Shown: piece after piece, positions 1 to 64,000 of the stretch | Layout: the number at the start of each line of letters is the position of its first letter | Numbering within the stretch: position 1 is the first letter of the stretch | Assembly (NCBI GenBank): GCA_965204745.1 | Contig: OZ242010.1 | Span: 4,288,001 to 4,352,000, forward strand | DNA from: Candidatus Latescibacterota bacterium | GTDB taxonomy: Bacteria; Latescibacterota; UBA2968 | Direction: 5' to 3' | Length of the DNA stretch: 64,000 bases | The notes under the pieces: generated by a model | Told to the model about the DNA's origin: nothing | The model's input: the letters and a program-made list of their open reading frames with translations, nothing else | Database searches by the model: none | Translations under genes and position numbers: made by a program

Positions 1-1827
1 ATCCGCGCCGGAGATGCGCGCCGGGTCGAGGCCCACGCGTGCGTACACGTGCGAGATGTCGCGCCCGCCAATGGCTTCCACGATCTCTTTGGCGCGCAAG
101 GCGAATCGGTCGCTCAGTTCCACGCGCGATCCCTCGGGCAAGGTGAGGTCGATTTGAAACAGCCCTTGGTCCTCGCGGGGGATAAATTCGGTTTGCACCG
201 CGCGGGCGATGTACCCGGTCGCGCCGATCACCAGCGCGGCGACGCCGATCAGCGCGAGTTTGTGGTTCAACACGCCGTTGAGGAATCGGTAGTAAGCGCC
301 CGAGCGCAGGGAGGTGTGACGCGCGGTTTTGATGCGGCGAAAAACGCGCGACGTCAGCATGGGGATGGTCGTCATGGCGACGACCAGGGATGACAGCAGG
401 GAAAACGCGACGGTCCACGCCTGATCTTTGAAGAGTTCGCCGGCCAAGCCCTGCAAATAGACGATGGGCAAAAACACGGCCACGGTCGTCAGGGTGGAGG
501 CCAAAATCGCCACGCCGACTTCGGTCGCGCCTCGGCTCGACGCGGTGCGTGCATCTTCCCCGGTTTCGAGGTGGCGATAGATGTTTTCGATGACCACGAT
601 TGCATTGTCCACCAGCATGCCCGCGCCCAATGCCAAGCCGCCCAGGGTCATGATGTTCAGGGTCAGCCCCTCGAAGTACATGAGGGTAAAGGTCGCCAGC
701 ACGGATATGGGAATCGCCAGGCCGATGACCAGGGTGACGGTCCAACTCCGCAGGGCGATCAGCAACACCAGAATCGCCAAGATCGCGCCGTGGATGGCCG
801 AGGTTTCGACTTCGCCCACCGCTTCTTCCACGAATCGGGCTTGGTTTTCGACTGTGGTAAAGCGCAACCCGCCCAAGTCCGCCCGCATGTCGTCAATCGC
901 GTCCAACACTTCGCGCACGACAGCGACCGTATTGCTGCCGGCCTCTTTGTAAATGGCGAGGCCCACGCACTCGCGGCCATCGAGGCGGGCGATGGTTTCG
1001 CGCTCTCGGTACACCAAATCGACCGTGCCCACATCGCGCACGCGCACCGGCACGCGGTCGCCGGACACCGCGCCGCCCGTGCCGCGCTTTTCGCCCACGA
1101 TGACCTCGCGCACGTCGTCGATGTCGTCCAAGCGGCCCAGGGCTTTGACCAGGTACGACTGCTGATTTTCTCGAAGCGTCCCCCCGGACACGTCTGCATT
1201 GGCTTGTCCGATGCGGTTGACGATGGCGTCGGGCGTGAGCCCAAAGGCTTCGAGCAAGTAGGGGTTGAGCAAAACGCGGACTTCTTTTTCCGCGCCGCCT
1301 TCCACTTCGGCAGAGGCCACGCCTTCGAGGGCTTCCAATTTGGGTTTGATCAGCAGATCGACCGTGCCCACGAGCGCGTCGAGTTCCGCGCCCTCTTCTG
1401 CGGTGATCGCGATTCGCATAACCGCGCGGGCGAGCGGGTCTTCGCGGTTCACGTTCACTTGCGACACGTCCTCATTTTGCGCGTATCGGCCCACCCTTTT
1501 TTGAATGTCGAGCAAGCCGAAATCCATGTCCGCATCCCACGCAAATTCCGCGACGACCACGCCTTGGCCCGAGCGCGTTATCGAATACACGCGCTTGACG
1601 CCCTGAATGGTGCTCACGTCTCGCTCGAGTCTGCGCGTGTAGCGTTCCTCGATTTCACGGGGGGATTTGCCCGGCGCGCTCAGGTCGATGGTGACCACGG
1701 GCGTTTGCAGATCCGGGAGCAGGTCCGTGCCCAGGCCATTGAGGGAAATCCAGCCGAGCAAGACCACTGCGAGCGTGCCCATGGCGATGGTGACCGGATA
1801 GCGCGTTGAAAATTCCGGCAGGTTCAT
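1..1827 (-). CDS. RND efflux permease (AcrB/AcrD/AcrF family), partial; runs off the window start
   Basis: Manual translation from ATG at 1827: MNLPEFSTRYPVTIAMGTLAVVLLGWISLNGLGTDLLPDLQTPVVTI..., later AGMLVDNAIVVIENI. ATGA overlap with the upstream adaptor gene. Confidence 0.9.
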   Translation of the reverse strand, partial: MNLPEFSTRYPVTIAMGTLAVVLLGWISLNGLGTDLLPDLQTPVVTIDLSAPGKSPREIEERYTRRLERDVSTIQGVKRVYSITRSGQGVVVAEFAWDADMDFGLLDIQKRVGRYAQNEDVSQVNVNREDPLARAVMRIAITAEEGAELDALVGTVDLLIKPKLEALEGVASAEVEGGAEKEVRVLLNPYLLEAFGLTPDAIVNRIGQANADVSGGTLRENQQSYLVKALGRLDDIDDVREVIVGEKRGTGGAVSGDRVPVRVRDVGTVDLVYRERETIARLDGRECVGLAIYKEAGSNTVAVVREVLDAIDDMRADLGGLRFTTVENQARFVEEAVGEVETSAIHGAILAILVLLIALRSWTVTLVIGLAIPISVLATFTLMYFEGLTLNIMTLGGLALGAGMLVDNAIVVIENIYRHLETGEDARTASSRGATEVGVAILASTLTTVAVFLPIVYLQGLAGELFKDQAWTVAFSLLSSLVVAMTTIPMLTSRVFRRIKTARHTSLRSGAYYRFLNGVLNHKLALIGVAALVIGATGYIARAVQTEFIPREDQGLFQIDLTLPEGSRVELSDRFALRAKEIVEAIGGRDISHVYARVGLDPARISGAD

Positions 1828-2879
1828 GGCGCGTCTCCAACGACCCGCACGCGGGTTCGCGGTCTGAGGGTTTCGTAATTGCTCGATATCAACTGCTCGC
1901 CCGGTGCGAGGCCGACGATGATTTCCACGCGGCGCCGGTCTTCGAGGCCGGTTTCGACTGCGCGCTGTTGGGCGCGGCCCTCTTCTTCCACAAAGACGAC
2001 CTTTTGGTTGCGCCTACGCAAGATGAGTTGGCGCGGGATGAGCACGACGTTTTGGCGCGATTCCACGATGATGTCCGTTTTGACGAACATGCCCGCGCGC
2101 AACAGCAAGTCCGGGTTGTTCACCAGGCCCACGACTTTGACCGTGCGCGTGGCCGGATCCAGCGCGGGATCCATTTCCACGATCTCGCCCTCAAATACCG
2201 CATCCGGCAAGGCGTAGTTGCTCACGCGGATGCGCTGGCCCAATTTCACGGAGATGATCTGCGCGTTTGGGATTTTCAGATCGACGAACACCTGCGAGTA
2301 ATCCATGATTTTTGCGATGGGGGTGTTGGGCGTGACCAACGTGCCCTGCGTGATGTCCGCGCGTTCAGACAACATCCCACCAATGGGCGCGACGATGCGG
2401 GTTTTGTCGATTTTGATGAGGGCGTCTCGGTAGTTGGCATCGGCTTCGGCCCAGGCTTTGCGCGCATTTTCAACGGCCATTGTCGTGGACAGTTGCCGGC
2501 TGAACAGGGTTTCTTGTTCGTCCAAGGTGCGCTTGGCGGTTTCAACCGCGAGTTTTCGCGCTTGCACGCGCGCGCCGACGACCCATTCGTCGCTGTCGAG
2601 TTTGGCGACGACTCGCCCTTTTTTGACTTCAGAGCCTTTGGCGAGCAAGCGGTTGTTCCCATCCTCGCTCCAGTACAGGTGGCCCCGAATTTCCGTGGAG
2701 ATATAGGCTTCGCGCACGGGGCGCAAGGTGCCCGTGGCGGTGACGATAGCCTCGATGGTTCCGGTTTCCACGGATTGCACGGTGACCGGCATTGCGAGAT
2801 CGACCGTGCGCTGTTCCGGTTGGGTGTTGCAAGCGGTGAGCCAGCATAGCGCGATGATCAGTGGGATGTGGAACTTCAC
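1824..2879 (-). CDS. RND efflux periplasmic adaptor (membrane fusion protein), lipoprotein
   Basis: Lipobox LTAC, IVAPIGG and LRAGMFV motifs, directly upstream of the RND permease. Confidence 0.9.
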   Translation of the reverse strand: MKFHIPLIIALCWLTACNTQPEQRTVDLAMPVTVQSVETGTIEAIVTATGTLRPVREAYISTEIRGHLYWSEDGNNRLLAKGSEVKKGRVVAKLDSDEWVVGARVQARKLAVETAKRTLDEQETLFSRQLSTTMAVENARKAWAEADANYRDALIKIDKTRIVAPIGGMLSERADITQGTLVTPNTPIAKIMDYSQVFVDLKIPNAQIISVKLGQRIRVSNYALPDAVFEGEIVEMDPALDPATRTVKVVGLVNNPDLLLRAGMFVKTDIIVESRQNVVLIPRQLILRRRNQKVVFVEEEGRAQQRAVETGLEDRRRVEIIVGLAPGEQLISSNYETLRPRTRVRVVGDAP

Positions 2880-2975
2880 GGGTGTCCTCCGAGTTGTCAG
2901 TTGTCAGGTTGTATTGACATTTCATTTTTTTTGACGTTACGCACAGATTAGCAAATGTGTTGCTTGCTCATTTAA

Positions 2976-3276
2976 GGAGGACCTATCCCCCGGCCCCTTT
3001 CCTACGAGGAAAGGGGAGTAAAGGCCCTTTGATGGCTTCTCGCTATGGTTGCTCTGATGGCGTTGACCGAGGGCAGAAAGCGATTAAGGAGGACCTATCC
3101 CCCGGCCCCTTTCCTACGAGGAAAGGGGAGTAAAGGCCCTTTGATGGCTTCTCGCTATGGTTGCTCTGATGGCGTTGACCGAGGGCAGAAAGCGATTAAA
3201 AATTCCTCACATCTTCCCCTCGGAAAACCGATCCTCGTTCCCCCTTCCTCGCAGGAAGGGGGTTAGGGGGTAGGTC
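2976..3276. repeat. REP/MITE-like intergenic element with tandem ~111-bp duplication
   Basis: aggacctatcccccggcccctttcctacgaggaaagggg... occurs at ~2978 and ~3089. It is closed by the inverted counterpart ccccttcctcgcaggaagggggttagggggtaggtcc. A related copy lies at 18392-18612. Confidence 0.8.
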
Positions 3277-3304
3277 CCGATCTCGATAAGCCGTCCCATT
3301 CCGT

Positions 3305-6300
3305 TTAAAACCCAAATTGTCCGCCGGGGCCGCGTCTGCCAGGGCCGCCGGGACCTCGTCTTCCGCCGTCGCCACGGCCGCCATCCGGGCCGCCGCGCCC
3401 GCGGCCGAACATGAATGTGGGCAGGTCGTCGTCATACGCGTCGGGATTTTGTGGATCGAAGAAACGCCAGCGCACGGCATCGGCATACAGGCCCCGCTCG
3501 GCGCGGTCAGAGAGTTCGACCGCGGCCTCTTCGCCCTCGGCAAATGCGTATCGCCCCAAGTGATTCCATCCGGCTTTCATCTGGTCGCGTTCCATTTCGA
3601 GGGTGTCGGCCTTGCCCCCGTGGAAAACCGTGAGGGTAAAGCGTTCGCCGATGCGCGCGCGCCTCGCCATAGAGGGATCGAGAAAGTAAAAGCCCACGTC
3701 GAACAGCCCGGCTTTGGGAATGCGCGCGGTCCACACGGCCGGTTGCGCGCCATCGCCCCCGCGCTTTCGCCGATAATTCGTTTCAAATCGCCCGAACGCC
3801 ATGGGCATGACGTGCTCGCGCCAGTTGTCGCCTTTTAGGCCCGGGCGAAAATAGCGCGTCTCGCGGCGGATGGGCATGGAAAACCCGTCGTCGTCATTAT
3901 CGACGATGATCTCGAGCGGCCCCGACTCGTCGCCGGTCACGTCTTTGATGTACGTGGTCGGAAAGCCCTCGGTGACCTTTTCGGGCACGCGCACGGGCGA
4001 GACCAAGGGCCGCCGGTTGCGCGCGAAGAAGGGTTCGACCATCACGCGAAAGGGCTGATCCCAAAGCACCATCGACACTTCGATTTCCCGGCCGCCTTCG
4101 ATCTCCACGCCCTTGACGGCCTCATCGCCCCGGCCCGAAGCGGTAATTTGCACATAGCCCCGGCCCGGTTCGCTGTTTTTGATGCGGACGATCAGTTGAT
4201 AGACCACCATGCCAAAGCCGTCGTCCATCTTCATGGCTTTGACCCGCGTGAGGGTATAGCCCGGGATTTCCGTGCCGAAGATCCAATCGTCGACCAACCG
4301 CTGCATTTTGCGGCTGTTTTCGCTGGCGGTGGTATCGCCGATAGCCGCACGTTCAAAGGTGGAGAAGTCGATGGCGTCGTATTTGTGATTTTGGTCGATG
4401 TCGTCCAAGATACTGCGAAATGTTTCCTCGCCCCAAAAGGCTTCCATCATCTGAAAGAGCGCGGGGCCTTTGGCGTCGAGCACTTGGCGGTACAGGCCGG
4501 CCTGTTTTTCGGGATCCAACTCGGCAAATGACTTGTGTTGCATCTTGGCGACCAGCGTGTCCCAGCGCGCGCTCGATCCCCGATTGCGACCTCGGGGGCC
4601 ACCGCGCCCTCGGTCCCCAAACCCGCCGCGCCGCCGGGCGTAAAACGCAGCCGTCATGTCCGTGCTCAAATCGTCTTGGATGTACATGGGCATGCCCTTT
4701 TTGAGCAGGGCGTAGTGGTCGCCCACAAATTGCTTGTCGTAGGCCCAAAGCTGAATCACCGGGCTGCGGAACAGGCCGCCGGTGGTTCTGCCGCTTTCCT
4801 CTTTGGAGAAGAAGGTGGCGAAGACCGCGCGCACCAACAGGTCTTTTTTGATGTCTTTGGGTTCTCGGTTGCCGCGCGAGGCTTTTTGGTACCGCGCAAA
4901 ACTTCGGGTGAATTGCTGTTGCATGAGCACGTCTTCTTCGACCATCAACACGCCCGGCAGGGTCAGACCGCCCTTTTCCTCCCAGCCCTCGTAGTACCAC
5001 TGAATGTGGAATGGGATTTCCACGAGGGAGAGGCTCGGATAGGGATAGGCCATGCCGGATTCCTGTTCCATCGCATCCATGATTTGCCCGAGGGCGCGCG
5101 TGATTTCCCCTTGGGCGTCTTCAAAAAATTTGACGGGCCGCAAGTGCGAGGGGTGGACGTAAAGGGCACAGGCGATGTCGTGAATGGTGGCGCGATACAC
5201 CCGATAGACGCCTGCGTTGAGCGAGAGCACGGGTACGGGTTTTTCAATGACCCAGTGCCGCGTGACCTGCGTATCGAGGGTATCGGCGTCACCGGCCTGG
5301 CCTTGGGTGATGACTTCGAGGCCGCGCGGGTACGCGATCTGCAAGTTCGCCGTGGAGAACGAGACCGGGCGTGCGTTTTCGTACCCGTAATCCACGCCTG
5401 CGACCGGGTACCAACGGCTGCGCGGGGGCAGGAAGACGGATTCATCGCGGATCCACGCGGTCAGAGTGCCTTTGTTGAACACGTTTCTGCGCTTGGGCAA
5501 TTTGGGTCTGGCTTTTTCTCGGCGGAGATCGAAGCCATCCGTGTCGATGTCCCCTGCGTACTTCAGGGTTAGGGCGAGTTCTCGTTCCGACTGCAAGGGC
5601 GCGTGCGGTATGACGCGGATCGCGCTACCGATGCGTTCCCAAGGGATGGCCCGCCCGTCGCCATGGGTGAGGCTTTGGAGTTCAAACCCGGGATTGAGGG
5701 ACAAGATGAGGGTGTCGAGCGGGGTTTCGTGTGGATTTTTCAGGGTGATCGTGCCCGATGCTGCGAGCGGGTCTTTGTGCAAGAGCGTCACCTCGAGGTC
5801 GTAATGCGCGATTTCCGCGACTGGCAGATGGGCGACCGCTTCTTGTTGCGCGCGCAGGGATTGGCGATAGGCTCGCGCGTCTCGCGCTTGGGCATCCATA
5901 AAAAAGTAAAGCCCGGCGGCCAAGCCAAAGCCGGCCAAGGCGCAACCGCGGCCAAACCACCGTGCGGTCAAAGAGTGGGCGAGCCGGGGATAGCGATCAA
6001 TTGAAAAGCCGAAAAGGCCAATGCCGAGCAGGACGTAGAACAGGCGTTGCAACCCCACCTGCGATAGGTCCGCCAAGCCGATTAAGTCCGAGTAATACAG
6101 GGGGGCGTAAAACGCGCCGAAATCGTAGATGCCGCCGTATCGACTGCCCAAGAATGCGATCACGACCAACAAGTACCCGATGACGATGAGGGCCACCGCT
6201 GCTTGCCGGCGCAACAACGCGCCCAAGAAGAAGGTCAAAGACGACATGAAGATCAGGGCGGGCAGGTTCATCAGCACGAGGTAGCCGATATAGGGTTCGA

Positions 6301-6730
6301 TGTTGAACGGATTGCCGGTCATGCTGATCTTCGCCGCTTGGATGCCCAAGGTCAAGAGCAACACGCCGAGGCTCAACAAAACGAGCGCGCTGACGACGCC
6401 AAAATATTTCCCGGCGACGAGTTCCGCTGTTGAGATGGGACGGCCCGCGACCACTTCGTAGATGTGCGCCTGTTCGTCCGCGGCCCGGAAATCGCCCACG
6501 ATGAACGCGATGACGATGGTTTGCAAAAAGCTGTACAGGTAAAACGGGACGTAGGCTTCGATGCCGATGGGCATTTCGCGGCCACTGGCTTCGACGAGCG
6601 CGAAGACAATGCCGAGCAAGACCGGAATGCTCACGCCAATGCTGCCCAAGATGCGAAATTTTGTGGTTCTCAAAAGCATTTTGCGCTCATAACGCGCAAC
6701 GCCGAGGATGTTTTGGAGGATGGAGAGCAT
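3305..6730 (-). CDS. ABC-2-type permease fused to an M1-aminopeptidase-like domain and a C-terminal golvesin-like domain
   Basis: N-terminal ARYERKMLLR plus multiple TM helices and GKYFG. M1-like YPYPSLSLVEIP without a visible HEXXH. C-terminal IIVDNDD...ADAVRW and a Gly/Arg tail. Start chosen at MLSILQ. Confidence 0.75.
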   Translation of the reverse strand: MLSILQNILGVARYERKMLLRTTKFRILGSIGVSIPVLLGIVFALVEASGREMPIGIEAYVPFYLYSFLQTIVIAFIVGDFRAADEQAHIYEVVAGRPISTAELVAGKYFGVVSALVLLSLGVLLLTLGIQAAKISMTGNPFNIEPYIGYLVLMNLPALIFMSSLTFFLGALLRRQAAVALIVIGYLLVVIAFLGSRYGGIYDFGAFYAPLYYSDLIGLADLSQVGLQRLFYVLLGIGLFGFSIDRYPRLAHSLTARWFGRGCALAGFGLAAGLYFFMDAQARDARAYRQSLRAQQEAVAHLPVAEIAHYDLEVTLLHKDPLAASGTITLKNPHETPLDTLILSLNPGFELQSLTHGDGRAIPWERIGSAIRVIPHAPLQSERELALTLKYAGDIDTDGFDLRREKARPKLPKRRNVFNKGTLTAWIRDESVFLPPRSRWYPVAGVDYGYENARPVSFSTANLQIAYPRGLEVITQGQAGDADTLDTQVTRHWVIEKPVPVLSLNAGVYRVYRATIHDIACALYVHPSHLRPVKFFEDAQGEITRALGQIMDAMEQESGMAYPYPSLSLVEIPFHIQWYYEGWEEKGGLTLPGVLMVEEDVLMQQQFTRSFARYQKASRGNREPKDIKKDLLVRAVFATFFSKEESGRTTGGLFRSPVIQLWAYDKQFVGDHYALLKKGMPMYIQDDLSTDMTAAFYARRRGGFGDRGRGGPRGRNRGSSARWDTLVAKMQHKSFAELDPEKQAGLYRQVLDAKGPALFQMMEAFWGEETFRSILDDIDQNHKYDAIDFSTFERAAIGDTTASENSRKMQRLVDDWIFGTEIPGYTLTRVKAMKMDDGFGMVVYQLIVRIKNSEPGRGYVQITASGRGDEAVKGVEIEGGREIEVSMVLWDQPFRVMVEPFFARNRRPLVSPVRVPEKVTEGFPTTYIKDVTGDESGPLEIIVDNDDDGFSMPIRRETRYFRPGLKGDNWREHVMPMAFGRFETNYRRKRGGDGAQPAVWTARIPKAGLFDVGFYFLDPSMARRARIGERFTLTVFHGGKADTLEMERDQMKAGWNHLGRYAFAEGEEAAVELSDRAERGLYADAVRWRFFDPQNPDAYDDDLPTFMFGRGRGGPDGGRGDGGRRGPGGPGRRGPGGQFGF

Positions 6731-7007
6731 GGCGTGTTCCTCAATAGAAGCGGTTAAACGCTGATAGCTACTTTTGTGATTAGACCTAACATTTACAAAT
6801 GGAGTTCCCAAAGTGAAAGAATTAGACCAACTGTCGTCCTCGCGCCACAACACACGCACTTGGGCAAATGGATTGTGGCGGCGAAAATGGGAAATCATAA
6901 CCCTATATTTTTTAATGGCATCTGCTCAATTTTGTCTTGCGTCTCGTGGGTTTCGGGCTATATTAGCGTCAATGCTATGACGAGACCATGCGAGATGGGA
7001 GTGCTGC

Positions 7008-7316
7008 ATGACGACGACCAAAAGGGCCATTGCCTTGGAAATTTCCGAGCGTTTGGGAATCAAAAAACAACTGGCCTACGATATGGTGAATACACTTTTT
7101 GACATTATGCGCGAGAACCTGATCGATGGCAACCGAATCGAGATTCGAGGCTTTGGCGTGTTGGGGGTCAAGCCGACCAAACCCAAGCCCGCTGCCCGCA
7201 ACCCCCGCACGGGCGAGATCGTGTACGTGCCCGCCCGGCGGAAGAGCTATTTCAAAGCGGGCGTTCTGATCAAGAAGGAGTTGTACAAGCCATTGGAGGA
7301 AATCGAGAAAAGCTAA
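7008..7316 (+). CDS. HU/IHF family DNA-binding protein
   Basis: RIEIRGFG...ARNPRTGE...FKAG signature. Confidence 0.93.
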   Translation: MTTTKRAIALEISERLGIKKQLAYDMVNTLFDIMRENLIDGNRIEIRGFGVLGVKPTKPKPAARNPRTGEIVYVPARRKSYFKAGVLIKKELYKPLEEIEKS

Positions 7317-7373
7317 GCGGTATAGCCACAAGAGGTACGAGTGGGGTACAACTGGCGACAGCCCGTTCACAGG

Positions 7374-7415
7374 AAAACAAAAAGGTCCAGCCAAAAGCTG
7401 GACCTTTTTGTTTTG
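7374..7415. terminator. Probable bidirectional intrinsic terminator
   Basis: Near-perfect inverted repeat aaaacaaaaaggtccagc-caaaa-gctggacctttttgtttt downstream of HU. Confidence 0.7.
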
Positions 7416-7488
7416 TCAGGACCTCTTCCCGATTACTCGCTACGATCCGTTGTAGGCGCCGCCTGTGCCTATTTTGAAAAAAAGATAC

Positions 7489-7516
7489 TTGACAGGCGGA
7501 TTGACGGGCTTATATT
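7489..7516 (+). promoter_or_regulatory. Sigma70-like promoter
   Basis: TTGACA-N16-TATATT upstream of the surface-protein island. Confidence 0.5.
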
Positions 7517-7935
7517 CTCCCGCGTTGACCGAGTAGGTCTCAACCACAAAGGGGTTTGGCTGTTATGACAATTCAGACTTCACATCCTACTTTTTTTGGC
7601 GTTCACACCGGCACCGCGACGGCTGGTGTGAGGTCTTTTTTGCCTGCCCACAACTTAACACAACTTATTGTTTTCATTAGATTTTCGGGGGGGGGGGGGC
7701 ATTTCCCCTTATCGCCTTCCCCTATCTGTATTGTCTGACCAAAATTCCACCGTCCAATTTGCACCATGTCGCATCCCTCCTGATCAATTTTTTCCGTCCG
7801 TCTTTCCCCCATTCGTTTCATTCTTCCAAAACATTTTCTTTAGCCGGCTCAGTTCCTGCGTGGCAACCCCTTGAGGAACAGCCGGCTTATTTTTTTGTTT
7901 TCACTGACAATGCGAATTTTGAGCACATCTGCTTG

Positions 7936-8284
7936 GTGGATTCCAGGCTGATTGTCCTCACACAAGCAACACGCAACGGCGTCGATAATACCGCGGAGGG
8001 TGCCGACAAGTGGTTGTCATTATCGACCTATCACACTACGGCATACGTACACATAGAGGAGGGATGAGATGCGACTTTTTTGTCCTACCGCATAACCAGG
8101 AAAGCTTAAACCTCTTTCCCTAGCCAGCAGTTCAATCTATCGCAGTTTTATCAGCAAATTGGGGCTGGAAACCCTATGCTAATTCACAACAGGAGATTAA
8201 GACCATGATTAAATTGGCACAACTGGCCTTGTTGGCCTTGGCAATGCTTGCGACCCTGTTTTCTGGGACTGGATTTGCTTTTGA
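7936..8284 (+). repeat. ~350-bp duplication (leader + RBS + signal peptide), copy 1
   Basis: Nearly identical to 9443-9795 apart from a small indel near the RBS. Confidence 0.95.
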
Positions 8285-9275
8285 AGGGAGGAAGTTACGA
8301 AAGGGAACCTCGGCTATGAAGCTCACGCGGTTGCTGATCTTCGGAACCGTTCTGCTGGTCATGTGCTTTGCTTATGCCTGTGGAAAGGACGATCCGAGCG
8401 GTAGCGGTAGCGGCGGTGGCAGTGGCGGTACGCCCAAGATGTACTGGACGGACGCACTCTGGACAGGAAGCCGATTTACTGATGGTAAGATTCAGCGTGC
8501 CAACTTGGATGGCTCCAATGTCGAAGACCTCATCACCACAGGATTGGGTAATCCAGTTGGCATCGCGCTGGATGTGGGACGCGGAAAGATGTACTGGACG
8601 GAAAGGCGCATGGAGAGGATTCAGCGTGCCAACTTGGATGGCTCCCAGGTTGAAGACCTCATCACCACAGGATTGCGTTTTCCATATGGCATCGCGCTGG
8701 ATGTGGGACGCGGAAAGATGTACTGGACGGAGTGGATCGCGGGTAAGATTCAGCGTGCCAACTTGGATGGCTCCAATGTCGAAGACCTCATCACCACAGG
8801 ATTGAGAGAGCCACTTGGCATCGCGCTGGATGTGGGACGCGGAAAGATGTACTGGACAAACAAGGACTTAGACGGTGACGGTCGCACGTCTAAGATTCAG
8901 CGTGCCAACTTGGATGGCTCCAATGTCGAAGACCTCATCACCACAGGATTGAATGCGCTAGCTAGCATCGCGCTGGATGTGGGACGCGGAAAGATGTACT
9001 GGACAAACACGGACTTAGACGGTGACGGTCGCACGTCTAAGATTCAGCGTGCCAACTTGGATGGCTCCAATGTCGAAGACCTCATCACCACAGGATTGGG
9101 GGGGCCAGAGGGCATCGCGCTGGATGTGGGACGCGGAAAGATGTACTGGAAAAACACGGACTCCGGCGGTCGCACGTCTAAGATTCAGCGTGCCAACTTG
9201 GATGGCTCCAATGTCGAAGACCTCATCACCACAGGATTGAGGCCACCTGTTGGCATCGCGCTGGATGTGCGGTAG
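8205..9275 (+). CDS. YWTD (LDL-receptor class B) six-bladed beta-propeller, likely lipoprotein (alternative start 8316)
   Basis: Six repeats of KMYWT..KIQRANLDGSNVEDLITTGL..GIALDVGRG. Second signal MKLTRLLIFGTVLLVMCFAYA-C followed by a Gly/Ser linker. Confidence 0.9.
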   Translation: MIKLAQLALLALAMLATLFSGTGFAFEGRKLRKGTSAMKLTRLLIFGTVLLVMCFAYACGKDDPSGSGSGGGSGGTPKMYWTDALWTGSRFTDGKIQRANLDGSNVEDLITTGLGNPVGIALDVGRGKMYWTERRMERIQRANLDGSQVEDLITTGLRFPYGIALDVGRGKMYWTEWIAGKIQRANLDGSNVEDLITTGLREPLGIALDVGRGKMYWTNKDLDGDGRTSKIQRANLDGSNVEDLITTGLNALASIALDVGRGKMYWTNTDLDGDGRTSKIQRANLDGSNVEDLITTGLGGPEGIALDVGRGKMYWKNTDSGGRTSKIQRANLDGSNVEDLITTGLRPPVGIALDVR

Positions 9276-9447
9276 TGCCGTCAACGGTGGCGGCAGTGGT
9301 GGTGGAGGGGCCTGTTCGGTGGGGCAGGTGTTGAGTCCGGGGCAGAGTTGCACCGTCAATATTCCCAATATCAATGTCGGCAGTAATCGGTTCGTGGTCC
9401 GCTCCGATGGATCGGGGTGTTACGGCAATATCTGCGCGGGTAGTGGA
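9271..9447 (+). pseudogene. Out-of-frame Gly linker + Cys-rich domain remnant
   Basis: GSAVNGGGSGGGGACSVGQVLSPGQSCTVN...GCYGNICAGSG lies in a shifted frame right after the YWTD stop and is cut off by the duplicated segment. Confidence 0.55.
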
Positions 9448-9795
9448 TTCCAGGCTGATTGTCCTCACACAAGCAACACGCAACGGCGTCGATAATACCG
9501 CGGAGGGTGCCGACAAGTGGTTGTCATTATCGACCTATCACACTACGGCATACGTACACATAGAGGAGGGATGAGATGCGACTTTTTTGTCCTACCGCAT
9601 AACCAGGAAAGCTTAAACCTCTTTCCCTAGCCAGCAGTTCAATCTATCGCAGTTTTATCAGCAAATTGGGGCTGGAAACCCTATGCTAATTCACAGGCGA
9701 CAGGAGATTAAGACCATGATTAAATTGGCACAACTGGCCTTGTTGGCCTTGGCAATGCTTGCGACCCTGTTTTCTGGGACTGGATTTGCTTTTGA
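9443..9795 (+). repeat. ~350-bp duplication, copy 2
   Basis: Matches 7936-8284. Confidence 0.95.
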
Positions 9796-10276
9796 TGGAA
9801 ACAGGGCGGGATTTATTCTTGGAATTGGAGGCGGTGGCGGGTATGCCCGCGATAGGGATACTTTTTTTGATGTGTCTAAGTCAAGTTTCGCCGGGAAAAC
9901 AGATTTTCTCATTGGATATGCGCCGAGCAATCGGCTGGCAATAACTTGGTCAAACAAAGTTTCCTGGTATGATTGGAAGTGGCCTGACTACGACTATGAC
10001 GGATTCTTTGCTTCCAACGGTACGGCTGGACTTGGAATTACTTACTTTCTGTCCGAAGATATAAATGCGAATTTCGTTCAGGCAGTAGTTGGATACAATG
10101 TTGTTTTCGCACCATTTGATGATGTGGGCTCTTCTGGAGGATTTGGACTCGGTATTGGCGTTGGGCGCGAAGTCTCAAAGAATTGGATCATAGGTTTAGA
10201 CGCGACTTGGGGCAGACCTGAAGAAGACGTAACGACATTTGGTATCGGTGTATATTTTTCGCATATCTGGTACTGA
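9716..10276 (+). CDS. Outer-membrane beta-barrel protein
   Basis: Signal peptide ending GFA, alternating amphipathic strands, terminal aromatic residues (YFSHIWY), lower GC. Confidence 0.8.
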   Translation: MIKLAQLALLALAMLATLFSGTGFAFDGNRAGFILGIGGGGGYARDRDTFFDVSKSSFAGKTDFLIGYAPSNRLAITWSNKVSWYDWKWPDYDYDGFFASNGTAGLGITYFLSEDINANFVQAVVGYNVVFAPFDDVGSSGGFGLGIGVGREVSKNWIIGLDATWGRPEEDVTTFGIGVYFSHIWY

Positions 10277-10485
10277 TGCGAATAAAGGGTTAAACCCGTC
10301 GCGTCCTTCTCGGTGCTTGCAGTGTGTGGATGGTCGTGCGTCCCAACCAGAGTTGTCAGATCAGCATGGGTTGTCTTGCGTTGTTGTTGTGTGGCTCAGT
10401 GTTCGGGGGGCGTGGAGATCGCGCTTTTTGAAAAGGCTTCGGGCGACGCCTATTCTAAAGTCGCCCAAACTTTCACAAGGAGCGA

Positions 10486-13400
10486 GTGATGCGTAAACTG
10501 ATTTTGTCAACGGGCTTGTGTATGACCGCGCTCACAGCGCTGGTCTTTGTGGTCTATCAAGTCGCAGCCGAACCGGATGCCCAAGGCGGCGCGGCCACAG
10601 GGGAATCTTCCCCGATTTCTGAACGGCGAGCGAAAGTTGCCGCTGGTGCCAATGCCAATGCGCGGCTGTCGCTCGATCTGATTCCCAATGGCGGCGCGGG
10701 CGATCAGAGAGATAATGAAGTCACATCGGGCACCGCGTCTGGACGAGATACGATTGCCATTGAGGTTTTTGCAACCGGCGTGACCACCTCTTTGATCGGC
10801 ATGCAACTTCAGTTTGCCTTTGATGCGACTCTGTTGACCTTTGTCAAAGCGGAGAACCGCGCGTTTGTCTTTAACGTGCCACAACCGACGGGCACGGACT
10901 TCGCGGCGTTTTCGCCGGTTCGTTTGGCGTCGTCGGGTTTTCTGGCACGGGCAGAGTTCACCACGGCGCCCGATGTTACGGGCCGGGAATTTTCCATTGG
11001 CCTTGGGTTGGTGACGCTTTCTGAAAGTTTGTCCTCGAGCGATACGCTCACCACGACAAGCCGGATCTCGTTTAACGTTCCGACGACTTCCACGCCCGAT
11101 TTTAATGGCAATGGGAAGGTGGACTTTCCCGATTTCTTGGCGTTTGTCGCGCAATATGGCGCCCGGCGCGGGGATAGCAGATACGAAGCGAAGTACGATT
11201 TGAATAGCGATGGCGCGATAGACTTTCAGGATTTTCTGACTTTTGCCAGCAGTTATGGTCAGTCAGTGCCCCCTTCTGGTGGCGGGAGTCGCAGTCCGGA
11301 TCTGGTCGTTGAAGCGCCGTCGGTCAGCAATAGCACGCTGACGCCCGGTCAATCCTTCACCCTGCAAGCCACCGTTCGCAACCGGGGCACGGGGCCATCA
11401 GCTGCGACGACCTTGCGTTATCATCAATCGTCCGACGCGACGATCACGACCAGCGATAGGTCTGTGGGCACGGACGCAGTCAGCGTGCTTTCGGCTTCGG
11501 GCACGGGTTTGGAATCGATCCCTCTGACCGCGCCTTTGACCCCGGGCACGTATTACTACGGCGCGTGTGTGGCAAGCGTCAGCAACGAGAAAGATACCAG
11601 CAACAACTGCTCGACCGGCGTGCGCGTGACGGTCGGTGGTGGCGGTGGTGGCGGTGGCGGGAGTCGCAGTCCGGATCTGATCGTTGAATCGCCGTCGGTC
11701 AGCGATAGCACGCTGACGCCTGGGCAATCCTTCACCCTGCAAGCCACCGTTCGCAACCGGGGCACGGGGCCATCAACCGCGACGACCTTGCGTTATCATC
11801 AATCGTCCGACGCGACGATCGCGACCAGCGATAGGTCTGTGGGCACGGACGCAGTCAGCGTGCTTTCGGCTTCGGGCACGGGTTTGGAATCGATCCTTCT
11901 GACCGCGCCTTTGAGTGCTGGCACGTATTACTACGGCGCGTGTGTGGCTGCGGTCAGCGGCGAGACCGATGTCAGCAACAACTGCTCGACCGGCATCCGA
12001 GTGGTCGTTGGCGCGCCAGACCTGGTTGTACAATCGCCATCGGTGGATAATACCACGCTGACGCCGGGGCAGTCGCTCACGCTAAGCGCGAAGGTTCACA
12101 ATCAAGGCATGGCTGAGGCGGCGGCGACGACCCTGCGCTATTATCGCTCAACCGACGCGACGATCACCACCGGCGACACAGAAGTCGGCACGGATAGTGT
12201 GAACCGCTTGGCGGCCCGCAACGGCCTTGATACCTCGGTTCGGCTGACCGCGCCAGCGGCCACGGGCACGTATTACTACGGCGCGTGTGTGGCTGCGGTC
12301 AGCGGTGAGAAAGATACCAGCAACAACTGCTCGACCGGCGTCCAAGTGATCGTTGGCGCGCCAGGCTTGCTCGTGCAATCGCTGACGGCGAGTAATACCA
12401 CGCCGACGCCGGGGCAGTCGATCACGCTTCGCGCGACGGTGGGTAATCGAGGCACGGCGGCGGCGACCGCGGCGACCCTGCGCTATTACCAATCGTCTGA
12501 CGCGACGATCACGACCGGCGACACAGAAGTCGGCACGGCGGATGTGATAAGCACCCTGGCGGTGGGAGCGACGAGTGTGCAGTCGAGCAGTGTGACGACG
12601 CCAGCGACCGCGGGCACGTATTACTACGGCGCGTGTGTGGTAGCGGTCAGGGGCTCGAGCGATAACTGCTCGGCCGGCGTCCGAGTGGTCGTTGGCGCGC
12701 CAGACCTGCTCGTGCAATCGCCATCGGTGGATAATACCACGCCGACGGCTGGGCAGTCGATCACGCTACGTGCGACGGTGCTCAACCGAGGCACGGCGAC
12801 GGCCGCGGCGACCACCCTGCGCTATTACCTCTCAGCCGACGCGACGATCACGACCGGCGACACAAAAGTTGGCACGGCGGATGCGATAAGCGCCTTGGCG
12901 GTGTCGGCGACGAGTGAGCAGTCGAGCAGCGTGCCCGTGTCAGCGATCCCCGGCACGTATTACTACGGCGCGTGTGTGGTTGCGGTCAGCAACGAGAAAG
13001 ATACCAGCAACAACTGCTCGGCCAGCGTCCGGGTGACCGTTGGCGCGCCAGACCTGGTCGTGCAATCGCCATCGGTGGATAAGACCACGGCGGCGACGGC
13101 GCAGTCGCTTACGCTAAGCGCGACAGTGCGTAATCAAGGCACGGGGGCGGCGACGACGACCACCCTGCGCTATTACCTTTCAGCCGACGCGACGATCACG
13201 ACCGACGACACGCCAGTCGGCACGGACGCAGTCAGCGCCCTGGCGGTGTCGGCGACGAGTGTGCAGTCGAGTAGCGTGCCCGTGGCAGCGATCCCCGGCA
13301 CGTATTACTACGGCGCGTGCGTGGATGCGGTCAGCGGCGAGAGCAACACCACCAACAACTGCTCGACCGGCGTCCGGGTGACCGTTGGTACTCCAGACCT

Positions 13401-16400
13401 GCTTGTGCAATCGGCATCGGTGGATAATACCACGCTGACGCCGGGGCAGGCGTTCACGCTTCGCGCGACGGTGCTCAACCGAGGCACGGCGGCGGCGGCG
13501 ACGACGACCCTGCGCTACTATCAATCGTCCGACGCGACGATCACGACCGGCGACACAGAAGTCGGCACGGCAGATGCGATAAGCGCCCTGGCGGTGTCGG
13601 CGACGAGTGAGCAGTCGAGTAGTGTGACCGCACCAGCGACCGCGGGCACGTATTACTACGGCGCGTGTGTGGCGAGCATCGGCGAGAGCAACACCGACAA
13701 CAACTGCTCGACCGGCGTCCAAGTGATCGTTGGCGCGCCAGGCTTGCTCGTGCAATCGGTGTCGGTGGACGATACCACGCCGACGCCGGGGCAGGCGATC
13801 ACGCTTCGCGCGACGGTGGGTAATCGAGGCACGGCGGCGGCGACAGCGGCGACCCTGCGCTACTACCAATCGTCTGACGCGACGATCACGACCGGCGACA
13901 CAGAAGTCGGCACGGCGGATGCGATAAGCGCGCTGGCGGTGTCGGCGACGAGTGAGCAGTCGAGTCGTGTGACTGCGCCTTTGACCGCGGGCACGTATTA
14001 CTACGGCGCGTGTGTGTTAGTCAGGGGCTTGAGCGATACGAACAACAACTGCTCGGCCGGTGTCCGAGTGGTCGTCGGCGCGCCAGACCTGCTCGTGCAA
14101 TCGCCTGCGGTGGATAATACCACGCCGACGACAGGGCAGGCGTTCACGCTAAGCGCGACGGTGTTCAACCGAGGCACGGCTGAGGTAGCGGCGGCGACCC
14201 TGCGCTATTACCGCTCAACCGACGCGACGATCACGACCGGCGACACAGAAGTCGGCACGTCGGATGCGATAAGCGTGCTGGCGGTGTCGGCGAAGAGTGT
14301 GCAGTCGAGTAGCGTGACTGCGCCTTCGACCACGGGCACGTATTACTACGGCGCGTGCGTGGATGCGGTCAGCGGCGAGAGCAACACCAACAACAACTGC
14401 TCGGCCGGCGTCCAAGTGACCGTTGGCGCGCCAGACCTGCTCGTGCAATCGCCTGCGGTGGATAAGACCACGGCGACGCCGGGGCAGGTGCTCACGCTCC
14501 GCGCGACGGTGCGTAATCAAGGCACGGCGACGGCGACAGCGACCACTCTGCGCTATTACCAATCGTCTGACGCGACGATCACCACCAGCGACACGCAAGT
14601 CGGCACGTCGGATGCGATCAGCGCGCTGGCGGCGTCGGCGACGAGTGAGCAGTCGAGTAGCGTGACCGCGCCAGCGGCAGTGGGCACGTATTACTTTGGC
14701 GCGTGTGTGGCAAGCGTCAGTGCCGAGAGTGCGACGAACAACAACTGCTCGGATGGCGTGCGCGTCATGGTCGTTGTTCCTGACCTGATCGTTGAATCGC
14801 CTTCGGTGGACGATACCACGCCGACGCCGGAGCAGTCGATCACGCTTCGCGCGACGGTGCGTAATCAAGGCACCGGGCAGGCCGCAACGACGACCCTTCG
14901 CTATTACCGCTCAACCAATGCGACGATCACGACCGGCGACACAGAAGTTGGCTCGGCGGATGCGATCAGCGCGCTGGCGGCGTCGGCGACGAGTGAGCAG
15001 TCGAGTAGCGTGACGGCGCCAACAACCGCGGGCACGTATTACTACGGCGCGTGTGTGGCAAGCGTCAGCGGCGAGACCGATGTCAGCAACAACTGCTCGG
15101 CCGGCGTCCAAGTGACCGTTGGTGCGCCAGACCTGCTTGTGCAATCGCCTTCGGTGGACGATACCACGCCGACGCCTGGGCAGTCGATCACGCTAAGCGC
15201 GACGGTGCGTAATCAAGGCACGGCCGAGGCCGCGGCGACGACCCTGCGCTATTACCAATCGTCTGACGCGACGATCACGACCGACGACACAGAAGTTGGC
15301 TCGTCGGATGCGATCAGCGCCCTGGCGGCGTCGGCGACGAGTGAGCAGTCGAGTAGCGTGACCGCACCAGCAACCGCGGGCATGTATTACTACGGCGCGT
15401 GTGTGGCAAGCGTCAGTGCCGAGACCGATGTCAGCAACAACTGCTCGGGCAGCGTCCAAGTGACCGTTGGCGCGCCAGACCTGGTTGTGCAATCGCCTTC
15501 GGTGGACGATACCACGCCGACGCCTGGGCAGTCGCTCACGCTAAGCGCGACGGTGCGTAATCAAGGCACGGCCGAGGCCGCGGCGACGACCCTGCGCTAT
15601 TATCAATCGTCTGACGCGACGATCACGACCGACGACACAGAAGTTGGCTCGTCGGATGCGATCAGCGCGCTGGCGGCGTCGGCGACGAGTGAGCAGTCGA
15701 GTAGCGTGACCGCACCAGCAACCGCGGGCACGTATTACTACGGCGCGTGTGTGGATGCGGTCAGCGGCGAGACCGATGTCAGCAACAACTGCTCGGCCGG
15801 CGTCCAAGTGACCGTTGGTGCGCCAGACCTGCTTGTGCAATCGCCTTCGGTGGACGATACCACGCCGACGCCTGGGCAGTCGATCACGCTAAGCGCGACG
15901 GTGCGTAATCAAGGCACGGCCGAGGCCGCGGCGACGACCCTGCGCTATTACCAATCGTCTGACGCGACGATCACGACCGACGACACAGAAGTTGGCTCGT
16001 CGGATGCGATCAGCGCCCTGGCGGCGTCGGCGACGAGTGAGCAGTCGAGTAGCGTGACCGCACCAGCAACCGCGGGCATGTATTACTACGGCGCGTGTGT
16101 GGCAAGCGTCAGTGCCGAGACCGATGTCAGCAACAACTGCTCGGGCAGCGTCCAAGTGACCGTTGGCGCGCCAGACCTGGTTGTGCAATCGCCTTCGGTG
16201 GACGATACCACGCCGACGCCTGGGCAGTCGCTCACGCTAAGCGCGACGGTGCGTAATCAAGGCACGGCCGAGGCCGCGGCGACGACCCTGCGCTATTATC
16301 AATCGTCTGACGCGACGATCACGACCGACGACACAGAAGTTGGCTCGTCGGATGCGATCAGCGCCCTGGCGGCGTCGGCGACGAGTGAGCAGTCGAGTAG

Positions 16401-18360
16401 CGTGACCGCGCCTTCAACCGCGGGCACGTATTACTACGGCGCGTGTGTGGTAGCAGTCAGCGGCGAGACCGATACGAACAACAACTGCTCGGCCGGCGTC
16501 CAAGTGACCGTTGGCGCGCCAGACCTGCTTGTGCAATCGCCTTCGGTGAATGATACCACGCCGACGCCTGGGCAGTCGATCACGCTAAGCGCGACGGTGC
16601 GTAATCAAGGCACGGCTGAAGCGGCGGCGACGACCCTGCGCTATTACCAATCGTCTGACGCGACGATCACGACCGGCGACACAGAAGTTGGCTCGTCGGA
16701 TGCGATAAGCGCGCTGGCGGCGTCGGCGACGAGTGAGCAGTCGAGTAGCGTGACCGCGCCAGCGACCGCGGGCACGTATTACTACGGCGCGTGTGTGGCA
16801 AGCGTCAGTGCCGAGACCGATGTCAGCAACAACTGCTCGGCCGGCGTCCAAGTGGTCGTTGGTGCGCCAGACCTGGTTGTGCAATTGCCTTGGGTGAGTA
16901 GTACCATACGGGCGACTGGGCAGGCGCTGACGCTAAGCGCGACGGTGCGTAATCAAGGCACGGCTGAGGCGGCGGCGACGACCCTGCGCTATTACCAATC
17001 GTCTGACGCGACGATCACCACTGGCGACACAGAAGTTGGCACGTCGGATGCGATAAGCGCACTGGCGGCTTCGGCGACGAGCGCGCAGTCAAGTAGCGTG
17101 ACCGCGCCAACGACCGCCGGCACATATTACTACGGCGCGTGTGTGGCAAGCGTCAGCGGCGAGAGTGCTACGAACAACAACTGCTCGGCTGGCGTACGCG
17201 TCACGGTCGTTGTTCCTGACCTGATCGTTGAATCGCCTTCGGTGAGTGATACCACGCGGGCGCCGGGGGAGTCGCTGACGCTAAGCGCGACGGTGCGTAA
17301 TCAAGGCACCGGGCGGGCCGCGGCGACGACCCTGCGCTATTACCAATCGTCTGACGCGACGATCACCACTGGCGACACAGAAGTTGGCTCGTCGGATGCG
17401 ATCAGAGCGCTGGCGGCGTCGGCGACGAATGCACAGTCGAGTAGCGTGACTGCTCCAGCGACCACCGGCACGTATTACTACGGCGCGTGTGTGGATGCGG
17501 TCAGCGGCGAGATCAACACCAACAACAACTGCTCGGGTGGCGTGCGCGTCACGGTGAAGCCGTCCAAGATGTACTGGGTGGGTGAGCACTGGACAAGAGG
17601 CCAATGGAGGCCTAAGATTCAGCGTGCCAACTTGGATGGCTCCAATGTCGAAGACCTCATCACCACAGGATTGAATTTGCCAAATGGCATCGCGCTGGAT
17701 GTGGGACGCGGAAAGATGTACTGGACGGTATATTGGTTCTCCCTTAACCAGGGTAAGATTCAGCGTGCCAACTTGGATGGCTCCAATGTCGAAGACCTCA
17801 TCACCGCAGGAGTGCATTCTACAGGTGGCATCGCGCTGGATGTGGGCCGCGGAAAGATGTACTGGACAAACCTGAGCGCGGGTAAGATTCAGCGTGCCAA
17901 CTTGGATGGCTCCAATGTCGAAGACCTCATCACCACAGGATTGGGGACGCCAGAAGGCATCGCGCTGGATGTGGGACGCGGAAAGATGTACTGGACGGAC
18001 TCTTACAAGCAAAAGATTCAGCGTGCCAACTTGGATGGCTCCAATGTCGAAGACCTCATCACCACAGGATTGACTGTGCCATTGGCCATCGCGCTGGATG
18101 TGGGACGCGGAAAGATGTACTGGACGGACTCTGACACGAATAAGATTCAGCGTGCCAACTTGGATGGCTCCAATGTCGAAGACCTCATCACCACAAAAGA
18201 CCCATTTTACATCGCGCTGGATGTGGGCCGCGGAAAGATGTACTGGACGGACACTGGCACGAATAAGATTCAGCGTGCCAACTTGGATGGCTCACTGATC
18301 GAAAATATCCAGCCCACAGGAACGTGGAATCCATATGGCATCGCGCTGGATTTGCGGTAG
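10486..18360 (+). CDS. Giant secreted protein: cohesin-like, dockerin/EF-hand pair, 18 CARDB-like repeats, C-terminal YWTD propeller
   Basis: Signal peptide; DFNGNGKVDFPDF/DLNSDGAIDFQDF; 18 ~116-aa units P(D/G)L..ATTLRYY.S.DATIT..YYGACV..NNCS; six YWTD blades. Confidence 0.9.
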   Translation: MMRKLILSTGLCMTALTALVFVVYQVAAEPDAQGGAATGESSPISERRAKVAAGANANARLSLDLIPNGGAGDQRDNEVTSGTASGRDTIAIEVFATGVTTSLIGMQLQFAFDATLLTFVKAENRAFVFNVPQPTGTDFAAFSPVRLASSGFLARAEFTTAPDVTGREFSIGLGLVTLSESLSSSDTLTTTSRISFNVPTTSTPDFNGNGKVDFPDFLAFVAQYGARRGDSRYEAKYDLNSDGAIDFQDFLTFASSYGQSVPPSGGGSRSPDLVVEAPSVSNSTLTPGQSFTLQATVRNRGTGPSAATTLRYHQSSDATITTSDRSVGTDAVSVLSASGTGLESIPLTAPLTPGTYYYGACVASVSNEKDTSNNCSTGVRVTVGGGGGGGGGSRSPDLIVESPSVSDSTLTPGQSFTLQATVRNRGTGPSTATTLRYHQSSDATIATSDRSVGTDAVSVLSASGTGLESILLTAPLSAGTYYYGACVAAVSGETDVSNNCSTGIRVVVGAPDLVVQSPSVDNTTLTPGQSLTLSAKVHNQGMAEAAATTLRYYRSTDATITTGDTEVGTDSVNRLAARNGLDTSVRLTAPAATGTYYYGACVAAVSGEKDTSNNCSTGVQVIVGAPGLLVQSLTASNTTPTPGQSITLRATVGNRGTAAATAATLRYYQSSDATITTGDTEVGTADVISTLAVGATSVQSSSVTTPATAGTYYYGACVVAVRGSSDNCSAGVRVVVGAPDLLVQSPSVDNTTPTAGQSITLRATVLNRGTATAAATTLRYYLSADATITTGDTKVGTADAISALAVSATSEQSSSVPVSAIPGTYYYGACVVAVSNEKDTSNNCSASVRVTVGAPDLVVQSPSVDKTTAATAQSLTLSATVRNQGTGAATTTTLRYYLSADATITTDDTPVGTDAVSALAVSATSVQSSSVPVAAIPGTYYYGACVDAVSGESNTTNNCSTGVRVTVGTPDLLVQSASVDNTTLTPGQAFTLRATVLNRGTAAAATTTLRYYQSSDATITTGDTEVGTADAISALAVSATSEQSSSVTAPATAGTYYYGACVASIGESNTDNNCSTGVQVIVGAPGLLVQSVSVDDTTPTPGQAITLRATVGNRGTAAATAATLRYYQSSDATITTGDTEVGTADAISALAVSATSEQSSRVTAPLTAGTYYYGACVLVRGLSDTNNNCSAGVRVVVGAPDLLVQSPAVDNTTPTTGQAFTLSATVFNRGTAEVAAATLRYYRSTDATITTGDTEVGTSDAISVLAVSAKSVQSSSVTAPSTTGTYYYGACVDAVSGESNTNNNCSAGVQVTVGAPDLLVQSPAVDKTTATPGQVLTLRATVRNQGTATATATTLRYYQSSDATITTSDTQVGTSDAISALAASATSEQSSSVTAPAAVGTYYFGACVASVSAESATNNNCSDGVRVMVVVPDLIVESPSVDDTTPTPEQSITLRATVRNQGTGQAATTTLRYYRSTNATITTGDTEVGSADAISALAASATSEQSSSVTAPTTAGTYYYGACVASVSGETDVSNNCSAGVQVTVGAPDLLVQSPSVDDTTPTPGQSITLSATVRNQGTAEAAATTLRYYQSSDATITTDDTEVGSSDAISALAASATSEQSSSVTAPATAGMYYYGACVASVSAETDVSNNCSGSVQVTVGAPDLVVQSPSVDDTTPTPGQSLTLSATVRNQGTAEAAATTLRYYQSSDATITTDDTEVGSSDAISALAASATSEQSSSVTAPATAGTYYYGACVDAVSGETDVSNNCSAGVQVTVGAPDLLVQSPSVDDTTPTPGQSITLSATVRNQGTAEAAATTLRYYQSSDATITTDDTEVGSSDAISALAASATSEQSSSVTAPATAGMYYYGACVASVSAETDVSNNCSGSVQVTVGAPDLVVQSPSVDDTTPTPGQSLTLSATVRNQGTAEAAATTLRYYQSSDATITTDDTEVGSSDAISALAASATSEQSSSVTAPSTAGTYYYGACVVAVSGETDTNNNCSAGVQVTVGAPDLLVQSPSVNDTTPTPGQSITLSATVRNQGTAEAAATTLRYYQSSDATITTGDTEVGSSDAISALAASATSEQSSSVTAPATAGTYYYGACVASVSAETDVSNNCSAGVQVVVGAPDLVVQLPWVSSTIRATGQALTLSATVRNQGTAEAAATTLRYYQSSDATITTGDTEVGTSDAISALAASATSAQSSSVTAPTTAGTYYYGACVASVSGESATNNNCSAGVRVTVVVPDLIVESPSVSDTTRAPGESLTLSATVRNQGTGRAAATTLRYYQSSDATITTGDTEVGSSDAIRALAASATNAQSSSVTAPATTGTYYYGACVDAVSGEINTNNNCSGGVRVTVKPSKMYWVGEHWTRGQWRPKIQRANLDGSNVEDLITTGLNLPNGIALDVGRGKMYWTVYWFSLNQGKIQRANLDGSNVEDLITAGVHSTGGIALDVGRGKMYWTNLSAGKIQRANLDGSNVEDLITTGLGTPEGIALDVGRGKMYWTDSYKQKIQRANLDGSNVEDLITTGLTVPLAIALDVGRGKMYWTDSDTNKIQRANLDGSNVEDLITTKDPFYIALDVGRGKMYWTDTGTNKIQRANLDGSLIENIQPTGTWNPYGIALDLR

Positions 18361-18391
18361 TGCCATCAACGGTGGCGGTGGCTGTTTTTAA

Positions 18392-18612
18392 GAGGACCTA
18401 TCCCCCGGCCCCGTTACTCGCTACGCTTCGTTGTAGGCTACGCCTGTGCCTACGAGGAAAGGGGAGGAAAGCGCCTTTGATGGCTTAATCAAGGGTTGCG
18501 CTGATGGCATTGACCGAGTGCATAAAGCGATTAAAAATCTCTCACGCCATCCCCTCGCAAAACCGCTCGCCATGCCCCCTTCCTTTAAGGAAGGGGGTTA
18601 GGGGGTAGGTCT
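18392..18612. repeat. REP/MITE-like element, second locus, with nested ~36-bp module
   Basis: Homologous to 3089-3276. Carries the inserted gttactcgctacgcttcgttgtaggctacgcctgtg, which is also seen near 7432 and 48562. Confidence 0.8.
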
Positions 18613-18626
18613 CCCTCGCAATCCCC

Positions 18627-18669
18627 AACCGCAGGATATAAGACGGGGCGAACGCACACGGCGGGGCGG
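18627..18669 (+). repeat. 43-bp direct repeat, left of the Rpn array
   Basis: aaccgcaggatataagacggggcgaacgcacacggcggggcgg, 2 mismatches to 22084-22126. Confidence 0.9.
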
Positions 18670-18775
18670 TAGTGCGGCGCGGCTGGGGAAAATCACTTGA
18701 CAGCGCGAGCGGGATTGCGGATTATTTATTTTGTTCCGCAAGTCGTTCAAACCATAGCACATCAGGAGGCGTCTC

Positions 18776-19765
18776 ATGGCAGAATACGATACGATTCCCA
18801 AGCAGTTGATGCACCTCTACCCGCAAGACCTCATCCGCTTGGCACTCGGACGCGAGGAGGTCGAAATTGAAGTTGAAGAAGTCCTCGACACCGAACTCCC
18901 CAAGGTGGAAACGCGCCTGGTCGATAGCCTTATTCGCGTGCGGATCGATGGCGAGGAAGCCTTGATCCACATCGAATTTCAAACCTCGGATAGCGCGAAT
19001 ATGGCTCGTCGCATGGCTTCCTATATCATTCGTCTCATCGAGCAGTATGACTTGCCGGTCTATTCCTTTGTCATCTATCTGCGTCCCAATGCCGGGCGGA
19101 GCGATAAGGGATTTTTCCGCCAAGATCATGCGGACTTCCCCGTGCTGGTGCGCTACAAGGTGATTCGGTTGAGCGAGCTGGACGGGCAGGGCATTCTTGA
19201 AGGCGACCAGGCCGGCTTGCTTCCTTTCGCGCCCTTGATGAAGCCGCCTGTGGGGATGGGTTCCGAAGATTGGTTGCGTGCGTGTGTTCGCAAGGGCGAT
19301 TCGGTTTCGTTGGATGAGGCAGACAAGGCGAATTATTTGGGTAGCTTGGCGGTCTTGAGTGGGTTGGCGTATGATCCTGCCACCATCAACCGAATTTTTT
19401 CCCAGGAGGGTTTTATGGACGCGATTATGCGTGAGTCATCGTTTGCCCAGTACCTCGAGGAGCGCGGCATTGAGCGCGGCATCGAGCAGGGAATCGAGCG
19501 CGGCATTGAGCAGGGAATCGAGCGCGGCATTGAGCAGGGAATCGAGCAGGGAATCGAGCAGGGAATCGAGCAGGGCGTTGAACGAGGCATTCGAGAGAGC
19601 ATCCGAGAAGCGTTGGCGATTCGCTTTGATGCAGGTGTGGCCGGTCAGTTCGCCGCTCGCATTGCGACCATCGACGATTTGCAACGGCTCAAGCAGTTGC
19701 TTCGCTCGGCGATGCAAGTGGATGATCTGGCGGCCTTTCAGCGCGTGTTGGATGCGGAAGCCTAA
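18776..19765 (+). CDS. Rpn/YhgA-like PD-(D/E)XK nuclease, copy 1
   Basis: VDSL...IHIEFQ...RMASY motifs, GIE(Q/R) repeats, helical C-terminal domain. Confidence 0.9.
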   Translation: MAEYDTIPKQLMHLYPQDLIRLALGREEVEIEVEEVLDTELPKVETRLVDSLIRVRIDGEEALIHIEFQTSDSANMARRMASYIIRLIEQYDLPVYSFVIYLRPNAGRSDKGFFRQDHADFPVLVRYKVIRLSELDGQGILEGDQAGLLPFAPLMKPPVGMGSEDWLRACVRKGDSVSLDEADKANYLGSLAVLSGLAYDPATINRIFSQEGFMDAIMRESSFAQYLEERGIERGIEQGIERGIEQGIERGIEQGIEQGIEQGIEQGVERGIRESIREALAIRFDAGVAGQFAARIATIDDLQRLKQLLRSAMQVDDLAAFQRVLDAEA

Positions 19766-19791
19766 CGCGATTCCCTGTCAGGAGGCGTCTC

Positions 19792-20865
19792 ATGGCAGAA
19801 TACGATACGATTCCCAAGCAGTTGATGCACCTCTACCCGCAAGACCTCATCCGCTTGGCACTCGGACGCGAGGATGTCGAAATTGAAGTTGAAGAAGTCC
19901 TCGACACCGAACTCCCCAAGGTGGAAACGCGCCTGGTCGATAGCCTCATGCGCGTGCGGATCGATGGCGAGGAAGCCTTGATCCACATCGAATTTCAAAC
20001 CTCGGATAGCGCGAATATGGCTCGTCGCATGGCTTCCTATATCATCCGCCTCATCGAGCAGTATGACTTGCCGGTCTATTCCTTTGTCATCTATCTGCGT
20101 CCCAATGCCGGGCGGAGCGATAAGGGATTTTTTCGCCAAGATCATGCGGACTTCCCCGTGCTGGTGCGCTACAAGGTGATTCGGTTGAGCGAGCTGGATG
20201 GGCGCGGCATTCTTGAAGGCGACCAGGCCGGCTTGCTTCCTTTCGCGCCGTTGATGAAGCCGCCTGTGGGGATGGGTTCCGAGGACTGGTTGCGTGCGTG
20301 TGTTCGCAAGGGCGATTCGGTTTCGTTGGATGAGGCAGACAAGGCGAATTATTTGGGTAGCTTGGCGGTCTTGAGTGGGTTGGCGTATGATCCTGCCACC
20401 ATCAACCGAATTTTTTCCCAGGAGGGTTTTATGGACGCGATTATGCGTGAGTCATCGTTTGCCCAGTACCTCGAGGAGCAGTTCAAGGAACAGTTTCTTG
20501 AGCAGGGCATTGAGCAGGGCATCGAGCGCGGCATTGAGCAGGGAATCGAGCAGGGCATCGAGCAGGGAATCGAGCAGGGCATCGAGCGCGGCATCGAGCA
20601 GGGAATCGAGCAGGGAATCGAGCAGGGAATCGAGCAGGGAATCGAGCAGGGAATCGAGCAGGGCATTGAGCGCGGGGGTAGAGAACATACCATTGCCGCT
20701 ATCCTCGACGTGTTGGAGATTCGCTTTGATGTGGTCGTTGCCGGTCAGTCCGCCGCTCGCATTGCGACCATCGACGATTTGCCGAGGCTCAAGCGGTTGC
20801 ATCGTGCAGCGGTGCAAGCGGATGATCTGGCGGCCTTTCAGCGCGTGTTGGATGCGGAAGCCTAA
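19792..20865 (+). CDS. Rpn/YhgA-like PD-(D/E)XK nuclease, copy 2
   Basis: Near-identical N-terminal domain; different repeat number and C-terminal tip (GGREHTIAAILDVLEIRF). Confidence 0.9.
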   Translation: MAEYDTIPKQLMHLYPQDLIRLALGREDVEIEVEEVLDTELPKVETRLVDSLMRVRIDGEEALIHIEFQTSDSANMARRMASYIIRLIEQYDLPVYSFVIYLRPNAGRSDKGFFRQDHADFPVLVRYKVIRLSELDGRGILEGDQAGLLPFAPLMKPPVGMGSEDWLRACVRKGDSVSLDEADKANYLGSLAVLSGLAYDPATINRIFSQEGFMDAIMRESSFAQYLEEQFKEQFLEQGIEQGIERGIEQGIEQGIEQGIEQGIERGIEQGIEQGIEQGIEQGIEQGIEQGIERGGREHTIAAILDVLEIRFDVVVAGQSAARIATIDDLPRLKRLHRAAVQADDLAAFQRVLDAEA

Positions 20866-20891
20866 CGCGATTCCCTGTCAGGAGGCGTCTC

Positions 20892-21977
20892 ATGGCAGAA
20901 TACGATACGATTCCCAAGCAGTTGATGCACCTCTACCCGCAAGACCTCATCCGCTTGGCTCTCGGACGCGAGGATGTCGAAATTGAAGTTGAAGAAGTCC
21001 TCGATACCGAACTCCCCAAGGTGGAAACGCGCCTGGTCGATAGCCTTATTCGCGTGCGGATCGATGGCGAGGAAGCCTTGATCCACATCGAATTTCAAAC
21101 CTCGGATAGCGCGAATATGGCTCGTCGCATGGCTTCCTATATCATCCGTCTCATCGAGCAGTATGACTTGCCGGTCTATTCCTTTGTCATCTATCTGCGT
21201 CCCAATGCCGGGCGGAGCGATAAGGGATTTTTTCGCCAAGATCATGCGGACTTTCCCGTGCTGGTGCGCTACAAGGTGATTCGGTTGAGCGAGCTGGACG
21301 GGCGCGGCATTCTTGAAGGCGACCAGGCCGGCTTGCTTCCTTTCGCGCCGTTGATGAAGCCGCCTGTGGGGATGGATTCCGAAGATTGGTTGCGCGCGTG
21401 TGTTCGCAAGGGCGATGAGGTTTCGTTGGATGAGGCAGACAAGGCGAATTATTTGGGTAGCTTGGCGGTCTTGAGTGGGTTGGCTTATGATCCTGCCACC
21501 ATCAACCGAATTTTTTCCCAGGAGGGTTTTATGGACGCGATTATGCGTGAGTCATCGTTTGCCCAGTACCTCGAGGAGCAGTTCAAGGAACAGTTTCTTG
21601 AGCAGGGCATTGAGCAGGGAATCGAGCGCGGCATCGAGCAGGGAATCGAGCAGGGAATCGAGCAGGGAATCGAGCAGGGAATCGAGCAGGGAATCGAGCA
21701 GGGAATCGAGCAGGGAATCGAGCAGGGAATCGAGCAGGGAATCGAGCAGGGAATCGAGCAGGGCATTGAGCAGGGAATCGAGCAGGGCGTTGAACGAGGC
21801 ATCCAAGAGAGCATCCGAGAAGCGTTGGCGATTCGCTTTGATGCAGGTGTGGCCGGTCAGTTCGCCGCTCGCATTGCGACCATCGACGATTTGCAACGGC
21901 TCAAGCAGTTGCTTCGCTCGGCGATGCAAGCGGATGATCTGACAGCCTTTCAGCGCGTGTTGGATGCGGAGATCTGA
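20892..21977 (+). CDS. Rpn/YhgA-like PD-(D/E)XK nuclease, copy 3
   Basis: As above, with the longest GIEQ tract. Confidence 0.9.
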
Positions 21978-22083
21978 CGCGCATCCCTTAACGACACAAG
22001 CCTTCGCATGCTGACCCTGAACGAATCGATTCGGGGCCAGGCTATGCGAGGGCTTGTGCGTACATAGGACAATGGCGGGCGAT

Positions 22084-22126
22084 AACCGCAGGATATAAGA
22101 CGGGGCTAACGCACACGGCAGGGCGG
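22084..22126 (+). repeat. 43-bp direct repeat, right of the Rpn array
   Basis: Matches 18627-18669. Confidence 0.9.
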
Positions 22127-22217
22127 AGATGGGCTGGGTACGCACGGGTGGCGGCGCGGACGGGCACGCACGGGTGGAGAGTATGGGAGAAGTCACACCC
22201 ATGCGAGTCGCGCTGGC

Positions 22218-22246
22218 TTGACTTTGAAAGCAAAAGATACTAAACT
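22218..22246 (+). promoter_or_regulatory. Sigma70-like promoter of the MlaC-MMPL operon
   Basis: TTGACT-N17-TAAACT, followed by RBS gaggagagg before ATG 22288. Confidence 0.45.
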
Positions 22247-22287
22247 TGACGAAAGTTCAAGCGGTGTGGATACAATGAGGAGAGGTT

Positions 22288-22899
22288 ATGAATCTGGTGC
22301 TTCGGCAGGTGGTTTTGACGTGCGTTTTGATCGGCGCGGCAGTGGCGTCAGAGCAAGGCGATGCACTGCTCGAGATGGTCAAGAGCCGGGACCGGGCCAT
22401 TCAGGCTATCGTGCGATCAGAGACCGGGGGCGACACGGCCGAAGAGCGCGCCGAGCTCAAGGCCATCGTCGGCGAGTTGTTCGATTTTGAAACCTTTAGC
22501 CGGGAATCACTGGGGCGAGATTGGGCCGCGCGAACCGCAGCGGAGCGCGAGGAATTCATCGCCGTAAACCGGCGGTTGATCGAGAAAAATTACGCGGACC
22601 CCGCGCTTTATACCAAAGCGGAAAAGATCGACTACACGGGTGTGGAGGTCGAAGACGCCGAGGCTATCGTCAAAACCGAAGTGCATTACAAGCGCGAGAC
22701 GAGCACCATCGACTACAAACTCCACCTCGTCGAGGGCAAGTGGTTGATTTACGATATGGTCATCGACGAGTTGAGCGTTGCGCGCAGCAACCGGTCGCAG
22801 TTTCGTCGGGAGATCCGCAAATCCAATTTTGCCGGGTTGCTGAAAAAATTGAAGCAAAAACTGCGCGAAGACGCGGCGGATGAGAAAGGTGGCACTTAA
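22288..22899 (+). CDS. MlaC/Ttg2D (HpnM-like) periplasmic lipid-binding protein
   Basis: Signal peptide; FDFETFSRESLG; IDYKL...WLIYDMVIDELS...RSQF. Confidence 0.88.
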   Translation: MNLVLRQVVLTCVLIGAAVASEQGDALLEMVKSRDRAIQAIVRSETGGDTAEERAELKAIVGELFDFETFSRESLGRDWAARTAAEREEFIAVNRRLIEKNYADPALYTKAEKIDYTGVEVEDAEAIVKTEVHYKRETSTIDYKLHLVEGKWLIYDMVIDELSVARSNRSQFRREIRKSNFAGLLKKLKQKLREDAADEKGGT

Positions 22900-25326
22900 T
22901 TGATCAAAGCCTATTTTCGCTTTTTGGCGGGTTGGACGTATCGGCACTACAAAAGCATTCTTGTGGTGTCGATTTTGTTGACGGCCTTTTGTAGCATTTT
23001 TGCGTACAAACTCGGGCGCAAGCTCGAGACCGATATCGTGGCGCTGATCCCAGAAAATTATCAGAGCGTGAAAACCCTCGAAGAGATCAAACAGCGCGTC
23101 GGTGGCGTGGGCAGTTTGACGGTTTTGGTGCAAAGTCCGGATTTTGAGGCCAACACCCGGTTCGTCGAGGATTTGGCGCGCGAATTGAGGGGCGAGGAGT
23201 ACGCGCAATACATCAATTTTGTCGATTACAAGAACGACGTGGAATTTTATCGCAAAAACGCGCTACTGTTCATGGAAACGGACGATTTGGATGACATACT
23301 CACGCGCATCGACGACTACATCATCCAAGAAAAACTGAAATTGTCCCCCCTGTACATCGCGCTCGACGAAGACGAGGCCACGCTCGACTTTTCGGATATC
23401 GAAGCCAAGTATCGGTCGTCGGGCAATGGGCACGACGCGTATTACGTCAATCCGGACCGCACCATCTTGGCCTTGGAGGCCAAGGCCGCGGGCACGGTGA
23501 GCAACATCGGGTTTGCCACAGAGATGAAGCGGGTCATTCAAGCGGCTATCGACAAACTCAACCCGCGGCATTACCACGCCGAGATGCTGATCGAATACGG
23601 GGGGCCGTTCAAGAATAAGATCGACGAGTACGATACGATTTTGCGCGACGTGCGCTCCACGGCCATCGTCGCTGTTTTGGGCATTGTCGCGCTGTTGACG
23701 TTGTACTTCCGCCAACCCTGGGCGGCTTTTTTTGTCGCAGTGCCGCTGGTGATGGGCTTGGTTTGGGCCTTTGCCATCACCTATTGGGCTATCGGCAACT
23801 TGAACACGATGACCGTGTTTTTGTTCGTGATCTTGTTCGGACTGGGGATCGATTTTGGCATTCACATGTTTGCGCGCTACCTCGAGAGGCGCGTAGCACA
23901 GGGGGATGTGCAATCGTCTATCGAAACGATGTTGACCCAAACCGGGCAGGCCATCGTGACCGCCGCGCTGACCACGTCTATCGCGTTCTTCTCCTTGACC
24001 CTGACGGATTTTCGGGGGTTTTCCGAATTTGGATTTATCGTGGGCGTGGGCATTTTGATGTCGCTGGTGTCGATGACGACCGTGTTGCCGGCCGTGTTGG
24101 TGCTGGCGGACAAAAAATTGGGCTGGATCCGCATGCGGCCCGTTTGGGGGCACAACTGGGGCGGCGAGCGCGGGCATTTTCCATACCCGTGGCTCGTGCT
24201 TTTCTGCGCGTTGGTGATCACGGTCTATTTGGGCTGGCATTTGCGGGACATCGACTTCGAGTACGATTTTACCAACTTGCGCTCCAACTTGCCCGCGTCT
24301 GTCAAGGTCAAGCAGAAAATGGCGACGATTCCGAAATACGGCAATGAGTCGCAATCGTACAGCATCGTGCTGGCAGACAACAAAGCGGACCTCGACGAGA
24401 TCGTGGCGGCATTGGAAAAGAAAATGGCCGAAGACGACGAGACCCCGACCATCCACAAAGTGAAAACCCTGTGGACCGAGTTGCGCGAACAGGATGAGAA
24501 ATTGGCGATCATCGGCGAGATTCGCGCCTTGGTCAATGGCGAAGGCGCGAAGTTGATCCGCGGAGAACAAAAGGCCAAAGTCGATTCCCTGCGCGATTTG
24601 TTGGAGGTGCAAAAATTGGCGGTTGGGGATTTGCCGGAAAATTTGCTGAAGCAATTCGAGACCATCGACGGCAGCCAAGCCTACTTCGCGCAAATTTTGC
24701 CGAGCGTGCAGTTGCGAGATGGCAAAAAGGCGATTGCATTTGCCGAAGACACGCACGAGATCCGCACCGCGTCCGGCAAGGTGTTTTACTCGTCGAGTTC
24801 CAATATCATTTTTGCCGACATGCTGCGCCTGATGCTGCGCGACAGCCCGCGTGCGATAGTGTTGACGCTCTTGGTCGTCATGCTCATCGTGCTGATCGAT
24901 TTTCGCAGTTTTCGCGCCTTGCTGATCATCTTCCCCCTGGTCTGCGGCACGGTTTGGATGTGCGGGTCATTGTACTTGCAGGACGTCAAGCTCAATTTTT
25001 ACAATATCGTGGCATTGCCCACCATTATCGGCATGGGCATCGACAACGGCGTGCATCTGTACCACCGGTACCGAGAGGAAGGGCCGGGGTCGATGCCGCT
25101 CGTGTTGCGAAGCACAGGGGGCGCGATGCTGATTTCCATGCTGACGACGATGATCGGCTTTTTCGGGTTGATGACCGCGACCCATCCCGGGCTCAACGCG
25201 ATTGGCCGGTTGGCGATGATCGGGTTGTTGACGTGTTTTGTGACCGCGGTGCTGGTGTTGCCCGCGATTTTGGAAGTGCTCGAAGGCAAGAGGTGGCGGC
25301 GGGAAAATGGACAGAACGCGAAATAG
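22900..25326 (+). CDS. MMPL/RND-superfamily lipid transporter (HpnN-like)
   Basis: Two halves with GLGIDFGIH and GMGIDNGVH, about 12 TM helices. Confidence 0.9.
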   Translation: MIKAYFRFLAGWTYRHYKSILVVSILLTAFCSIFAYKLGRKLETDIVALIPENYQSVKTLEEIKQRVGGVGSLTVLVQSPDFEANTRFVEDLARELRGEEYAQYINFVDYKNDVEFYRKNALLFMETDDLDDILTRIDDYIIQEKLKLSPLYIALDEDEATLDFSDIEAKYRSSGNGHDAYYVNPDRTILALEAKAAGTVSNIGFATEMKRVIQAAIDKLNPRHYHAEMLIEYGGPFKNKIDEYDTILRDVRSTAIVAVLGIVALLTLYFRQPWAAFFVAVPLVMGLVWAFAITYWAIGNLNTMTVFLFVILFGLGIDFGIHMFARYLERRVAQGDVQSSIETMLTQTGQAIVTAALTTSIAFFSLTLTDFRGFSEFGFIVGVGILMSLVSMTTVLPAVLVLADKKLGWIRMRPVWGHNWGGERGHFPYPWLVLFCALVITVYLGWHLRDIDFEYDFTNLRSNLPASVKVKQKMATIPKYGNESQSYSIVLADNKADLDEIVAALEKKMAEDDETPTIHKVKTLWTELREQDEKLAIIGEIRALVNGEGAKLIRGEQKAKVDSLRDLLEVQKLAVGDLPENLLKQFETIDGSQAYFAQILPSVQLRDGKKAIAFAEDTHEIRTASGKVFYSSSSNIIFADMLRLMLRDSPRAIVLTLLVVMLIVLIDFRSFRALLIIFPLVCGTVWMCGSLYLQDVKLNFYNIVALPTIIGMGIDNGVHLYHRYREEGPGSMPLVLRSTGGAMLISMLTTMIGFFGLMTATHPGLNAIGRLAMIGLLTCFVTAVLVLPAILEVLEGKRWRRENGQNAK

Positions 25327-25335
25327 GATACGGCG

Positions 25336-26130
25336 ATGAATTTTTATTTGGGCTTGGGCATCAGCGCGGTCTCTGGGCTGTACACGTCTTTGTGGGGCGC
25401 GTTTAAGGACGCGCCCTACGAGGGGTTTAAGCGCGGCACATTTCCCCGAAGCGCGTATTTTCACCTAGCGATTTTTTGCGTCTTGTATTTCGCGCCCCTG
25501 CCCTGTCAGGCCGATTTTTTCGCGCTTGGATGGGTGCAGGTCTTTTTTTTACTCATGGGCATCGAGCGGTTTTTGGCCGAGCTTTACAAGGGGTTTTTCC
25601 GCACAGAAGATCAGGGCAAGTACTTCGTGCCGTCTCGCATTACGTTTTTCGGGCGGTACGTCGGCAGCGATGGCTTGCGCTATGTGGTGGGCAGCGCGCT
25701 GGTGCTCGGGGTTTTCGCGGTGCTGATGATTCCCACGCCGATAGCGTCGTTCTCGGGCTTTCTCCTGATCGCATATCTCACGGGCTTGCTGGTGTCCCTC
25801 GGCGGTGCGTACAAGGACGCGCCCTTCGAGGGTTTTCACGCGCTCAAATTTCAGCGGTCCTGCGTGGTGCTGGCGGTTTGCGCGCCCCTGTTTTACTTTT
25901 TGAACGATCCCCTGCATCCCATTTCCCTGGGCTTTTTGGTCTATATGAATGGCGGCTTGGAACGCTTTATCGTGGAGTATTACAAAACCTACGTCCAACG
26001 CACCATGTCCGGCAAGTTCCGCCCGGATTTGCCGCGCATTCAGCAGTATGTGGCTACGCGAGAAAAATTCCACTACGCGGCCCTCGCCATCATCGCGGGG
26101 TTGATTGGGTTGTACGTCTATGAGGTGTAA
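25336..26130 (+). CDS. Uncharacterised membrane protein with an internal two-fold repeat
   Basis: GAFKDAPYEGF / GAYKDAPFEGF and ERFLAELYK / ERFIVEYYK repeats; hydrophobic helices. Confidence 0.75.
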   Translation: MNFYLGLGISAVSGLYTSLWGAFKDAPYEGFKRGTFPRSAYFHLAIFCVLYFAPLPCQADFFALGWVQVFFLLMGIERFLAELYKGFFRTEDQGKYFVPSRITFFGRYVGSDGLRYVVGSALVLGVFAVLMIPTPIASFSGFLLIAYLTGLLVSLGGAYKDAPFEGFHALKFQRSCVVLAVCAPLFYFLNDPLHPISLGFLVYMNGGLERFIVEYYKTYVQRTMSGKFRPDLPRIQQYVATREKFHYAALAIIAGLIGLYVYEV

Positions 26131-26162
26131 GGCCGTTCGCGCTTTGGGCCGGGGGATGGGTT

Positions 26163-26312
26163 GGGACTGACAACTGACAGTATTCAGTGGTCAGCCCCCA
26201 CCTGCCCCTACCGCCCAAGTAGTCAGTAGTCAGTCCCCGCCCGCTCTCCACCGCTATGTTCGTTAGAATTAGTCAACTGACAACTGACAACTGACAACTG
26301 ACAACTGACAAC
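26163..26312. repeat. Inverted copy of the ~117-bp heptamer-associated element plus (TGACAAC)n
   Basis: Reverse complement of the unit at 45450-45566, followed by ~5 TGACAAC units. Confidence 0.85.
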
Positions 26313-27488
26313 GGCGTTGTTGCATAAATAGCAATTTCCTGCAAGTTGGGATAGCAAAAAGACAGGCTCCTTCGTAGATTGGGCATATAGATCAGCGAAA
26401 CAACTCACCCTTTCTCACCAGGAACCTGTCATGCCCAAGATAACCGCTTCCAAGACCGCCGTCAAGTCCCCGCGTCGCCCGCGCTGTGCGCCTGTCTATC
26501 GGGTTCGGAACTGGGCGGCCTATGAGGCCGGTCTCAAGCAGCGGGGCAGTCTGACGTTTTGGATTACGCCGCAAGCTCTTCGGGGGTGGTACCATCAAGG
26601 GCCAACGCAACGGGGGAGGCAAAACACCTTTTCAGATTTGGCTATTCAAACGGCGTTGATGGTGCGCTTGGTCTATGCCTTGCCCCTGCGTCAAACCGAG
26701 GGGTTTCTCACGTCCATCCTGGCGTTGATGGGGGTGGCTTTGCGCGTGCCCGATCATACGACCCTCTGCCGGCGACAGGGCGATTTGAATGTGGATTTAC
26801 CTGTCCAATCCCATCATGCGCCGATCCACTTAGTGGTGGATTCCACCGGCCTGAAAGTGTATGGCGAAGGGGAATGGAAGGTGCGTCAACACGGCTTTTG
26901 CAAGCACCGGACTTGGCGCAAATTGCACATCGGCGTCGATGAGGCCACCGGGGAGCTTGTCGCCCAGGCCCTGACCTCGGCAAGCGTTGATGACGCTTCG
27001 CAGGTCAAACCCTTGCTCGATCAAGTCCTGGCCCCTGTGATATGATGGGTGCAGATGGCGGCTATGACAAACGCAAGGTCTTCAACACATGCGCCGCCCC
27101 CAAACAAGGAGCCCCCATCCGACCCCTGATTCCCCCGCGCCATGACGCGAAAATTGAACAACACGGAAACAGGAAGGCCCCCCCCCCTCGCTCGCGATGA
27201 AATCATCCGAGCCATCCGGCGTCAAGGCCGCCGACAGTGGAAACGCACCCGTGGCTATCATCGTCGCTCGGTCGTTGAAACCCAACTATGCCGCTACAAA
27301 CAACTCATTGGGCGGCAGTTGCGCGCACGAAGTCAGGAGAACCAAGAAACGGAAGCGCGGTTGGGATGTGCGGTGCTCAATCGCATGATGAGGATCGCGA
27401 AACCCGTGTCCTATCCCAGAGAAAGAGGGGCTTAAATCTCGCGGGAAAGGGACGAACTTTGCCACGACAACATTTATGCAACAACGCC
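26313..27488 (+). mobile_element. IS5 family (IS903-like) insertion sequence, 1176 bp
   Basis: 17-bp terminal inverted repeats ggcgttgttgcataaat / atttatgcaacaacgcc enclosing a transposase. Confidence 0.92.
26431..27435 (+). pseudogene. IS5 family transposase with two frameshifts (~27040 and the C-run at ~27180)
   Basis: NWAAYEAGLKQRGSL, DSTGLKVYGEGEW and WRKLH in frame 1; ADGGYD in a second frame; GYHRRSVVET in a third. Confidence 0.88.
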
Positions 27489-27576
27489 GTTGTCAGTCGT
27501 CAGTTATCAGTCCGCCTAGCCCAAGCCCCAAGCAATCAGTGCTTAGTGGCGGGAGGCCAAAGGCGGATGGCTTTTT

Positions 27577-28389
27577 TCACGGCTTTGCAAACAGAAACGC
27601 GGCGAGGCCCAAAACCATCCCCGCTTTGAGAAGATGGCTCAGAAAATTGAGTTCGCGTTGCCACAAGCGGATGAGGACAAAGATGAGCAGAACGTCTAAG
27701 GCGATAATCAGGCCGAGATACACCGGGCCATAAATGCCGATGAGCGCGGGCAATGGGGTCGCGATGATGAGCAGGGCAAAAATACTGGTGATCAAAACGC
27801 GCGTGCAGGGTTCGCCCCAAGCAATGGCCGTGGTGCTGCCCGGCAACTGGCGGTCGCCCGCGCTGTCCTCCAAGTCTTTGAGCAACTCGCGGCCCAAGTG
27901 AAACAGGAACGCAAACCCCGCAACGAGCCACGGCGCAGCCATGGCTTGCACAGCCGCGCCCCCGTACAGAAATGCCAATCCCCCGAGCGCGCTGACCATC
28001 ACATTGCCGATCAGGGGCACGCGCTTGAGATGCGTATTGTACACGATCAGACTTGCTATGGCAACGAGGGCCATGGCGAGCGCGGATGTCGGCAAAGCAC
28101 AGGCGATCAGGAAACCAGCGACAAACAAGAGGCCCATTTCCACGCGCGCAAATGCAGGGGACAAGCGGCCCGATGGCAACGGACGATGCGGTTTGTTCAG
28201 CCGGTCTTCCGCGACGCCGCACAGGTCATTGTGTACATTCCCTCCCCCCACAATCAGCGCGGCGGACAGCGCGGCGAAAATCAGGGGTTGCGTAACTTCG
28301 CGGATGCCCAACCACCCCCCGAGCAACACAGCCGCAAAGGCGATGAGGCAGTTGATCGGCCGCGGGAGTTCGAGGGCCGCATAATTCAT
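27577..28389 (-). CDS. UbiA prenyltransferase, DGGGP-synthase-like
   Basis: RPINC, ND....EDRLNKPHRPLPSG, YNTHLK, RELLKDLEDSAGD. Confidence 0.82.
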   Translation of the reverse strand: MNYAALELPRPINCLIAFAAVLLGGWLGIREVTQPLIFAALSAALIVGGGNVHNDLCGVAEDRLNKPHRPLPSGRLSPAFARVEMGLLFVAGFLIACALPTSALAMALVAIASLIVYNTHLKRVPLIGNVMVSALGGLAFLYGGAAVQAMAAPWLVAGFAFLFHLGRELLKDLEDSAGDRQLPGSTTAIAWGEPCTRVLITSIFALLIIATPLPALIGIYGPVYLGLIIALDVLLIFVLIRLWQRELNFLSHLLKAGMVLGLAAFLFAKP

Positions 28390-28393
28390 GGCA

Positions 28394-30073
28394 TTACTCC
28401 AATTCCGTCGCATCTCGAATCGCGTACCGATAGCCCTGTTCCGTGAGAAAGGTCTGCCGGTTGCGGGCAAATTCTTGTTCGCGGGTGTCGCGGGTGACGA
28501 GCGTGTAAAAGTGGGCCATGCCCCCATCGGATTTGGGGCGCAGGATGCGACCGAGGCGTTGCGCTTCTTCTTGGCGCGAGCCATAGGTACCGGAAATCTG
28601 AATGGCGACACTCGCATCCGGCAGGTCGACGGCAAAATTGGCGACTTTGGACACGACGAGGAGCGAGAGTTCGCCCCGCCGAAACGCCTCGTACATGCGG
28701 TCGCGGTCTTCGGTCGGAGTCTTGCCCATAATCACGGGCGCGCCGAGTTCTCGGGCCACTTGTTCGACTTGGCGGATGTATTGTGCGATGACCAGAATTT
28801 GTTCGCCCTGGTGCTTTGCGATCAGGTGTTTGATCAACGGGATTTTGTCCACATTTTCAGATGCCATGCGAAACTTGGCGTGTCCATCTGCTACCGCGTA
28901 GTCGAGCCGCCGGCCCTTTGGCAGGGGCAGGCGAATTTCACAGCATTCCGCGGTCGCAATCCACCCGCTCGATTCGAGTTCGCGCCAGGGCACGTCGTAG
29001 CGTTTGGGGCCGATCAGGGAAAAAACATCGGTTTCCAAACCGTCTTCGCGCACGAGCGTGGCGGTCAATCCCAAACGCCGGCGGGATTGCAATTCCGCGG
29101 TGAAGCGAAACACGGGCGCGGGCAAGAGATGCACCTCATCGTAAATAATCAACCCCCAGTTGCCCTCGTTGAACAGCCCGAAATGCGGGAACTCGCCATC
29201 TCGGGTTTTGCGATAGGTCAAGATATTGTACGTGGCAATGGTGATGGGCCGAATCTCTTTGCGCTCCCCGGAATATTCGCCGATCTGCTCGGGGGTCAGG
29301 CTGGTTTTGTCCAAGAGCTCTGCTTTCCACTGCCGAGACGCCGTGATGTTGGTGGTCAAAATCAGGGTCTCGCACTGAAGCGCGTTCATCGCGGCCATGC
29401 CCACGATGGTCTTGCCCGCGCCGCACGGCAAAACCACTGTGCCGCTGCCGCCGTCCGGGCCTCCGCCCGCGTGGAAAATATCCACGGCCTCGCGCTGGTA
29501 ATCGCGCAGCGCGAACGCACGGCCCGACAGGGCGATTTTGCGATGCTGAAATGCGAGGGTTCTGCCCGTGAGATAGCCCGCGCGGTCTTTGACCGGGAAC
29601 CCGATGCGCGTGAGGGCTTGTTTGAGATGCCCCCGGTACATGGGCGAAACCCGGATGCGGTGCGCGTCGAGCCGTTTTTCCAAATAGGGCTGGACGAGTT
29701 TGTGGCGGCAAATTTCGACGATGATCAACGGGTCTTCAGAAGACAGGATGAGCGCGCCATTTTCCCTGTCGAGATGCACCTTGCCATACCGGCTCATGGC
29801 CTCGCGGATTTCGACGCCCACATTTTGCGGAATCTCGTACTTGCCGTAGGTCTCGAGGGTGGCGATGATTTCCTCGGTGGTGACGCCTGCCGCGGCCGCA
29901 TTCCACAGCGAGAGGGGGTTGATCCGGTACGTGTGCATGTGCTCCGGGCTTTTCTCCAACTCGGCAAACCGCACGAGTCGGTCGCGCGCCGCTTCGTAGT
30001 GGGGCGAATTGACCTCCACGAGCACGGTGAGATCGCTCTGGATGATGAGGGGATTTTCGGGTTTGTAGTTCAT
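28394..30073 (-). CDS. XPB/Rad25-like DNA repair helicase
   Basis: N-terminal EKSPEHMHTYRI domain, LPCGAGKT, DEVH, QRLGRILR. Confidence 0.95.
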   Translation of the reverse strand: MNYKPENPLIIQSDLTVLVEVNSPHYEAARDRLVRFAELEKSPEHMHTYRINPLSLWNAAAAGVTTEEIIATLETYGKYEIPQNVGVEIREAMSRYGKVHLDRENGALILSSEDPLIIVEICRHKLVQPYLEKRLDAHRIRVSPMYRGHLKQALTRIGFPVKDRAGYLTGRTLAFQHRKIALSGRAFALRDYQREAVDIFHAGGGPDGGSGTVVLPCGAGKTIVGMAAMNALQCETLILTTNITASRQWKAELLDKTSLTPEQIGEYSGERKEIRPITIATYNILTYRKTRDGEFPHFGLFNEGNWGLIIYDEVHLLPAPVFRFTAELQSRRRLGLTATLVREDGLETDVFSLIGPKRYDVPWRELESSGWIATAECCEIRLPLPKGRRLDYAVADGHAKFRMASENVDKIPLIKHLIAKHQGEQILVIAQYIRQVEQVARELGAPVIMGKTPTEDRDRMYEAFRRGELSLLVVSKVANFAVDLPDASVAIQISGTYGSRQEEAQRLGRILRPKSDGGMAHFYTLVTRDTREQEFARNRQTFLTEQGYRYAIRDATELE

Positions 30074-30095
30074 GATCGTAGTGGAGCGTGAGGTA

Positions 30096-31793
30096 TCATT
30101 CATCTTTTTTTCGCGCAACTGTCACATAATACGCGCCCGCGAGGCGATTGCCATCGTCATCGAGCCACCACGATTGCAAAGTCGCAGGGCCGCGCGGCAA
30201 ATCCACTGTAAAAGAGGCAAAGCGATCATCGGAGCGCACGTCTATCGCCCGTTCGACCTCGCCAATTTGCATCCACGCCCGCGCCACGGGCAGGGCTTTG
30301 CCCGGCATCAACGCGCCGTCGACGCCTTCCATCACAGGGGCTGCTGCTGAAATTGCAAGGCCGGATTCTTCGGGCCAGCGGCGCAAGGCGATTTCGTATT
30401 TGCCCGCTTGTTCCACCGCGAGTTGCCACACACCGCTGTCCATCACGCACCCGCGCACCCCGCTGGGATTGTCGCAATAGACCCCCATCCAATCGCAACT
30501 GGACAACCGCGTGGGGTTTTCCGCAGTTGAGCCGATGGCGATGGGAAAGTAATGGCCGAGATTTTCGCCCACCTCGTCCCACCACGCCTCGTAGTGCGCC
30601 CGCATCGCTTGCACGACATCGGGGTGTTGCTCGGCGATATTCCGCGCTTGCCCGGGGTCGGCATCGAGGTGGTACAGTTCGGCATCATCCACCAACCGCC
30701 AGCGGTTCCAAATCACCGCGGCATTGCCCTGGCGCGTGGTTCGGTTGCCCGTTGGCACGAGGTGCCCGTATTGCACGACGAACATTCTGTCTGCCAATTC
30801 GTCTTCCCCGCGCAAAAGGCCGCCCAGGGAAACCCCGTCAAAAGCCGCGTCTTCGGGCGCGTCCAAGCCGCACAGGGAAATCAGGGTCGGCAACACGTCC
30901 GTGCCGTGCGCGGGACTGGGAATGTCGCGCGGGTTGCCCAACGCCCCATCGGGCCAACGCACGAAAAACGGCACGCGATGCCCGCCCTCGTACAGCGTGG
31001 TCTTTTTGCCGCGCATGCCCGCGTTGTACACGGACTCGCCCGTTGCAGTGCCATTATCGGTCATGAAAATCAACAGGGTATTGTCGCGCAACCCGGTTTC
31101 TGTGAGAACCGCATCCAACTTGCCCATGTTCTCGTCGATATTCGCGATCATCCCGTAAAAACTGGCGACATTGTAAGGCACCTGCGCGAGGTAGGGCTGG
31201 CGATACTCGTCGGGCACCCACAGCGGGGTATGGGGCGCGTTGGTGGCGATGTACGCGAAAAACGGCGCGTCGCCCTGCGCTTTGATCCAGTCTATCGCCT
31301 CGTCGAACCACACATCCGTGCAGTATCCTTCAAACGCCTCTAGCGCGCCGTTGTGCCGATAGTGGTCGTCAAAATAATCATTGCCAAAATAATCCGCAAC
31401 CGACGTAATGCCCCACGCGGGATGGTGAATCGTTTCGTGAAATCCCCGATCTTGCGGGCGATACGGATAATTGTCGCCCAAGTGCCATTTTCCAAAATGG
31501 CCCGTGCGATACCCATTGCGGGCAAAAATATCCGCCATAGTCGGCAATTCCGGATTCATCAGCGACCGCCCCATGCACACAAATGTCGCGCCATTGCGAA
31601 GCGCGTCTTGCCCGGTCAACAATTCCCCGCGCGTGGGCGTACACATCGGCGCGACGTGAAAATCCGTGAACCGAACGCTCTCGGTGTATAGCGCGTCCAA
31701 ATGCGGCGTTTTGATGATCGGATTGCCATGGCAGGCCAAATCGCCATAGCCCTGATCATCTGTCAACACAAAAATCACATTGGGTTTGTCCAT
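30096..31793 (-). CDS. Arylsulfatase
   Basis: PNVIFVLTDDQG, CTPTR, GKWHLG. Confidence 0.95.
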   Translation of the reverse strand: MDKPNVIFVLTDDQGYGDLACHGNPIIKTPHLDALYTESVRFTDFHVAPMCTPTRGELLTGQDALRNGATFVCMGRSLMNPELPTMADIFARNGYRTGHFGKWHLGDNYPYRPQDRGFHETIHHPAWGITSVADYFGNDYFDDHYRHNGALEAFEGYCTDVWFDEAIDWIKAQGDAPFFAYIATNAPHTPLWVPDEYRQPYLAQVPYNVASFYGMIANIDENMGKLDAVLTETGLRDNTLLIFMTDNGTATGESVYNAGMRGKKTTLYEGGHRVPFFVRWPDGALGNPRDIPSPAHGTDVLPTLISLCGLDAPEDAAFDGVSLGGLLRGEDELADRMFVVQYGHLVPTGNRTTRQGNAAVIWNRWRLVDDAELYHLDADPGQARNIAEQHPDVVQAMRAHYEAWWDEVGENLGHYFPIAIGSTAENPTRLSSCDWMGVYCDNPSGVRGCVMDSGVWQLAVEQAGKYEIALRRWPEESGLAISAAAPVMEGVDGALMPGKALPVARAWMQIGEVERAIDVRSDDRFASFTVDLPRGPATLQSWWLDDDGNRLAGAYYVTVARKKDE

Positions 31794-31884
31794 CTACGCC
31801 CCGTCCTTTCCAAAAACCACATCATCGCCAAATCGCTTTCGGCCCTTTGCGGCAGGGCCGACAATATCCACCTTGCCCTGCCCA

Positions 31885-33297
31885 TCACGCAACGCCCCAG
31901 CCGGGATACTTATCGGGATCCGCGAATACCTGACCGAGATCGAGAAATCCTCTGGCGCCGCGTTTGCCGTACTCAAATGGGTCATGTGTCGCCTCCATCC
32001 AGCGGTGGAGGCGTTCTTCCATTTCTTCGAGCGCGGGGCGGGCCTCGGGCGTATGGGCGAGATTGACCATCTCCAAGGGATCGGCGGATCGGTCGAACAG
32101 CCACGGGCCGCGCTCATTGGCGTACCAACGCGCATAAGTATAATGCTCGGTGCGAACCCCGCGCCAACGGCCCACCCACCCCTCGCGGTTGGGCCAGCCG
32201 TGCGCCATGTTTTGGAGATACGCGGATTCCGATCCCCCGGGCGCGTGTTCGGGATCCGCGGGCGCGTCTTCGCCCTGCCACACGCCGGAAATATCGCGGC
32301 CTTGAAGCCCGTCGGGCAGGGGTAGGCCGCACGCGCCGAGCAGGGTTGGGACGAGATCTATCGCGCCGAAAAACGCCCGGCTCCGCACACCTGCCGGGAT
32401 CGCATCCGGCCAGCGCACCACAAACGGCACATGGATGGACTCTTCGTAAGGCGTGGCTTTGGAGGCGCGCATCGACTCGTGCAGCCAGCGGTCACTCGGC
32501 TTGCCATACCCGTGGCTCGACAGGTGGTCGCCGTGGTCAGATGTGTAACACACTATCGTATTATCCCGAATCCCAAAGCGGTCTAGCGCGTCCAACAGCC
32601 GCGCCATTTGGGCATCCAAGCCCGTGCAACACCCGTAGTAATCGGCAATTTCCCGGCGTGCAAAATCCACCATCTGCGGGGGCACATTGCCCGGCACATC
32701 CACCTCTGCGGGATCGTAAATCGCGTGTGCTTCGGGATATTGCGCGTAGGGCCAATGCGGGGGCCGCCACGACACGAACAGGGCAAAGGGATCGCCTGGA
32801 CGCGCCTCCAAATGCCGTTCCATGAAACGAATCGCCAAATCCGTCTCCACCTCGGGCGCCCAGCCCTCAAAAAACGTCGGCCCGGCTTCATTCTCGTAAT
32901 AACTGCGGTCAAAATACCCGCGCCCACCGTGCAGCGCGGCCAAATACTCCAGCCCGTAGCGATCTTCTTCTGCGTACGGCCCCTTGCCCAAGTGAAACGT
33001 GCCCACATGCGCGGTGCCATACCCACTTGCGCGCAAGGTCCCCGGCAGGGTCGGAATATCCCGGCGCGGGCGGTATTCATTGTCGATCACGAGATTCTGC
33101 CAGCCGTATCGCCCGGTCAACAAAATCGCCCGGTACGGGGAACACAGCGGATGGTTGGAAAACATGTTGTCGCACGCCATCCCCTCTGCCGCGAGCCCGT
33201 CCAATGCGGGCGTCTGAACAACGCGATTCCCATTGGCCCCCAACGCGCTATACCGCTGCTGGTCTGAAAAAACGAATAGGATATTTGGACGCTTCAT
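31885..33297 (-). CDS. Sulfatase
   Basis: PNILFVFSDQQR, CSPYR..LLTG, TSDHG. Confidence 0.93.
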   Translation of the reverse strand: MKRPNILFVFSDQQRYSALGANGNRVVQTPALDGLAAEGMACDNMFSNHPLCSPYRAILLTGRYGWQNLVIDNEYRPRRDIPTLPGTLRASGYGTAHVGTFHLGKGPYAEEDRYGLEYLAALHGGRGYFDRSYYENEAGPTFFEGWAPEVETDLAIRFMERHLEARPGDPFALFVSWRPPHWPYAQYPEAHAIYDPAEVDVPGNVPPQMVDFARREIADYYGCCTGLDAQMARLLDALDRFGIRDNTIVCYTSDHGDHLSSHGYGKPSDRWLHESMRASKATPYEESIHVPFVVRWPDAIPAGVRSRAFFGAIDLVPTLLGACGLPLPDGLQGRDISGVWQGEDAPADPEHAPGGSESAYLQNMAHGWPNREGWVGRWRGVRTEHYTYARWYANERGPWLFDRSADPLEMVNLAHTPEARPALEEMEERLHRWMEATHDPFEYGKRGARGFLDLGQVFADPDKYPGWGVA

Positions 33298-34574
33298 GGT
33301 TGTATCTCCTTTACCACCTCTGCAACCGCTTCAATCGTCTCGTCGATCGCGTCATCGGTATGCGCGGTGGATAGGAACCAGGCCCCGCGCTCGAGGGCGC
33401 GCACGCCGCGGTGGAGGAGGGCTTCGGTGAAGGCGACATACCGCTCGCGATCCGCTTGAAGCGCGCTGCGATAATCGGTCACGGGTGCGTGGACATCAAA
33501 GCCGACGTGGAAAATCTGCGGAAAACCCGCGACTCGCGCTTGGATATTCGCGTCTCGCAATGCCCGGCAGATGCCTTCCATGAGCCGCGTTCCCCGCGCG
33601 TGCAACACGTCGAACGCCTCCGGTTGTTTCAACGCGGTCAGGGTCGCAACCACCGCAGCCATAGACGCGGGTTGGGCATTGTACGTGCCCCCGTGCATCA
33701 CGTCTTGGACGAACAGGTCCATCAAATCCGCACGCCCGGCCAAACACGACACCGGAAACCCATTGGCAATCGCTTTGCCAAACACCGCCAAATCCGGCGT
33801 CACGCCAAAATATTGTTGCGCGCCGCCCGGCGCCACGCGAAACCCGGTGATCACCTCGTCAAAAATGAGCGCTGTTCCCGTGGCTGTGCAAACCTCCCTC
33901 ACGCCTTCCAAATAGCCTTCGCCCGGAAAAATCACACTCGCATTGCACATCGCAGGCTCCATGATCACCGCGGCCACATCGCCCCGCTTCAGACGCGCAC
34001 GCAGGAGATCCAGATCGTTCCACACGAGCACCTCGATGTGCGGGTCTGCCATTTGCCCCGCGCTGCCGGGAATGGGCGCGGGCGCGTCTATCGGGCCGCA
34101 TCGATCTGGCGAAGGCGCGACCGACCACAGCACATTGTCGAACCAACCGTGGTAATGTCCCTCAAATTTGACCACAACAGATCGGCCCGTGCCCGCACGC
34201 GCCAACCGCAACGCCGCTTGCACCGCTTCGCTACCCGCGCAGTTGAATCGCACCCGATCCGCGCACGGCACCATCTCGCAAACCAACCGGGCCGCGGCTT
34301 GCTCAACTTTGGTTTGCCCGGCAAAGAGAACACCCGAATCGAGTCGTTCTCGAACCGCAGCCAAGACCGATTGTGGGTTGTGCCCCAAAATCATCGGTCC
34401 CATGCCCAAGTAATAATCGATCAGCCGGTTGCCATCCACGTCGTAGAGATACGGCCCTTCGCCGCGTTCAAACACCAATGGTAGCATGCCCAACCGGAAA
34501 TTGCTGTTCACCCCGCCCGGCAAATAGCGAGCGGCTTCGGCGATCAAGCGTTTGGATTTTTCAAAACTTTTCAT
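33294..34574 (-). CDS. Class III aminotransferase (glutamate-1-semialdehyde aminomutase-like)
   Basis: PGGVNS, FEGHYHG, FDEVITGFR, FGKAIANG. Confidence 0.9.
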   Translation of the reverse strand: MKSFEKSKRLIAEAARYLPGGVNSNFRLGMLPLVFERGEGPYLYDVDGNRLIDYYLGMGPMILGHNPQSVLAAVRERLDSGVLFAGQTKVEQAAARLVCEMVPCADRVRFNCAGSEAVQAALRLARAGTGRSVVVKFEGHYHGWFDNVLWSVAPSPDRCGPIDAPAPIPGSAGQMADPHIEVLVWNDLDLLRARLKRGDVAAVIMEPAMCNASVIFPGEGYLEGVREVCTATGTALIFDEVITGFRVAPGGAQQYFGVTPDLAVFGKAIANGFPVSCLAGRADLMDLFVQDVMHGGTYNAQPASMAAVVATLTALKQPEAFDVLHARGTRLMEGICRALRDANIQARVAGFPQIFHVGFDVHAPVTDYRSALQADRERYVAFTEALLHRGVRALERGAWFLSTAHTDDAIDETIEAVAEVVKEIQP

Positions 34575-34639
34575 GGTTAACGGGCGGGTGAATGGGCCGC
34601 AGGGGTTGAATGATTCTGCGGCGTTCGGGCGTCAACCGC

Positions 34640-34796
34640 GCGAGCAAGGCTTCTGAAGGGCGATACCCGTAGCGATTGTTTCCCCAGGTCATAGCGATAG
34701 ATCAAATGCCCGGCCTTGACGCGCCTCACTGCGTCGCCGGCATCGAGAAACACCTCCACGCAAATCGAACAAATAATCTTCCACTTCAGTCGGCAT
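34640..34796 (-). pseudogene. Collapsed remnant of a PhyH-like dioxygenase
   Basis: MPTEVEDYLFDLRG start coupled to the upstream stop, then VEVFLDAGDA..IYRY in another frame. Confidence 0.45.
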
Positions 34797-36189
34797 CAAA
34801 TTTTTCCTCCCCATTCCTCTCAAAAATTGCCGTGGCAACCTGCATCGTTTCAGCCACAGCATTGCGGAGGTCCCCCTGGAGGTCGTGAACTTGGCGCGCG
34901 CAAGCGACGAGGCGTTCGCGCGGTTCGCCGCTTTTGAGCATGGGCAGGAGGAACTCCCGTTCAAAAATGGATTCTCTGATTTCCGGCTGGACAGCCGTTA
35001 TCGCGAGATAATAAACCTGCTTCCGAAACATTTCCGATGTGAAAATGCTCCACAACAGGAGTGCCTCTGCATGGGTTTCTGGGCGAATCGCAATAAACCC
35101 GGTCGTGACCAAGTGCCCATCAAACTCGGGCGGCACAATGACGGCAGTGCCCCGAGAGGAAATGTTCTTAGCCAACAAAACATCGTTGGTCTGCACCTGC
35201 AATCGCGCCCGGGTGGGCAGATTTTCAAAAAAATCCTCGCGGTAATTGACGATAGCCCCTTCTCGGGTCACGTCTCCGATCTCAAAATATCGAAAGAGTT
35301 TGCCCTCGCACGCCTCTCCTTCTCGTGCGGTCAACTTTGGCACAATACGAAAATCACTACCGGTTAGCAACTCGACGCGTCCTTCCACAGCGCGGGCTTG
35401 CAAATCGGCCCGCGTTCTCGCCAAATCCGGCGCGTAGTAAAACGCATCCAACCGCTTGGGATCGAGTTCGTCCGCAGGCACGACAAACGTCTGGAAAGGA
35501 CAGCCCAAGTTCTCATTCTGAACCGCGTTGGGTTCAAACACTTCGATGATCTCCCCTTTCATCCGCCAGTGATTCCAGACCTCTGTCAGCCGCGGGATGT
35601 TATTTCGTTCAGGTGTGTAACGCTGATAGTCGTCATGGCCCACATTGTTGAGTATGCCCATGAAAACCGCGCCTTGTTCGTCGTTTTTGTTTTCGCGTTT
35701 CACAAGGTGAATGATGGACGTTTGCACCCCGGCTTGTGCCTGCAAAAAAGTATTGAACGGCAAAGCGATGACTTGGCGGACGATAAAATTTTCCAAAATA
35801 TAATCGCGGTATGTCTGGCTGTTCTCGCCATTGAGAACGGTGTTGTCGATCACCGTGAGCAACTCACCGCCAGGGTTGAGAAGCTCGCAATACCGCTCGA
35901 GAAACAAAACATTGGATTTCGTACTGCTCTCGCGCTTCCCATTCTTGGTGACAGCGATTTCGTATTGATCCAGCATCCGCCTCTCGTCGTCATTTTTGCG
36001 TTGGTACGAGATGCTGAACGGCGGGTTGGTCAGCACGACGTCAAATTTGCGACGCTCAAAAATTAAAAGTTGTTGGAGTTCTTTGACCTCGTTGGTCCTC
36101 TCCAGCGATAAGCCGGTGGGCGGCAGAAGTTCGCCATCGAGGGTATCGGCCACAAATACCGTACTGCCCCCGTCTCCGTGCAAATACAT
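34786..36189 (-). pseudogene. N-terminally truncated N6-adenine DNA methyltransferase with a C-terminal specificity (TRD-like) domain
   Basis: Begins at MYLHGDG and has LTNPPF and LFLERY..LNPGG, but no SAM-binding motif I. HsdS-like LPTRAR...TTGF at the C-terminus. Confidence 0.75.
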
Positions 36190-36202
36190 ATCGTTCCCTA
36201 TC

Positions 36203-37171
36203 CTATTGCGTTGTTGTCTTGGACTGATCCTGGTCGAGTTCCATTGTTCGCACGCGCGTGGAAACATCTTTGAGGATGAGGCGGTTGGTGGCAATGAGAT
36301 CGGCGACAATGCCGGTGAGGAACATCTGGAACCCGGCGAGCAGGAGAATGGCCGCGAGGATGAGCGATTGAATGTGGAGTTCGCCCTCGTCGGTAAAAAA
36401 GAAAAAATAGAGAAACCGAAACCCGAGCAACGCGCCCGCGGAAAATGTGACCGCGCCAAACGCGAAAAAAATCCGCAGGGCTTTGTAGCACGCGTACGTC
36501 CGTAGGGAAATCTCGCCCGACTTAAAGACAAATTCCCCTAAATTTGTGAACAGGCGCGATTCGCGCGTTTTGGGATTGGTGCGAATGGGCACGATTTCAA
36601 TGGCGAGGTGGTCTTGCCCTGCTTGCACGACTTGCTCGGCGGTGTGATCAAAATCCGTGAATATCAACAAATGCAGGGCCGCATCCCGGGAAAATGCGCG
36701 AAACCCACAGGCGACATCGGGCACCTCAATCTGGGCGAGGCGGCTGATCACGCGGCTACCGAGCCACTGGAGCCATCGCTTCAAAAAAGAAAAGTGGTCG
36801 ATGCTGCTCGTTTGCCGATCCCCAATGACCATGTGGGCGCGCTTGTCGAGAATGGGTTGCACGAGCGCGGCAATATCGCCGCCGTAATACTGGTTGTCGC
36901 CATCCGTGTTGACGATGATATCCGCGCCGAGTTTGAGGCAGGTGTCAAAGCCCACCTTGAAGGCATGCCCCAAGCCGCGATTTTTGGGGAACGTGACGAC
37001 GTGATCCACGCCGAGTTCCCGCGCCACTTCAGCCGTGCGGTCATCCGACCCGTCGTCAATGACCAAGATCTCGACTTTGTCAATGCCGGGGATAGCACGC
37101 GGAATATCCTCGATCGTCGCGGGCAGGGTTTCTTCTTCGTTGAGGCAGGGAATTTGGACGATGAGTTTCAT
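36203..37171 (-). CDS. Glycosyltransferase family 2 (polyprenol-phosphate type) with two C-terminal TM helices
   Basis: IPCLNEE, DDGSDD, NTDGDNQY. Confidence 0.93.
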   Translation of the reverse strand: MKLIVQIPCLNEEETLPATIEDIPRAIPGIDKVEILVIDDGSDDRTAEVARELGVDHVVTFPKNRGLGHAFKVGFDTCLKLGADIIVNTDGDNQYYGGDIAALVQPILDKRAHMVIGDRQTSSIDHFSFLKRWLQWLGSRVISRLAQIEVPDVACGFRAFSRDAALHLLIFTDFDHTAEQVVQAGQDHLAIEIVPIRTNPKTRESRLFTNLGEFVFKSGEISLRTYACYKALRIFFAFGAVTFSAGALLGFRFLYFFFFTDEGELHIQSLILAAILLLAGFQMFLTGIVADLIATNRLILKDVSTRVRTMELDQDQSKTTTQ

Positions 37172-37298
37172 GTTGGGACCTGGGGATTAGGGGTTGGCGT
37201 GTATTCGTTTCTTGACGAAATCAAAGACATTTGGTCACATGGAAATCGCGTCACTCATCCGCATCCAACAGACGCTAAACGTCATTTAGACTGCACAT

Positions 37299-37643
37299 CT
37301 ATGGCGTCAGACCCGTGCGTACTAGGTCAATAATTGTTTCTATAATTTGCCTGAACGCATCCGGGTTTAAGGTACCGACTTGGGTTTTAATGAGATTGCG
37401 GTTGGCAGTGAACAATTTTCCCGAACGGACATAGCTCACTAGATGTAACGATCCTATGGAAAAACTGGCGTTGGTCAATGCAATAGCTCGCCTATCACCA
37501 TAGGGGCGGCTCGTGATTTGGCAGAGAATCCAATCGCCTCGATCCACAGATGCAATCGCCACCGCAGGTCTCAATTTCGCTTGTGACAAATCGGAAAACG
37601 GAAAAGGCACTAAGACGACGGCACCTGTTGCAAGTGTGACCAT
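37299..37643 (-). CDS. PemK/MazF family toxin
   Basis: GAVVLVPFPFSD...KLRPAV...CQITS. Confidence 0.9.
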   Translation of the reverse strand: MVTLATGAVVLVPFPFSDLSQAKLRPAVAIASVDRGDWILCQITSRPYGDRRAIALTNASFSIGSLHLVSYVRSGKLFTANRNLIKTQVGTLNPDAFRQIIETIIDLVRTGLTP

Positions 37644-37831
37644 GCGGCATCCTCCTCGGGACGATTCCAGTCTTCAGCAAGCGCGGCTTCACTCAGCAAC
37701 GCCGTGTCGGGAATATCCGGGGCATCGGCGAGGATGGTCACAAATGCGCGGCGTGGCGCTGGCAACTGGAGCGGCTCCAGCAACTGTACGTTGCCTTGTT
37801 CGTCAATCGTAGCTTCAATGGTTTTCAGCAC
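37610..37831 (-). CDS. Putative antitoxin
   Basis: Small acidic ORF overlapping the toxin start; SEAALAEDWNRPEEDAAW tail. Confidence 0.78.
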   Translation of the reverse strand: MLKTIEATIDEQGNVQLLEPLQLPAPRRAFVTILADAPDIPDTALLSEAALAEDWNRPEEDAAWSHLQQVPSS

Positions 37832-37895
37832 TGTTTCTCCTTTCTACCCGCACAGCCTTGATTTCCGCTTGGATTTCTTTGTGTTGATGAGCGAC

Positions 37896-39575
37896 TCAAT
37901 CGCCGAAAATCGCGGCGGATGCAGCGGCGGCGCGGGCCGTGCGCTCTTCGGCGGACAGATCGCCCATCGCCTTGTAAAAGGCTTCGTCGTAATTGCGGGT
38001 CTTGATCACCACGGGCATGGGCACGGCATGCCCGAACACGAGGGCCTGCTGTTTGGAATCGAGACTCGCCAACACGCTTCGCAAGCCCGCGGCATTGGAT
38101 ACGCCCGTCAACACGCCTTGAATGTCTTTTTCGTCGTTGAGCAAGGCCGTGATCTTCGTGCCGAGTTGCGAGAGCACTTCCTCGTCAATGCCCGAAGGTC
38201 GCTGGTCAACGACGAGGAGGGAGACGTAGTATTTCCGCATCTCTCGGGCGATGGTGCCAAAAATGGTCTGTTTTGCCGTGGCCGGGTTGAGAAACTTGTG
38301 CGCTTCTTCGATGGTGATGACCAAGTGCCGGGGTTGGTCTTCGGTCTTTTGCGATGCGTAAAACTTTTCGCTCTTGGTGACGTACTGCTCGTGAATGCGC
38401 CGCGAGAGAATATTCGCCACGAGCAAATACGCGAGCATACTCGTCTGCCGCCCAAATTCGAGCACGATGTGAATGCCGCGGTCGATGTAGTCCATCATCG
38501 TATCCACCGCGTCCGCGCTGTCGAGGTGATCGACCATAAAGGGGAAATTGTCGATGCGCTTGAGCTTGCGATGCAAGGCGGACAGCGAGCTTTTGTTCGC
38601 GCCGATATCCTCGGCGAATTGCTCGACATCCGGGCCATCGACAGAGAGCAACTGCCGTAGCCAGCGGTTTTTGTACATCGCATAGACGAGATAGGCCGAT
38701 TCGGCAGCCGTGGGATTGAGTTGCAACTCGTCTTGCAGTGCGATCACATCCTCCACCGCGATTTGATCGTAGGCGATGTACACCTCGTGATCGGGCTGAA
38801 TCCCGCGCTGCCGGGACGATTCCGGATCCAGAGAAAACAGGGCGACTTGATTGCCGAACAACTGCTTGAGGCCCTTGACAAAACTGCTTCCCCCCTGCCC
38901 GCCGCCCTCTTTCATCGCGCGAAACCCGTACTCGTTGTGCATGTCAAAAATGAGATTGACGGCCTTCTCGTTCTTGATCAGGCCGCACAATACCAAGCGC
39001 GTGAGAAAGGATTTGCCCGTGCCGGTCTTGCCAAAAATGCCATTGCTGCGCTCGACAAACCGGTTGAGATTGATGCACACCGGCGTGTCCATGTCCAACG
39101 GCGTGCCCATGTTGAAAAACCGGTCGTCCTTTTCCTCACTGCCAAACACGCGCGACACATCTTCCTCGTCGGCCTCCACGACTTTGGAAAAATGACTCGG
39201 AATGGTCTTGACCGGGCGCGGCTCATCCACGATTTCCTCGCCCTGTTCGAGCATGAGCATGGGCCGCAACGCGACCGTGACGTACGTGCTCGACCCATTG
39301 AGCACGCTGTGCAACAACTGGTCCCCGTCGCGGGGCGGGTAGAGCAAAATGTCGGGATTGGTGGCATCGAGGGTCAAATCCGTGATCATCGAGAAGAACT
39401 GATTTTTATACCCCTCGATCACCACGAACTTGCCGGCTTTGACGTCCTCAACGCTGCGGTTGGGGTTGAGTTTCATCTCGACGCCCTCGGTCAAAGACCC
39501 GCGCGTGACAACGCCAATTTCGCCGATGGTCTGAATATCCGGCGACCCGTTGAGATTGTTCCAGAGATCGTTCAT
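37896..39575 (-). CDS. herA: HerA/DUF87 ATPase
   Basis: N-terminal HAS barrel, GKTGTGKS, FDMHNEY, IEEAH, REMRKY, QRPS. Confidence 0.9.
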   Translation of the reverse strand: MNDLWNNLNGSPDIQTIGEIGVVTRGSLTEGVEMKLNPNRSVEDVKAGKFVVIEGYKNQFFSMITDLTLDATNPDILLYPPRDGDQLLHSVLNGSSTYVTVALRPMLMLEQGEEIVDEPRPVKTIPSHFSKVVEADEEDVSRVFGSEEKDDRFFNMGTPLDMDTPVCINLNRFVERSNGIFGKTGTGKSFLTRLVLCGLIKNEKAVNLIFDMHNEYGFRAMKEGGGQGGSSFVKGLKQLFGNQVALFSLDPESSRQRGIQPDHEVYIAYDQIAVEDVIALQDELQLNPTAAESAYLVYAMYKNRWLRQLLSVDGPDVEQFAEDIGANKSSLSALHRKLKRIDNFPFMVDHLDSADAVDTMMDYIDRGIHIVLEFGRQTSMLAYLLVANILSRRIHEQYVTKSEKFYASQKTEDQPRHLVITIEEAHKFLNPATAKQTIFGTIAREMRKYYVSLLVVDQRPSGIDEEVLSQLGTKITALLNDEKDIQGVLTGVSNAAGLRSVLASLDSKQQALVFGHAVPMPVVIKTRNYDEAFYKAMGDLSAEERTARAAAASAAIFGD

Positions 39576-39584
39576 GGGAAAATG

Positions 39585-39646
39585 CAGTAGTCAGTGGTCA
39601 GTAGTCAGTGGTCAGTGGTCAGTGGTCAGTGGTCAGTGGTCAGTCC
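39585..39646. repeat. Heptamer tandem repeat (CAGTGGT/CAGTAGT), ~8 units
   Basis: Directly visible, about 10 nt upstream of the herA start. Confidence 0.95.
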
Positions 39647-39714
39647 GCCCAACCCCCATCACCCGTAGATCAGCGACATGCTTCGCGGCCGTTGCGTTCA
39701 TCCGCGGTTGCGCC

Positions 39715-40314
39715 TCATTGGGAAACCCGCCTCATAATCGAACTGAGGCGGTCGTAGTCGTCGCGGATGAGGCGGCACAGGTCTTTGCCAATGCTCACCA
39801 GATAGGGCATGTCAAACGCACGCGCGGCCCAGGCATTTCGCACCGAGGCGATGATGAGATCGTCCGCGGGCAGGCGATTGCCATTGCCGCACAAAATGCT
39901 GCGGAGAAAATCGCCGCTGTTGGTCAGGGCTTTGACCTCGGATTCCGAGCAGGGAAACACAAAACTGTGGATGCCGGGCGGTTGCGGGGGCAAGACCCGT
40001 TGCGGGCCTTTGTCGTCGCCATAGCCGATAATCACCGCTTCAAACTCGGTTTTGAGCAGTTCGAAAATTTGCGGTTGTTCCTCGCGCAACTGCTGCTCGG
40101 TCAAGCCGTAGGCCGTGGCGCGGCGGTTGGGTTCAATCGAGTGCGTACACACATTGAACACCAAGCCATACACGGGCAACGCGCCGCGGGTTTTGACAAA
40201 GGATCCAAACGGCGGCGCGCCATTGAGCTCGCGGCTTTCTGACGTGAATTGCGACGTGGAACTCTCGATGATTTCCCCGATAAAGTCGCTGATATCAAAT
40301 TGCACGAGTGACAT
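39715..40314 (-). CDS. HAS-barrel domain protein (NurA/HerA-associated)
   Basis: IGEIIESST...PPFGSFVK...PPQPPGIH; lies between nurA and herA. Confidence 0.75.
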   Translation of the reverse strand: MSLVQFDISDFIGEIIESSTSQFTSESRELNGAPPFGSFVKTRGALPVYGLVFNVCTHSIEPNRRATAYGLTEQQLREEQPQIFELLKTEFEAVIIGYGDDKGPQRVLPPQPPGIHSFVFPCSESEVKALTNSGDFLRSILCGNGNRLPADDLIIASVRNAWAARAFDMPYLVSIGKDLCRLIRDDYDRLSSIMRRVSQ

Positions 40315-40322
40315 GGAAACCT

Positions 40323-40559
40323 CTATTGTGAAAGGGCATACCAGTCTGACGCTGTAATTTCACTTTCGAGAATCGCTTCGACTTCCCGAATCATGAAACG
40401 CAACTGCGGAACAGAGTATTCAGAATTAGACGGAATAGCCAATCGGTGATTTTGATAGGTCATGAATTGGTGACGTGTCCCTGAATAAGGGCCATCAAAT
40501 CCGAGTTTGCGAAGCCGACGAATGAAATCGCGGCGTTTACATATCACCCAACGGTTCAT
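40323..40559 (-). CDS. hicA: HicA family toxin
   Basis: LRKLGFDGPYSGTRHQFM...IP. Confidence 0.85.
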   Translation of the reverse strand: MNRWVICKRRDFIRRLRKLGFDGPYSGTRHQFMTYQNHRLAIPSNSEYSVPQLRFMIREVEAILESEITASDWYALSQ

Positions 40560-40809
40560 GCACGGGCACCTTGTTTAAGTCGATACCCTTAACAACGGGC
40601 AGTTTATGTCCGAGTTTGATGCCCACAAAAATCCAATCTTCGAGTGTGGCATGGAGCTCTGCTTCACAGGTGCGGAGCGAATTGGCAAATGCCACAACGC
40701 CCTTACACCCGGGAATGCGTCCGCCGAACGTACCGTCCTCGAGCGCGTCGTATTCGGCCTGTGCCATGAGATCATGGATATAATCGGTGAGGATGAATTG
40801 TGTCGCCAT
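40537..40809 (-). CDS. hicB: HicB family antitoxin
   Basis: EDGTFGGRIPGCKGV...LEDWI...LPV. Confidence 0.85.
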   Translation of the reverse strand: MATQFILTDYIHDLMAQAEYDALEDGTFGGRIPGCKGVVAFANSLRTCEAELHATLEDWIFVGIKLGHKLPVVKGIDLNKVPVHEPLGDM

Positions 40810-40839
40810 AGTGGGATTCTCGCTTATATGACCACAGCC

Positions 40840-41013
40840 TTATGAAAAAGAAAATGTGTCCTCATTCTGCATCGGTGGCGAAACGTAGGCGATGATTCGC
40901 TCAAAAAATACGACATCATCTTTGAACCTGCCCAGTCCTGTATTGCAACTGTCGCAGATCCATTCCCGCCCCTTTCCGGTTTTGTGGTCGTGGTCGCGTA
41001 CGATATTTGCCAT
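40840..41013 (-). pseudogene. C-terminal stub of an Hpy99I/endonuclease VII-like HNH restriction nuclease
   Basis: 57 aa: RDHDHKTGKGREWICDSCNTGLGRFKDD. TAATG-coupled to the upstream methyltransferase. Confidence 0.75.
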
Positions 41014-41807
41014 TACGCCATCCCTGTCATCTGTATTTGTCCGCCATAAACGCGTTTTTTTGCGATTGCAATGTACTCTTTGGAAATATCCACGCCGATG
41101 AATCTGCGATTGTGCTTGAGAGCCATTTTGCCGGTCGTGCCACTGCCACACATGGGATCGAAGACGAGGTCGCCGGCATTTGTCCAGGACAAGATGTGGT
41201 CTTCCGCCAACTTTTCGGGAAAAACCGCGGGGTGTCCAAACGCGATTTTGTCGGTTGTCGTGCCGCCATAGCCGACCGCGTAAGGCCAGATATTTGTGCG
41301 GGTCTTTTCCTTTTTCAGTTCCTTGAGCACCTTCTTGTTCACCCCATCCGCGCCCTTGTTGTGCGTCAGCATCTCCATGCCGTGTCTGACCGTTTTCACT
41401 TTTATGGGATTAAACGTAGTCGGTTTGCCCCGCGACAACACAAACATAAACTCATAGCAATTCGTGTACGCATTGCTCCGCATAAACGGCGTGTTCTTCT
41501 TTTGGTAGATCATGACATCGTGCATCTGAAAACCGATGTCCTGAAAGAACAAGCCCTGCCGAAAACTGGTGAGGGTTCGCCCGCCATTGATCTTGTCCCC
41601 AACGACCCAGACGACGACCCCGCCCTGTTTTGTCACCCTGAATAGCTGCGTTGCGATATTCTCAAAGTCAAACGAGTAGCCCTTGTAATTTCGCAAATTA
41701 TCGTAAGGCGGCGAGGTCACGGTCAAGTCGATGGACGCCTCATCCATACGCGACATAAACGCCACGCAGTCCTCGACAAAAATTCCTTCTTCCATCATTT
41801 TCGCCAT
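41013..41807 (-). CDS. Site-specific DNA methyltransferase (N4C/N6A, beta class)
   Basis: TSPPY, HPAVFP, DPMCGSGTT. Confidence 0.93.
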   Translation of the reverse strand: MAKMMEEGIFVEDCVAFMSRMDEASIDLTVTSPPYDNLRNYKGYSFDFENIATQLFRVTKQGGVVVWVVGDKINGGRTLTSFRQGLFFQDIGFQMHDVMIYQKKNTPFMRSNAYTNCYEFMFVLSRGKPTTFNPIKVKTVRHGMEMLTHNKGADGVNKKVLKELKKEKTRTNIWPYAVGYGGTTTDKIAFGHPAVFPEKLAEDHILSWTNAGDLVFDPMCGSGTTGKMALKHNRRFIGVDISKEYIAIAKKRVYGGQIQMTGMA

Positions 41808-41873
41808 TTTGTTTCCTCGCGTCCAGAGTTCACATTGCGACTCTGGCGATTGCGGCAACCTTTCCGCGTCGAG

Positions 41874-42044
41874 TTACCAGTTGCCAAAAGTTTTGATCGC
41901 ACTGCCATAGACAAGGATCGTTTCATTGCAATTCCGTCTTTCTTGGATATTGTCCAACAAGAGTTCCATAACGGGTATTTTGTTGATGTTAAAACGCACT
42001 TCCCGATAGTGTTGGGGACTGTCATTTCGCATTTCGAGTTCTCC
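41874..42044 (-). pseudogene. C-terminal stub of a probable type II restriction endonuclease
   Basis: Frame not in the ORF track: GELEMRNDSPQHYREVRFNINK...VYGSAIKTFGNW*, overlapping the end of the Dam-like gene. Confidence 0.5.
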
Positions 42045-43020
42045 GAATTAACAACTCGTGTGATTTTTTGACATGCGAGCCTTTGTTATTTTTCGTGCGA
42101 TTTTTTCCGATTCTCGTATCGCCCTGACCAAATGTGTACTGCCATTGCGGGGTTTCGATATGAAAATCCGAATACCAGTTGCGGATGGTGTCACAGTCGT
42201 TGTAGGACAAGATGAATCCGCCCTGATGTGAGAGGAGTAAGTCTCGGAGTTTTTCGTGCGGAAAGCCAACGTGATGGATCGGGAAGTTGCGGTGCGGATA
42301 CATGCCGACAAAGGTTTTTCCATCTTCGAGATAATAAGGCGGATCGCAATACAAAAAATCGCTTCTATGCGCGGGAATTGAATCCTCAAAACTCGCGCAT
42401 TGCACGGACATGCTGTTTGCGTGAAAGCACTTCACCTTTTCGAGCATCCTCGCATAGCGAGTTTCATTGAGATAGATATCCGAAGGCCAGCCGAGAAAAT
42501 GCGGGCCATAAGATGTGTTGGAATTAAAATAATAGTGTGCCGCGAGATCGCAGGGATCGAGCTTTTCCCCGTCCTTCCAATGGGAGACGAGTTTGTCCTT
42601 GACTTTTTTGAACGTGGCGCGGTCGGGCGAAAACCGTTCCAAGCGATTGTAGAGCGCGTCCCTCTCTCTCAACTGAATGTCCCAGTACGCGCATAAGATG
42701 TCGAATACATCATAAGCCACGACTTCTATACCCAACTCTTTGGCGCATGCCACTTCGACCGAACCGCCGCCTAAGAATGGCGACACCAATCGAATCAATC
42801 CCTTCGGCAAACGCGCTACGACATACCCCACCGCGAGGCTTTTCCCGCCGGCATAGCGCAGGGGCGATCCGAGATAGCGTTTGTAGTCCTGCTTCCCATT
42901 GCTTTTTAGCGCGTGCAAAAACCGCTCTTTACGCGAAAGGGCGTGACGCACCTCATCGAGACCAAATAAAGTGGGTACCGATATTTCATCGACAGGTGAA
43001 ACCGCAATTTTTTCTTTCAT
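42022..43020 (-). CDS. Dam/D12-class DNA adenine methyltransferase
   Basis: SPLRYAGGKS, SPFLGGGS, YCDPPY, LSYND. Confidence 0.95.
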   Translation of the reverse strand: MKEKIAVSPVDEISVPTLFGLDEVRHALSRKERFLHALKSNGKQDYKRYLGSPLRYAGGKSLAVGYVVARLPKGLIRLVSPFLGGGSVEVACAKELGIEVVAYDVFDILCAYWDIQLRERDALYNRLERFSPDRATFKKVKDKLVSHWKDGEKLDPCDLAAHYYFNSNTSYGPHFLGWPSDIYLNETRYARMLEKVKCFHANSMSVQCASFEDSIPAHRSDFLYCDPPYYLEDGKTFVGMYPHRNFPIHHVGFPHEKLRDLLLSHQGGFILSYNDCDTIRNWYSDFHIETPQWQYTFGQGDTRIGKNRTKNNKGSHVKKSHELLIRRTRNAK

Positions 43021-43039
43021 GGTGTTCTCCTTACGCTAC

Positions 43040-43185
43040 ATCGGTGGCGAAACGTAGGCGATGATTCGTTAAAAAAATACGACATCAGGCGGCGAGGTCA
43101 CGGTCAAGTCTATGGACGCCTCATCCATACGCGACATAAACGCCACGCAGTCCTCGACAAAAAACCCTTCTTCCATCGTTGCCAT
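43040..43185 (-). pseudogene. Internally deleted duplicate of the MTase + HNH cassette
   Basis: MATMEEGFFVEDC...LTVTSPP (matches ~41706-41795) fused directly to DVVFF.. (matches ~40871-40918). Confidence 0.85.
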
Positions 43186-43188
43186 TTC

Positions 43189-44067
43189 TTACTCCTCGCC
43201 GAACAGTTCCAAAGTTGGCGCGTCTTCGTCTGCGAGCCGAATGAAATACTTCCCCGACCGAATCCGATTCAGGGCGAACTCATAATACGACGGGATAATT
43301 TCAAAACCGACATAGTGCCGCCCTTTCATCTTGCTGACGACGGCGACTTGCCCCGAACCTAAAAAGGGATCCAAAACCACATCGCCCTTTTTGCTGGAGT
43401 AGTCGAGGATTTTCTCGATGAGCGCAGCGGGTAATTTTGTCGGCGTTTTCACCGCGCCATTCCAATACTCCCGCTTGATGTCCCAGACATCCTCTTTGTC
43501 CCTGTAATGTGCAGTGCCCCCGGTTTCTGTTTTTGCATCCTTATCAAAGCGAGAGAAAGGATAGAATTGCCGCTTCTGATCGTCTTTACAGACAAAGAGG
43601 CAATGATAATGCGAGGTGACATACTTCCGCTTTGTGACGACGCCAAACTGATATTTCCAGATCAGGTGATTAACCGTTGTGAGCGCGCACCGATCAATGG
43701 CGATCAGCAAGTCTTTCAGGTGATTCCATCCCGAGAAGATATACATGCTCCCGGACGCTTTGAGCACCCGCGTCGCCTGTTTAAGCCAAGCCTGTGTGAA
43801 CGCGAGGTAATCGCGGCTTTCTATCTCATTGTAACCTGGAAGCACCTGGTCGCCCTTTCGATTGTAGTTGTTGCGCGTCGCTTGAAAGTCAATGGCGAAT
43901 GGCGGATCTGTGATGATCAGGTCGATGCACGCCGCTGGCATGTCGGACATGAGCGAAATGCAATCGCCCTGCTTAATGGTGTCTCGCCATGATTTCACAA
44001 ATTCTGCCATCTTATCGCTTTCCTTTCTGACCAATTTTGCCATTTCTTGTTTTCGTGTCTCACTCAT
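43189..44067 (-). CDS. Site-specific DNA methyltransferase (N4C/N6A, beta class)
   Basis: ITDPPF, PTKLP, DPFLGSGQ; ATGA overlap with the nurA stop. Confidence 0.92.
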   Translation of the reverse strand: MSETRKQEMAKLVRKESDKMAEFVKSWRDTIKQGDCISLMSDMPAACIDLIITDPPFAIDFQATRNNYNRKGDQVLPGYNEIESRDYLAFTQAWLKQATRVLKASGSMYIFSGWNHLKDLLIAIDRCALTTVNHLIWKYQFGVVTKRKYVTSHYHCLFVCKDDQKRQFYPFSRFDKDAKTETGGTAHYRDKEDVWDIKREYWNGAVKTPTKLPAALIEKILDYSSKKGDVVLDPFLGSGQVAVVSKMKGRHYVGFEIIPSYYEFALNRIRSGKYFIRLADEDAPTLELFGEE

Positions 44068-45284
44068 ACCGCCGCGGCTATTTTTTTGAGTTGTTTGAGC
44101 GACTGTTCGATTTTGACGTCGTTTTTGACAAAGGCATCTTTTAGGAACTTGAAGAAGATATCGCGGTCGGCGCCGCGCACGATGGCGCGCTCGTGAGATT
44201 CGGACAAGACCACGGGATAGCCCCGCCCTTTCTCGACTTGATCGACAATGGTGGCGTGGACGAGGTCGAGCAACTCGCGGTCGCGGGCCACCCATTCGGG
44301 GATTTCCACGCGGCCGATCTCCCAACCCGTGTGAACGTAAAAAAAGCAGATGTGGTGGGGGCCGTAGTCGTCGAGGATTTTGGACGCGCTTCGGTACACC
44401 CCACTGCGCTCGCCGCGCTTGAGTTTGCGGGCGTACAGCATATCGTCGGTCACGCCGGCGATGGGTTCGCAGGGAATGGTTGCGGGCGGTTCGGCATTGG
44501 CATCGAGATTGAGACCGTGTTGCGCTTCGGCGGCTTTCCACGGGCACCGGTCGCAGTTGGGCGGCTGTTCAGGACACAGGCCCACGCGCAGGGCATTGAG
44601 CACATCCGCACTGCCGGGATCGGAAATATACCCCGCAATGGGCACGCGCAATGCGCGCAATCGCTCCAAACTGGCGAGCGTGGTCTTGAGGGTTTCGCGG
44701 CGAAAATCGTAGGGTTTGCCCTCGAGCATCCACAAAATCAAGGTACCATCTGTCAGCCCGGCGAGGGTTCGCCCCTCTGCGTGCGCCTGATCGGCCAGGG
44801 CCACGACCTTTTCCAATTCCATTGTATTGCGCCGCATTCCCACCACGTCGCGGGTGATGGCACTGCGCTTGCCCGCCCACTCTTGGTAGAGATCGTCCTC
44901 ATCGTAAAACAGCGTGGGTTCACTGCTCAACACGGGCCGCTCCCCGCTGCCGTAGTGAATGACGACATAGCCGATATTGATGAGAAAACAGTTGCCGACC
45001 TCGTGCCGATCCGGGAAAATCTGCGACCCATCCGCGGCGATGACAGTGAGTTCCTTGGGCCGGTCCGGCTTTGGACACGTCTCGGTAATCGGCCCGCCCG
45101 GTTGGGCCACCAGCCAAGACGTGCGGCTGCGCGCAATTTTAACGCTCAGACTTTCCCACGCATCTTCCCAGCGGTCCATTTCGGAACACGCCAACTCAAT
45201 GCGCGCAAAAAAATCGTCTTGCATGGTTCGGGCATCGACAGCCATCTGGTCGATCTGGCGTTTGAGCACACCGTAGTTGAGCAT
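44064..45284 (-). CDS. nurA: NurA family 5'-3' nuclease
   Basis: AADGSQI, DGTL, GYIS, RVEIP, GYPVVLSESHERA. Confidence 0.92.
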   Translation of the reverse strand: MLNYGVLKRQIDQMAVDARTMQDDFFARIELACSEMDRWEDAWESLSVKIARSRTSWLVAQPGGPITETCPKPDRPKELTVIAADGSQIFPDRHEVGNCFLINIGYVVIHYGSGERPVLSSEPTLFYDEDDLYQEWAGKRSAITRDVVGMRRNTMELEKVVALADQAHAEGRTLAGLTDGTLILWMLEGKPYDFRRETLKTTLASLERLRALRVPIAGYISDPGSADVLNALRVGLCPEQPPNCDRCPWKAAEAQHGLNLDANAEPPATIPCEPIAGVTDDMLYARKLKRGERSGVYRSASKILDDYGPHHICFFYVHTGWEIGRVEIPEWVARDRELLDLVHATIVDQVEKGRGYPVVLSESHERAIVRGADRDIFFKFLKDAFVKNDVKIEQSLKQLKKIAAAV

Positions 45285-45294
45285 GGGAAACTCC

Positions 45295-45453
45295 AGTTGT
45301 CAGTTGTCAGTTGTCAGTTGTCAGTTGTCAGTTGTCAGTTGTCAGTTGTCAGTTGTCAGTTGTCAGTTGTCAGTTGTCAGTTGTCAGTTGTCAGTTGTCA
45401 GTTGTCAGTTGTCAGTTGTCAGTTGTCAGTTGTCAGTTGTCAGTTGTCAGTTG
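45295..45453. repeat. Heptamer tandem repeat (CAGTTGT), ~22 units
   Basis: Perfect array directly upstream of the nurA start. Confidence 0.97.
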
Positions 45454-45688
45454 ACCAATTCTAACGAACATAGCGGTGGGGAGCGGGCGGGGACTGACTA
45501 CTGACTACTTGGGCGGTAGGGTCAGGTGGGGACTGACCACTGACTGCTGTCAGTTGTCAGTTGTCAGTTGACTAATTCTAACGAACATAGCGGTGGGGAG
45601 CGGGCGGGGACTGACTACTGACTACTTGGGCGGTAGGGTCAGGTGGGGACTGACCACTGACTGCTATCAGTTGTCAGTGGTCAGTCCG
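45450..45688. repeat. Two tandem copies of a ~117-bp heptamer-associated element
   Basis: ttgac(c/t)aattctaacgaacatagcggtggggagcgggcggggactgactactgac... at 45451 and 45568. Confidence 0.92.
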
Positions 45689-45759
45689 CACCGCCGCCCA
45701 TCAAGCGGTCAGGCACCCCGTCGCCGTACACGCACGAGCACGACGTAAGTTTAATCGCT

Positions 45760-46317
45760 CTACACGATTGATTCGTAAAAAAATTGCCGGCCACCGCCGG
45801 CCACGCTGCCGTCGCGCACGCGGCACACGAGGCCCATCTTTTGAAGGGCGTTGAGCCGGTTGCACGCGATATTGATGTTTTTCCTCAAGGCGTGGGCGAA
45901 CTCGGACGACGTCCCTTTCTTGCGGGTCAGCACCACGTCCAGGGCTTCTCGAATGGGCGTTTTGAGCACGCCGATCACCTGAATGTCGCCATCGTCGTCT
46001 TTGAAAAGCGCGGCCAAGTTCCGCAACGTGAGCACGGCCTCGAAGGTTTCGCGCACGGAATCATTGGCGTTTTGAATAAAGGCAAAGCGATGCCCGAGTT
46101 CGCCACTGCCGATTCGCATGAGGAGTTTGGAGAGCAATTCGTCGGCACAGGAAATGTCGATGAACGAGACGTTGGCAAAGTCGAGCGGCGTAACCGCATC
46201 GTCATCGGCTGTTTGCATGAATGCCATGAGCTGATTGAGCAATGCTTCGCCTCGGTCGCGCCCACTCAAAATGCCCGTGGGCGTTTGAAAAATAAAGGGA
46301 GGGGTTTGTTCAGGCAT
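45760..46317 (-). CDS. STAS-like (DUF4325-type) + winged-HTH protein
   Basis: LSGRDRG, LDFANVSFIDISCADE, C-terminal HTH (NRLNALQKMGLV). Confidence 0.72.
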   Translation of the reverse strand: MPEQTPPFIFQTPTGILSGRDRGEALLNQLMAFMQTADDDAVTPLDFANVSFIDISCADELLSKLLMRIGSGELGHRFAFIQNANDSVRETFEAVLTLRNLAALFKDDDGDIQVIGVLKTPIREALDVVLTRKKGTSSEFAHALRKNINIACNRLNALQKMGLVCRVRDGSVAGGGRQFFYESIV

Positions 46318-46384
46318 GCATCGTTCCTCAAAATTCGGTCGAGATGATGTTGGTGGAGATTGGCGGGGGAACGATGGGGAGAAG

Positions 46385-46510
46385 GTGGTCAGTGGTCAGT
46401 GGTCAGTGGTCAGTGGTCAGTGGTCAGTGGTCAGTGGTCAGTGGTCAGTGGTCAGTGGTCAGTGGTCAGTGGTCAGTGGTCAGTGGTCAGTGGTCAGTGG
46501 TCAGTGGTCA
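46385..46510. repeat. Heptamer tandem repeat (GTGGTCA), ~18 units
   Basis: Directly visible. Confidence 0.97.
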
Positions 46511-46901
46511 GCAGAACAGATCACCTTTGGGGATGGGTGGAGACTGGTAGTTGATGGCATCTTGTATCTTTGGGCGAGCACGGAGGCAATCGTCCCTTTT
46601 AATTGAATTCAGTTAAGTTGTGGGAAATTAGGCGTTATGAAATGATATGTCAAGTGTTTTTTATCGGGCGAGGGAAAATCCAAGGGTGCGTGCCGACATT
46701 GGCTATGCCCGTGCTTGCGCGTGCGCCGGAATGGCGATGGGGCAAGGCAAAGAGCGTTGATGTTGCAGTTGTACACCATTCCGCAGATTCGGCTATGCCG
46801 TGCTTGCAAATTGCGATATATTAAGCCCATCGCTCCTAACACATACGCAAAGGCGCGATGCCCTATGCTGATGCTACTCATAGTGGAACAAAGGTTTGAC
46901 C

Positions 46902-47525
46902 ATGATTCCTCCTGCATCCAAAGACCAAATGCCCGTTTGGCGCGGCGATGGCAATGTCTTGCAGGTCAATGAAATTTTTTATTCCATCGAAGGCGAGGGC
47001 CTGCGCGTGGGGCAACCCACGACATTTGTGCGCCTGGCGCGGTGTAATTTGCGCTGCTTTTTCTGCGATACCGAGTTCGATACCTTTCGGGAAATGACTA
47101 TCGCGCAGATCGTCGCAACGGTCGAGCGGCACTCGGCGACGTGGGTGTGTTTGACCGGGGGCGAACCCCTGGGGCAAAATATCGCGTTGCTTTGCCGGGC
47201 ATTGGTGCAGGCCGGGTATCGGTTGCACATCGAAACGAATGGCACGGTTGATCCGGACCCGGTCTTGTGCGATCTCATCGAACACTGGACAGTATCGCCC
47301 AAACGCAGAAAAATCGCCGCCGGCCTGACGCGCATCACCGAACTCAAATACGTGGTGGGCCAGGCATTCCGCGAGGACGTGGTCGATGAACGCCGCGCAC
47401 AATACATCTACTTGCAGCCAGAGTCGAGTGAGCCCCAATATATTCGCAAGGCATTGGACATTTTGACTCGGCATCCCAACTGGCGGTTGTCGTGTCGCAT
47501 TCACAAAATACTGAACCTGCCATAA
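46902..47525 (+). CDS. queE: 7-carboxy-7-deazaguanine synthase (radical SAM)
   Basis: EIFYSIEGEG, CNLRCFFCDT, LTGGEP, IETNG, VSPK. Confidence 0.9.
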   Translation: MIPPASKDQMPVWRGDGNVLQVNEIFYSIEGEGLRVGQPTTFVRLARCNLRCFFCDTEFDTFREMTIAQIVATVERHSATWVCLTGGEPLGQNIALLCRALVQAGYRLHIETNGTVDPDPVLCDLIEHWTVSPKRRKIAAGLTRITELKYVVGQAFREDVVDERRAQYIYLQPESSEPQYIRKALDILTRHPNWRLSCRIHKILNLP

Positions 47526-47537
47526 GGAGAAGGGCAC

Positions 47538-48539
47538 ATGATCAAACTGGGCATGATCGGATGTGGGGGCATGGGAGGCGCGCACATGCGGCGGTTTCAC
47601 ACCTTGCGCCACCGCGTCTCATTGGCCGCTGCTGTCGATGTGGTGAAAGAACGCGCAGAGGGCATCGCACGACACTTTCCCGACGCCATCGCGGCCACGG
47701 ATTACCGCGAGATTTTGGGATCGGTTGACGCGGTATTGCTCGCGTTGCCCCATCACTTGCACTTTTCCGTGGGGCAAGCGTGCCTCGATGCGGGCGTTCA
47801 CGTCTTGCTCGAAAAACCCATGGCCAATTACGAAGTGGCGTGCAAGGAACTGATAGAAGCCGCGGAAAAATCGGGCAAAGTGCTGATGATCGCGTACTGC
47901 ATGCGCTTTCATCCCTTGGTACAACGCTTGAAAGCCCTGTTGGACGCCCAGGCGTATGGCGATGTGTTTCAGGTGTCGATTTGGACCGAACAACTCACGC
48001 GCTATCCCCCGGACCATTGGGCATCGAGCAAAGAGCGGTTGGGCGGCGGGCAGTTGTTCAGCCACGGGTGTCACTATATCGACTTGTTGCTCTATTTTTT
48101 GGGCCGACCCGTGCGCGGCACGCACATGGGCACGAATTTCGGCACGCCTTGGATGGAGCGCGAAGGCACGAGCAATGTGACGATGGAATTTGAAAATGGC
48201 CGCTTGGGCTACCACTTTGGCACATGGGGCGCTCGGGGCACGCGCTTGCGCTACGCGATTCACGCGCATTGCACCGAGGGGTTGCTCGAAGCCGATCTCT
48301 CGGGCGGCAAACTCGTGCATATCATGCGCGGCGACGAAACCGTGTTGCTCGAAGCCGAGCGCGGCAAACACACGGAAAACGAGATGGCCCATTTTCTCGA
48401 CTGCATCGAAACCGGGCGACAACCGCTGACAGATGGCAAGAGCAGTTTGCAGGGCTTGCGCGTGATCTGGCGATTGTACGAGGCCGAGCAAGCAGGGCAC
48501 ATCGCCGATTTGACCGGCTTGGGTTTGGAAGATGTTTGA
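47538..48539 (+). CDS. Gfo/Idh/MocA oxidoreductase
   Basis: IGCGGMG, HVLLEKP, GCHYID. Confidence 0.93.
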   Translation: MIKLGMIGCGGMGGAHMRRFHTLRHRVSLAAAVDVVKERAEGIARHFPDAIAATDYREILGSVDAVLLALPHHLHFSVGQACLDAGVHVLLEKPMANYEVACKELIEAAEKSGKVLMIAYCMRFHPLVQRLKALLDAQAYGDVFQVSIWTEQLTRYPPDHWASSKERLGGGQLFSHGCHYIDLLLYFLGRPVRGTHMGTNFGTPWMEREGTSNVTMEFENGRLGYHFGTWGARGTRLRYAIHAHCTEGLLEADLSGGKLVHIMRGDETVLLEAERGKHTENEMAHFLDCIETGRQPLTDGKSSLQGLRVIWRLYEAEQAGHIADLTGLGLEDV

Positions 48540-48544
48540 TCTAT

Positions 48545-48666
48545 ACCTACCCCCCCGGCCCGTTACGCGCTTCGTTGTAGGCTACGCCTGTGTCTGCGCC
48601 AAGATACAAGATGTAAGATGGGATTTTAGCCACGAGCGGGGTACAACTGGCGATAGCCCGTTCAAA
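48545..48666. repeat. Composite REP-like repeat
   Basis: Shares cgttgtaggctacgcctgtg with 18411-18446 and ggggtacaactggcga(t/c)agcccgttca with 7343-7369. Confidence 0.7.
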
Positions 48667-48780
48667 GGCGAGCAGTGAGTGTAGGTCTTCTCCCGTCTTG
48701 CCTCTCACCTCTCACCTTTTTTCGTTACTCCAGCGCAGGCGTAACTGACGCCGGAGTCCAGTGATTTTTTGGAGGATGCC

Positions 48781-49806
48781 ATGCCACGGGAACTGATCGC
48801 CCTGTCGTCGGAAGAGATGGCCTTGCGAGAATACGAGGTGGCAGAGGTTGGAGAAGGAGAGATGCGGGTGCAGAGTCTGTACGCCGCGGCCAAGCACGGA
48901 ACCGAGATGTCCGGGGTGAAGGGGTATAGCGGGAAACGGGGGCCGTATGACGCAGAGCTTCAAGTGTTCCCAGACGCGGGCAAAGGCACGGGGCGGGCGT
49001 CTCGCGTGGGCAATATGTTCGTGGGGGCCGTGACAGCAGTCGGTGCGGATGTGGAAGGATTCGCAGAAGGCGATGAGGTGTTGGGTTACGGCCCGTTTCG
49101 AGAAGTCCATGTGGTCTCGGCAACGCGATGCTGGAAGATGCCGCAAGGATTCGCTTGGCAGTCCGCAGTGTGTTTGGATCCAGCGGATTTTGCGATGGGC
49201 GCGGTCAGGGATGGACAGGTGCGGATCGGCGACGCGGTCGCCGTATTTGGCATGGGCGCGATTGGCTTGATGGTGGTGCAGATCGCCAAACTCTCCGGCG
49301 CGTATCCGATAATCGCGGTCGATCCCCTGCCAAACCGCCGCCGGGCGGCCCAAACCTGCGGCGCGGATCTGATCCTCGATCCGACAGCCTGTGACGCAGG
49401 CGTGAAAATCAAAAGGGCAACGGCAAATAGAGGAGTGGATGTGGCGATAGAATACAGCGGCAATGTGCATGCCCTGCAAGCCGCTGTGCGCGGGGTGGCG
49501 TTTGGCGGCAATGTGGTGGCTGGCGCCGCGCCTCCGCCTTATGGCATCGGGTTGGATTTCGGCGCAGAAGCGCATTTCAATCGTCCCAATCTCATTTTTT
49601 CACGAGCGTGTAGCGAGCCGAACCGGGAACACCCCCGATGGGACGAAAAGCGCATTTACGCCACCTGTTGGCGATTGCTCACAGAGGGAAAACTGACGGG
49701 CGCACCGATTGTGACGCCCATCGTGGCGTTTGAAGCCCTCGTAACCGAATATCCAAAAATCGCCAGCGACCCCGAGCAAAACATCAAATTAGGCGCGTTT
49801 TTTTAG
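48781..49806 (+). CDS. MDR/zinc-binding alcohol dehydrogenase family protein
   Basis: GroES-like N-terminus; VFGMGAIG Rossmann motif. Confidence 0.88.
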   Translation: MPRELIALSSEEMALREYEVAEVGEGEMRVQSLYAAAKHGTEMSGVKGYSGKRGPYDAELQVFPDAGKGTGRASRVGNMFVGAVTAVGADVEGFAEGDEVLGYGPFREVHVVSATRCWKMPQGFAWQSAVCLDPADFAMGAVRDGQVRIGDAVAVFGMGAIGLMVVQIAKLSGAYPIIAVDPLPNRRRAAQTCGADLILDPTACDAGVKIKRATANRGVDVAIEYSGNVHALQAAVRGVAFGGNVVAGAAPPPYGIGLDFGAEAHFNRPNLIFSRACSEPNREHPRWDEKRIYATCWRLLTEGKLTGAPIVTPIVAFEALVTEYPKIASDPEQNIKLGAFF

Positions 49807-49839
49807 CACTCCTATGCCGCGCCTTAAGGAGAAAGCGAG

Positions 49840-50940
49840 ATGTCGAGACTGAAGCATATCGAAATCAAGGGTTTCCGATCCATCAAAGAGATGGCACTAG
49901 AACTCCGACCACTCAACGTCTTGATCGGTGCTAACGGAGCAGGTAAGAGCAATCTCATTGCTTTTTTTAACTTGGTGAACGAATTGATGGGTGAACGGCT
50001 TCAGCAATATATTGGTGCGACGGGGCGGGCGACAGGCAATCTGTATTTTGGCCCCAAAATAACCCCTCAATTGGAAGCAAAAATGGCGTTTGAAGTCGAA
50101 AATGGAACGGACACCTACCAGATACTGCTGCGTCACGCTTCCGGTGATTCTCTGTTTTTCGCTGAAGAAATACTCTCTTATCAGACAATAGACTCTCCGA
50201 CACCAAAGGTCGTACCATTGGGGGGGGGTCATTGGGAAACGCGGATTAGAGCCACGGCAACAGGAGGCGAATCAGTGGCACAAGCGGTCTGGCATCTGCT
50301 GGGCTATTGCCGCGTCTATCACTTCCACGATACATCGCCGACTGCGAGAGTTCGGCAGTATTGTTACGTGGGTGACAACCGATGGCTTATGCCCGATGCG
50401 GCGAATCTGGCGGCGGTATTGTATGCGTTAAAGTCCAGCGAGGAAATAGCGTATCGCCGGATCGTGAGGACAATTCAACAGGTGGCACCGTTCTTTGAGG
50501 ATTTTGATCTCGAGCCGACCCATTCCAGAGACATCATTCTCAACTGGCGCCATCGCGAGTCCGACCTCATTTTTGGGCCCCATCAATTCTCAGACGGTAC
50601 CCTGTGGGCGATATGCCTGATTTCGCTGCTGTTGCTACCCGAAAAAAATCGTCTCAACCTGATTGTGGTGGATGAGCCGGAACTCGGATTACACCCCTAC
50701 GCGCTCCAAGTGATCGCTTCGCTGTTTCGCGCAGCAAGCCACCACACGCAGGTTCTCGTCAGCACGCAGTCCAGCGCGTTTCTCGATGCTTTTGAGATAG
50801 AGGATATCGTGATTGTCGAACGAAATAACGAGGCTACGGAGGTTCGCAGGCCGGATGCCGAAAAGCTCGACGCTTGGCTGGAAGACTATTCGGTCGGGGA
50901 AATTTGGGAAAAAAACATCATCGGTGGGGGGCCGCACTGA
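49840..50940 (+). CDS. ABC/AAA_21-type ATPase
   Basis: GANGAGKSN, FSDGT, DEPELGLHP, STQS. Confidence 0.92.
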   Translation: MSRLKHIEIKGFRSIKEMALELRPLNVLIGANGAGKSNLIAFFNLVNELMGERLQQYIGATGRATGNLYFGPKITPQLEAKMAFEVENGTDTYQILLRHASGDSLFFAEEILSYQTIDSPTPKVVPLGGGHWETRIRATATGGESVAQAVWHLLGYCRVYHFHDTSPTARVRQYCYVGDNRWLMPDAANLAAVLYALKSSEEIAYRRIVRTIQQVAPFFEDFDLEPTHSRDIILNWRHRESDLIFGPHQFSDGTLWAICLISLLLLPEKNRLNLIVVDEPELGLHPYALQVIASLFRAASHHTQVLVSTQSSAFLDAFEIEDIVIVERNNEATEVRRPDAEKLDAWLEDYSVGEIWEKNIIGGGPH

Positions 50941-52123
50941 TGGCTCGGCTCTATCTTTTTGCAGAAGGTTCAACGGAACAAACGTTTGCCAATACGGTCT
51001 TGAAACCGCATTTGGCAAATTTTGGAGTCTATATGCACAACCCGGTTTTGATTGCACACGCCCGAAAAAAGGGCAAAGTTCATCGCGGAGGTGGGAGAAA
51101 TTTCAGGGCGATGCAGAACGACATCAACCGCTTTCTCAATCAGGAGTCGGGGAATGACGTGTTTTTTACCACGATGATTGACCTTTACGCCCTCCATGCG
51201 AAATTCCCCGGCAGTGAAGAAGTTGAAAAACTGCGCCATGACCCGTATCAGCGCGTGGCTGCTCTCGAAAGGGTAAATAACTGTGCGGTAAAATCGTTGA
51301 CTATCGGATAGAATCGTTGACTATCGAAGAAGTTTGACAAAAATGAAACCTTTTGTCGGTTGTATCCGCCTAAGTCGTGTCAACAAAAGCAAGGCCATTT
51401 TTGTATTTGTTTGATTCCGCCGGTGGCAAAGCCTTGCTTTGTTGACAACCATCGGCGGTTTTTTTGGTGTTCTTGTTCTTTGACAAGTGAAGCGGGATAT
51501 GCGGTTGCTGGCGAAGGAACGCTTACGACGGCGATAACCAAGCGGTAAGCCTAAAATCTCCTGCCAGCGTAAAATCCACAGGAATAGATGGTTACAACCA
51601 ACTATCACTTGGGCGGCAAGCTCTGCCGAGCAAGTAAAAAACGGACGTGGAGGCGTTGTAAGACGGACAAGAGGCTGTAAGTGCTTGGACGCTGACCCGA
51701 TGAAGCGTCAACTTAATCGTATGCGATTGAGTCGATTTCATACGATTTGAGAGAGCGGCGTGGCTTAATGAGACCGGCGACTGCCGCTTCATCCCGTTTA
51801 TCCAGTTGCATGAATTTGAGGCTTATTTGTTTTGTGATGTATCCCAGTTCGCTTTCTTTTTTTCCAATGCAGATTCTCAAATCTCCGCTTTGCAGAGCAC
51901 CGAAAACATTCAGTACCCGGAACGCATTGACGACGGGCAACATACGGCGCCATCAAAGAGAATCATCGCCAAACTTCCCGAATATGAAGATTTGAAAACA
52001 ACAGTGGGACCACACGCGGCCGAACGGATTGGCTTGGAGAACATCCGATCCAAATGTCCCCACTTTAAGGCGTGGCTCGAGCGAATTGAGCGACTCGGAT
52101 CAGTCATGCCACAACGCTCCTGA
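50940..52123 (+). pseudogene. DUF4276 (TOPRIM-like) protein interrupted by a 485-bp insertion
   Basis: AEGSTE...TTMIDLY before the insert and IQLHEFEAYL...PSKRI...CPHF after it. Removing 51274-51758 restores a 699-bp ORF (LE-R-AWLNE). Confidence 0.9.
51274..51758 (+). mobile_element. Non-autonomous IS607-like element retaining a TnpB C-terminal tail / omegaRNA right end
   Basis: No TIR or TSD. GG shared at both junctions. Left-end direct repeats aatcgttgactatcg x2. Tail AASSAEQVKNGRGG..VR..PMKRQ. Terminal hairpin aatcgtatg..catacgatt and end gagagagcGG. Confidence 0.72.
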
Positions 52124-52204
52124 CAAAAGCGATAATACACCTAACGACAATGGTTGATCCCTAGACACATCCCTTAGTGTTTCCGATCTGCTTACACCAA
52201 GGGG

Positions 52205-53587
52205 ATGATAACGCAAAGGAATGGAAAGATGGCAAAACGACGCACGTCAAAACGAGAAGGCATCACGGCGATTTCCGTGCAGGACTTCAAGTCGCTTGAC
52301 CGAGAAAGTCGGATTGAGATTCGCCCGCTCACGATTTTGGCAGGAGCGAACAGTTCTGGCAAGTCGAGTATGATGCAACCCCTGTTGCTGATGAAGCAGA
52401 CGCTCGAAGCGAGTTATGATCCCGGCCCCCTTTTGCTGGATGGTCCAAATGCCAAATTTACGTCCGTTGACCAATTCATTTCGCATATTCAGAAAAACGC
52501 CCATCGTCAAGCATTTAGCGTCGAAATAGAACAGGCGAAAGATACGACGCTTAAAGTTGTGTTTTCTCTTATCGAGGAGCGCGTGCTTGAAATCACAGAT
52601 ATGGTCATAAAAGATAAAAAAGACGCACTTCCGATTCATTTGAGACCAAATCTAAGTTCAAAAAAGATAAAAAAGGCTTTCTCAACATGGTTTGCAAAAA
52701 AATTTGCAAAAAAAATAAAATGGCCTAAAGGATGGGAGTTTAAGGTTGTGAGAAATCGGTGTTTTCTCGAGGTCGTTATGGATATTGCATCAGTACCACG
52801 AGATGCAACCAATTTCTTTCGACTTCCTATATATGATCTACTCATACGTAGCATGCGTCATGCCACCGATAGATATGATCCACTCATACGTAGCATAATT
52901 CACGTCCCCGGATTGCGCGGCAATCCGGAGCGCGTTTACAAAACGACGGCGACAGGCCCTGATTTCCCCGGCACATTTGAAAATTATGTCGCGAGTGTTG
53001 TTGCACGCTGGCAAGCAGGAAATGACGCCCGTCTCAATCAGCTCGAGGAGATGCTTGTCGCCCTCGGCCTAACAGGGAAAATTGCCACAAAGGCTGTCGA
53101 TTACACACAAATTGAGTTGCAGGTTGGCAGACTTCCGCAACCAACATCGGCTGGCGATCTCGTGAATATCGCCGATGTTGGCTTTGGCGTGTCGCAAGTG
53201 TTGCCCGTGCTCGTCGCGCTTCTCATTGCCGGACCGGAGCAACTCGTGTATCTCGAGCAACCGGAACTGCATTTGCACCCGAAAGCGCAATATGCACTGG
53301 CGGAAATTTTGGCGGAAACAGCACGGCGCGGCGTAAGGTTGGTCGTGGAGACGCACAGCGCGTTGTTGTTGCTCATGGTGCAGACATTGGTGGCAGAGGG
53401 GAATCTCGATCCCGAGTTGGTGAAATTACATTGGTTTTCGCGTAGCGATGAGAACGGAATGACGTCAATTCAAAGTGCGGATTTGGATGAGAACGGCGCT
53501 TTTGGGGATTGGGCCGAGGATTTCGGCGATATCGAGTTGATGGCTGAAGGCGCGTATTTGGATGCCGTGGAAGGGCGGAGCAAATAA
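52205..53587 (+). CDS. ABC/AAA ATPase with DUF3696-like C-terminus
   Basis: GANSSGKSS, VGFGVSQVLP, EQPELHLHP, ETHS, DENG..GDW. Confidence 0.9.
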   Translation: MITQRNGKMAKRRTSKREGITAISVQDFKSLDRESRIEIRPLTILAGANSSGKSSMMQPLLLMKQTLEASYDPGPLLLDGPNAKFTSVDQFISHIQKNAHRQAFSVEIEQAKDTTLKVVFSLIEERVLEITDMVIKDKKDALPIHLRPNLSSKKIKKAFSTWFAKKFAKKIKWPKGWEFKVVRNRCFLEVVMDIASVPRDATNFFRLPIYDLLIRSMRHATDRYDPLIRSIIHVPGLRGNPERVYKTTATGPDFPGTFENYVASVVARWQAGNDARLNQLEEMLVALGLTGKIATKAVDYTQIELQVGRLPQPTSAGDLVNIADVGFGVSQVLPVLVALLIAGPEQLVYLEQPELHLHPKAQYALAEILAETARRGVRLVVETHSALLLLMVQTLVAEGNLDPELVKLHWFSRSDENGMTSIQSADLDENGAFGDWAEDFGDIELMAEGAYLDAVEGRSK

Positions 53588-54108
53588 TGGCAAAACGGCC
53601 TCGGCGATTGGTGATTGACGCAGATGTTGTACGGTCTGCCGGTGAATCGGAGAAACCGACTTCAAGTGCGTGTCGAAAGTTTTTGGAGGCGGTGTTGAAT
53701 GTGGGACATCGCGTTGTGATGACACAGGCGATACGAGAAGAATGGCATCGCCACATGTCCAAATATTCGCGCAAATGGCAAACGCGAATGTGGGGCCGCC
53801 GGCGCGTTGCTTCCATTGAGGGCGAACGCGATGAACAGTTGCGCGCAAGAATTGATGGGGTTGTAACGCGGGATCAAAAGGCGGTCGTTGCCAAAGATAT
53901 CCATCTCATTGAAGCGGCGGTTGCAACTGATCAACTGGTCACTTCACGGGATGAAAGCGCACGCAGGGCGTTTGGAGATGCGGCGGTTGCTGTGCGCGAA
54001 TTGCGACAAGTTGTGTGGGTCGATCCAACGCGAGATGACGAAAAGCCGATTGACTGGTTGCAAAATGGCGTGCAGGCCGAAGCGAGTCGGCGGTTAGGTG
54101 CTCGATAA
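53587..54108 (+). CDS. PIN-like domain protein
   Basis: LVIDADV...EEW...KDIHLIEAA..D..VTSRD acidic pattern; TAATG-coupled to the ATPase. Confidence 0.65.
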   Translation: MAKRPRRLVIDADVVRSAGESEKPTSSACRKFLEAVLNVGHRVVMTQAIREEWHRHMSKYSRKWQTRMWGRRRVASIEGERDEQLRARIDGVVTRDQKAVVAKDIHLIEAAVATDQLVTSRDESARRAFGDAAVAVRELRQVVWVDPTRDDEKPIDWLQNGVQAEASRRLGAR

Positions 54109-54133
54109 GGAGCAGATAGGGCAACGGAAAGTT

Positions 54134-56032
54134 TCATCTGTTCAACACCCGCACGTCGCCTTGTCGGATGGTGATGCCTTGGGTGTCGAAATAATTCAGC
54201 AGGGGCACGGCGAATTTGCGCGTGGTGGCGATCAAGTTGCGAAATGTCGAGACATCGATCTCGGCATTTTTTTTTAGGTAATCGACCAATTGTTGCGTCA
54301 CATCTTCTATCACCTTGGGATGGAACAACAGGGTATCGTCCAAGCGCACCACCTGTCCCATCGCCTGCATGGCCGAAACCACCGCTTGCACGGCCTTCGC
54401 GCTGGCATCGACCGCCTCGGGCAATCCCCTCAAATCCTCGGGCGTCGTGCCGCCTGCTCGCAACAGGCGTGCGATCTCATCGCGCAGGGCTTCTTGCGCT
54501 GCGGTCAATGCAATTTCGTAATCGCGCAAGGCAATCAGCGCGTGATCGCTTTTGAGCACGCCCGTGCGAATGAGATATTCAACCCCGTGTGCAAACAAAT
54601 CGCCAGTCGGAGCACCCGTCACCCCTGCGCGGAGCTCATCGCGCCGCGCGCCCGGCCTGAGCGGATGGGCCTCGTGAAAAACCCGCATCGCATCGCCGAT
54701 ACCATCCAGCAAATCCCGCCAGCAAGTCGCGTGGACATAGCGCGTGTTGCCCGCCTGCACGTAACTGATCGCATCGCCCGCTGCCACGCACGCCTCGAGT
54801 TGGCCTTCGATCTCGGTCGCGGACTGCGCCATCTCAGACGCGAGTTGCAATGCCGTGCGCGGTTGCAAGCGCGCGGCCCTCAAGCGCGTCAGCAAAACCC
54901 GCCTAGGATCGTCTTGCTCTAATTCTCGCAACATCTCGACGACATCCTGCCGAAACCGCCTGTGCTTCACCGGTTGCGGATCTAGCACCACGCCCCCGCC
55001 TAGGGTCTGCACTGGGGAGTACCGCCTGATCACAAACCGGTCGCCTCGGGCCGCAACGCCGGGTTCTTCCAAGCGCAGTTGCACGAGTTGGGAATCCCCC
55101 GGCAGCAAAACCTCGCCTTCGAGCAACACCACGCGGGCCAACACATCTCGCGGCCCCATGAGCAAATGCACGCGCGTGCGATTCGTCACCTCTACGGCCG
55201 CATCGGGCAAGAGGTGCAAGCGGGCGTCGATCATATACGTGGTCTCGAAATAGCCCGGCTGGACGAGCAGGTCCCCGCGGGCGACCTCATCCACGACAAC
55301 CCCGCTCAAATTGATGGCTGCCCGCGCGCCCACCCGCGCCACCTCCACGTCTCGCCCATGGATTTGCACCCCGCGCACGCGCACATTTTTGCCCGCGGGC
55401 AACAGGACCAGTTCGTCGCGCACCTGCACCGCCCCAGAAATCACCGTGCCCGTGACCACTGTGCCAAAGCCCTGCACGGAAAATGCGCGGTCTATGGGCA
55501 AGCGAAACACGCCTCGGTCCGCCCGCGCTTCAATCGTTGCGATCTCTTCCTCGATCAGCGCGCGCAAGGCGTCGATCCCCTCCCCGCTCGTTGACGACAC
55601 GCGCACGATGGGCGCGCCTTCCAAAAATGTGCCCGCAAACACCTCTTGCAATTCTTCCTCGACTAATTCCAACCAATCGCCTTCTACCAGATCGATCTTG
55701 GTCAGGGCCACAATGCCGCGGGGCACGCCGAGCAGATTCAAAATGCCCAGATGCTCGCGCGTTTGCGGCATCACGCCATCGTCCGCAGCCACCACAAACA
55801 GGGCGAGATCGACCGTACACACGCCCGTCACCATGTTTTTGACAAACCGCTCGTGCCCCGGCACGTCGATGATCGTCACATCGTCTTTCCAGTACGCAAA
55901 GCCAATATCAATCGTCACGCCGCGGTCCCGCTCTTCGGGCAGCGTATCTGTTTCAATGCCCGTCAGGGCCTTGACCAATGCGGTCTTGCCGTGATCGATA
56001 TGGCCGGCTGTTCCGACAATCACATGCGCCAT
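54134..56032 (-). CDS. selB: Selenocysteine-specific elongation factor
   Basis: GTAGHIDHGKT, DVPGHE, C-terminal winged helices (TRKFAVPLLNYFD). Confidence 0.97.
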   Translation of the reverse strand: MAHVIVGTAGHIDHGKTALVKALTGIETDTLPEERDRGVTIDIGFAYWKDDVTIIDVPGHERFVKNMVTGVCTVDLALFVVAADDGVMPQTREHLGILNLLGVPRGIVALTKIDLVEGDWLELVEEELQEVFAGTFLEGAPIVRVSSTSGEGIDALRALIEEEIATIEARADRGVFRLPIDRAFSVQGFGTVVTGTVISGAVQVRDELVLLPAGKNVRVRGVQIHGRDVEVARVGARAAINLSGVVVDEVARGDLLVQPGYFETTYMIDARLHLLPDAAVEVTNRTRVHLLMGPRDVLARVVLLEGEVLLPGDSQLVQLRLEEPGVAARGDRFVIRRYSPVQTLGGGVVLDPQPVKHRRFRQDVVEMLRELEQDDPRRVLLTRLRAARLQPRTALQLASEMAQSATEIEGQLEACVAAGDAISYVQAGNTRYVHATCWRDLLDGIGDAMRVFHEAHPLRPGARRDELRAGVTGAPTGDLFAHGVEYLIRTGVLKSDHALIALRDYEIALTAAQEALRDEIARLLRAGGTTPEDLRGLPEAVDASAKAVQAVVSAMQAMGQVVRLDDTLLFHPKVIEDVTQQLVDYLKKNAEIDVSTFRNLIATTRKFAVPLLNYFDTQGITIRQGDVRVLNR

Positions 56033-57444
56033 CGGCCTCGCGCTCCTTTTTGGATAGCATCGCCCACCATGTCCACCTCGTCATCGCTTAGGGTACGCAC
56101 GTCCAACACCAACCGATTGTCGCGCACATAGCCGACCACGGGCGGGTCATGGCGGCGCAACGCAACGGACAGCGTCAAAATATCGCCGCCCGAGATGGCG
56201 ACGGCAACGCTCGGGATATTCTCCGCAGGCAAGGCCCCGCTCCCGGTTTGTGCCTGGGATGCGACCGCCTCACACGCAAAGCCGTCGAGATCGCCGATAG
56301 CCCGCAACAACCGCCGCGCGCGTCGTTCCAGTGTCGTCACGGATTCCGTCAACATGCGCCAGGTGGGATGCGCCCGAACCAATGCCTCGGGATTGGAGAA
56401 CAACCTCAACGTGGGTTCTAGCGCGGCATACGTCAACTTGCCGCAGCGCAGGGCGCGCATCAGGGGATTTTCCCGAATTTGCTCGACAACCGCCCGCTTG
56501 CCCACCACAATCCCGCATTGCGGCCCGCCGAGAACTTTATCCCCGCTGAACATCACCACATCCACGCCCGCGGCAATGCTGTCGGAGACCAGCGGTTCGC
56601 AGGGCAACCCGTAATCGCGCAGATCGAGTAGCACCCCGCCGCCCAAATCGTGCGCCACGGGCACGCCGTATTGCCGTCCCAACGCCGCCAGTTCTGCGGG
56701 GGCGACTTCCGCGCGAAACCCCACCACCTTGTAATTGCTCGGATGCACCGCCAGCAACAAGCCCGTATTTTCCGTTATCGCCTCTTCGTAATCGCGCAAA
56801 TACGTGCGGTTGGTCGTTCCCACCTCGACGAGGCGCGCGCCGCTTCGCGCCATGATATCGGGAATGCGAAACGACCCGCCAATTTCGACCAGTTGCCCGC
56901 GCGAGACAATGGCCTCTTTGCCCTGCGACAAGGTGTTCAAGGTCAGCAAAACAGCCGCGGCATTGTTGTTGACAACCGCGGCGGCTTCCGCGCCGGTCAA
57001 TTCGCACAGCAGGTCTTCCACAAGCGCCGTACGCGACCCGCGTCGTCCAGAATCCAAGTCCAATTCCAAATTGCTGTAATACCCCGCGATATCGGCGATC
57101 TGTTTCACGGCAACTTCGGGCAACGGCGCGCGGCCCAAATTCGTGTGCAAAATGATCCCCGTCGCATTGATGACGCGCTTGAGATTCGGCGCGAGTCGCT
57201 CGGTCAATCGGGCCTGCACCTGCGCGACGATTTGTTCGATCAACTCGTCTCGAGACGCGCCCACAACGTCGCCTTCGCGCATCGCCTCCCGCACGCGGTC
57301 GATAGCCTGCCGAACAACAGCGGTCAAAACGGGTGTTCCGAAACGCGCAGACAATTTTTGAACCGCTCGGTCTTTGAGCACCCGATCCACGCTGGGAATG
57401 CGCGAATAATCCGGCGGTGCGCTTGTCAAGTGGTTATCGCTCAT
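56020..57444 (-). CDS. selA: L-seryl-tRNA(Sec) selenium transferase
   Basis: VINATGIILHTNLGRA, VNNNAAA, EIGGSFRIPD, FSGDKVLGGPQ. Confidence 0.97.
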   Translation of the reverse strand: MSDNHLTSAPPDYSRIPSVDRVLKDRAVQKLSARFGTPVLTAVVRQAIDRVREAMREGDVVGASRDELIEQIVAQVQARLTERLAPNLKRVINATGIILHTNLGRAPLPEVAVKQIADIAGYYSNLELDLDSGRRGSRTALVEDLLCELTGAEAAAVVNNNAAAVLLTLNTLSQGKEAIVSRGQLVEIGGSFRIPDIMARSGARLVEVGTTNRTYLRDYEEAITENTGLLLAVHPSNYKVVGFRAEVAPAELAALGRQYGVPVAHDLGGGVLLDLRDYGLPCEPLVSDSIAAGVDVVMFSGDKVLGGPQCGIVVGKRAVVEQIRENPLMRALRCGKLTYAALEPTLRLFSNPEALVRAHPTWRMLTESVTTLERRARRLLRAIGDLDGFACEAVASQAQTGSGALPAENIPSVAVAISGGDILTLSVALRRHDPPVVGYVRDNRLVLDVRTLSDDEVDMVGDAIQKGARGRWRM

Positions 57445-57642
57445 GGATTCAGTGGTCGGTGATTCGCACCTTTCGACCGAAAATGGAGGTTGATCGTCAA
57501 CGGATGAGTCATTATACTGCTCGCACGGCTTTTTTGGTAGCAAAAAGGATGCGGAATCGACGCGGGAAACGATTCCCCGCAAGGTGATATTTTTGGACGA
57601 TCAGAATGTCCCGTTCTGACGAGGTGCAAAGCGAGGTTCACA

Positions 57643-58959
57643 ATGTCTGATGCAAAAGCAGGTTGGGCGCAATTTGATTCAACGCCGGCCTTGGGCCTTC
57701 CCATGGGCGGGCGAGGGCCGCGGTTTTCGCCGGGCGCGGAGGTGCTCGATCCCCTGATCGCGCAAGCGGTTGTGATCGAAGATCAAAAAGGCTATCGCGC
57801 GGTTTGGATCTCGATAGACATGATCGGCATGACGTGGCACGCCACGAGTCGCTTGCGCTGTGAACTGGCCGCGATGACCGGGATTCCCTTTGAGGCTATC
57901 GTCGTCAATTTTTCGCATACGCACAGCGGCCCCATGTCTGGATTTGAGGGCTATGCGACGACCGAGCGCAAACCCGAAGCACTCGAGGCGTATGAAAACA
58001 GCCTGTTGTATCGCACGGTGAAAATGGTGCGCCTAGCTATCGAGAACATGCGCCCGGTTGCGGTTCGCGTGCATCGCGGCACATCTGATATTGGGATCAA
58101 CAGGCGGAGGCGAAATGCCGATGGCAGGATGGGGATGAGGCCGAATCCGGAGGGCTATATCAACCGCGATCTTTGGGTCATGCACCTCGCCGCAGAAGAC
58201 GGCCGTTGCGTGCTTTTTAATTACGGATGCCATCCGGTAATGGTGTACAGCTTTGCCTGGGATGGCATATCAGCGGATTTTCCGGGGGTCTGCCGCAATC
58301 GCTTGGTCGAAACCCTCGGCCCGAACACGCACGCGCAATTCATTCAGGGACTCGCCGGCAATATTCGACCGCGCCGCTTGGCGGATGCAGACGCCTTTCG
58401 CAAAGCCACGCCGCGGGATGTCGCGGCAACCGGCGCGCAACTCGCGGACGATGTCCTCGCGGCGATGTCCGCAGGCGGTGAAGAACTGGCGTTGGATTTC
58501 AACTGCGTATCGGGATTCGCACTGGCCCCGCGCGATGAGGACGCGATTTTGCCACTCGCCCATTGGAAGGCCCTGGCCGAGCGCGAGGCAGAACTCGAAC
58601 GCAATCTCGGCGCGTACTGGGTCGAGCGTCTGACCTCGGGCATCCTCCCCGCGCGCTTTTTGCCCTGGGCCATTGGGCTGATTCGGCTGACCGAGAACCA
58701 CACTATCGCGTGGCTCGGCAACGAGGTCGTCGCCGAATGGTTGCCCCTGCTCAGAACCTATCTCAATGACGCGAATCTCATCGCTTGGGGATATTGCCAG
58801 GATGGGCGCAATTACATGCCCACAGACGCGCTCATTCCCGAAGGCGGGTACGAAGTGGATCGGGCAAACCACTACACCAAAGCGGGCCCTGGCCCCTTTC
58901 GGATTGGCATAAACGCAGTGGCAAAAAAGACATTTCTCGAACTCGCCCAACGGCTGTAA
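57643..58959 (+). CDS. Neutral/alkaline ceramidase-like hydrolase
   Basis: DPLIAQA, SHTHSGP, NRRR, YGCHP, SADFPG, EGGYE. Confidence 0.8.
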   Translation: MSDAKAGWAQFDSTPALGLPMGGRGPRFSPGAEVLDPLIAQAVVIEDQKGYRAVWISIDMIGMTWHATSRLRCELAAMTGIPFEAIVVNFSHTHSGPMSGFEGYATTERKPEALEAYENSLLYRTVKMVRLAIENMRPVAVRVHRGTSDIGINRRRRNADGRMGMRPNPEGYINRDLWVMHLAAEDGRCVLFNYGCHPVMVYSFAWDGISADFPGVCRNRLVETLGPNTHAQFIQGLAGNIRPRRLADADAFRKATPRDVAATGAQLADDVLAAMSAGGEELALDFNCVSGFALAPRDEDAILPLAHWKALAEREAELERNLGAYWVERLTSGILPARFLPWAIGLIRLTENHTIAWLGNEVVAEWLPLLRTYLNDANLIAWGYCQDGRNYMPTDALIPEGGYEVDRANHYTKAGPGPFRIGINAVAKKTFLELAQRL

Positions 58960-59416
58960 TGAAACAGTCGCTCCTTCAGCTTTCTCGCTTTTGCTACCAC
59001 GCTCATCGCATTCACTGACGTTCCGCAGTTCAAAGAAGGCATCACAATAAGTGCCCTCGCAAAACACCCTCCGAGCAAGCCATCACGCACAGCGCGCAAG
59101 TCCATTGGCAACCCACATCCATCTTGCAACCCACTTTGCAGGCTGTCTCATGTCGTGCGATTACAAAAGCGATTTGCGCTGTGCAAGCCTCTCGGCGTTT
59201 GAGAGCGGCATTTTTGAACTGCTGGGGCAGTTGTACCCCGCTCGCTTACTTTTTTTTGCTGTTGAAAAAAGTAGGTCGCCGAAGGCATCGAAGGCAACCA
59301 ACGAGGCTGTAGGACCAAACGCCTTAAATGAGCAAGAAGCAACACAGTTGCTACTCTGTGCGTAACGTCAAAAAATAAAATGTCAACACGACCTAAAATT
59401 CGCCTGATTTCAGAGA

Positions 59417-60223
59417 TCAAAAGGAATAGGACGCGGAGAGAGACAAGGAGGGGTGGGGACGGGTGAAGCTGAGGCGGTCTAAGGGGACGGCTTGCCAGGT
59501 TTCATGGCTGGCGAGTTTGCCGATGATGCCGCCGATGCCTGCGCCGATCAAGGAGAAGACGGCGGTCTCGGGATTGAGCACGATATTGGCGACGGCTGAC
59601 CACCCGGTTTCGTCGCTGTTGTCCAAATCGGAGGACGAGAAGATGACGCCGATGCAAAATCCCGTGGCAAACCCGGCTTTGACGCCCTTTTTGATATGGG
59701 ATGTCCTGCCTAGGTTGATCGACATGTGGCCGAGTTCCGATGCGGTCAGGGTTTTGTACTCATCGCGTTTGTGCGTGGTTGCGAGGATGAGGCTGGAGTC
59801 CGTGACGCTGGCGATAATCCCCGCGAACCCGTGGTCGGTATCCCGCATGCCAATCGCGGCGTGGCGACCGATGGCGACGCCGGTTCGGGTCAAAAACCGA
59901 CGCGCTTGGGGGTTGAATTGGACGGCGATTTTTTGCGTGTTTTTCACGCGCAGGCGATCTATGGACTGGTAGATGATGCGCTGCCTGTGGGGCAACTGGG
60001 GGGTGACGAGGGTGACGGCGTATCCCTGCGTGCGGTTGACGTAGCCCCGAAATCGCCTTTTTTGCCCGTCGACAAAATGCGTGCCCTCGACATACGTGCC
60101 GATGTCGAGGGTTTTGATTTTTTTCCTGACCTCGCTGGCAGAACCCACCGTGCAAAGTTGCCCGAAGAGGCACAGCAGGAGGCACGCGATTTTCGGTATC
60201 GGACAGGCGTTGGGAATGGGCAA
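59417..60223 (-). CDS. Hypothetical exported/outer-membrane protein (start uncertain)
   Basis: Signal-like N-terminus, glycine-zipper helices, terminal LSLSASYSF. Confidence 0.55.
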   Translation of the reverse strand: MPIPNACPIPKIACLLLCLFGQLCTVGSASEVRKKIKTLDIGTYVEGTHFVDGQKRRFRGYVNRTQGYAVTLVTPQLPHRQRIIYQSIDRLRVKNTQKIAVQFNPQARRFLTRTGVAIGRHAAIGMRDTDHGFAGIIASVTDSSLILATTHKRDEYKTLTASELGHMSINLGRTSHIKKGVKAGFATGFCIGVIFSSSDLDNSDETGWSAVANIVLNPETAVFSLIGAGIGGIIGKLASHETWQAVPLDRLSFTRPHPSLSLSASYSF

Positions 60224-60248
60224 GATGGGGTCCGTGAGCGGAAAGACG

Positions 60249-60611
60249 TTACGGCGCGTCTTCGGGTGGAATGTAGCGGTTGGCGAGGGCGACGTAGTCC
60301 TCGCGGATCGGCGAGAAGATGTCGAGGGCGACGCACGGGCCGTCGATGGCTTCGGCGCGATGGGGCACATGAGCGGGAATGAGGAAGGCTTCGCCGGATG
60401 CCACCGTGCGGGTCTCGCCGCCAATGGTGAATCTCATTTTGCCCTCGACCACGATGCCCCCTTGTTCGTGCGGATGGCTGTGCATCGGCACAACCGCGCC
60501 CGCGTCAAACTCCACGCGAGAGAGCATGAGGTTTTTGCCATAAGGCGTGCGAATACGCACGCCGGGCACGACTTCGTTGGCGGGATATGCGTTCCAATCG
60601 ATAAATGACAT
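60249..60611 (-). CDS. Cupin domain protein
   Basis: HSHPHEQ...G..FLIP..VPH...DIFSP.REDY. Confidence 0.9.
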   Translation of the reverse strand: MSFIDWNAYPANEVVPGVRIRTPYGKNLMLSRVEFDAGAVVPMHSHPHEQGGIVVEGKMRFTIGGETRTVASGEAFLIPAHVPHRAEAIDGPCVALDIFSPIREDYVALANRYIPPEDAP

Positions 60612-60639
60612 GGGGTGATTCCCAAAAGAAATGGGCCTG

Positions 60640-61083
60640 TTAAACGGCTGTGCGCGCTTCGGCGTCAATGGCGGAAAAGAGTTGGCGGGTCATCAACCGG
60701 GCCGCGCTGGCGTGCAAGCGTTGGCCCACTGCGGCGAGCGGGCCGCCGATTTGCACGGTGCCGTCAAAGGTCACCGTTGTGCCCTCGCCCTCGGCGGTCA
60801 GCGAGACGCGCCCTTGGCCTTTGACAAATCCGGTCGCGCCTTTGAGGTCAACCGACATGGTATAGCGTTCTGGGGGATGGAGATCCGAGAGCACCACGTT
60901 GCCCGCGTACTTCCCGCGAATGGGGCCAATGCCCGCGGAGACCGCGATGGCGTACGTGCCCTCGCCCACTTGCTCGAGCGTTTCGCAACCGGGCATGCAG
61001 CGGGCGAGCACTTCGGGATCGGTGAGCAGGTCAAAGGTGCGCTCGGGTGGCGCGCTGACCGGATGTGTGCCGGTGAATTTCAA
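60640..61083 (-). CDS. coxG: CoxG/SRPBCC accessory protein
   Basis: DPEVLARCMPGC, GPIRGKY; TTG start with GGAGG RBS. Confidence 0.88.
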   Translation of the reverse strand: MKFTGTHPVSAPPERTFDLLTDPEVLARCMPGCETLEQVGEGTYAIAVSAGIGPIRGKYAGNVVLSDLHPPERYTMSVDLKGATGFVKGQGRVSLTAEGEGTTVTFDGTVQIGGPLAAVGQRLHASAARLMTRQLFSAIDAEARTAV

Positions 61084-61093
61084 GATGCCTCCT

Positions 61094-61951
61094 TCAAGCG
61101 ACCCGTTCAAATGCGCGGGTCAATGCCCGTCGTGTGAACACGCGGGCCAAGTGGGCGCGGTAATCGGCGGAGGCGTGGTGGTCTTCCTGAAAGTCCTCCA
61201 CGCTATCGGCGGCATGGGCAGCGGCCTCGGGGATGGCGTCTTTCCCGCGGCCGAGAAGCGCGTCTTCGACTGCGCGTGCGCGATAGGCAGCCGAGGCCAC
61301 GCCGGTAACGCCCACCGCGACAGAAGCGCAACGGCCCGCGCTGTCGAGGGCGACTTGGGCCGCGACGCCCGCGAGGGCAAAGCCGGACGCGGATTGCCGC
61401 ATTTTGATGTACGCGCCGGCCGAGTTGTCGGCCGGGGTGGCGATGCGAATGCGCGTGAGGATTTCCCCGGCTCGCAATGCAGTGGTGAGCAGGCCGAGGA
61501 AAAATTCAGCCGCCGGCAACGTGCGTTCTCCGCTCGGCCCGGCAATGTCGAATTGTGCATCGAGGGCGAGCATGGCCGCGGGCCAATCCGCCGCTGGGTC
61601 CGCATGGGCGATGCTACCGCCCACCGTGCCCCGGTTGCGAACTTGCACGTCGCCGATTTCCGATGCGGTTTCGGGCAACAAGCCGCATTTGCCCGGCAAC
61701 AGGCGATGGCTTTCGACCACGTAGTGCGTCGCCAAGGCGCCAATCGCGATGGTCTCGTTGCCCGCAATCACTTTCTTCAGGCCGGCAATGCCGCCCAAGT
61801 CGATGACGACCGCAGGCGCGGCAAAGCGCAATTTCATCAGGGGAATCAGGCTGTGACCGCCGGCCATCACGCTGGCGTCGTCGCCGTGTTCCCGCACCAA
61901 GCGCATCGCGCGTTGCAGGGTTTTGGGTGCGTGGTAATCAAAGGGAGTCAT
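61094..61951 (-). CDS. coxM: Molybdenum hydroxylase FAD subunit (CoxM/CutM-like)
   Basis: AGGHSLIPLMKLR, QVRNRGTVGGS.AHADP. Confidence 0.9.
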   Translation of the reverse strand: MTPFDYHAPKTLQRAMRLVREHGDDASVMAGGHSLIPLMKLRFAAPAVVIDLGGIAGLKKVIAGNETIAIGALATHYVVESHRLLPGKCGLLPETASEIGDVQVRNRGTVGGSIAHADPAADWPAAMLALDAQFDIAGPSGERTLPAAEFFLGLLTTALRAGEILTRIRIATPADNSAGAYIKMRQSASGFALAGVAAQVALDSAGRCASVAVGVTGVASAAYRARAVEDALLGRGKDAIPEAAAHAADSVEDFQEDHHASADYRAHLARVFTRRALTRAFERVA

Positions 61952-64000
61952 CGTTTCTCTCCTGCATGAGTTTCCAGAGTTTTTCAGGGCGCAGGGGCAG
62001 GTCGATGTGCCGCACGCCAAAGGGTTTCAGCGCGTCGATGACCGCGTTGGCTATGGCGGGGGTAGAGCCAATCGTGCCGGCTTCGCCCACGCCTTTGACG
62101 CCCATGGGATTGACCGGGGAAGGCGTGACCGTGTTGTCCAGTTCAAAGCGCGGGAAGTCGTGCGCTTTGGGCAGGGCATAGTCCATGAATGACCCGGTGA
62201 GCATCTGCCCGGTTGCGTCGTAGATGGCTTCTTCGTACAGGGCCTGCCCCACGCCTTGGGCAATGCCGCCGTGGACCTGACCTTCCACGATGAGCGGGTT
62301 GATGATGTTGCCGCAGTCGTCAACCGCGATGTAGCGTTGCAGGTCGACCTCGCCGGTGTCGGCATCCACTTCGACTACGGCGATGTGCGTGCCAAAGGGA
62401 TAGGTGAAGTTCGGGGGTTCAAAAAAGTGCGATTCCGCAAGGCCCGGCTCTGTTTCGGGCGGCAGGCCGACCCCGACGTGCGCCACCTGGGCGATTTCCG
62501 CCAGGCTGAGGCCGGATTCGGGCGCGCCGTGGACGCTGTACTTGCCGTCTTCGAGCACGATGTCTTGCGGGTTGCTCTCCATGAGGTGCGCGGCGATTTT
62601 GATGACTTTGTCCTTGATTTTGCCCATCGCGTGGACCATGGCCGTGCCGCCCACAGCGGTTGCGCGGCTGCCAAATGTGCCGATGCCGTATTGCACCGCG
62701 TCGGTGTCGCCGTGGATGATGCGGATGTCCTCGAGATCCACGCCCAAGCCGTCGGCGACGAGTTGGGCAAAGGTGGTTTCCTGGCCCTGCCCGTGAGGGG
62801 ACACGCCCGTGAGCACGGTCACTTTGCCGGTGGGATCGACGCGCACCGTGCTGCTTTCCCACCCGCCGGCCGGCATTGCAGCCGAAGGCCCCATGCCGCA
62901 GATTTCCACGTACGTGGAAAACCCAATGCCGGGATACCGGCCCCGTGCGCGCAGGTCCGCTTGTTGTTGACGCAGGACATCGTAGTCCGCCATTTTGAGC
63001 GCGCGGTCGAGGGCCGCGGTGTAGTCGCCGCTGTCGTAGGCGAGCGCGGTTCCGGTTTCGTGGGGAAAGGCGTCTTTGCCGATGAAGTTTTTGCGCCGCA
63101 CGTCTAGGGGATCGAGATCGAGATCGTGGGCGACGATGTCGATCATGCGCTCGATGAGGTACGTGGCTTCGGGGCGCCCCGCGCCGCGATACGCGTCGGT
63201 CGCCATTTTGTTCGTGAAGGCCGCGGTGAGGTCCATCCGCACGTTTTGAAAGGTGTACGAACCGCACAGCATCAAGCCCGTGAGCGTGGGAATGGCCGGG
63301 GTGAGCAACTGGTAATACGCGCCCACATCTGCCGTGACCGTGTATTTGAGGCCGAGGATCGCGCCGTCGCTGTTCACCGCGAGTTCGACCTGCCCGACTT
63401 GGTCGCGCCCGTGGATGGTGTGCAAAAAGTTTTCGCGCCGGGATTCGATCCACTTGACGGGTTGATCGAGTTGCTTTGCCAGGTGTCCGATAAGGGCTTC
63501 TTCCGCGTACACATTGAGTTTGCATCCAAACCCGCCGCCCACTTCCGGGGCGATGACGCGCACGTGGTTTTCGGCCATGTCGAGCATGATGGACAGTTGC
63601 GTTCGCAAGAGGTGGGGAATTTGCGTGGATGACCAAAGGGTGAGTTGGTCTTTGCCGCGTGTGTATTGGGCGAGCACCCCGCGCGTTTCCATGGGGTTGG
63701 GCACGAGGCGTTGGTGATCGATGCGCTGGCTGACGATGTGATCGGCTTCGGCAAATGCCGCGTCGATGTCGCCGCCGGCAATCTGCCAGGTGAACGCCAG
63801 GTTGTCGTCCCAATCTTCGTGGAGAACGGGCGCGCCCTCGGCCAAGGCCGCGTTTGCGGAGTTGACGGCATCGAGGAGATCGCAATCGACTTCGATGAGG
63901 TCGAGGGCGTCTCGGGCGATGTACGCATCGGTCGCGGCAACTGCGGCAATGGGTTCGCCCACAAAGCGGACTTTGTCTGTGGCGAGCACCGGATGGTGGG
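61938..64000 (-). CDS. coxL: Molybdopterin-binding large subunit (form II CoxL/CutL-like), partial
   Basis: VGGGFGCK, AYRGAGR, HGQG, GVKGVGEAG. Confidence 0.9.
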   Translation of the reverse strand, partial: HHPVLATDKVRFVGEPIAAVAATDAYIARDALDLIEVDCDLLDAVNSANAALAEGAPVLHEDWDDNLAFTWQIAGGDIDAAFAEADHIVSQRIDHQRLVPNPMETRGVLAQYTRGKDQLTLWSSTQIPHLLRTQLSIMLDMAENHVRVIAPEVGGGFGCKLNVYAEEALIGHLAKQLDQPVKWIESRRENFLHTIHGRDQVGQVELAVNSDGAILGLKYTVTADVGAYYQLLTPAIPTLTGLMLCGSYTFQNVRMDLTAAFTNKMATDAYRGAGRPEATYLIERMIDIVAHDLDLDPLDVRRKNFIGKDAFPHETGTALAYDSGDYTAALDRALKMADYDVLRQQQADLRARGRYPGIGFSTYVEICGMGPSAAMPAGGWESSTVRVDPTGKVTVLTGVSPHGQGQETTFAQLVADGLGVDLEDIRIIHGDTDAVQYGIGTFGSRATAVGGTAMVHAMGKIKDKVIKIAAHLMESNPQDIVLEDGKYSVHGAPESGLSLAEIAQVAHVGVGLPPETEPGLAESHFFEPPNFTYPFGTHIAVVEVDADTGEVDLQRYIAVDDCGNIINPLIVEGQVHGGIAQGVGQALYEEAIYDATGQMLTGSFMDYALPKAHDFPRFELDNTVTPSPVNPMGVKGVGEAGTIGSTPAIANAVIDALKPFGVRHIDLPLRPEKLWKLMQERNDDSL

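Follow-up and report, generated by a model that had tools for sequence, protein, structure and literature searches.

The window, that is, the whole stretch of 64,000 nucleotides analyzed here, belongs to a sponge-associated Candidatus Latescibacterota genome assembled as a single 5.48-Mb contig. It carries a gene for a 356 aa protein (Table 1) in which a Pfam scan of ORF 8205-9275 detected six tandem stretches matching PF00058 (Ldl_recept_b), with 148.6 bits compared to a cut-off of 21. In the second strand, the YWTD motif has D, E or N after YWT in five blades and takes the form YWKN in the other one. An AF2 model of the propeller contained 24 strands (pLDDT 92.8, pTM 0.92), an earlier model with 13 paralogues as input having been discarded (pLDDT 47.8). 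Foldseek aligned the propeller with LRP6, LRP4, nidogen and LDLR (TM 0.80-0.82) and phmmer matched it to LRP4, LRP2 and LRP6, which establishes the product as a six-bladed YWTD beta-propeller whose blades are four-strand meanders (strands A, xGIALD; B, KMYWT; C, IQRAN; D, EDLI). Judging from its sequence, the N-terminal segment may act as a signal peptide or as a lipoprotein signal.

Table 1. Features of the propeller gene and of its surroundings, in window positions.
Feature	Position	Strand	Basis or remark
Direct repeat of ~350 bp, copy 1, flanking the propeller gene	7936..8284	+	98.6% identity between copies
Propeller ORF, 356 aa	8205..9275	+	ORF list, translation
Second in-frame Met, start of a hydrophobic signal-like segment ending in Cys (MKLTRLLIFGTVLLVMCFAYAC), then Gly/Ser linker	8316	+
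Six-bladed YWTD (Ldl_recept_b) beta-propeller, 279 aa	8436..9272	+	Pfam, AF2, Foldseek, phmmer
Scaffold block A, 60 nt (KIQRANLDGSNVEDLITTGL), copy 1	8487..8546	+	Strands C and D with C-D loop
Scaffold block A, other copies	8616-8675 (4 mismatches), 8745-8804, 8892-8951, 9039-9098, 9180-9239	+
Scaffold block B, 39 nt (GIALDVGRGKMYW), copy 1	8559..8597	+	Strand A, A-B turn, strand B with YW
Scaffold block B, other copies	8688-8726, 8817-8855, 8964-9002 (1 mismatch), 9111-9149; partial copy 9252-9269	+
Variable loop 2 (D-A loop, xxPx), blade 1	8547..8558	+	Holds hypervariable codons 21, 22, 24
Variable loop 2, other blades	8676-8687, 8805-8816, 8952-8963, 9099-9110, 9240-9251	+
Variable loop 1 (B-C loop after YW)	8598..8615	+	Holds hypervariable codons 40, 41, 43
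Variable loop 1, others	8448-8486 (N-terminal), 8727-8744, 8856-8891, 9003-9038, 9150-9179	+
Out-of-frame remnant of a Cys-containing C-terminal domain	9250..9492	+	42% identity over 52 aa, E 8e-6
Direct repeat of ~350 bp, copy 2, before gene 9716-10276	9443..9795	+	98.6% identity
Secreted 2624-aa neighbor: dockerin/EF-hand, 18 CARDB stretches, C-terminal propeller of the same YWTD family	10486..18360	+
Blades of the C-terminal propeller in the 2624-aa neighbor	17614-18324	+

Copy 1 of the direct repeat holds the upstream region and the first 26 codons of the gene downstream of it. The out-of-frame remnant matches a Cys-containing domain that is C-terminal in two paralogous propeller proteins.

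Each blade combines two nearly invariant DNA blocks with two variable loops, as an initial annotation of this DNA had described, and all the loop peptides named there were found. Five of the six copies of block A and four of the five of block B are identical, the exceptions carrying 4 mismatches and 1 mismatch, respectively, and TRF resolved the array into repeats with periods of 129 nt and 147 nt (88-91% matches). The same annotation had likened this arrangement to a CRISPR array, a likeness that holds for the layout only, since the repeat units are coding and stay in frame; both periods are multiples of three, and an Rfam scan of positions 6900-10600 yielded no match. The description of the loop segments as mostly unrelated needs correction, as loop 2 retains the frame xxPxG in 5 of the 6 blades, and the loop-1 segments at 8856-8891, 9003-9038 and 9150-9179 are mutual copies (two of them differing at 1 of 36 nt) of a long variant of the type N-x-D-L-D-G-D-G-R-T-S. 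Loop 1 of this propeller is atypically long and divergent for the family, differing mainly by length. Between blades 4 and 5 there are 9 differences in 147 nt, 8 of which fall within 13 nt of loop 2 (P 3e-8).

The variable segments correspond to the B-C and D-A loops of the modeled meander, so that strand topology places both on one face of the predicted propeller, as the initial annotation had anticipated. Partners are bound by the top face in animal YWTD propellers, and top-face residues of LDLR are named in PMC5452030. By analogy, the loop face would be the partner-binding one, and the loops may bind ligands.

The window gene belongs to a family that takes up about 18 kb of the genome, with 24 propeller arrays and about 140 blades in 20 ORFs (140 DNA matches). 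Most propellers lie in giant secreted adhesin-like proteins, 21 of the 24 being within long multi-domain ORFs, and their partner domains are CARDB, Calx-beta, fn3, cadherin-like, PPC, dockerin/EF-hand, Peptidase_M8 and Pkinase; the 20 ORFs show signal-like N-termini or a multi-domain context. Genome-wide, block A is present in 26 exact copies and in 92 with up to 4 mismatches, and block B in 33 and 117, respectively, numbers that cannot be due to chance. A collapsed or mis-joined repeat in the assembly might be invoked for such an array, as short-read contigs break inside it and three family genes are broken by frameshifts or truncations. This artefact is nonetheless barely credible, given 24 in-frame arrays in a single contig, the same propeller architecture in all 20 genomes of the genus (20/20) and in many independent assemblies, and window loops that all differ from one another and would anchor the assembly.

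The sequence is carried in 15 sequencing runs from 7 studies (Logan contigs; sponge metagenomes), with no RNA run among them. Contigs from X1, X3, X4 and X10 end within the repeat and multi-map from paralogues. The best 80 related loci came from Latescibacterota, Poribacteria, Acidobacteriota, Gemmatimonadota, Chloroflexota, Planctomycetota and other MAGs, and in 403 blades from other phyla variability is highest in the same blade columns as in the family studied here. The closest protein relative in the homologue search was 71% identical, and no strain variants appeared in it. Five protein sequences had no exact match in the protein collection, and JGI metagenome contigs matched neither a unique 22-mer from the signal region nor a 51-mer from block A.

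To compare scaffold and loops, we used 75 standard-length blades of the 95 with a 12-nt loop 2, only two of them from the window propeller, and calculated pN and pS as pairwise counts instead of tree-based estimates; tree models, for their part, are broken by recombination. The scaffold gave a pS of 0.101 and a pN of 0.061, compared to a pN of 0.582 for six hypervariable codons per blade (21, 22, 24, 40, 41 and 43). Family-wide, variability is limited to some six codons in each blade, apart from length changes now and then. Amino acid identity was 0.888 in the scaffold versus 0.165 at the hypervariable positions, and even where two blades had identical scaffolds (5 pairs), 7.6 of the 18 hypervariable nucleotides differed on average.

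Among loop variants one nucleotide apart, 46 of 47 changes were nonsynonymous (21% synonymous expected; binomial P 2e-4). Of 375 third bases in hypervariable codons, 353 were T or G and only 10 were C, compared to a genome usage of C.38, G.31, T.18 and A.13. This T/G pattern is found in the sister genome G016 as well and is gone in relatives with old, diverged propellers (C.53), and therefore the third base is inherited and positions 1 and 2 change, a pattern that, at the codon level, fits point substitution under selection. If gene conversion simply stopped at diverged loops, and these drifted unselected, the recombination signal in the scaffold (see below) and a loop divergence almost independent of scaffold distance would be accounted for. 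Drift, however, predicts about 21% synonymous single steps, compared to the one in 47 observed, and would push third bases to genome usage, and the residues found at the hypervariable positions show a bias toward W, Y, R, S, T and G, which renders this neutral barrier very improbable.

A templated mutator such as a diversity-generating retroelement (DGR) could also concentrate changes in the loops. Of the 75 blades, 71 have NNC at codon 41, and NNT or NNG is found at the rest of the variable codons, superficially like AAY targets, and the genome does encode one RVT_1 gene. But the scaffold adenines are invariant, in disagreement with a DGR target, and this sole RVT_1 gene is located at 5010819, separated by about 170 kb from even the nearest propeller and by over 700 kb from the window. 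The 24 loci show no accompanying template repeat, and the variation in loop length does not fit such a mechanism either, so that we give it almost no credit.

Orthologues provided a second measure of the contrast. A kinase-propeller gene is colinear over 2150 nt between genomes G000 and G018 (sister species), with a pS of 0.349 and a pN of 0.041 in the kinase domain and of 0.289 and 0.080, respectively, in the propeller scaffold, whereas the hypervariable codons reached a pN of 0.532, with 4 of 30 residues kept. Two giant paralogous genes share 96.7% identity over 6.7 kb (dS 0.069), and 9 of the 12 hypervariable codons in two of their aligned blades differ. In the final CARDB repeat ahead of the propeller, identity between these paralogues is down to about 86-88%, and the contrast seen in them may in part reflect a module swap. 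In a 228-nt contig from another sample (X4; 9213-9440, 11 differences), the last loop still reads RPPV, its two changes being synonymous, which hints that loops could be stable between strains.

The scaffold itself bears a clear signal of recombination. All four gametes were present in 115 of 210 scaffold site pairs, with an Rm of 9 within 129 nt, and linkage was lost at short range (r2 <0.05 beyond 15 nt); scaffold variants are fully shuffled among blades. Blades of one propeller had a p-distance of 0.052 (112 pairs) and those of different propellers one of 0.071 (2663 pairs), and blades with the same index were likewise 0.071 apart (529 pairs), implying that blades have no positional orthology between propellers. 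Scaffold versions are specific to the individual genomes of the order. In the kinase-propeller orthologue, four of the five G018 blades share a His where those of G000 have Asn (Ser in blade 2). A search for propeller-private signature sites found none, which counts against concerted evolution. A rival account is a recent burst of blade and gene duplication with point mutation and positive selection as the only later processes, where no exchange takes place and shared loops are due to descent or convergence. The inherited third base, the nearly exclusive nonsynonymous single steps and the codons shared in part by paralogous loops are as expected from such a burst, and so is the sharing of loop 1, which stays inside the range of column shuffles (31 pairs compared to 13.7 +/- 4.8, maximum 35). 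It does not account, however, for the four gametes and the vanished linkage, for blades devoid of positional orthology, for a species-specific residue common to most blades of an orthologue, or for a scaffold pS of 0.10 within the genome versus 0.29 between orthologues. We therefore hold duplication without exchange to be unlikely.

Loops are also shared between loci, as the initial annotation had supposed, although its expectation that they recur in new combinations was borne out by loop 2 and not by loop 1. We detected 20 pairs of identical loop 2 compared to 2.5 +/- 1.7 in 500 column shuffles (maximum 10), 12 of them between propellers and 17 with a different loop 1. The nearest-neighbor distance of loop 2 was only slightly lower than the null (1.60 versus 1.83 +/- 0.08), a shift too small for loop exchange to be cleanly separated from repeated mutation. 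Exchange through the homology blocks agrees with recombining blades and recurring loop 2, but the inserted, unrelated cassettes that had been proposed do not agree with variable codons that keep their third base.

Constant repeat DNA with few variable codons is known from TAL-effector repeats, and variable segments flanked by homology from lamprey VLR, pilE/pilS, vlsE and tprK. The YWTD blades differ from the former in not being a DNA-binding repeat and from the latter in that no incomplete germline gene with donor cassettes was found. Programmed, high-frequency cassette exchange of the antigenic-variation or VLR kind, with loop variants within a population, would nonetheless be suggested by the blocks of 39-60 nt identity on both sides of every loop, by identical loop 2 in new contexts, by two tandem blades with 8 of their 9 differences in loop 2, and by the presence of broken and partial copies. 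The evidence against it is that no recombinase adjoining the window gene was found, that neither a recombinase nor a reverse transcriptase is adjacent to the loci, that the search among the family loci found no silent cassette array of the pilE/pilS type, 21 of 24 propellers being in long multi-domain ORFs instead, that the variable codons look point-mutated, and that one loop was kept with synonymous changes in another sample. The dedicated, antibody- or VLR-like diversification system put forward in the initial annotation is therefore unsupported, since no such elements were found beside the loci, and we judge programmed exchange to be distinctly unlikely.

As a whole, the results are probably best read as concerted evolution of the scaffold combined with diversifying selection on the loops, giving rise to an inherited binder repertoire. 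Recent amplification of blades together with ongoing short-tract homologous recombination within and between loci would keep the scaffold DNA near-identical, while the codons that are hypervariable in each blade, three in the D-A loop (xxPxG) and three in the B-C loop (TDxxTx), would change under diversifying selection, through nonsynonymous point substitutions and slight shifts in length. Now and then, loop variants would also be reassorted by this recombination, and the outcome would be an inherited set of binding modules, at the surface or secreted, in which the frame stays constant and the contact residues vary. Ordinary gene conversion of the RecA type is the candidate agent of scaffold homogenization, and the selective agent may be a variable partner, e.g. 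host, phage or other microbes.

Consensus scaffolds of G000 and G016 differ at only 2 of 111 nt whereas their ordinary genes are 84-92% identical, a closeness that simple concerted evolution within a genome does not predict. A bolder extension of concerted evolution with loop selection, which we find possible but doubtful, is that the approximately 140 blades are a shared recombining pool, with gene conversion continually reassorting the top-face loops among the 24 propellers and blades maybe crossing between co-resident symbiont species, as the closeness of the G000 and G016 scaffolds would suggest. Sponge symbionts of many phyla would then have strain-specific, fast-turning YWTD binder repertoires for recognition of host, phage or neighbors. 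If true, bacteria would possess, in exported proteins, an equivalent of the fungal NLR repeat system, with a VLR-like logic.

The closest parallel is found in fungi, where the WD40 repeats of the HNWD genes (het-d/het-e) and other NLR repeats undergo concerted evolution within and between genes, with a few interaction-surface codons per repeat under diversifying selection and repeat reshuffling as a source of diversity, according to the parts of these reports consulted (Paoletti 2007, PMC1805685; Dyrka 2014, PMC4986451). Within the same limits, the YWTD family resembles HNWD as a many-locus beta-propeller repeat family with concerted evolution, few diversifying codons and reshuffling: its repeats are genome-specific and exchanged within and between loci (four gametes, no positional orthology, shared residue), and its few diversifying codons (orthologue pN 0.53 versus pS 0.35) are placed at the surface by topology. 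Internal repeat identity, for which the consulted fungal work applies a threshold of 85%, amounts to 88-91% at the DNA level in the window (TRF) and to a mean of 0.79 (amino acid) and 0.87 (nucleotide) between blades of the family. Unlike HNWD as described there, the blades are YWTD instead of WD40, RIP is not involved, and six variable codons plus length variation replace four; the proteins are exported bacterial adhesin-like or sensor proteins, not cytoplasmic NACHT/NB-ARC receptors, and no NACHT or NB-ARC STAND domains were found in the 20 propeller proteins. The family thus works like the HNWD type but is not a member of it. Concerted evolution with surface hypervariability, known from fungal immune receptors, is hereby extended to exported bacterial proteins, and six defined positions on one face offer concrete targets for binding studies, both as residues to swap and as a face to probe.

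Recently amplified propellers with near-identical blades have reportedly been treated by Afanasieva in 2019 (PMC6805158). Amplified, near-identical blades with disrupted copies or out-of-frame fragments beside them are common in bacteria, and private nucleotides serve as the criterion for independent amplification, in the sections of Pereira and Lupas (2022, PMC9218822) that we could draw on. The blades studied here are likewise near-identical in DNA, with disrupted copies and out-of-frame fragments adjoining, but differ from the propellers covered by those sections in that 24 propellers draw on one blade pool with 0 propeller-private nucleotides. The terms YWTD, LDL, hypervariable and gene conversion are all absent from the text of Pereira and Lupas.

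Sponge symbionts are rich in eukaryote-like repeat proteins with mostly obscure roles. The YWTD class has been noted in them only in passing, in the portion of Kamke 2014 (PMC3909097) available, which reports the presence and counts of LDL-receptor class B repeats as eukaryote-like proteins in sponge-associated Poribacteria. Those proteins share with the present family the tandem Ldl_recept_b repeats and the predicted surface location in sponge symbionts, and Poribacteria MAGs are represented among the best 80 related loci; that portion of PMC3909097 is silent on blade identity at the DNA level, on variable positions and on selection. The YWTD class does not occur in the text of Robbins 2021 or in that of the Latescibacterota paper, and a literature search outside subscription journals turned up no account of such a pattern in bacterial YWTD propellers.

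With the animal LDL-receptor family (LRP6, LRP4, LDLR, nidogen), the propellers have in common the Pfam family, the six-bladed fold and the YWTD strand, but their blades are near-identical instead of individually diverged, and a scan of the 20 proteins found no EGF or LA (Ldl_recept_a) modules, the animal architecture thus being absent from them. A family member other than the window gene, L135, consists of a Pkinase domain, a membrane segment and then the propeller, and PknD chain 1rwi_B was obtained as a sequence hit (E 6e-12). The arrangement likens this single protein to the mycobacterial sensor kinase PknD, which has an extracellular six-bladed propeller whose blades, unlike those of the YWTD family, are of the NHL type.

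The window propeller occupies the end of a single ORF, and its six Ldl_recept_b stretches were recognized by Pfam with scores far over the cut-off. Two constant DNA blocks per blade, as reported in the initial annotation, were present (see the table), every loop peptide listed there was found in the sequence, and Tandem Repeats Finder detected 129-nt and 147-nt periods (88-91% matches). The accompanying statement that the segments between the blocks are mostly unrelated held only in part: the loops are not all unrelated, as loop 2 retains an xxPxG frame in five of the six blades and three loop-1 segments are copies of one another. These long Asp/Gly-rich variants, also found in genome propeller 18, we take to resemble calcium-binding loops, as a likeness only. 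Compared as 147-nt units, blades 4 and 5 differed at nine positions, eight of them within 13 nt of loop 2 (P 3e-8), and loop-2 sequences at other genomic sites came as close as one or two nucleotides; micro-conversion is a plausible source of this difference, inseparable from repeated selected substitutions.

Coordinates of the features described (window numbering unless marked as genome)
Feature	Position	Details
Window gene	8205-9275	single ORF, 356 aa
Ldl_recept_b propeller	8436-9272	last 279 residues, six stretches; 148.6 bits, cut-off 21
60-nt block	starts 8487, 8616, 8745, 8892, 9039, 9180	encodes KIQRANLDGSNVEDLITTGL; 5/6 identical, one with four mismatches
39-nt block	starts 8559, 8688, 8817, 8964, 9111	encodes GIALDVGRGKMYW; 4/5 identical, one with one mismatch
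Copied loop-1 segments	8856-8891, 9003-9038, 9150-9179	D-x-D-G-D-G-R type
Clustered differences, blades 4 and 5	8952-8964	8/9 differing positions
Direct repeat, ~350 bp	7936-8284, 9443-9795	98.6% identical
First 252 nt of direct repeat	genome 3249919-3250169	upstream of another propeller gene
Remnant	9250-9492	out of frame, right after propeller stop
186-aa gene	9716-10276	
Candidate dispersed repeat	7234-7467	downstream of HU/IHF-type gene
2624-aa protein	10486-18360	propeller array at C-terminus
CARDB repeat array	11920-17543	period 348 nt, 16 copies, 86% matches
Three tandem paralogous ORFs	18776-21977	each with long 12-nt-unit array, 9-16 copies
Heptanucleotide tandem arrays	26274-26312, 39585-39644, 45294-45453, 46385-46511	intergenic, up to 23 perfect copies
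112-nt unit	2972-3199	perfect tandem duplication
Kinase-propeller gene (L135)	genome 2540588-2542798	Ser/Thr kinase, membrane segment, Glu/Arg-rich repeat, YWTD propeller
RVT_1 gene	genome 5010819	only one in genome
Broken propeller gene 1		frameshift within propeller 13
Broken propeller gene 2	genome 3279492-3280540	frameshift between these positions
Broken propeller gene 3 (L141)		truncated kinase-propeller copy: kinase ORF, then four-blade fragment in another frame

An initial structural model built from 13 paralogues was poor (pLDDT 47.8), and the model used was built from 50 sequences (pLDDT 92.8, pTM 0.92). Its Foldseek neighbors were the propellers of LRP6, LRP4, nidogen and LDLR (TM 0.80-0.82), the same families matched by phmmer. 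Each modeled blade is a four-strand meander (A, xGIALD; B, KMYWT; C, IQRAN; D, EDLI) in which the A-B and C-D loops are the conserved VGRG and LDGSN turns, and the variable segments are predicted to form the B-C loop (loop 1) and the D-A loop (loop 2), which share one end of the sheet, in agreement with the earlier expectation that both face one side. In the animal propellers of this class, the B-C and D-A loops form the top face, where the ligands of LRP6, LRP4 and nidogen bind. In LDLR the top face docks the LA modules, according to the accessible text of PMC5452030.

The 5.48-Mb contig holding the window yielded 140 matches to a 114-nt blade query, with 26 exact copies of the 60-nt block (92 with up to four mismatches) and 33 of the 39-nt block (117 with up to four mismatches). 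The blades group into 24 propeller arrays in 20 open frames; besides the window propeller, one more of the 24 lies inside the window. The host proteins have N-termini predicted to be signal-like, and the accompanying domains include CARDB, Calx-beta, fn3, cadherin-like, PPC, dockerin/EF-hand and Peptidase_M8; L135 has an architecture like that of a PknD-type sensor. Three propeller genes are broken.

Substitution rates were compared in a codon alignment of 75 standard-length (129-nt) blades, drawn from 95 with a 12-nt loop 2, to which the window propeller contributes only two. The 37 scaffold codons gave a pS of 0.101 and a pN of 0.061, whereas the six variable codons (21, 22 and 24 in xxPxG; 40, 41 and 43 in TDxxTx) gave a pS of 0.302 and a pN of 0.582, and amino-acid identity was 0.888 in the scaffold versus 0.165 at the six positions. 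Even blade pairs with identical scaffolds (n = 5) differed at a mean of 7.6 of the 18 variable-codon nucleotides, and the same six columns were the most variable (2.4-3.9 bits) among 403 blades from other genomes. The pattern of a constant frame carrying two variable loops, as the initial annotation had it, is real and non-trivial.

Single-nucleotide steps between unique loop variants were nonsynonymous in 46 of 47 cases, with about 21% synonymous expected (P 2e-4). Across codons 21, 22, 24, 40 and 43, 353 of 375 third bases were T or G and just 10 were C, with G instead of A as the second common state, and codon 41 ended in C in 71 of the 75 blades, with genome third-base use of C.38, G.31, T.18 and A.13. 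As this skew was repeated in the sister-species genome G016 and was absent from relatives with old propellers (scaffold identity <0.8; C.53 at these third positions), the third base is a founder state that was kept as positions 1 and 2 turned over. This fits point substitution under selection; neither the insertion of foreign cassettes nor neutral drift fits it.

Between species, L135 and its counterpart gene in sister species G018 were colinear along 2150 nt. The kinase domain gave a pS of 0.349 and a pN of 0.041, and the propeller scaffold 0.289 and 0.080; because scaffold synonymous divergence is close to the ordinary rate, the DNA identity within the genome does not come from constraint on the DNA itself. 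The 30 variable codons gave a pN of 0.532, only four of 30 variable residues being unchanged. His occupies four of five G018 blades where L135 has Asn (Ser in blade 2), and such sharing among blades after speciation marks concerted evolution. Two giant CARDB genes of this genome have 96.7% identity across 6.7 kb (dS 0.069, dN 0.022), and two blades aligned between them differ at 9 of 12 variable codons with nearly identical scaffolds; a swapped module may account for part of this contrast, because identity falls to ~86-88% within the last of the CARDB repeats. No loop series was found in common between any G016 propeller and any propeller of this genome. The consensus scaffolds of the two genomes (blade pools L055-L058 and L060) differ at 2 of 111 nt, and blade identity between them (0.927) is about that within each (0.930 and 0.944), with ordinary genes at 84-92%; co-resident species may have exchanged blades, or the consensus may lag behind.

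Blade distance was 0.052 within propellers, 0.071 between propellers and likewise 0.071 at the same blade index, so that blades lack positional orthology, and no propeller-private nucleotides were found. All four gametes occurred for 115 of the 210 informative scaffold-site pairs, with a Hudson-Kaplan Rm of 9 within 129 nt and r2 <0.05 beyond 15 nt. The proposal that loops recur in new combinations was borne out for loop 2: identical codon triplets were shared by 20 blade pairs (12 in different propellers, 17 with a different loop 1), compared to 2.5 +/- 1.7 in 500 column shuffles (maximum 10), although the nearest-neighbor distance was only slightly below the null (1.60 versus 1.83 +/- 0.08). 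Loop-1 sharing did not exceed the shuffles (31 versus 13.7 +/- 4.8, maximum 35).

The initial annotation had read the layout of constant blocks and variable loops as a combinatorial, antibody-like diversification system. A programmed system of this kind is not supported, although it keeps a small probability: the window gene has no recombinase among its neighbors, and the propeller loci showed no array of promoterless partial cassettes. Rfam gave zero matches in window 6900-10600. A diversity-generating retroelement does not fit, since scaffold adenines are invariant; the lone RVT_1 gene is ~170 kb away from the closest propeller and >700 kb away from the window. We consider it probable that a large blade pool is homogenized by concerted evolution, that selection diversifies six top-face codons per blade, and that ordinary recombination would occasionally reassort the loops.

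The closest description is that of the fungal HNWD (het-d/het-e) WD40 family. According to the accessible parts of PMC1805685 and PMC4986451, its ten genes show concerted evolution of their repeats, both inside each gene and among them, with diversifying selection on four surface codons of every repeat. The YWTD family would work in the same way with a different blade family and in exported bacterial proteins; lacking NACHT and NB-ARC domains, it is not a member of the NLR family. Ongoing amplification is documented to yield propellers of near-identical blades across bacteria (PMC9218822, in whose accessible text neither YWTD nor variable positions come up), and tandem LDL-receptor class B repeats of Poribacteria were noted as eukaryote-like proteins of unknown function (PMC3909097, in part).

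Blade DNA was matched in all 20 genomes of the genus and 13 of 16 of a sister family, whereas four genomes representing other genera in this genome's own family had no match. Scanning a single genome for each species gave >575 stretches encoding relatives, the best 80 of which carried MAG titles of Latescibacterota, Poribacteria, Acidobacteriota, Gemmatimonadota, Chloroflexota/Dehalococcoidia, Planctomycetota, Gammaproteobacteria, Calditrichaeota, Neomarinimicrobiota and Saprospiraceae. In 79 of 91 loci (those with at least three standard blades; four places duplicated in the set), within-propeller scaffold DNA identity ranged from 0.70 to 0.98 and variable-codon identity from 0.30 to 1.00, mostly ~0.3-0.6 with a few recently duplicated propellers higher; this genome and G016 lie at the homogeneous end of a continuum. 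The window flanks are present in runs labeled as sponge metagenomes, with few or no differences.

The window gene itself looks, from its sequence, like a rearranged, shortened member of the family. In the remnant behind its stop, 52 aa align at 42% identity (E 8e-6) with the Cys-containing domain that ends two paralogous proteins. A direct repeat flanks the gene on both sides and contains the first 26 codons of the downstream 186-aa gene, which encode a signal peptide, together with the region upstream of them; the window ORF therefore starts with a borrowed signal peptide. Its neighbors encode an ABC-2-like membrane protein with a Golvesin C-terminal domain, an HU/IHF-type DNA-binding protein, the 186-aa protein (unassigned), the CARDB giant, three repeat proteins, MlaC and an MMPL transporter. 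The CARDB array is a second homogenized repeat family, sharing one protein with a propeller. The three tandem ORFs matched no significant Pfam family (best, sub-threshold Yae1_N, 19.7 bits versus a cut-off of 27.5). Heptanucleotide arrays and a duplicated 112-nt unit lie elsewhere in the window. What looks like a short dispersed repeat had a contig depth 50-100x that of its flanks in four runs, and dozens of ~60-nt matches to it occur across G016 and G018.

Follow-up and report, generated by a model that had tools for sequence, protein, structure and literature searches.

Nearly identical scaffolds and hypervariable loops in the YWTD propeller family of a Latescibacterota-like genome

Gene B lies in the window analyzed here, a 64,000-nucleotide stretch of a Candidatus Latescibacterota genome, and encodes a large protein ending in a six-bladed YWTD propeller. 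This propeller is probably a ligand-binding head, and the family to which it belongs, with at least 129 blades in at least 17 ORFs of this Latescibacterota-like genome, probably evolves in two ways at once. According to the explanation that we favor, it would be the distal head of a secreted or surface protein. Blades and whole genes would have been repeatedly duplicated and recombined, by tandem blade amplification, segmental duplication and exchange between blades. Duplication and recombination would keep the four-strand scaffold nearly identical, silent sites included, and six positions per blade, i.e. about 36 residues on one propeller face, would be replaced many times faster than under neutrality. 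The outcome would be a repertoire of propellers, encoded in the genome, that combine one framework with differing, putative binding surfaces. Fold, architecture and size of the family are shown here, together with where the variable sites lie, how the rates contrast and which signs of recombination are present.

Architecture of gene B and fold of its propeller

The main parts of gene B are listed below.

10486..18360, + strand: gene B, ORF for a 2624-aa protein, predicted to be secreted or at the surface, with the propeller under study at its C-terminus
10486..10569, + strand: probable Sec signal peptide, about aa 1-28, read from the sequence (RK, hydrophobic run, VAA)
11098..11238, + strand: dockerin / EF-hand-like Ca-binding module, aa 205-251 (Pfam Dockerin_1, NCBIfam dockerin_GC)
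11293..17550, + strand: array of about 18 CARDB (Ig-like) repeats (Pfam CARDB, 18 stretches)
17566..18360, + strand: six-bladed YWTD propeller, starting with KMYW and ending at the stop, in frame with the ORF 10486..18360

In Pfam searches with the whole protein, the only domains seen were CARDB (E 1.7e-182, 18 stretches), Ldl_recept_b (E 3.7e-38) and Dockerin_1 (E 3.7e-5). EGF and Ldl_recept_a were not found, and the NLR/STAND architecture (NACHT or NB-ARC plus an effector domain) was also absent. Judging from its residues, the N-terminus is probably a Sec signal peptide. The dockerin module scored E 7.9e-6 against Pfam Dockerin_1 (26.4 bits, cut-off 22.9) and E 3.1e-5 against NCBIfam dockerin_GC, the latter under that model's cut-off. 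The CARDB repeats are near-identical among themselves, and the array presumably forms a stalk. Three cohesin-domain matches were detected in the genome, two of them clearly above cut-off; the gene B protein may be displayed on the cell, possibly via dockerin-cohesin pairing. A 2659-aa gene of the related genome G016 aligns with gene B at about 75% across the CARDB array. The flanks of these two genes showed no homology, and no positional orthologue was established. A mosaic map of gene B in 300-nt windows was also drawn: the best matches switch among paralogues at about 17050-17800, with identities (86-92%) too alike for breakpoints to be placed.

The propeller matched Pfam PF00058 with E 1.1e-42 (144.7 bits, cut-off 21, 5 stretches). 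Its AF2 model (pLDDT 96.1, pTM 0.93) displays four strands per blade. The best Foldseek matches of this model were LRP6, LRP4, nidogen and LDLR, with TM of 0.81-0.86 and 25-32% identity (3s8z_A, E 9e-21, TM 0.83; 1npe_A, TM 0.84; 1ijq_A, TM 0.82). The propeller is thus predicted to be a closed six-bladed fold like those of LDLR, LRP6 and nidogen. MYW precedes every blade of gene B; YWT is found in five of the six blades and YWTD in three, the D of this motif being present in 64/70 canonical blades family-wide. The initial annotation had placed a second propeller here and listed its loops, and it was accurate in both respects: the propeller runs in frame from 17566 to the stop, and all 12 loop peptides listed are present.

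17578..17613, + strand: blade 1 B-C loop (VGEHWTRGQWRP), modelled as an extended beta-hairpin; similar loop DNA found nowhere else in the genome
17674..17688, + strand: blade 1 D-A loop (NLPNG), from sequence and model
17725..17754, + strand: blade 2 B-C loop (TVYWFSLNQG), from sequence and model; similar loop found nowhere else in the genome
17815..17829, + strand: blade 2 D-A loop (HSTGG), from sequence
17866..17883, + strand: blade 3 B-C loop (TNLSAG), 6/18 nt different from the sister gene
17944..17958, + strand: blade 3 D-A loop (GTPEG), from sequence and sister-gene comparison, as are all those below
17995..18012, + strand: blade 4 B-C loop (TDSYKQ)
18073..18087, + strand: blade 4 D-A loop (TVPLA)
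18124..18141, + strand: blade 5 B-C loop (TDSDTN)
18202..18210, + strand: blade 5 D-A loop, shortened (PFY after TKD)
18247..18264, + strand: blade 6 B-C loop (TDTGTN)
18325..18339, + strand: blade 6 D-A loop (WNPYG)

Because the strand order in the model is B-loop-C, D-loop-A, with antiparallel topology, both variable loops should lie on the same side of the propeller. The variable sites are thus predicted, from topology and model, to map to one propeller face. In blade 6, strand D has diverged too (SLIENIQP).

Hypervariable codons across the blade family

Site analysis was performed on 70 canonical blades, 59 of the 129 being excluded for loop length or truncation; counts over these 70 blades are not independent, as the blades are related by descent. 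Six columns are hypervariable (3, 4, 6, 27, 28 and 30), with an entropy of 2.3-3.6 bits and 10-15 amino acids each. Three of these codons follow YWT(D) in the B-C loop, and the remaining three belong to the D-A loop, TGLxxPxG. Nucleotide diversity reaches 0.53 in the six hypervariable codons, versus 0.07 in the other 37. Many scaffold codons are invariant even at silent sites (ATT, CTC and TAC, each 70/70), and the conserved codons interleaved in the loops are fixed (ACG 55 versus ACA 2, CCA 60 versus CCT 1, GGC 59/59). The third bases of the hypervariable codons are themselves frozen per column: T43/G24/C3/A0 in column 3, C in 65/70 in column 4 and T42/G24/A4/C0 in column 30. Compared with genome codon usage, they gave chi-square p values of 1e-13 to 1e-22, which are overstated because the blades are not independent.

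Nei-Gojobori analysis of 2415 blade pairs gave a dN of 1.14 and a dS of 0.42 at the hypervariable columns, versus 0.063 and 0.108 in the other 37 codons. The corresponding dN/dS, a pairwise estimate, is about 2.7 at the six columns versus 0.58 elsewhere. Scaffold identity among 105 blades of the genome is 0.89 for amino acids and 0.92 for silent third bases, both above the 85% level used for repeats of the fungal HNWD type. One 28-blade ORF (C1:3306234-3313832) contains near-duplicate neighbouring blades.

Relative to a crude proteome background, the hypervariable sites are rich in W (3.3x), Y (2.4x), S (2.5x), D (2.1x) and N (2.1x); F stands at 0.6x, and C and M are absent. Several of the gene B loops had been described as aromatic-rich, which is true of 5 of the 12 and, family-wide, of W and Y but not of F. 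This make-up, rich in W/Y/S/R/D/N, and the analogy with animal YWTD propellers suggest that the variable face may bind ligands. Selection could be driving the variation, favoring either novel binding specificities or escape from an agent that recognizes the variable face.

Origin of the shared scaffold and of the loops

The window contains one other propeller gene.

8205..9275, + strand: gene A, ORF for a 356-aa protein with a signal or lipoprotein-like leader, then a six-bladed YWTD propeller from about 8436

Gene A matched PF00058 with E 6.3e-44 (6 stretches), and the constant blocks that had been noted in both propellers are indeed shared at the DNA level. A 60-nt scaffold block encoding KIQRANLDGSNVEDLITTGL is letter-for-letter identical in about 10 of the 12 blades of genes A and B; the exceptions are A2, B2, B5 and B6, of which the first two depart from it at just a few bases. 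The first 36 nt of a second block (IALDVGRGKMYW) are present in 10 full-length copies, 8 identical and 2 with one silent base change. The loop DNA between these blocks is unrelated in the two genes, differing in sequence and in length. Sharing of the scaffold blocks is far beyond chance: across the 5.48-Mb genome, 26 exact copies of the 60-mer are present. Within gene A, near-identical B-C loops in blades 4-6 indicate recent local blade duplication.

Blades cluster by gene, not by position. In a scaffold-DNA tree of 105 of the 129 blades, the gene label required 43 changes versus a shuffled mean of 75.3 (0/300 shuffles as low), and the position label 38 changes versus 34.5 (292/300 shuffles as low or lower). 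The initial annotation had named clustering by position with uniform divergence as the result that would speak against its view; divergence between scaffold and loops is, on the contrary, grossly non-uniform. Multi-nucleotide scaffold markers 12-60 nt apart occur in all four combinations (four-gamete), and recombination among blades is indicated.

The same blade pattern was found in independently assembled relatives, e.g. G016 and G018, and G016 also has near-duplicate neighbouring blades. Relatives have genome-specific scaffold variants that recur in every blade of a gene. For G003, G007, G012 and G035, blades of one genome are also more alike at silent sites than blades of different genomes. 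Scaffold silent sites of this genome and G016 are 0.90 alike, versus 0.81-0.83 for SelA silent sites. This value of 0.90 is not predicted by a simple "young family" model. In metagenomes, no near-identical strain variants were detected among the 43 loci found (best identity 63%); in the 11 of these with at least 4 detected blades, between-blade silent-site identity is 0.44-0.75, below that of this genome. Sequencing-run records matching the propeller come from 16 rows, none of them RNA, with small shares of up to 0.24. The records of rows X1, X2, X6 and X9, which are contigs of 70-217 nt, also fit paralogous blades, and differing letters therefore pile up at the loops. Their depth is very low across the unique B1 loop (17557-17607), and neither strain polymorphism nor habitat is readable from them.

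The closest relative of the gene B propeller, at C1:3233188-3240777, is a recent segmental duplicate. Two neighbouring features are shared with this sister locus.

18361..18775, no strand: 3' intergenic flank common to the sister locus, taken as neutral yardstick; 8/415 mismatches with the locus at C1:3.233 Mb
18776..21977, + strand: three tandem Rpn-like genes (ORFs) with (GIEQ/GIER)n repeats, duplicated together with gene B

The other flanks of the pair are similarly close (10/687 mismatches in the downstream gene, 13/815 in the 5' non-repeat part), giving 1.5-1.9% divergence over more than 1.9 kb on both sides. Thus, the scaffold identity of gene B with its sister gene can be attributed to recent duplication, the flanks being 98.1-98.5% identical. 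In blades 3-5, however, the loops differ at 25/102 positions (24.5%) versus 3/261 (1.1%) for the scaffold (Fisher p 2.4e-12). Among the 19 changed loop codons, 18 change the amino acid and 1 is silent. The loops have evolved about 20x faster than scaffold and flanks. Their pN/pS (0.279/0.141, about 2) is not significant (Fisher p 0.29), and the case for selection in this pair comes from comparing the loops with flanks and scaffold, whose rates may have been reduced by gene conversion. Taken with the frozen third bases of the hypervariable codons, the rate contrast of the sister pair argues that the loops are young and selected for amino-acid change.

Homogenization of the scaffold and repeated amplification of blades can be only partly separated. 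The initial annotation had proposed that ongoing gene conversion homogenizes the scaffold between genes and the loops diversify. Loop diversification and recombination among blades hold up. Conversion specifically between genes A and B is not supported: nothing points to it, and the 51-nt haplotype common to both is the family-wide majority type (30 blades, 11 genes). A full version of the conversion reading would have old propellers with old loops, frequent short-tract conversion erasing scaffold divergence and sparing the loops, either because these lack homology or because selection rejects converted loops. The four-gamete markers, the clustering by gene, the genome-specific variants and the higher within-genome silent identity of the four relatives would all be expected, as would a derived Q>H change shared by two adjacent sister-gene blades with different loops. 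However, old loops should be silent-saturated and follow genome codon usage, whereas the third bases are frozen per column and the interleaved conserved codons are almost devoid of silent variants. Moreover, the sister-pair flanks fit recent duplication of the whole segment, and positional homology of loops 3-5 is still visible, the differences being point changes. We therefore consider old, spared loops unlikely. It is also conceivable that tandem duplication of one or two blades rebuilds each propeller, the loops then drifting or adapting, with between-gene similarity reflecting recent common origin only. This overlaps our preferred explanation and differs from it only in denying blade-to-blade exchange. 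Near-duplicate neighbours in gene A blades 4-6, in the 28-blade ORF and in G016 are in its favor, as are the independent amplifications reported for other propeller families by Pereira and Lupas 2022 (PMC9218822). Yet four-gamete combinations of such closely spaced markers need exchange beyond duplication, and the majority scaffold haplotype is found across 11 genes whose architectures differ. Amplification without any exchange is thus quite improbable.

Writing of the loops by a dedicated machine, be it a DGR, cassettes from silent donors or recombination promoted by Rpn-like nuclease genes, would fit the sharp localization of hypervariability and the several gene B loops that differ in length and have no detectable precursor. 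The Rpn-like genes downstream of gene B (NCBIfam TIGR01784 E 4.7e-7, under cut-off; Atlas features 0.97 to Rpn-family clusters) are arranged in the same way at the sister locus, and, of 27 genomic tblastn matches to such genes, those at 4 places lie less than 1 kb from YWTD ORFs. This mechanism appears very improbable, since the variation follows codon position, which a mutator would not, and is not adenine-specific (TGG is the commonest codon at column 3), and since no Rpn-like genes were found at 23 YWTD loci of relatives (130 kb in total). As for a DGR, PF00078 (RVT_1) matched the genome only once, at a gene that PADLOC assigns to retron type I-C RT-Toprim (E 1.8e-218), and blastn of both propellers against 10 kb around this retron RT gave, in place of a template, chance matches of at most 19 nt. 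Donor cassettes were also rejected: the loops of genes A and B have no donor copies elsewhere in the genome (best matches among all other blades), and the odd ones (B1, B2 and A1 B-C; B5 D-A) have no counterparts among the other blades in the genome. Finally, surface loops usually tolerate change, and this is a metagenome-type assembly with many repeats, so loop variation might be neutral and unconstrained, or scaffold identity an artefact of assembly or polishing. Under neutrality, however, the loops could not change faster than the flanks, yet they differ far more, and their changes nearly always alter the amino acid; the pattern recurs in the independently assembled G016 and G018, and unique loops anchor each blade in the assembly. 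Neutrality or artefact is scarcely credible.

Comparison with known systems and significance

Animal YWTD propellers (LDLR, LRP4, LRP5/6, ApoER2, nidogen) have PF00058, the six-bladed fold and the MYWT(D) strand-B motif in common with gene B. Unlike them, the gene B propeller has no EGF or LA modules on its flanks and is carried by the CARDB stalk of a protein secreted by a bacterium; it has nearly identical blades, whereas animal blades have diverged, and many family copies per genome. LRP6-DKK1, LRP4-agrin and nidogen-laminin binding occurs at the propeller top face. PMC5452030 describes the "top face" of animal YWTD propellers as the site of intramolecular and ligand contacts.

The closest match in how the system works is provided by the WD40 repeats of fungal NLRs (HNWD / het-d, het-e). 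In Paoletti 2007 (PMC1805685) and Dyrka 2014 (PMC4986451), HNWD repeats are described as similar at the DNA level, evolving in concert within and between family members, with few surface codons per repeat under positive diversifying selection. The present family differs from that described there in fold (YWTD, not WD40), in kingdom, in being secreted rather than intracellular STAND/NLR, and in having six rather than four hypervariable positions per repeat. Fungal RIP hypermutation has no counterpart in the Latescibacterota YWTD family.

Among bacterial systems, the WRAP domain of Nostoc and similar propellers have near-identical blade DNA, few or no silent changes and lineage-specific variants across all blades, a pattern that Pereira and Lupas 2022 (PMC9218822) ascribe to independent amplification from single blades. 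The family described here differs from such recently amplified propellers by a scaffold common to 17 ORFs, signs of blade exchange and sharply defined hypervariable sites. The terms YWTD, LDL, hypervariable and gene conversion are absent from the main text of PMC9218822. In sponge-associated Poribacteria, Kamke 2014 (PMC3909097) reported proteins that carry PF00058 repeats in tandem and have a predicted extracellular location. These belong to another phylum; that paper gives presence and counts only, the words "hypervariable" and "propeller" being absent from its text, and states that virtually nothing is known of the function of bacterial YWTD proteins. Metagenomes are rich in such propellers: among 8000 candidates examined, at least 7364 proteins scored E <= 1e-10. 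A literature search, supplements excluded, found no report of hypervariable or internally conserved bacterial YWTD propellers. DGR targets likewise show localized variability in the ligand-binding surface of a secreted protein, ligand binding being putative here. In contrast to DGR targets, neither a DGR-type RT nor a template repeat accompanies the propellers, and the changes respect codon position and are not adenine-directed.

A bolder reading, which we hold only tentatively and consider rather doubtful, is that the family constitutes a germline-encoded variable receptor repertoire, in which dozens of propellers would have one framework in common, their faces of about 36 residues would be tuned by selection and blades reshuffled among at least 17 genes; exchange between related co-resident lineages is possible, and the Rpn-like recombination genes on the flanks may help. 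If so, recognition sets for the surfaces of hosts, prey, phages or neighbours would differ from strain to strain within a species. The family would then parallel the diversification of fungal NLR repeats in an extracellular, prokaryotic setting and would make a natural source of propeller binders.

Under our preferred explanation, the evolution of the genome itself marks the putative working surface, six positions per blade on one face, and one bacterium can hold a large set of variants on one framework, like a natural library of binding proteins. Experiments have a direct handle, since it is defined which faces to swap or screen. With this family, the "conserved repeat plus hypervariable surface" mode of receptor evolution seen in fungal immune receptors would also cover proteins that bacteria secrete. 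The family is, moreover, a clean natural data set in which the contributions of amplification, conversion and selection to repeat proteins can be told apart. Should host or phage molecules prove to be the ligands, it would bear on partner recognition by uncultured symbiont-like bacteria.

The propeller and its carrier protein

The propeller under study closes gene B, an ORF of 2624 aa on the + strand (10486..18360).

17566 to the stop codon (within 17564-18360), + strand: six-bladed YWTD propeller at the 3' end of ORF 10486..18360

Each blade runs from a variable loop after MYW(T) through a 20-residue constant block (KIQRANLDGSNVEDLITTGL) and a second variable loop to a 13-residue constant block (IALDVGRGKMYWT). 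All twelve loop peptides quoted in the initial annotation were found in this propeller. That annotation also claimed that this propeller shares its scaffold DNA with another, 9 kb away, but has a different loop set. Indeed, gene A (8205..9275, + strand, 356 aa, six blades of the same build) lies ~8.3-9.3 kb upstream of the gene B propeller. Ten of the combined 12 blades carry an identical 60-nt block. The other block has 10 full copies; over its first 36 nt, eight of these are identical and the remaining two are one silent base off. The loops of genes A and B have no DNA in common and are of unequal lengths. Both propellers matched Pfam Ldl_recept_b (PF00058); E is 1.1e-42 in gene B and 6.3e-44 in gene A.

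Across the whole gene B protein, Pfam detected a dockerin/EF-hand module (residues 205-251) together with 18 CARDB stretches (E 1.7e-182), but neither EGF nor LA modules. Judged by its sequence, the N-terminus resembles a Sec signal peptide. Residues 2361-2624, modelled in AlphaFold2 from 40 aligned sequences, reached a pLDDT of 96.1 and a pTM of 0.93. The Foldseek neighbours of this model were LRP6, LRP4, nidogen, LDLR and megalin (TM 0.81-0.86, 22-32% identity). In the model, MYWT(D) forms strand B and is followed by a variable loop, KIQRAN (strand C), the LDGSN turn and EDLI (strand D); then come the variable loop TGLxxPx, GIALDV (strand A) and the GRG turn. Since a four-stranded antiparallel blade puts the B-C and D-A loops on the same side, the variable loops are both predicted to decorate one face of the propeller, the other face being formed by the two constant turns. 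Blade 1 has a long first loop, which the model renders as a protruding beta-hairpin.

Gene B has a paralogue of the same architecture, hereafter the sister gene (2529 aa), at 3233188-3240777 of C1, the single 5.48-Mb contig of this genome, which contains the window. In the CARDB array of gene B (14900-16900), several repeats are exact or near-exact copies, including a recurring two-repeat unit, and repeat number differs between gene B and the sister gene. Therefore stalk length also shifts by unequal recombination.

The ends of these genes showed further features. Residues 1 to ~26 of gene A (MIKLAQLALLALAMLATLFSGTGFAF) match the signal peptide of a neighbouring ORF (9683-10276, 197 aa, without family match; matching regions 8205-8320 and 9716-9790), and a second, lipoprotein-like leader starts at residue 38. 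Thus, the true start of gene A may be the second Met, the first part being a duplicated fragment. Past the stop codon, in the +2 frame relative to gene A (9250-9495), a Gly/Ser linker precedes a Cys-containing stretch of ~60 aa for which Pfam gave no match. A short remnant of this stretch follows gene B (18338-18385), and an identical one is found behind the sister gene. Frameshifts in longer genes may have given rise to the terminal propellers that end in IALD(L/V)R-stop.

Hypervariable codons in a near-invariant scaffold

The exact 60-mer of the scaffold block occurs 26 times in C1. A six-frame motif search of the genome identified 129 YWTD blades in 17 ORFs, forming 29 runs of adjacent blades, 13 of them with six detected blades. 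Two ORF pairs among the 17 seem to be split by frameshifts. The YWTD genes at C1:3279522-3286476 and C1:4562487-4568137 each consist of two ORFs, with a frame change or stop within a blade, and are either pseudogenes or the product of sequencing errors in repeats.

Site analysis was performed on the 70 canonical blades of 43 codons, the other 59 being set aside for loop-length differences or truncation at domain ends. Six columns of this alignment are hypervariable, with 10-15 amino acids each and an entropy of 2.3-3.6 bits: columns 3, 4 and 6, directly after YWTD, and columns 27, 28 and 30, the x positions of TGLxxPxG. W, Y, S, D, N, R and G are abundant among the residues found there, whose make-up lacks C and M. 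Most remaining codons are near-invariant even at silent sites (ATT, GAT, CTC and TAC, each in 70/70 blades). Nucleotide diversity is 0.53 in the six hypervariable codons and 0.07 in the remainder. A 51-nt scaffold haplotype is common to 30 blades of 11 genes, including five blades each in genes A and B.

At the third base, the hypervariable codons are frozen column by column. Column 3 ends in T in 43 blades, G in 24, C in 3 and A in none; column 4 ends in C in 65 of the 70 blades, column 6 in T in 60, column 28 in G (39) or T (25), and column 30 in T (42) or G (24). For the same amino acids, genome codon usage would give mostly C and G, and ACT, GCT, CTT and AGG each make up at most 8% of the codons of their amino acid genome-wide. 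The departure from genome usage has p values of 1e-13 to 1e-22, which are overstated as the blades are related. Third-base transitions, which are always silent, are nearly absent, whereas T/G transversions are frequent; in split codon boxes these switch the amino acid. This pattern is what would be left by a walk through amino-acid-changing steps alone. By chance, the outcome resembles the NNK scheme of synthetic libraries. The conserved codons between the hypervariable ones are nearly free of silent variants (ACG 55 versus ACA 2, CCA 60 versus CCT 1, GGC 59/59), which makes a regional mutator unlikely. For 2415 blade pairs, the Nei-Gojobori method gave dN 1.14 and dS 0.42 for the six codons, versus dN 0.063 and dS 0.108 for the other 37.

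The age of the loops was assessed against the sister gene, which is 96.8% identical to gene B across 6.8 kb of the 5' part. Mismatches with the sister locus amount to 13/815 in the 5' part outside the repeats, 8/415 in the intergenic DNA on the 3' side and 10/687 in the downstream gene, a neutral yardstick that would be underestimated had these flanks undergone conversion. In blades 3-5, where positional homology of the loops is still evident in the alignment, 3 of 261 scaffold nt differ, as against 25 of 102 loop nt (Fisher p 2.4e-12). The loop differences comprise 18 amino-acid-changing codon differences and one silent one. Blades 1, 2 and 6 are further apart, through indels. Counting against selection, pN/pS in the loops of this gene pair alone is ~2 and not significant (p 0.29). 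The propeller loops are probably young and under selection, rather than old and spared.

Other sources of such a pattern were considered. The only RVT_1 match of the genome is a retron type I-C RT-Toprim gene (578 aa, C1:5010819-5011442, locus L001). No template-like similarity was found between this locus and the propellers, and the changes are not adenine-directed; a DGR is thus excluded. Donor copies of the unusual loops were not found elsewhere in the genome. An assembly artefact is unlikely, because the same pattern is present in independently assembled relatives.

Exchange and concerted evolution of blades

A maximum-likelihood tree was built from 87 nt of scaffold DNA for 105 of the 129 blades, the other 24 having an incomplete second block. 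Gene labels required 43 changes on this tree, versus 75.3 when shuffled (0/300 shuffles as low). Position-in-propeller labels required 38 changes, versus 34.5 (292/300 as low or lower); clustering of blades by position with uniform divergence, the outcome named in the initial annotation as refuting it, was thus not seen. Three scaffold markers whose variants differ by at least 2 nt (TTG/CTC at column 13, AATGTC/CAGGTT at columns 17-18, GGACGC/GGGGGC at columns 37-38) occur in all four combinations in every pairing, which indicates exchange between blades. Moreover, near-duplicate loops in neighbouring blades (gene A blades 4-6, several pairs in a 28-blade ORF, and the related genome G016) show that tandem blade duplication is ongoing. 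In the sister gene, two adjacent blades share a derived Q>H change and have different loops. Recombination and amplification of blades are therefore also real.

Of 41 genomes in the search, this one included, 36 carry the YWTD family, with 20/20 other genomes of the genus and 14/16 of a sister family. Scaffold variants peculiar to one genome recur in all blades of a gene (RSDLDG...LVT in G003, GSHVEDL in G018, VGNSK in G007). Identity at silent third bases of the scaffold is 0.87 within G003 and at most 0.74 between G003 and others; for G035 these values are 0.89 and at most 0.76. As a single-copy yardstick, SelA identity to this genome at fourfold sites is 0.81 for G016, 0.85 for G018, 0.56-0.59 for G003 and G007, and 0.29 (saturated) for G026; at silent sites it is 0.81-0.83 for G016 and 0.29-0.38 for G026. 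Among named records, those nearest by SelA are chromosome-level MAGs of Candidatus Latescibacterota (77-79% identity). SelA adjoins SelB in the window (54137-57582, selenocysteine machinery), and the SelA matches of several relatives contain one in-frame TGA.

Six-bladed propellers span the whole range of relatives, and yet any one genome has blades that resemble each other more closely than single-copy genes do between species; concerted evolution must therefore act in some form, be it conversion, re-amplification or turnover. Scaffold identity between this genome and G016 (0.90) is on a par with that inside either genome (0.92 in each), and above SelA; identity to G026 at scaffold third bases (0.67) is above SelA too. 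This high identity between genomes could reflect codon preference in a short sample, silent-site constraint or exchange between lineages. In 11 unrelated metagenome loci with at least four detected blades, silent identity between blades was 0.44-0.75. Thus, the extreme homogeneity is a feature of this lineage and not general to bacterial YWTD propellers.

The observation behind the initial annotation is real and striking, and its interpretation, that ongoing gene conversion homogenises the scaffold while the loops diversify, is half right: blade exchange and concerted evolution are supported, but old loops spared by conversion are not.

Genomic surroundings, putative function and known systems

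Directly downstream of gene B are three tandem copies of a 329-361-aa gene, in which an N-terminal part that is Rpn-like is combined with a variable (GIEQ/GIER)n repeat. The Rpn-like assignment is based on a match to NCBIfam TIGR01784 that is below cut-off (E 4.7e-7) and on an Atlas feature score of 0.97. Such genes gave 27 tblastn matches in the genome and lie within 1 kb of YWTD ORFs in four places; none was found across 130 kb surrounding YWTD genes in relatives.

18776-21977: Rpn-like genes, three tandem copies
C1:3229989-3232767: further Rpn-like site
C1:3314430-3315104: further Rpn-like site
C1:156706-157380: further Rpn-like site

Over a short stretch of the 3' intergenic region (~18400-18480), contig depth is very high in all four sequencing runs compared, up to ~58,000. 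The stretch has partial matches at other genomic sites (near C1:295009, 1234742 and 1259902) and is probably a small dispersed repeat. Further along the window, a DNA methyltransferase cluster (N6_Mtase/Eco57I, two N6_N4_Mtase, D12 class) with a HerA-like DUF87 ATPase (34789-45461) and two AAA_21/AAA_15 ATPase genes (49840-54105) look like a restriction-modification and defence island.

The architecture of gene B suggests that a long stalk would bear a binding head at its distal end. The genome has three cohesin-domain matches, which together with the dockerin module of gene B would allow anchoring by cohesin-dockerin pairing. The residue make-up of the hypervariable sites is typical of binding sites, the contacts described for animal YWTD propellers (PMC5452030) are made by the top face, and several of the best Foldseek matches of the gene B propeller are ligand complexes. 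For these reasons, the family may be read as a repertoire of putative binders that present many faces on a single framework.

In evolutionary mode, the closest analogue is found in fungi, in the WD40 repeat domain encoded by het-d/het-e and further NLR genes. Its repeats are reported to be highly conserved internally, to evolve in concert both inside a gene and across genes, and to be under positive selection at four positions on the surface of each repeat (PMC1805685, PMC4986451). For the highly repetitive propellers of many families, Pereira and Lupas 2022 (PMC9218822) invoke repeated amplification; their main text does not mention YWTD. Kamke 2014 (PMC3909097), in its passages on tandem PF00058 repeats in Poribacteria, states that virtually nothing was known of them in bacteria. 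The available text of a paper on sponge-associated Latescibacterota gives other repeat families, and the words 'propeller', 'CARDB' and 'dockerin' are absent from it. Our literature search found no description of the conserved-scaffold, hypervariable-loop pattern for bacterial YWTD proteins.

Altogether, internally conserved repeat receptors with one hypervariable surface are a known type, and the evolutionary mode as such has precedent; here this type is seen in a secreted bacterial YWTD family. This would surprise most of those who regard YWTD propellers as parts of animal receptors. With it, the function of a family that is abundant but blank can be tested.

Follow-up and report, generated by a model that had tools for sequence, protein, structure and literature searches.

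The window (the whole stretch of DNA that was analysed, 64,000 nucleotides) carries a 485-bp insert at an AGGG inside a DUF4276/HEC-01B gene, and the insert inactivates that gene. We consider it probable that the insert is a non-autonomous, protein-less IS607 derivative with an omegaRNA gene, the RNA of which would guide a resident TnpB in trans and thereby keep the element in place.

The insert and the interrupted gene

The features of the insert, and of the gene pair in which it lies, are given below by window position.

49840..50940, plus strand: HEC-01A-like AAA_21/AAA_15 ATPase gene, 366 aa, intact, the upstream partner (PADLOC HEC-01A 447.9 bits, E 6e-135; Pfam AAA_21/AAA_15).
50940..51272, plus strand: N-terminal 111 codons of the DUF4276/HEC-01B gene, a predicted Toprim nuclease (Pfam PF14103 positions 1-79; PADLOC HEC-01B 97.5 bits).
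51270..51273, plus strand: AGGG, the target and transposon-adjacent motif (TAM), its last GG being the crossover dinucleotide common to the right end (RGGG before 11/11 delimited copies).
51274..51758, plus strand: protein-less IS607-family element, 485 bp (TAAATAAC...GAGAGAGCGG), absent from 4/4 same-genus orthologous loci, with ends common to 10 other copies in the genome.
51274..51330, plus strand: left end, which contains the 15-bp direct repeat AATCGTTGACTATCG twice (51292-51306 and 51312-51326; 20 bp apart), presumed TnpA binding sites.
51417..51466, plus strand: strong hairpin, CCGCCGGTGG..CCATCGGCGG, then T7, resembling a terminator in the sense orientation (fold -31.6 kcal/mol for 51370-51472, z -2.64).
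51495..51577, plus strand: structured 5' RNA module, 83 nt, built of three nested helices and confined in this genome to the gene-less copies.
51604..51711, plus strand: core of the omegaRNA scaffold, with homology to tnpB 3' ends (model R2 56.8 bits, E 4e-12; BLAST to those of four resident tnpB genes).
51715..51747, plus strand: terminal right-end hairpin (AATCGTATG..CATACGATT), 51715-51730 with 51732-51747, 81% complementary, like hairpins in related right ends.
51755..51758, plus strand: GCGG right terminus (12/12 copies end in GCGG), set apart from the TAM by position -3, at which, according to the published account, self is told from non-self.
51758..52123, plus strand: C-terminal 121 codons of the DUF4276/HEC-01B gene (PF14103 positions 90-192, E 4e-29; PADLOC HEC-01B 130 bits).
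51759..51778, plus strand: predicted guide, CGTGGCTTAATGAGACCGGC, which is flanking gene sequence, placed by homology with IS607 omegaRNAs.

The DUF4276 ORF starts at 50940 (MARLYLFAEGSTEQ...) and can be followed through GAA AGG (51267-51272); its frame resumes with GCG TGG at 51758 (AWLNETGDCRFIPFIQLHEFEAY...), and in-silico removal of the 485 bp restores it. Orthologues were searched for in 40 relatives using the left flank as query, and the same-genus genomes carry the gene. Four same-genus orthologous loci were examined (L027-L030); in each, the two flanks adjoin with a GG overlap and the gene is uninterrupted. The empty site of genome G018, CTCGAAAGGGCGTGG, equals the window minus the insert exactly, and that of genome G016 reads GAAAAGGCGTGGCTTAATGAGACCGG. 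The core DNA of the insert was not found in 39 of the 40 relatives, with weak matches in G016 only.

Because GG is present at both junctions, the element could be said to start at 51272, 51273 or 51274; following the published IS607 convention, we define it as 51274-51758 (TAAAT...GAGCGG), with AGGG before it. No terminal inverted repeat was reported at the insert ends, and there is no duplication beyond the GG dinucleotide. The 8-nt repeat GCGTGGCT, found at 51253 and again at 51758, is native gene sequence and not a target duplication, since it is present in the uninterrupted orthologues too. Neither strand of the insert holds an ORF of at least 100 aa, the longest being one of 95 aa on the minus strand. 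The initial annotation, made from the letters of this stretch, had described a 485-bp insert whose removal repairs the DUF4276 frame, GG at both junctions without inverted repeats or target duplication, 15-bp direct repeats 20 bp apart at the left end, a terminal hairpin, and an IS607-type element lacking any transposase or nuclease gene; each of these points stands.

The HEC-01A and HEC-01B (DUF4276) genes are adjacent, as expected of the candidate HEC-01 defence system. DUF4276 is described as a nuclease domain of the Toprim superfamily (PMC12065111), and a figure legend places it among the effectors of AAA15/21 ATPase systems (PMC11464382). HEC-01 is a candidate phage-defence system and HEC-01B a candidate defence nuclease gene. 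By the interruption of this Toprim gene, the strain has simply lost a candidate defence gene, with no sign of regulation.

Excision products had been proposed as a check on mobility, and among the contigs of each of four public sequencing runs there is a piece in which 51272/51273 is joined to 51759-51761. In all four runs, the joint shows one to three letters that differ from the window, along with nearby SNPs; these empty alleles are therefore uninterrupted alleles of related strains and not excision products, so that the check did not bear out excision.

Relatives in the genome and assignment to IS607

A BLAST search of the insert against the 5.48-Mb genome returned 19 matches including itself, three left-end-like fragments among them. 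The copies used in the comparisons are as follows.

Genome 4230002-4231482, minus strand: TnpB-bearing element B.
Genome 1802785-1804152: TnpB-bearing element C.
Genome 3902227-3903599: TnpB-bearing element D.
Genome 5319893-5321260, minus strand: TnpB-bearing element E.
Insert of the window, 485 bp: gene-less copy W.
Gene-less copies M1 and M2, 487 bp.
Gene-less copy M8, 505 bp.
Gene-less copies M5, M6 and M7, 340-341 bp, ~98% identical to one another.
Genome 5275076-5275335: gene-less copy A, the right-hand 260 bp without the left end, 98.5% identical to W.

Elements B-E span 1368-1481 bp. The eight gene-less copies represent ~5 independent lineages (W and A being 98.5% identical, and M5-7 ~98%). 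Copy A starts exactly at the 5' module, and the stop codon of a permease-like ORF immediately precedes it. When other copies were removed in silico, one plausible ORF was restored (M2, 538 codons), and several of the frames obtained looked like chance frames.

All family copies end in GAGCGG, and RGGG precedes every one of the 11 delimited elements (AGGG in four, GGGG in seven). The subterminal repeats differ by subtype, with AATCGTTGACTATCG in W, AAATCGCAAC in B, M1, M2 and M8, ATCGTAT in C, D and E, and TTGGTCAAC / GATCAAC in M5-7. Both ends of the insert also contain repeats of AATCG(T)/ACGATT, short motifs that may bind TnpA, and AATCGT/ACGATT recurs in the left and right ends of C, D and E and of L046, the locus of the closest TnpB relative. 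W-type right ends run into different flanks in contigs of other strains (loose ends at 51758/51759; X2, X6 and X11), which suggests that the W subtype occupies different sites in different strains.

Assignment to IS607 follows from the junctions: the same GG dinucleotide is found at the left junction, the right junction and the target, and a G-rich target/TAM ending in GG is paired with a right end of the form xCGG (RGGG and GCGG in 11/11 delimited copies). For a published IS607 element, TnpA_S integrates at TGGG, of which GG alone is strictly needed; TGGG is also the TAM that TnpB needs, UCGG closes the omegaRNA scaffold, and position -3 prevents the element from cutting its own right end (bioRxiv 10.1101/2023.11.20.567912). 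The same preprint reports that 40 bp of left end and 60 bp of right end suffice, and that TnpA_S excises an engineered mini-IS devoid of tnpA and tnpB, which also supplies TnpB with its guide in trans. The insert family has the same arrangement with RGGG and GCGG, and the TAM that had been placed near AAGGG is, in the left flank, AGGG.

The relatives of the family TnpB lead to the same assignment. In the genome collection, the closest TnpB is that of L046, a locus from a Latescibacteria MAG (71% identity, the next being 45%). Immediately upstream of its tnpB gene are ORFs that carry MerR and Resolvase domains, split over two frames, and the left end CACGGG|GTTTTAACAGTTGCGTATAATCGTATAG and right end ...ACGATTTTAAGGAGCGG of L046 have the same termini and AATCGTAT motifs as the insert family. 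Among metagenome loci with the same scaffold and a TnpB, 11 of 21 include a serine TnpA, and the autonomous copies inspected are flanked by GGGG or AGGG.

An origin as an IS200/IS605-type palindrome-associated element (PATE), moved as single-stranded DNA by a Y1 tyrosine transposase, has to be weighed at this point. The 409-aa TnpB of the family (P0001), which scores as guided_TnpB, resembles the ISDra2 TnpB (E 4e-38), and with NCBIfam it scores slightly higher for IS200_TnpB than for IS607_TnpB (236.6 vs 220.4 bits, both below the cut-offs and not discriminating). In addition, the scaffold core is common to metagenome elements ending in ..ATGTCAA, which never come with a serine TnpA. Against such an origin, the genome gives 0 matches to a Y1 transposase (PF01797), the flank is G-rich (RGGG) with GG common to both junctions, the right end is of the ..CGG type, and a serine TnpA accompanies the nearest TnpB relative and 11 metagenome relatives. 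We give a Y1-borne origin practically no credence, and continue with the IS607 assignment.

The genome does contain six PF00239 resolvase-type tnpA genes, each adjoining a tnpB gene of 480-550 aa, and three of the six have an in-frame stop. The left flank of these autonomous-type elements is AGGAG in five cases and GGAGGTGC in the sixth, and their right end reads ..GGTATCAG. They belong to a different lineage from the insert, because AGGAG is the TAM reported for RAGATH-18-type IS607 TnpBs. A search of the genome for an autonomous IS607 with the ends of the insert, as suggested in the initial annotation, thus succeeded in part: the tnpB-bearing copies B-E were found, and a cognate TnpA with matching ends was not found in the genome, all six resident tnpA genes being in elements with other termini. 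Since no cognate TnpA was found there, this copy is probably fixed for now. The word GTTGACTAT is common to the left-end repeats of W and the left end of one resident IS607 copy, a lead for possible cross-recognition of W ends by resident TnpAs.

A decayed RLYP-like start had been noted as a tnpA remnant within the insert. Its sole resemblance is to the C-terminal ARLYSARS of an IS607 TnpA; the tblastn match has an E of 0.09 and the 10-nt identity was equalled in 35 of 500 shuffles, so the remnant is not significant and was dropped.

These observations also bear on the most far-reaching claim of the initial annotation, namely that scarless excision and re-insertion by TnpA form a reversible switch that turns HEC-01 defence on and off. 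IS607 TnpA excision is reported to be scarless and would restore the frame, with GAAAGGGCGTGGCTT as the expected donor joint, and related strains do have an uninterrupted gene. The empty alleles in the four runs are those of other strains, though, the search for a TnpA with matching ends found none, and the six resident tnpA genes, three of them with stops, belong to elements with other termini. By the published mechanism, an active omegaRNA and TnpB would oppose excision and not permit switching, and nothing in the transposase itself would return the element to the same site. We regard a switch as very improbable.

The omegaRNA gene and its 5' extension

On the strength of homology and covariation, the right half of the insert is a TnpB omegaRNA gene. 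Positions 51613-51711 are 77-80% identical to the final 100 nt of four resident tnpB genes (BLAST), positions 51719-51759 match the DNA just 3' of the resident tnpB stop codons, and the translated tail AASSAEQVKNGRGGVVRRTRGCKCLDADPMKRQ matches the TnpB C-terminus (tblastn E 1e-10). The homology covers the tnpB 3' end and the right end, and the scaffold ends at the transposon boundary, as is required of a TnpB omegaRNA.

An exact-pattern scan of metagenomes with a 26-letter scaffold motif returned at least 116 stretches, and all 80 of those examined have the same layout, that is, a stem, AAACGGACGTGGAG, GTAAGAC, a variable hairpin and GAAGCGTCAA. A covariance model (R2) was made from 20 non-identical metagenome sequences, each located at the end of a tnpB ORF. 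It has one match in the window, full length at 51604-51711 (56.8 bits, E 4e-12); about one-fifth of the model matches by construction, the training sequences having been retrieved with the 26-nt family pattern. Across the genome, it finds exactly the eight gene-less and four TnpB-bearing copies (150 of 1925 candidates scored). Curated Rfam models were tried as well: a scan of 51000-52100 with E up to 10 gave chance-level matches only (plant snoRNA, plastid UTR, miRNA), with no match to RAGATH-18, IS605-orfB or the group I intron. The proposed comparison with omegaRNA covariance models therefore failed for Rfam and succeeded for the model built from tnpB-adjacent metagenome sequences.

In the alignment of the eight gene-less copies, 98.1% of the cells of a 48-pair structure are paired, compared with 29-41% when the partners are slid. 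Changes on both sides of a pair (compensatory changes) occur in 14 of the 48 pairs and in 0-1 when slid, and 0 of 500 shuffles equal these figures; the alignment used for counting is also the one from which the structure was predicted, and its rows represent ~5 lineages. With B-E and L046 added (13 sequences), 6 of 18 pairs are compensatory.

The predicted guide starts at 51759 (CGTGGCTTAATGAGAC...). Its 12-, 16- and 20-mers occur once in the genome, beside the element and after a non-TAM GCGG. The hairpin at 51715-51747 is the last stem before the predicted guide and is presumed to be a TnpA site as well. All four resident TnpB ORFs have 409 aa and no stops, and their GIDMG, VETLN and (D/N)RDLNAA align with the RuvC residues of ISDra2-like chains. 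The initial annotation had named a TnpB-like tail, an omegaRNA gene kept at the right end, this same guide and a TnpB supplied in trans; the first three are upheld, and for the last, four intact TnpB genes lie elsewhere in the genome. As the gene-less and the resident TnpB-bearing scaffolds are only 77-80% identical, cross-loading is not assured.

The insert might instead be an inert relic, that is, an internally deleted IS607 copy whose RNA is no longer made or bound by TnpB and which merely marks a dead defence gene. Consistent with this are the lack of a cognate TnpA in the genome, the fact that the W subtype amounts to one and a half genome copies (W and A), and a sigma-70/terminator scan that found no sigma-70-like promoter just upstream of the RNA. 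Several observations point the other way. Where W differs from the other gene-less copies, compensatory changes show that the RNA structure was under selection as they diverged, the 98.5% identity of W and A indicates a recent duplication, W-type right ends lie in different flanks in contigs of other strains (X2, X6 and X11), and the four TnpB genes are intact. We therefore judge a relic to be unlikely and retain the reading as an element with a conserved omegaRNA gene.

Upstream of the scaffold, the insert has two features that call for comment. The hairpin and T7 at 51417-51466, kept in M1, M2, M8 and B, look like a terminator facing host-gene transcription; a simple terminator scan did not call them. 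The second is the 83-nt 5' module, whose helices 1-3 (W 51495-51577) covary, with 9 of 21 pairs changed on both sides. It has no counterpart in the tnpB ORFs or TnpB-bearing copies. Within the genome, with 150 of 469 candidates scored, a model of the module (R1) matched only the eight gene-less copies used to train it, and it gave no match in 150 further genomes from the phylum, in that of L046 or in 84 retrieved loci; an exact-pattern metagenome scan for the module gave 0.

By eye, the loop motif AACCAAG can be seen in some metagenome mini-elements, an observation that we record as a lead only.

Tentatively, the eight gene-less copies could be a guild of TnpB parasites that share one omegaRNA core and the lineage-specific 83-nt module behind a terminator and have at least three sets of TnpA-binding ends; we rate this as possible, with low confidence. 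If it were true, the element would ride different serine transposases, borrow TnpB in trans and lock into host genes, a defence nuclease gene included. The 5' module would then stand in for what the tnpB mRNA contributes (transcription start, processing or stability).

Proposed mechanism and comparison with known systems

The mechanism that we favour can be sub-divided into what the element keeps and what its RNA would do. It appears to keep two ends that a TnpA serine recombinase would recognise, with GG as the crossover dinucleotide, and a seemingly complete omegaRNA gene preceded by the extra structured 5' RNA module. We infer that transcription of the RNA runs across the right end into flanking DNA and that the product loads in trans onto one of the four resident TnpBs. 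It would then direct cleavage of the vacated site, AGGG followed by CGTGGCTTAATGAGAC..., and repair from the sister chromosome would restore the element. We would read this, in line with the published IS605 and IS607 cases, as selfish retention and not as control of the host gene. To move, the element would depend on a TnpA like the one encoded beside the closest TnpB relative. One should keep in mind that G016 has AAGG at the TAM position, and so, by the published -3 rule, its site may not be cleavable despite a 20/20 target match.

The insert offers a well-delimited natural test case, in an IS607 setting, for the use in trans by TnpB of omegaRNAs from gene-less elements, with an empty site documented in close relatives. 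It also draws attention to an unexplained structured 5' extension carried only by gene-less copies.

Gene-less elements of this kind may be common. Of the metagenome loci that have the same scaffold and at least 1200 nt upstream, 34 of 55 have no TnpB match, so guide-only elements may be the majority form; among the IS607-like, ..GAACGG-ended loci of the metagenome sample, the count is 6 of 15. Some of the TnpB-less loci, inspected by eye, have left ends GGGG|TAACTAACAGTT like the insert family and promoter-like TGGTAAAGT or TGGTATAGT boxes.

Much of the present picture is already in print, namely omegaRNA-bearing gene-less IS605 elements, the IS607 mechanism, and an engineered IS607 mini-IS that guides TnpB in trans. 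We found no description of natural gene-less IS607 elements with omegaRNAs in the main texts of the openly available full-text literature.

The family TnpB aligns with that of the ISDra2 TnpB-omegaRNA structures (PDB 8exa, 8bf8 and 8h1j) over residues 9-386 (E 4e-38), with conserved RuvC motifs. The context of ISDra2 is IS605, whereas that of the insert is IS607. The scaffold core AAACGGACGTGGAG..GTAAGAC..GAAGCGTCAA is present in the ..ATGTCAA-ending elements too. We take these elements to be ISDra2-like; the TAM of ISDra2 is TTGAT.

The RAGATH-18-derived reRNAs of IS607 TnpBs, for example that of ISFba1, work with a TAM of AGGAG or GAGGG (PMC11061315). As described there, they share with the insert an IS607 TnpB guide RNA, a G-rich TAM and a scaffold of ~190 nt; the insert differs in that it gives no RAGATH-18 match with E up to 10.

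PATEs are protein-less IS200/IS605 derivatives that "often encode" omegaRNAs, necessarily used in trans by TnpB encoded elsewhere (Meers et al., PMC10055086). The insert resembles them, as that paper presents them, in having no coding capacity and in belonging to a family where gene-less copies outnumber autonomous ones. In contrast to PATEs, with their Y1 transposase, single-stranded DNA, hairpin ends and TA-rich TAMs, it has IS607-type ends and a G-rich TAM.

The closest parallel in mechanism is the IS607 IStron of C. botulinum (bioRxiv 10.1101/2023.11.20.567912). As set out in that preprint, it shares with the insert the serine-recombinase logic, the GG crossover and the scarless donor joint, an xGGG target that doubles as the TnpB TAM, and a scaffold ending in xCGG, where -3 tells self from target. 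Unlike the IStron, the insert is a natural copy that lacks tnpA and tnpB as well as a group I intron (E up to 10 gave no match to one), its TAM is RGGG and not the TGGG given for the IStron, and it has the extra 83-nt 5' RNA module and the terminator-like hairpin. Set beside these systems, the insert is a naturally occurring transposon parasite of a kind that is largely known, and not a demonstrated switch.

Alleles of the split gene and its downstream neighbours

The public sequencing run X1, which holds most of the stretch, was inspected over window 50900-52150, that is, around the DUF4276/HEC-01B gene split by the protein-less IS607-family insert W. The insertion junction is found there in a contig spanning 51232-51413 at a depth of 90. 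The same run also contains an allele that lacks the insert and carries SNPs, at a depth of 58, so that data set must include two related strains or alleles.

Directly downstream of the HEC-01 pair, Pfam and PADLOC point to the following feature:

Window 52205-54108, second candidate defence pair

The first gene of this pair encodes a 460-aa AAA_21/AAA_15 ATPase (Pfam) with a weak, under-threshold match to DUF3696, which PADLOC scores as NsnB-like (183 bits) while also matching HEC-03B. It overlaps a gene for a 173-aa protein, in which the Pfam match to PIN_3 is sub-threshold (24.2 bits vs the cut-off of 27). The surrounding region resembles a defence island.

Gene-less copies and left-end-like fragments

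Further members of the family are found elsewhere in the genome:

5275076-5275335 (locus L002, 1501-1760), copy A, a 260-bp right-hand part of a W-subtype element, sharing 98.5% identity with W
3055908-3056247, 5434330-5434670 and 3848536-3848876, gene-less copies M5-M7, 340-341 bp
1355911-1356397, copy M2, removed in silico
4479821-4481042 and 2052601-2052901, left-end-like family fragments adjoining further TnpB-domain matches

Copy A possesses the GAGCGG end seen in W but no left end, and starts exactly where the 5' RNA module (the 83-nt structured stretch) starts, immediately after the stop codon of a permease-like ORF that is 803 codons long and runs in the same direction. It is a predicted guide RNA gene without the transposon left end. 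When M2 is removed, a frame of 538 codons becomes available on the strand of the element, so this copy may interrupt a gene too; the second half of that frame looks doubtful. The TnpB-domain matches beside the left-end-like fragments are a 414-aa ORF and a 163-aa remnant, and the fragments are probably diverged or decayed relatives of the family.

The omegaRNA scaffold core is widespread across metagenome contigs. Among the matches listed (L134-L213), most carriers are without TnpB: it is absent from 34 of the 55 scaffold-bearing loci that have 1200 nt or more of upstream sequence. Serine TnpA is never seen in the class ending in ATGTCAA and is seen in 6/15 of the class ending in GAACGG.

Resident autonomous-type IS607 copies

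Six IS607 copies, at the genome positions below, carry a serine tnpA and a 480-550-aa tnpB:

210494
3134478
2876228 (-)
1989429 (-)
4364223, approximately 12 kb past the window end
4119935 (-)

Three of the six tnpA genes contain an in-frame stop. The right ends of these copies terminate in CAACAGAAAGGTATCAG; those of M5-M7 terminate in GGTCAACAATGATCAACAAGAAAGGAGCGG, with TTGGTCATTGTTG in the left end, and, judged by eye, the M5-M7 ends are similar to those of the resident copies, which might mobilise them. With a mutual identity of ~98%, M5-M7 have spread recently. Five of the six resident copies have AGGAG as their left flank, the same motif as the TAM reported in PMC11061315 for RAGATH-18-type IS607 TnpBs.
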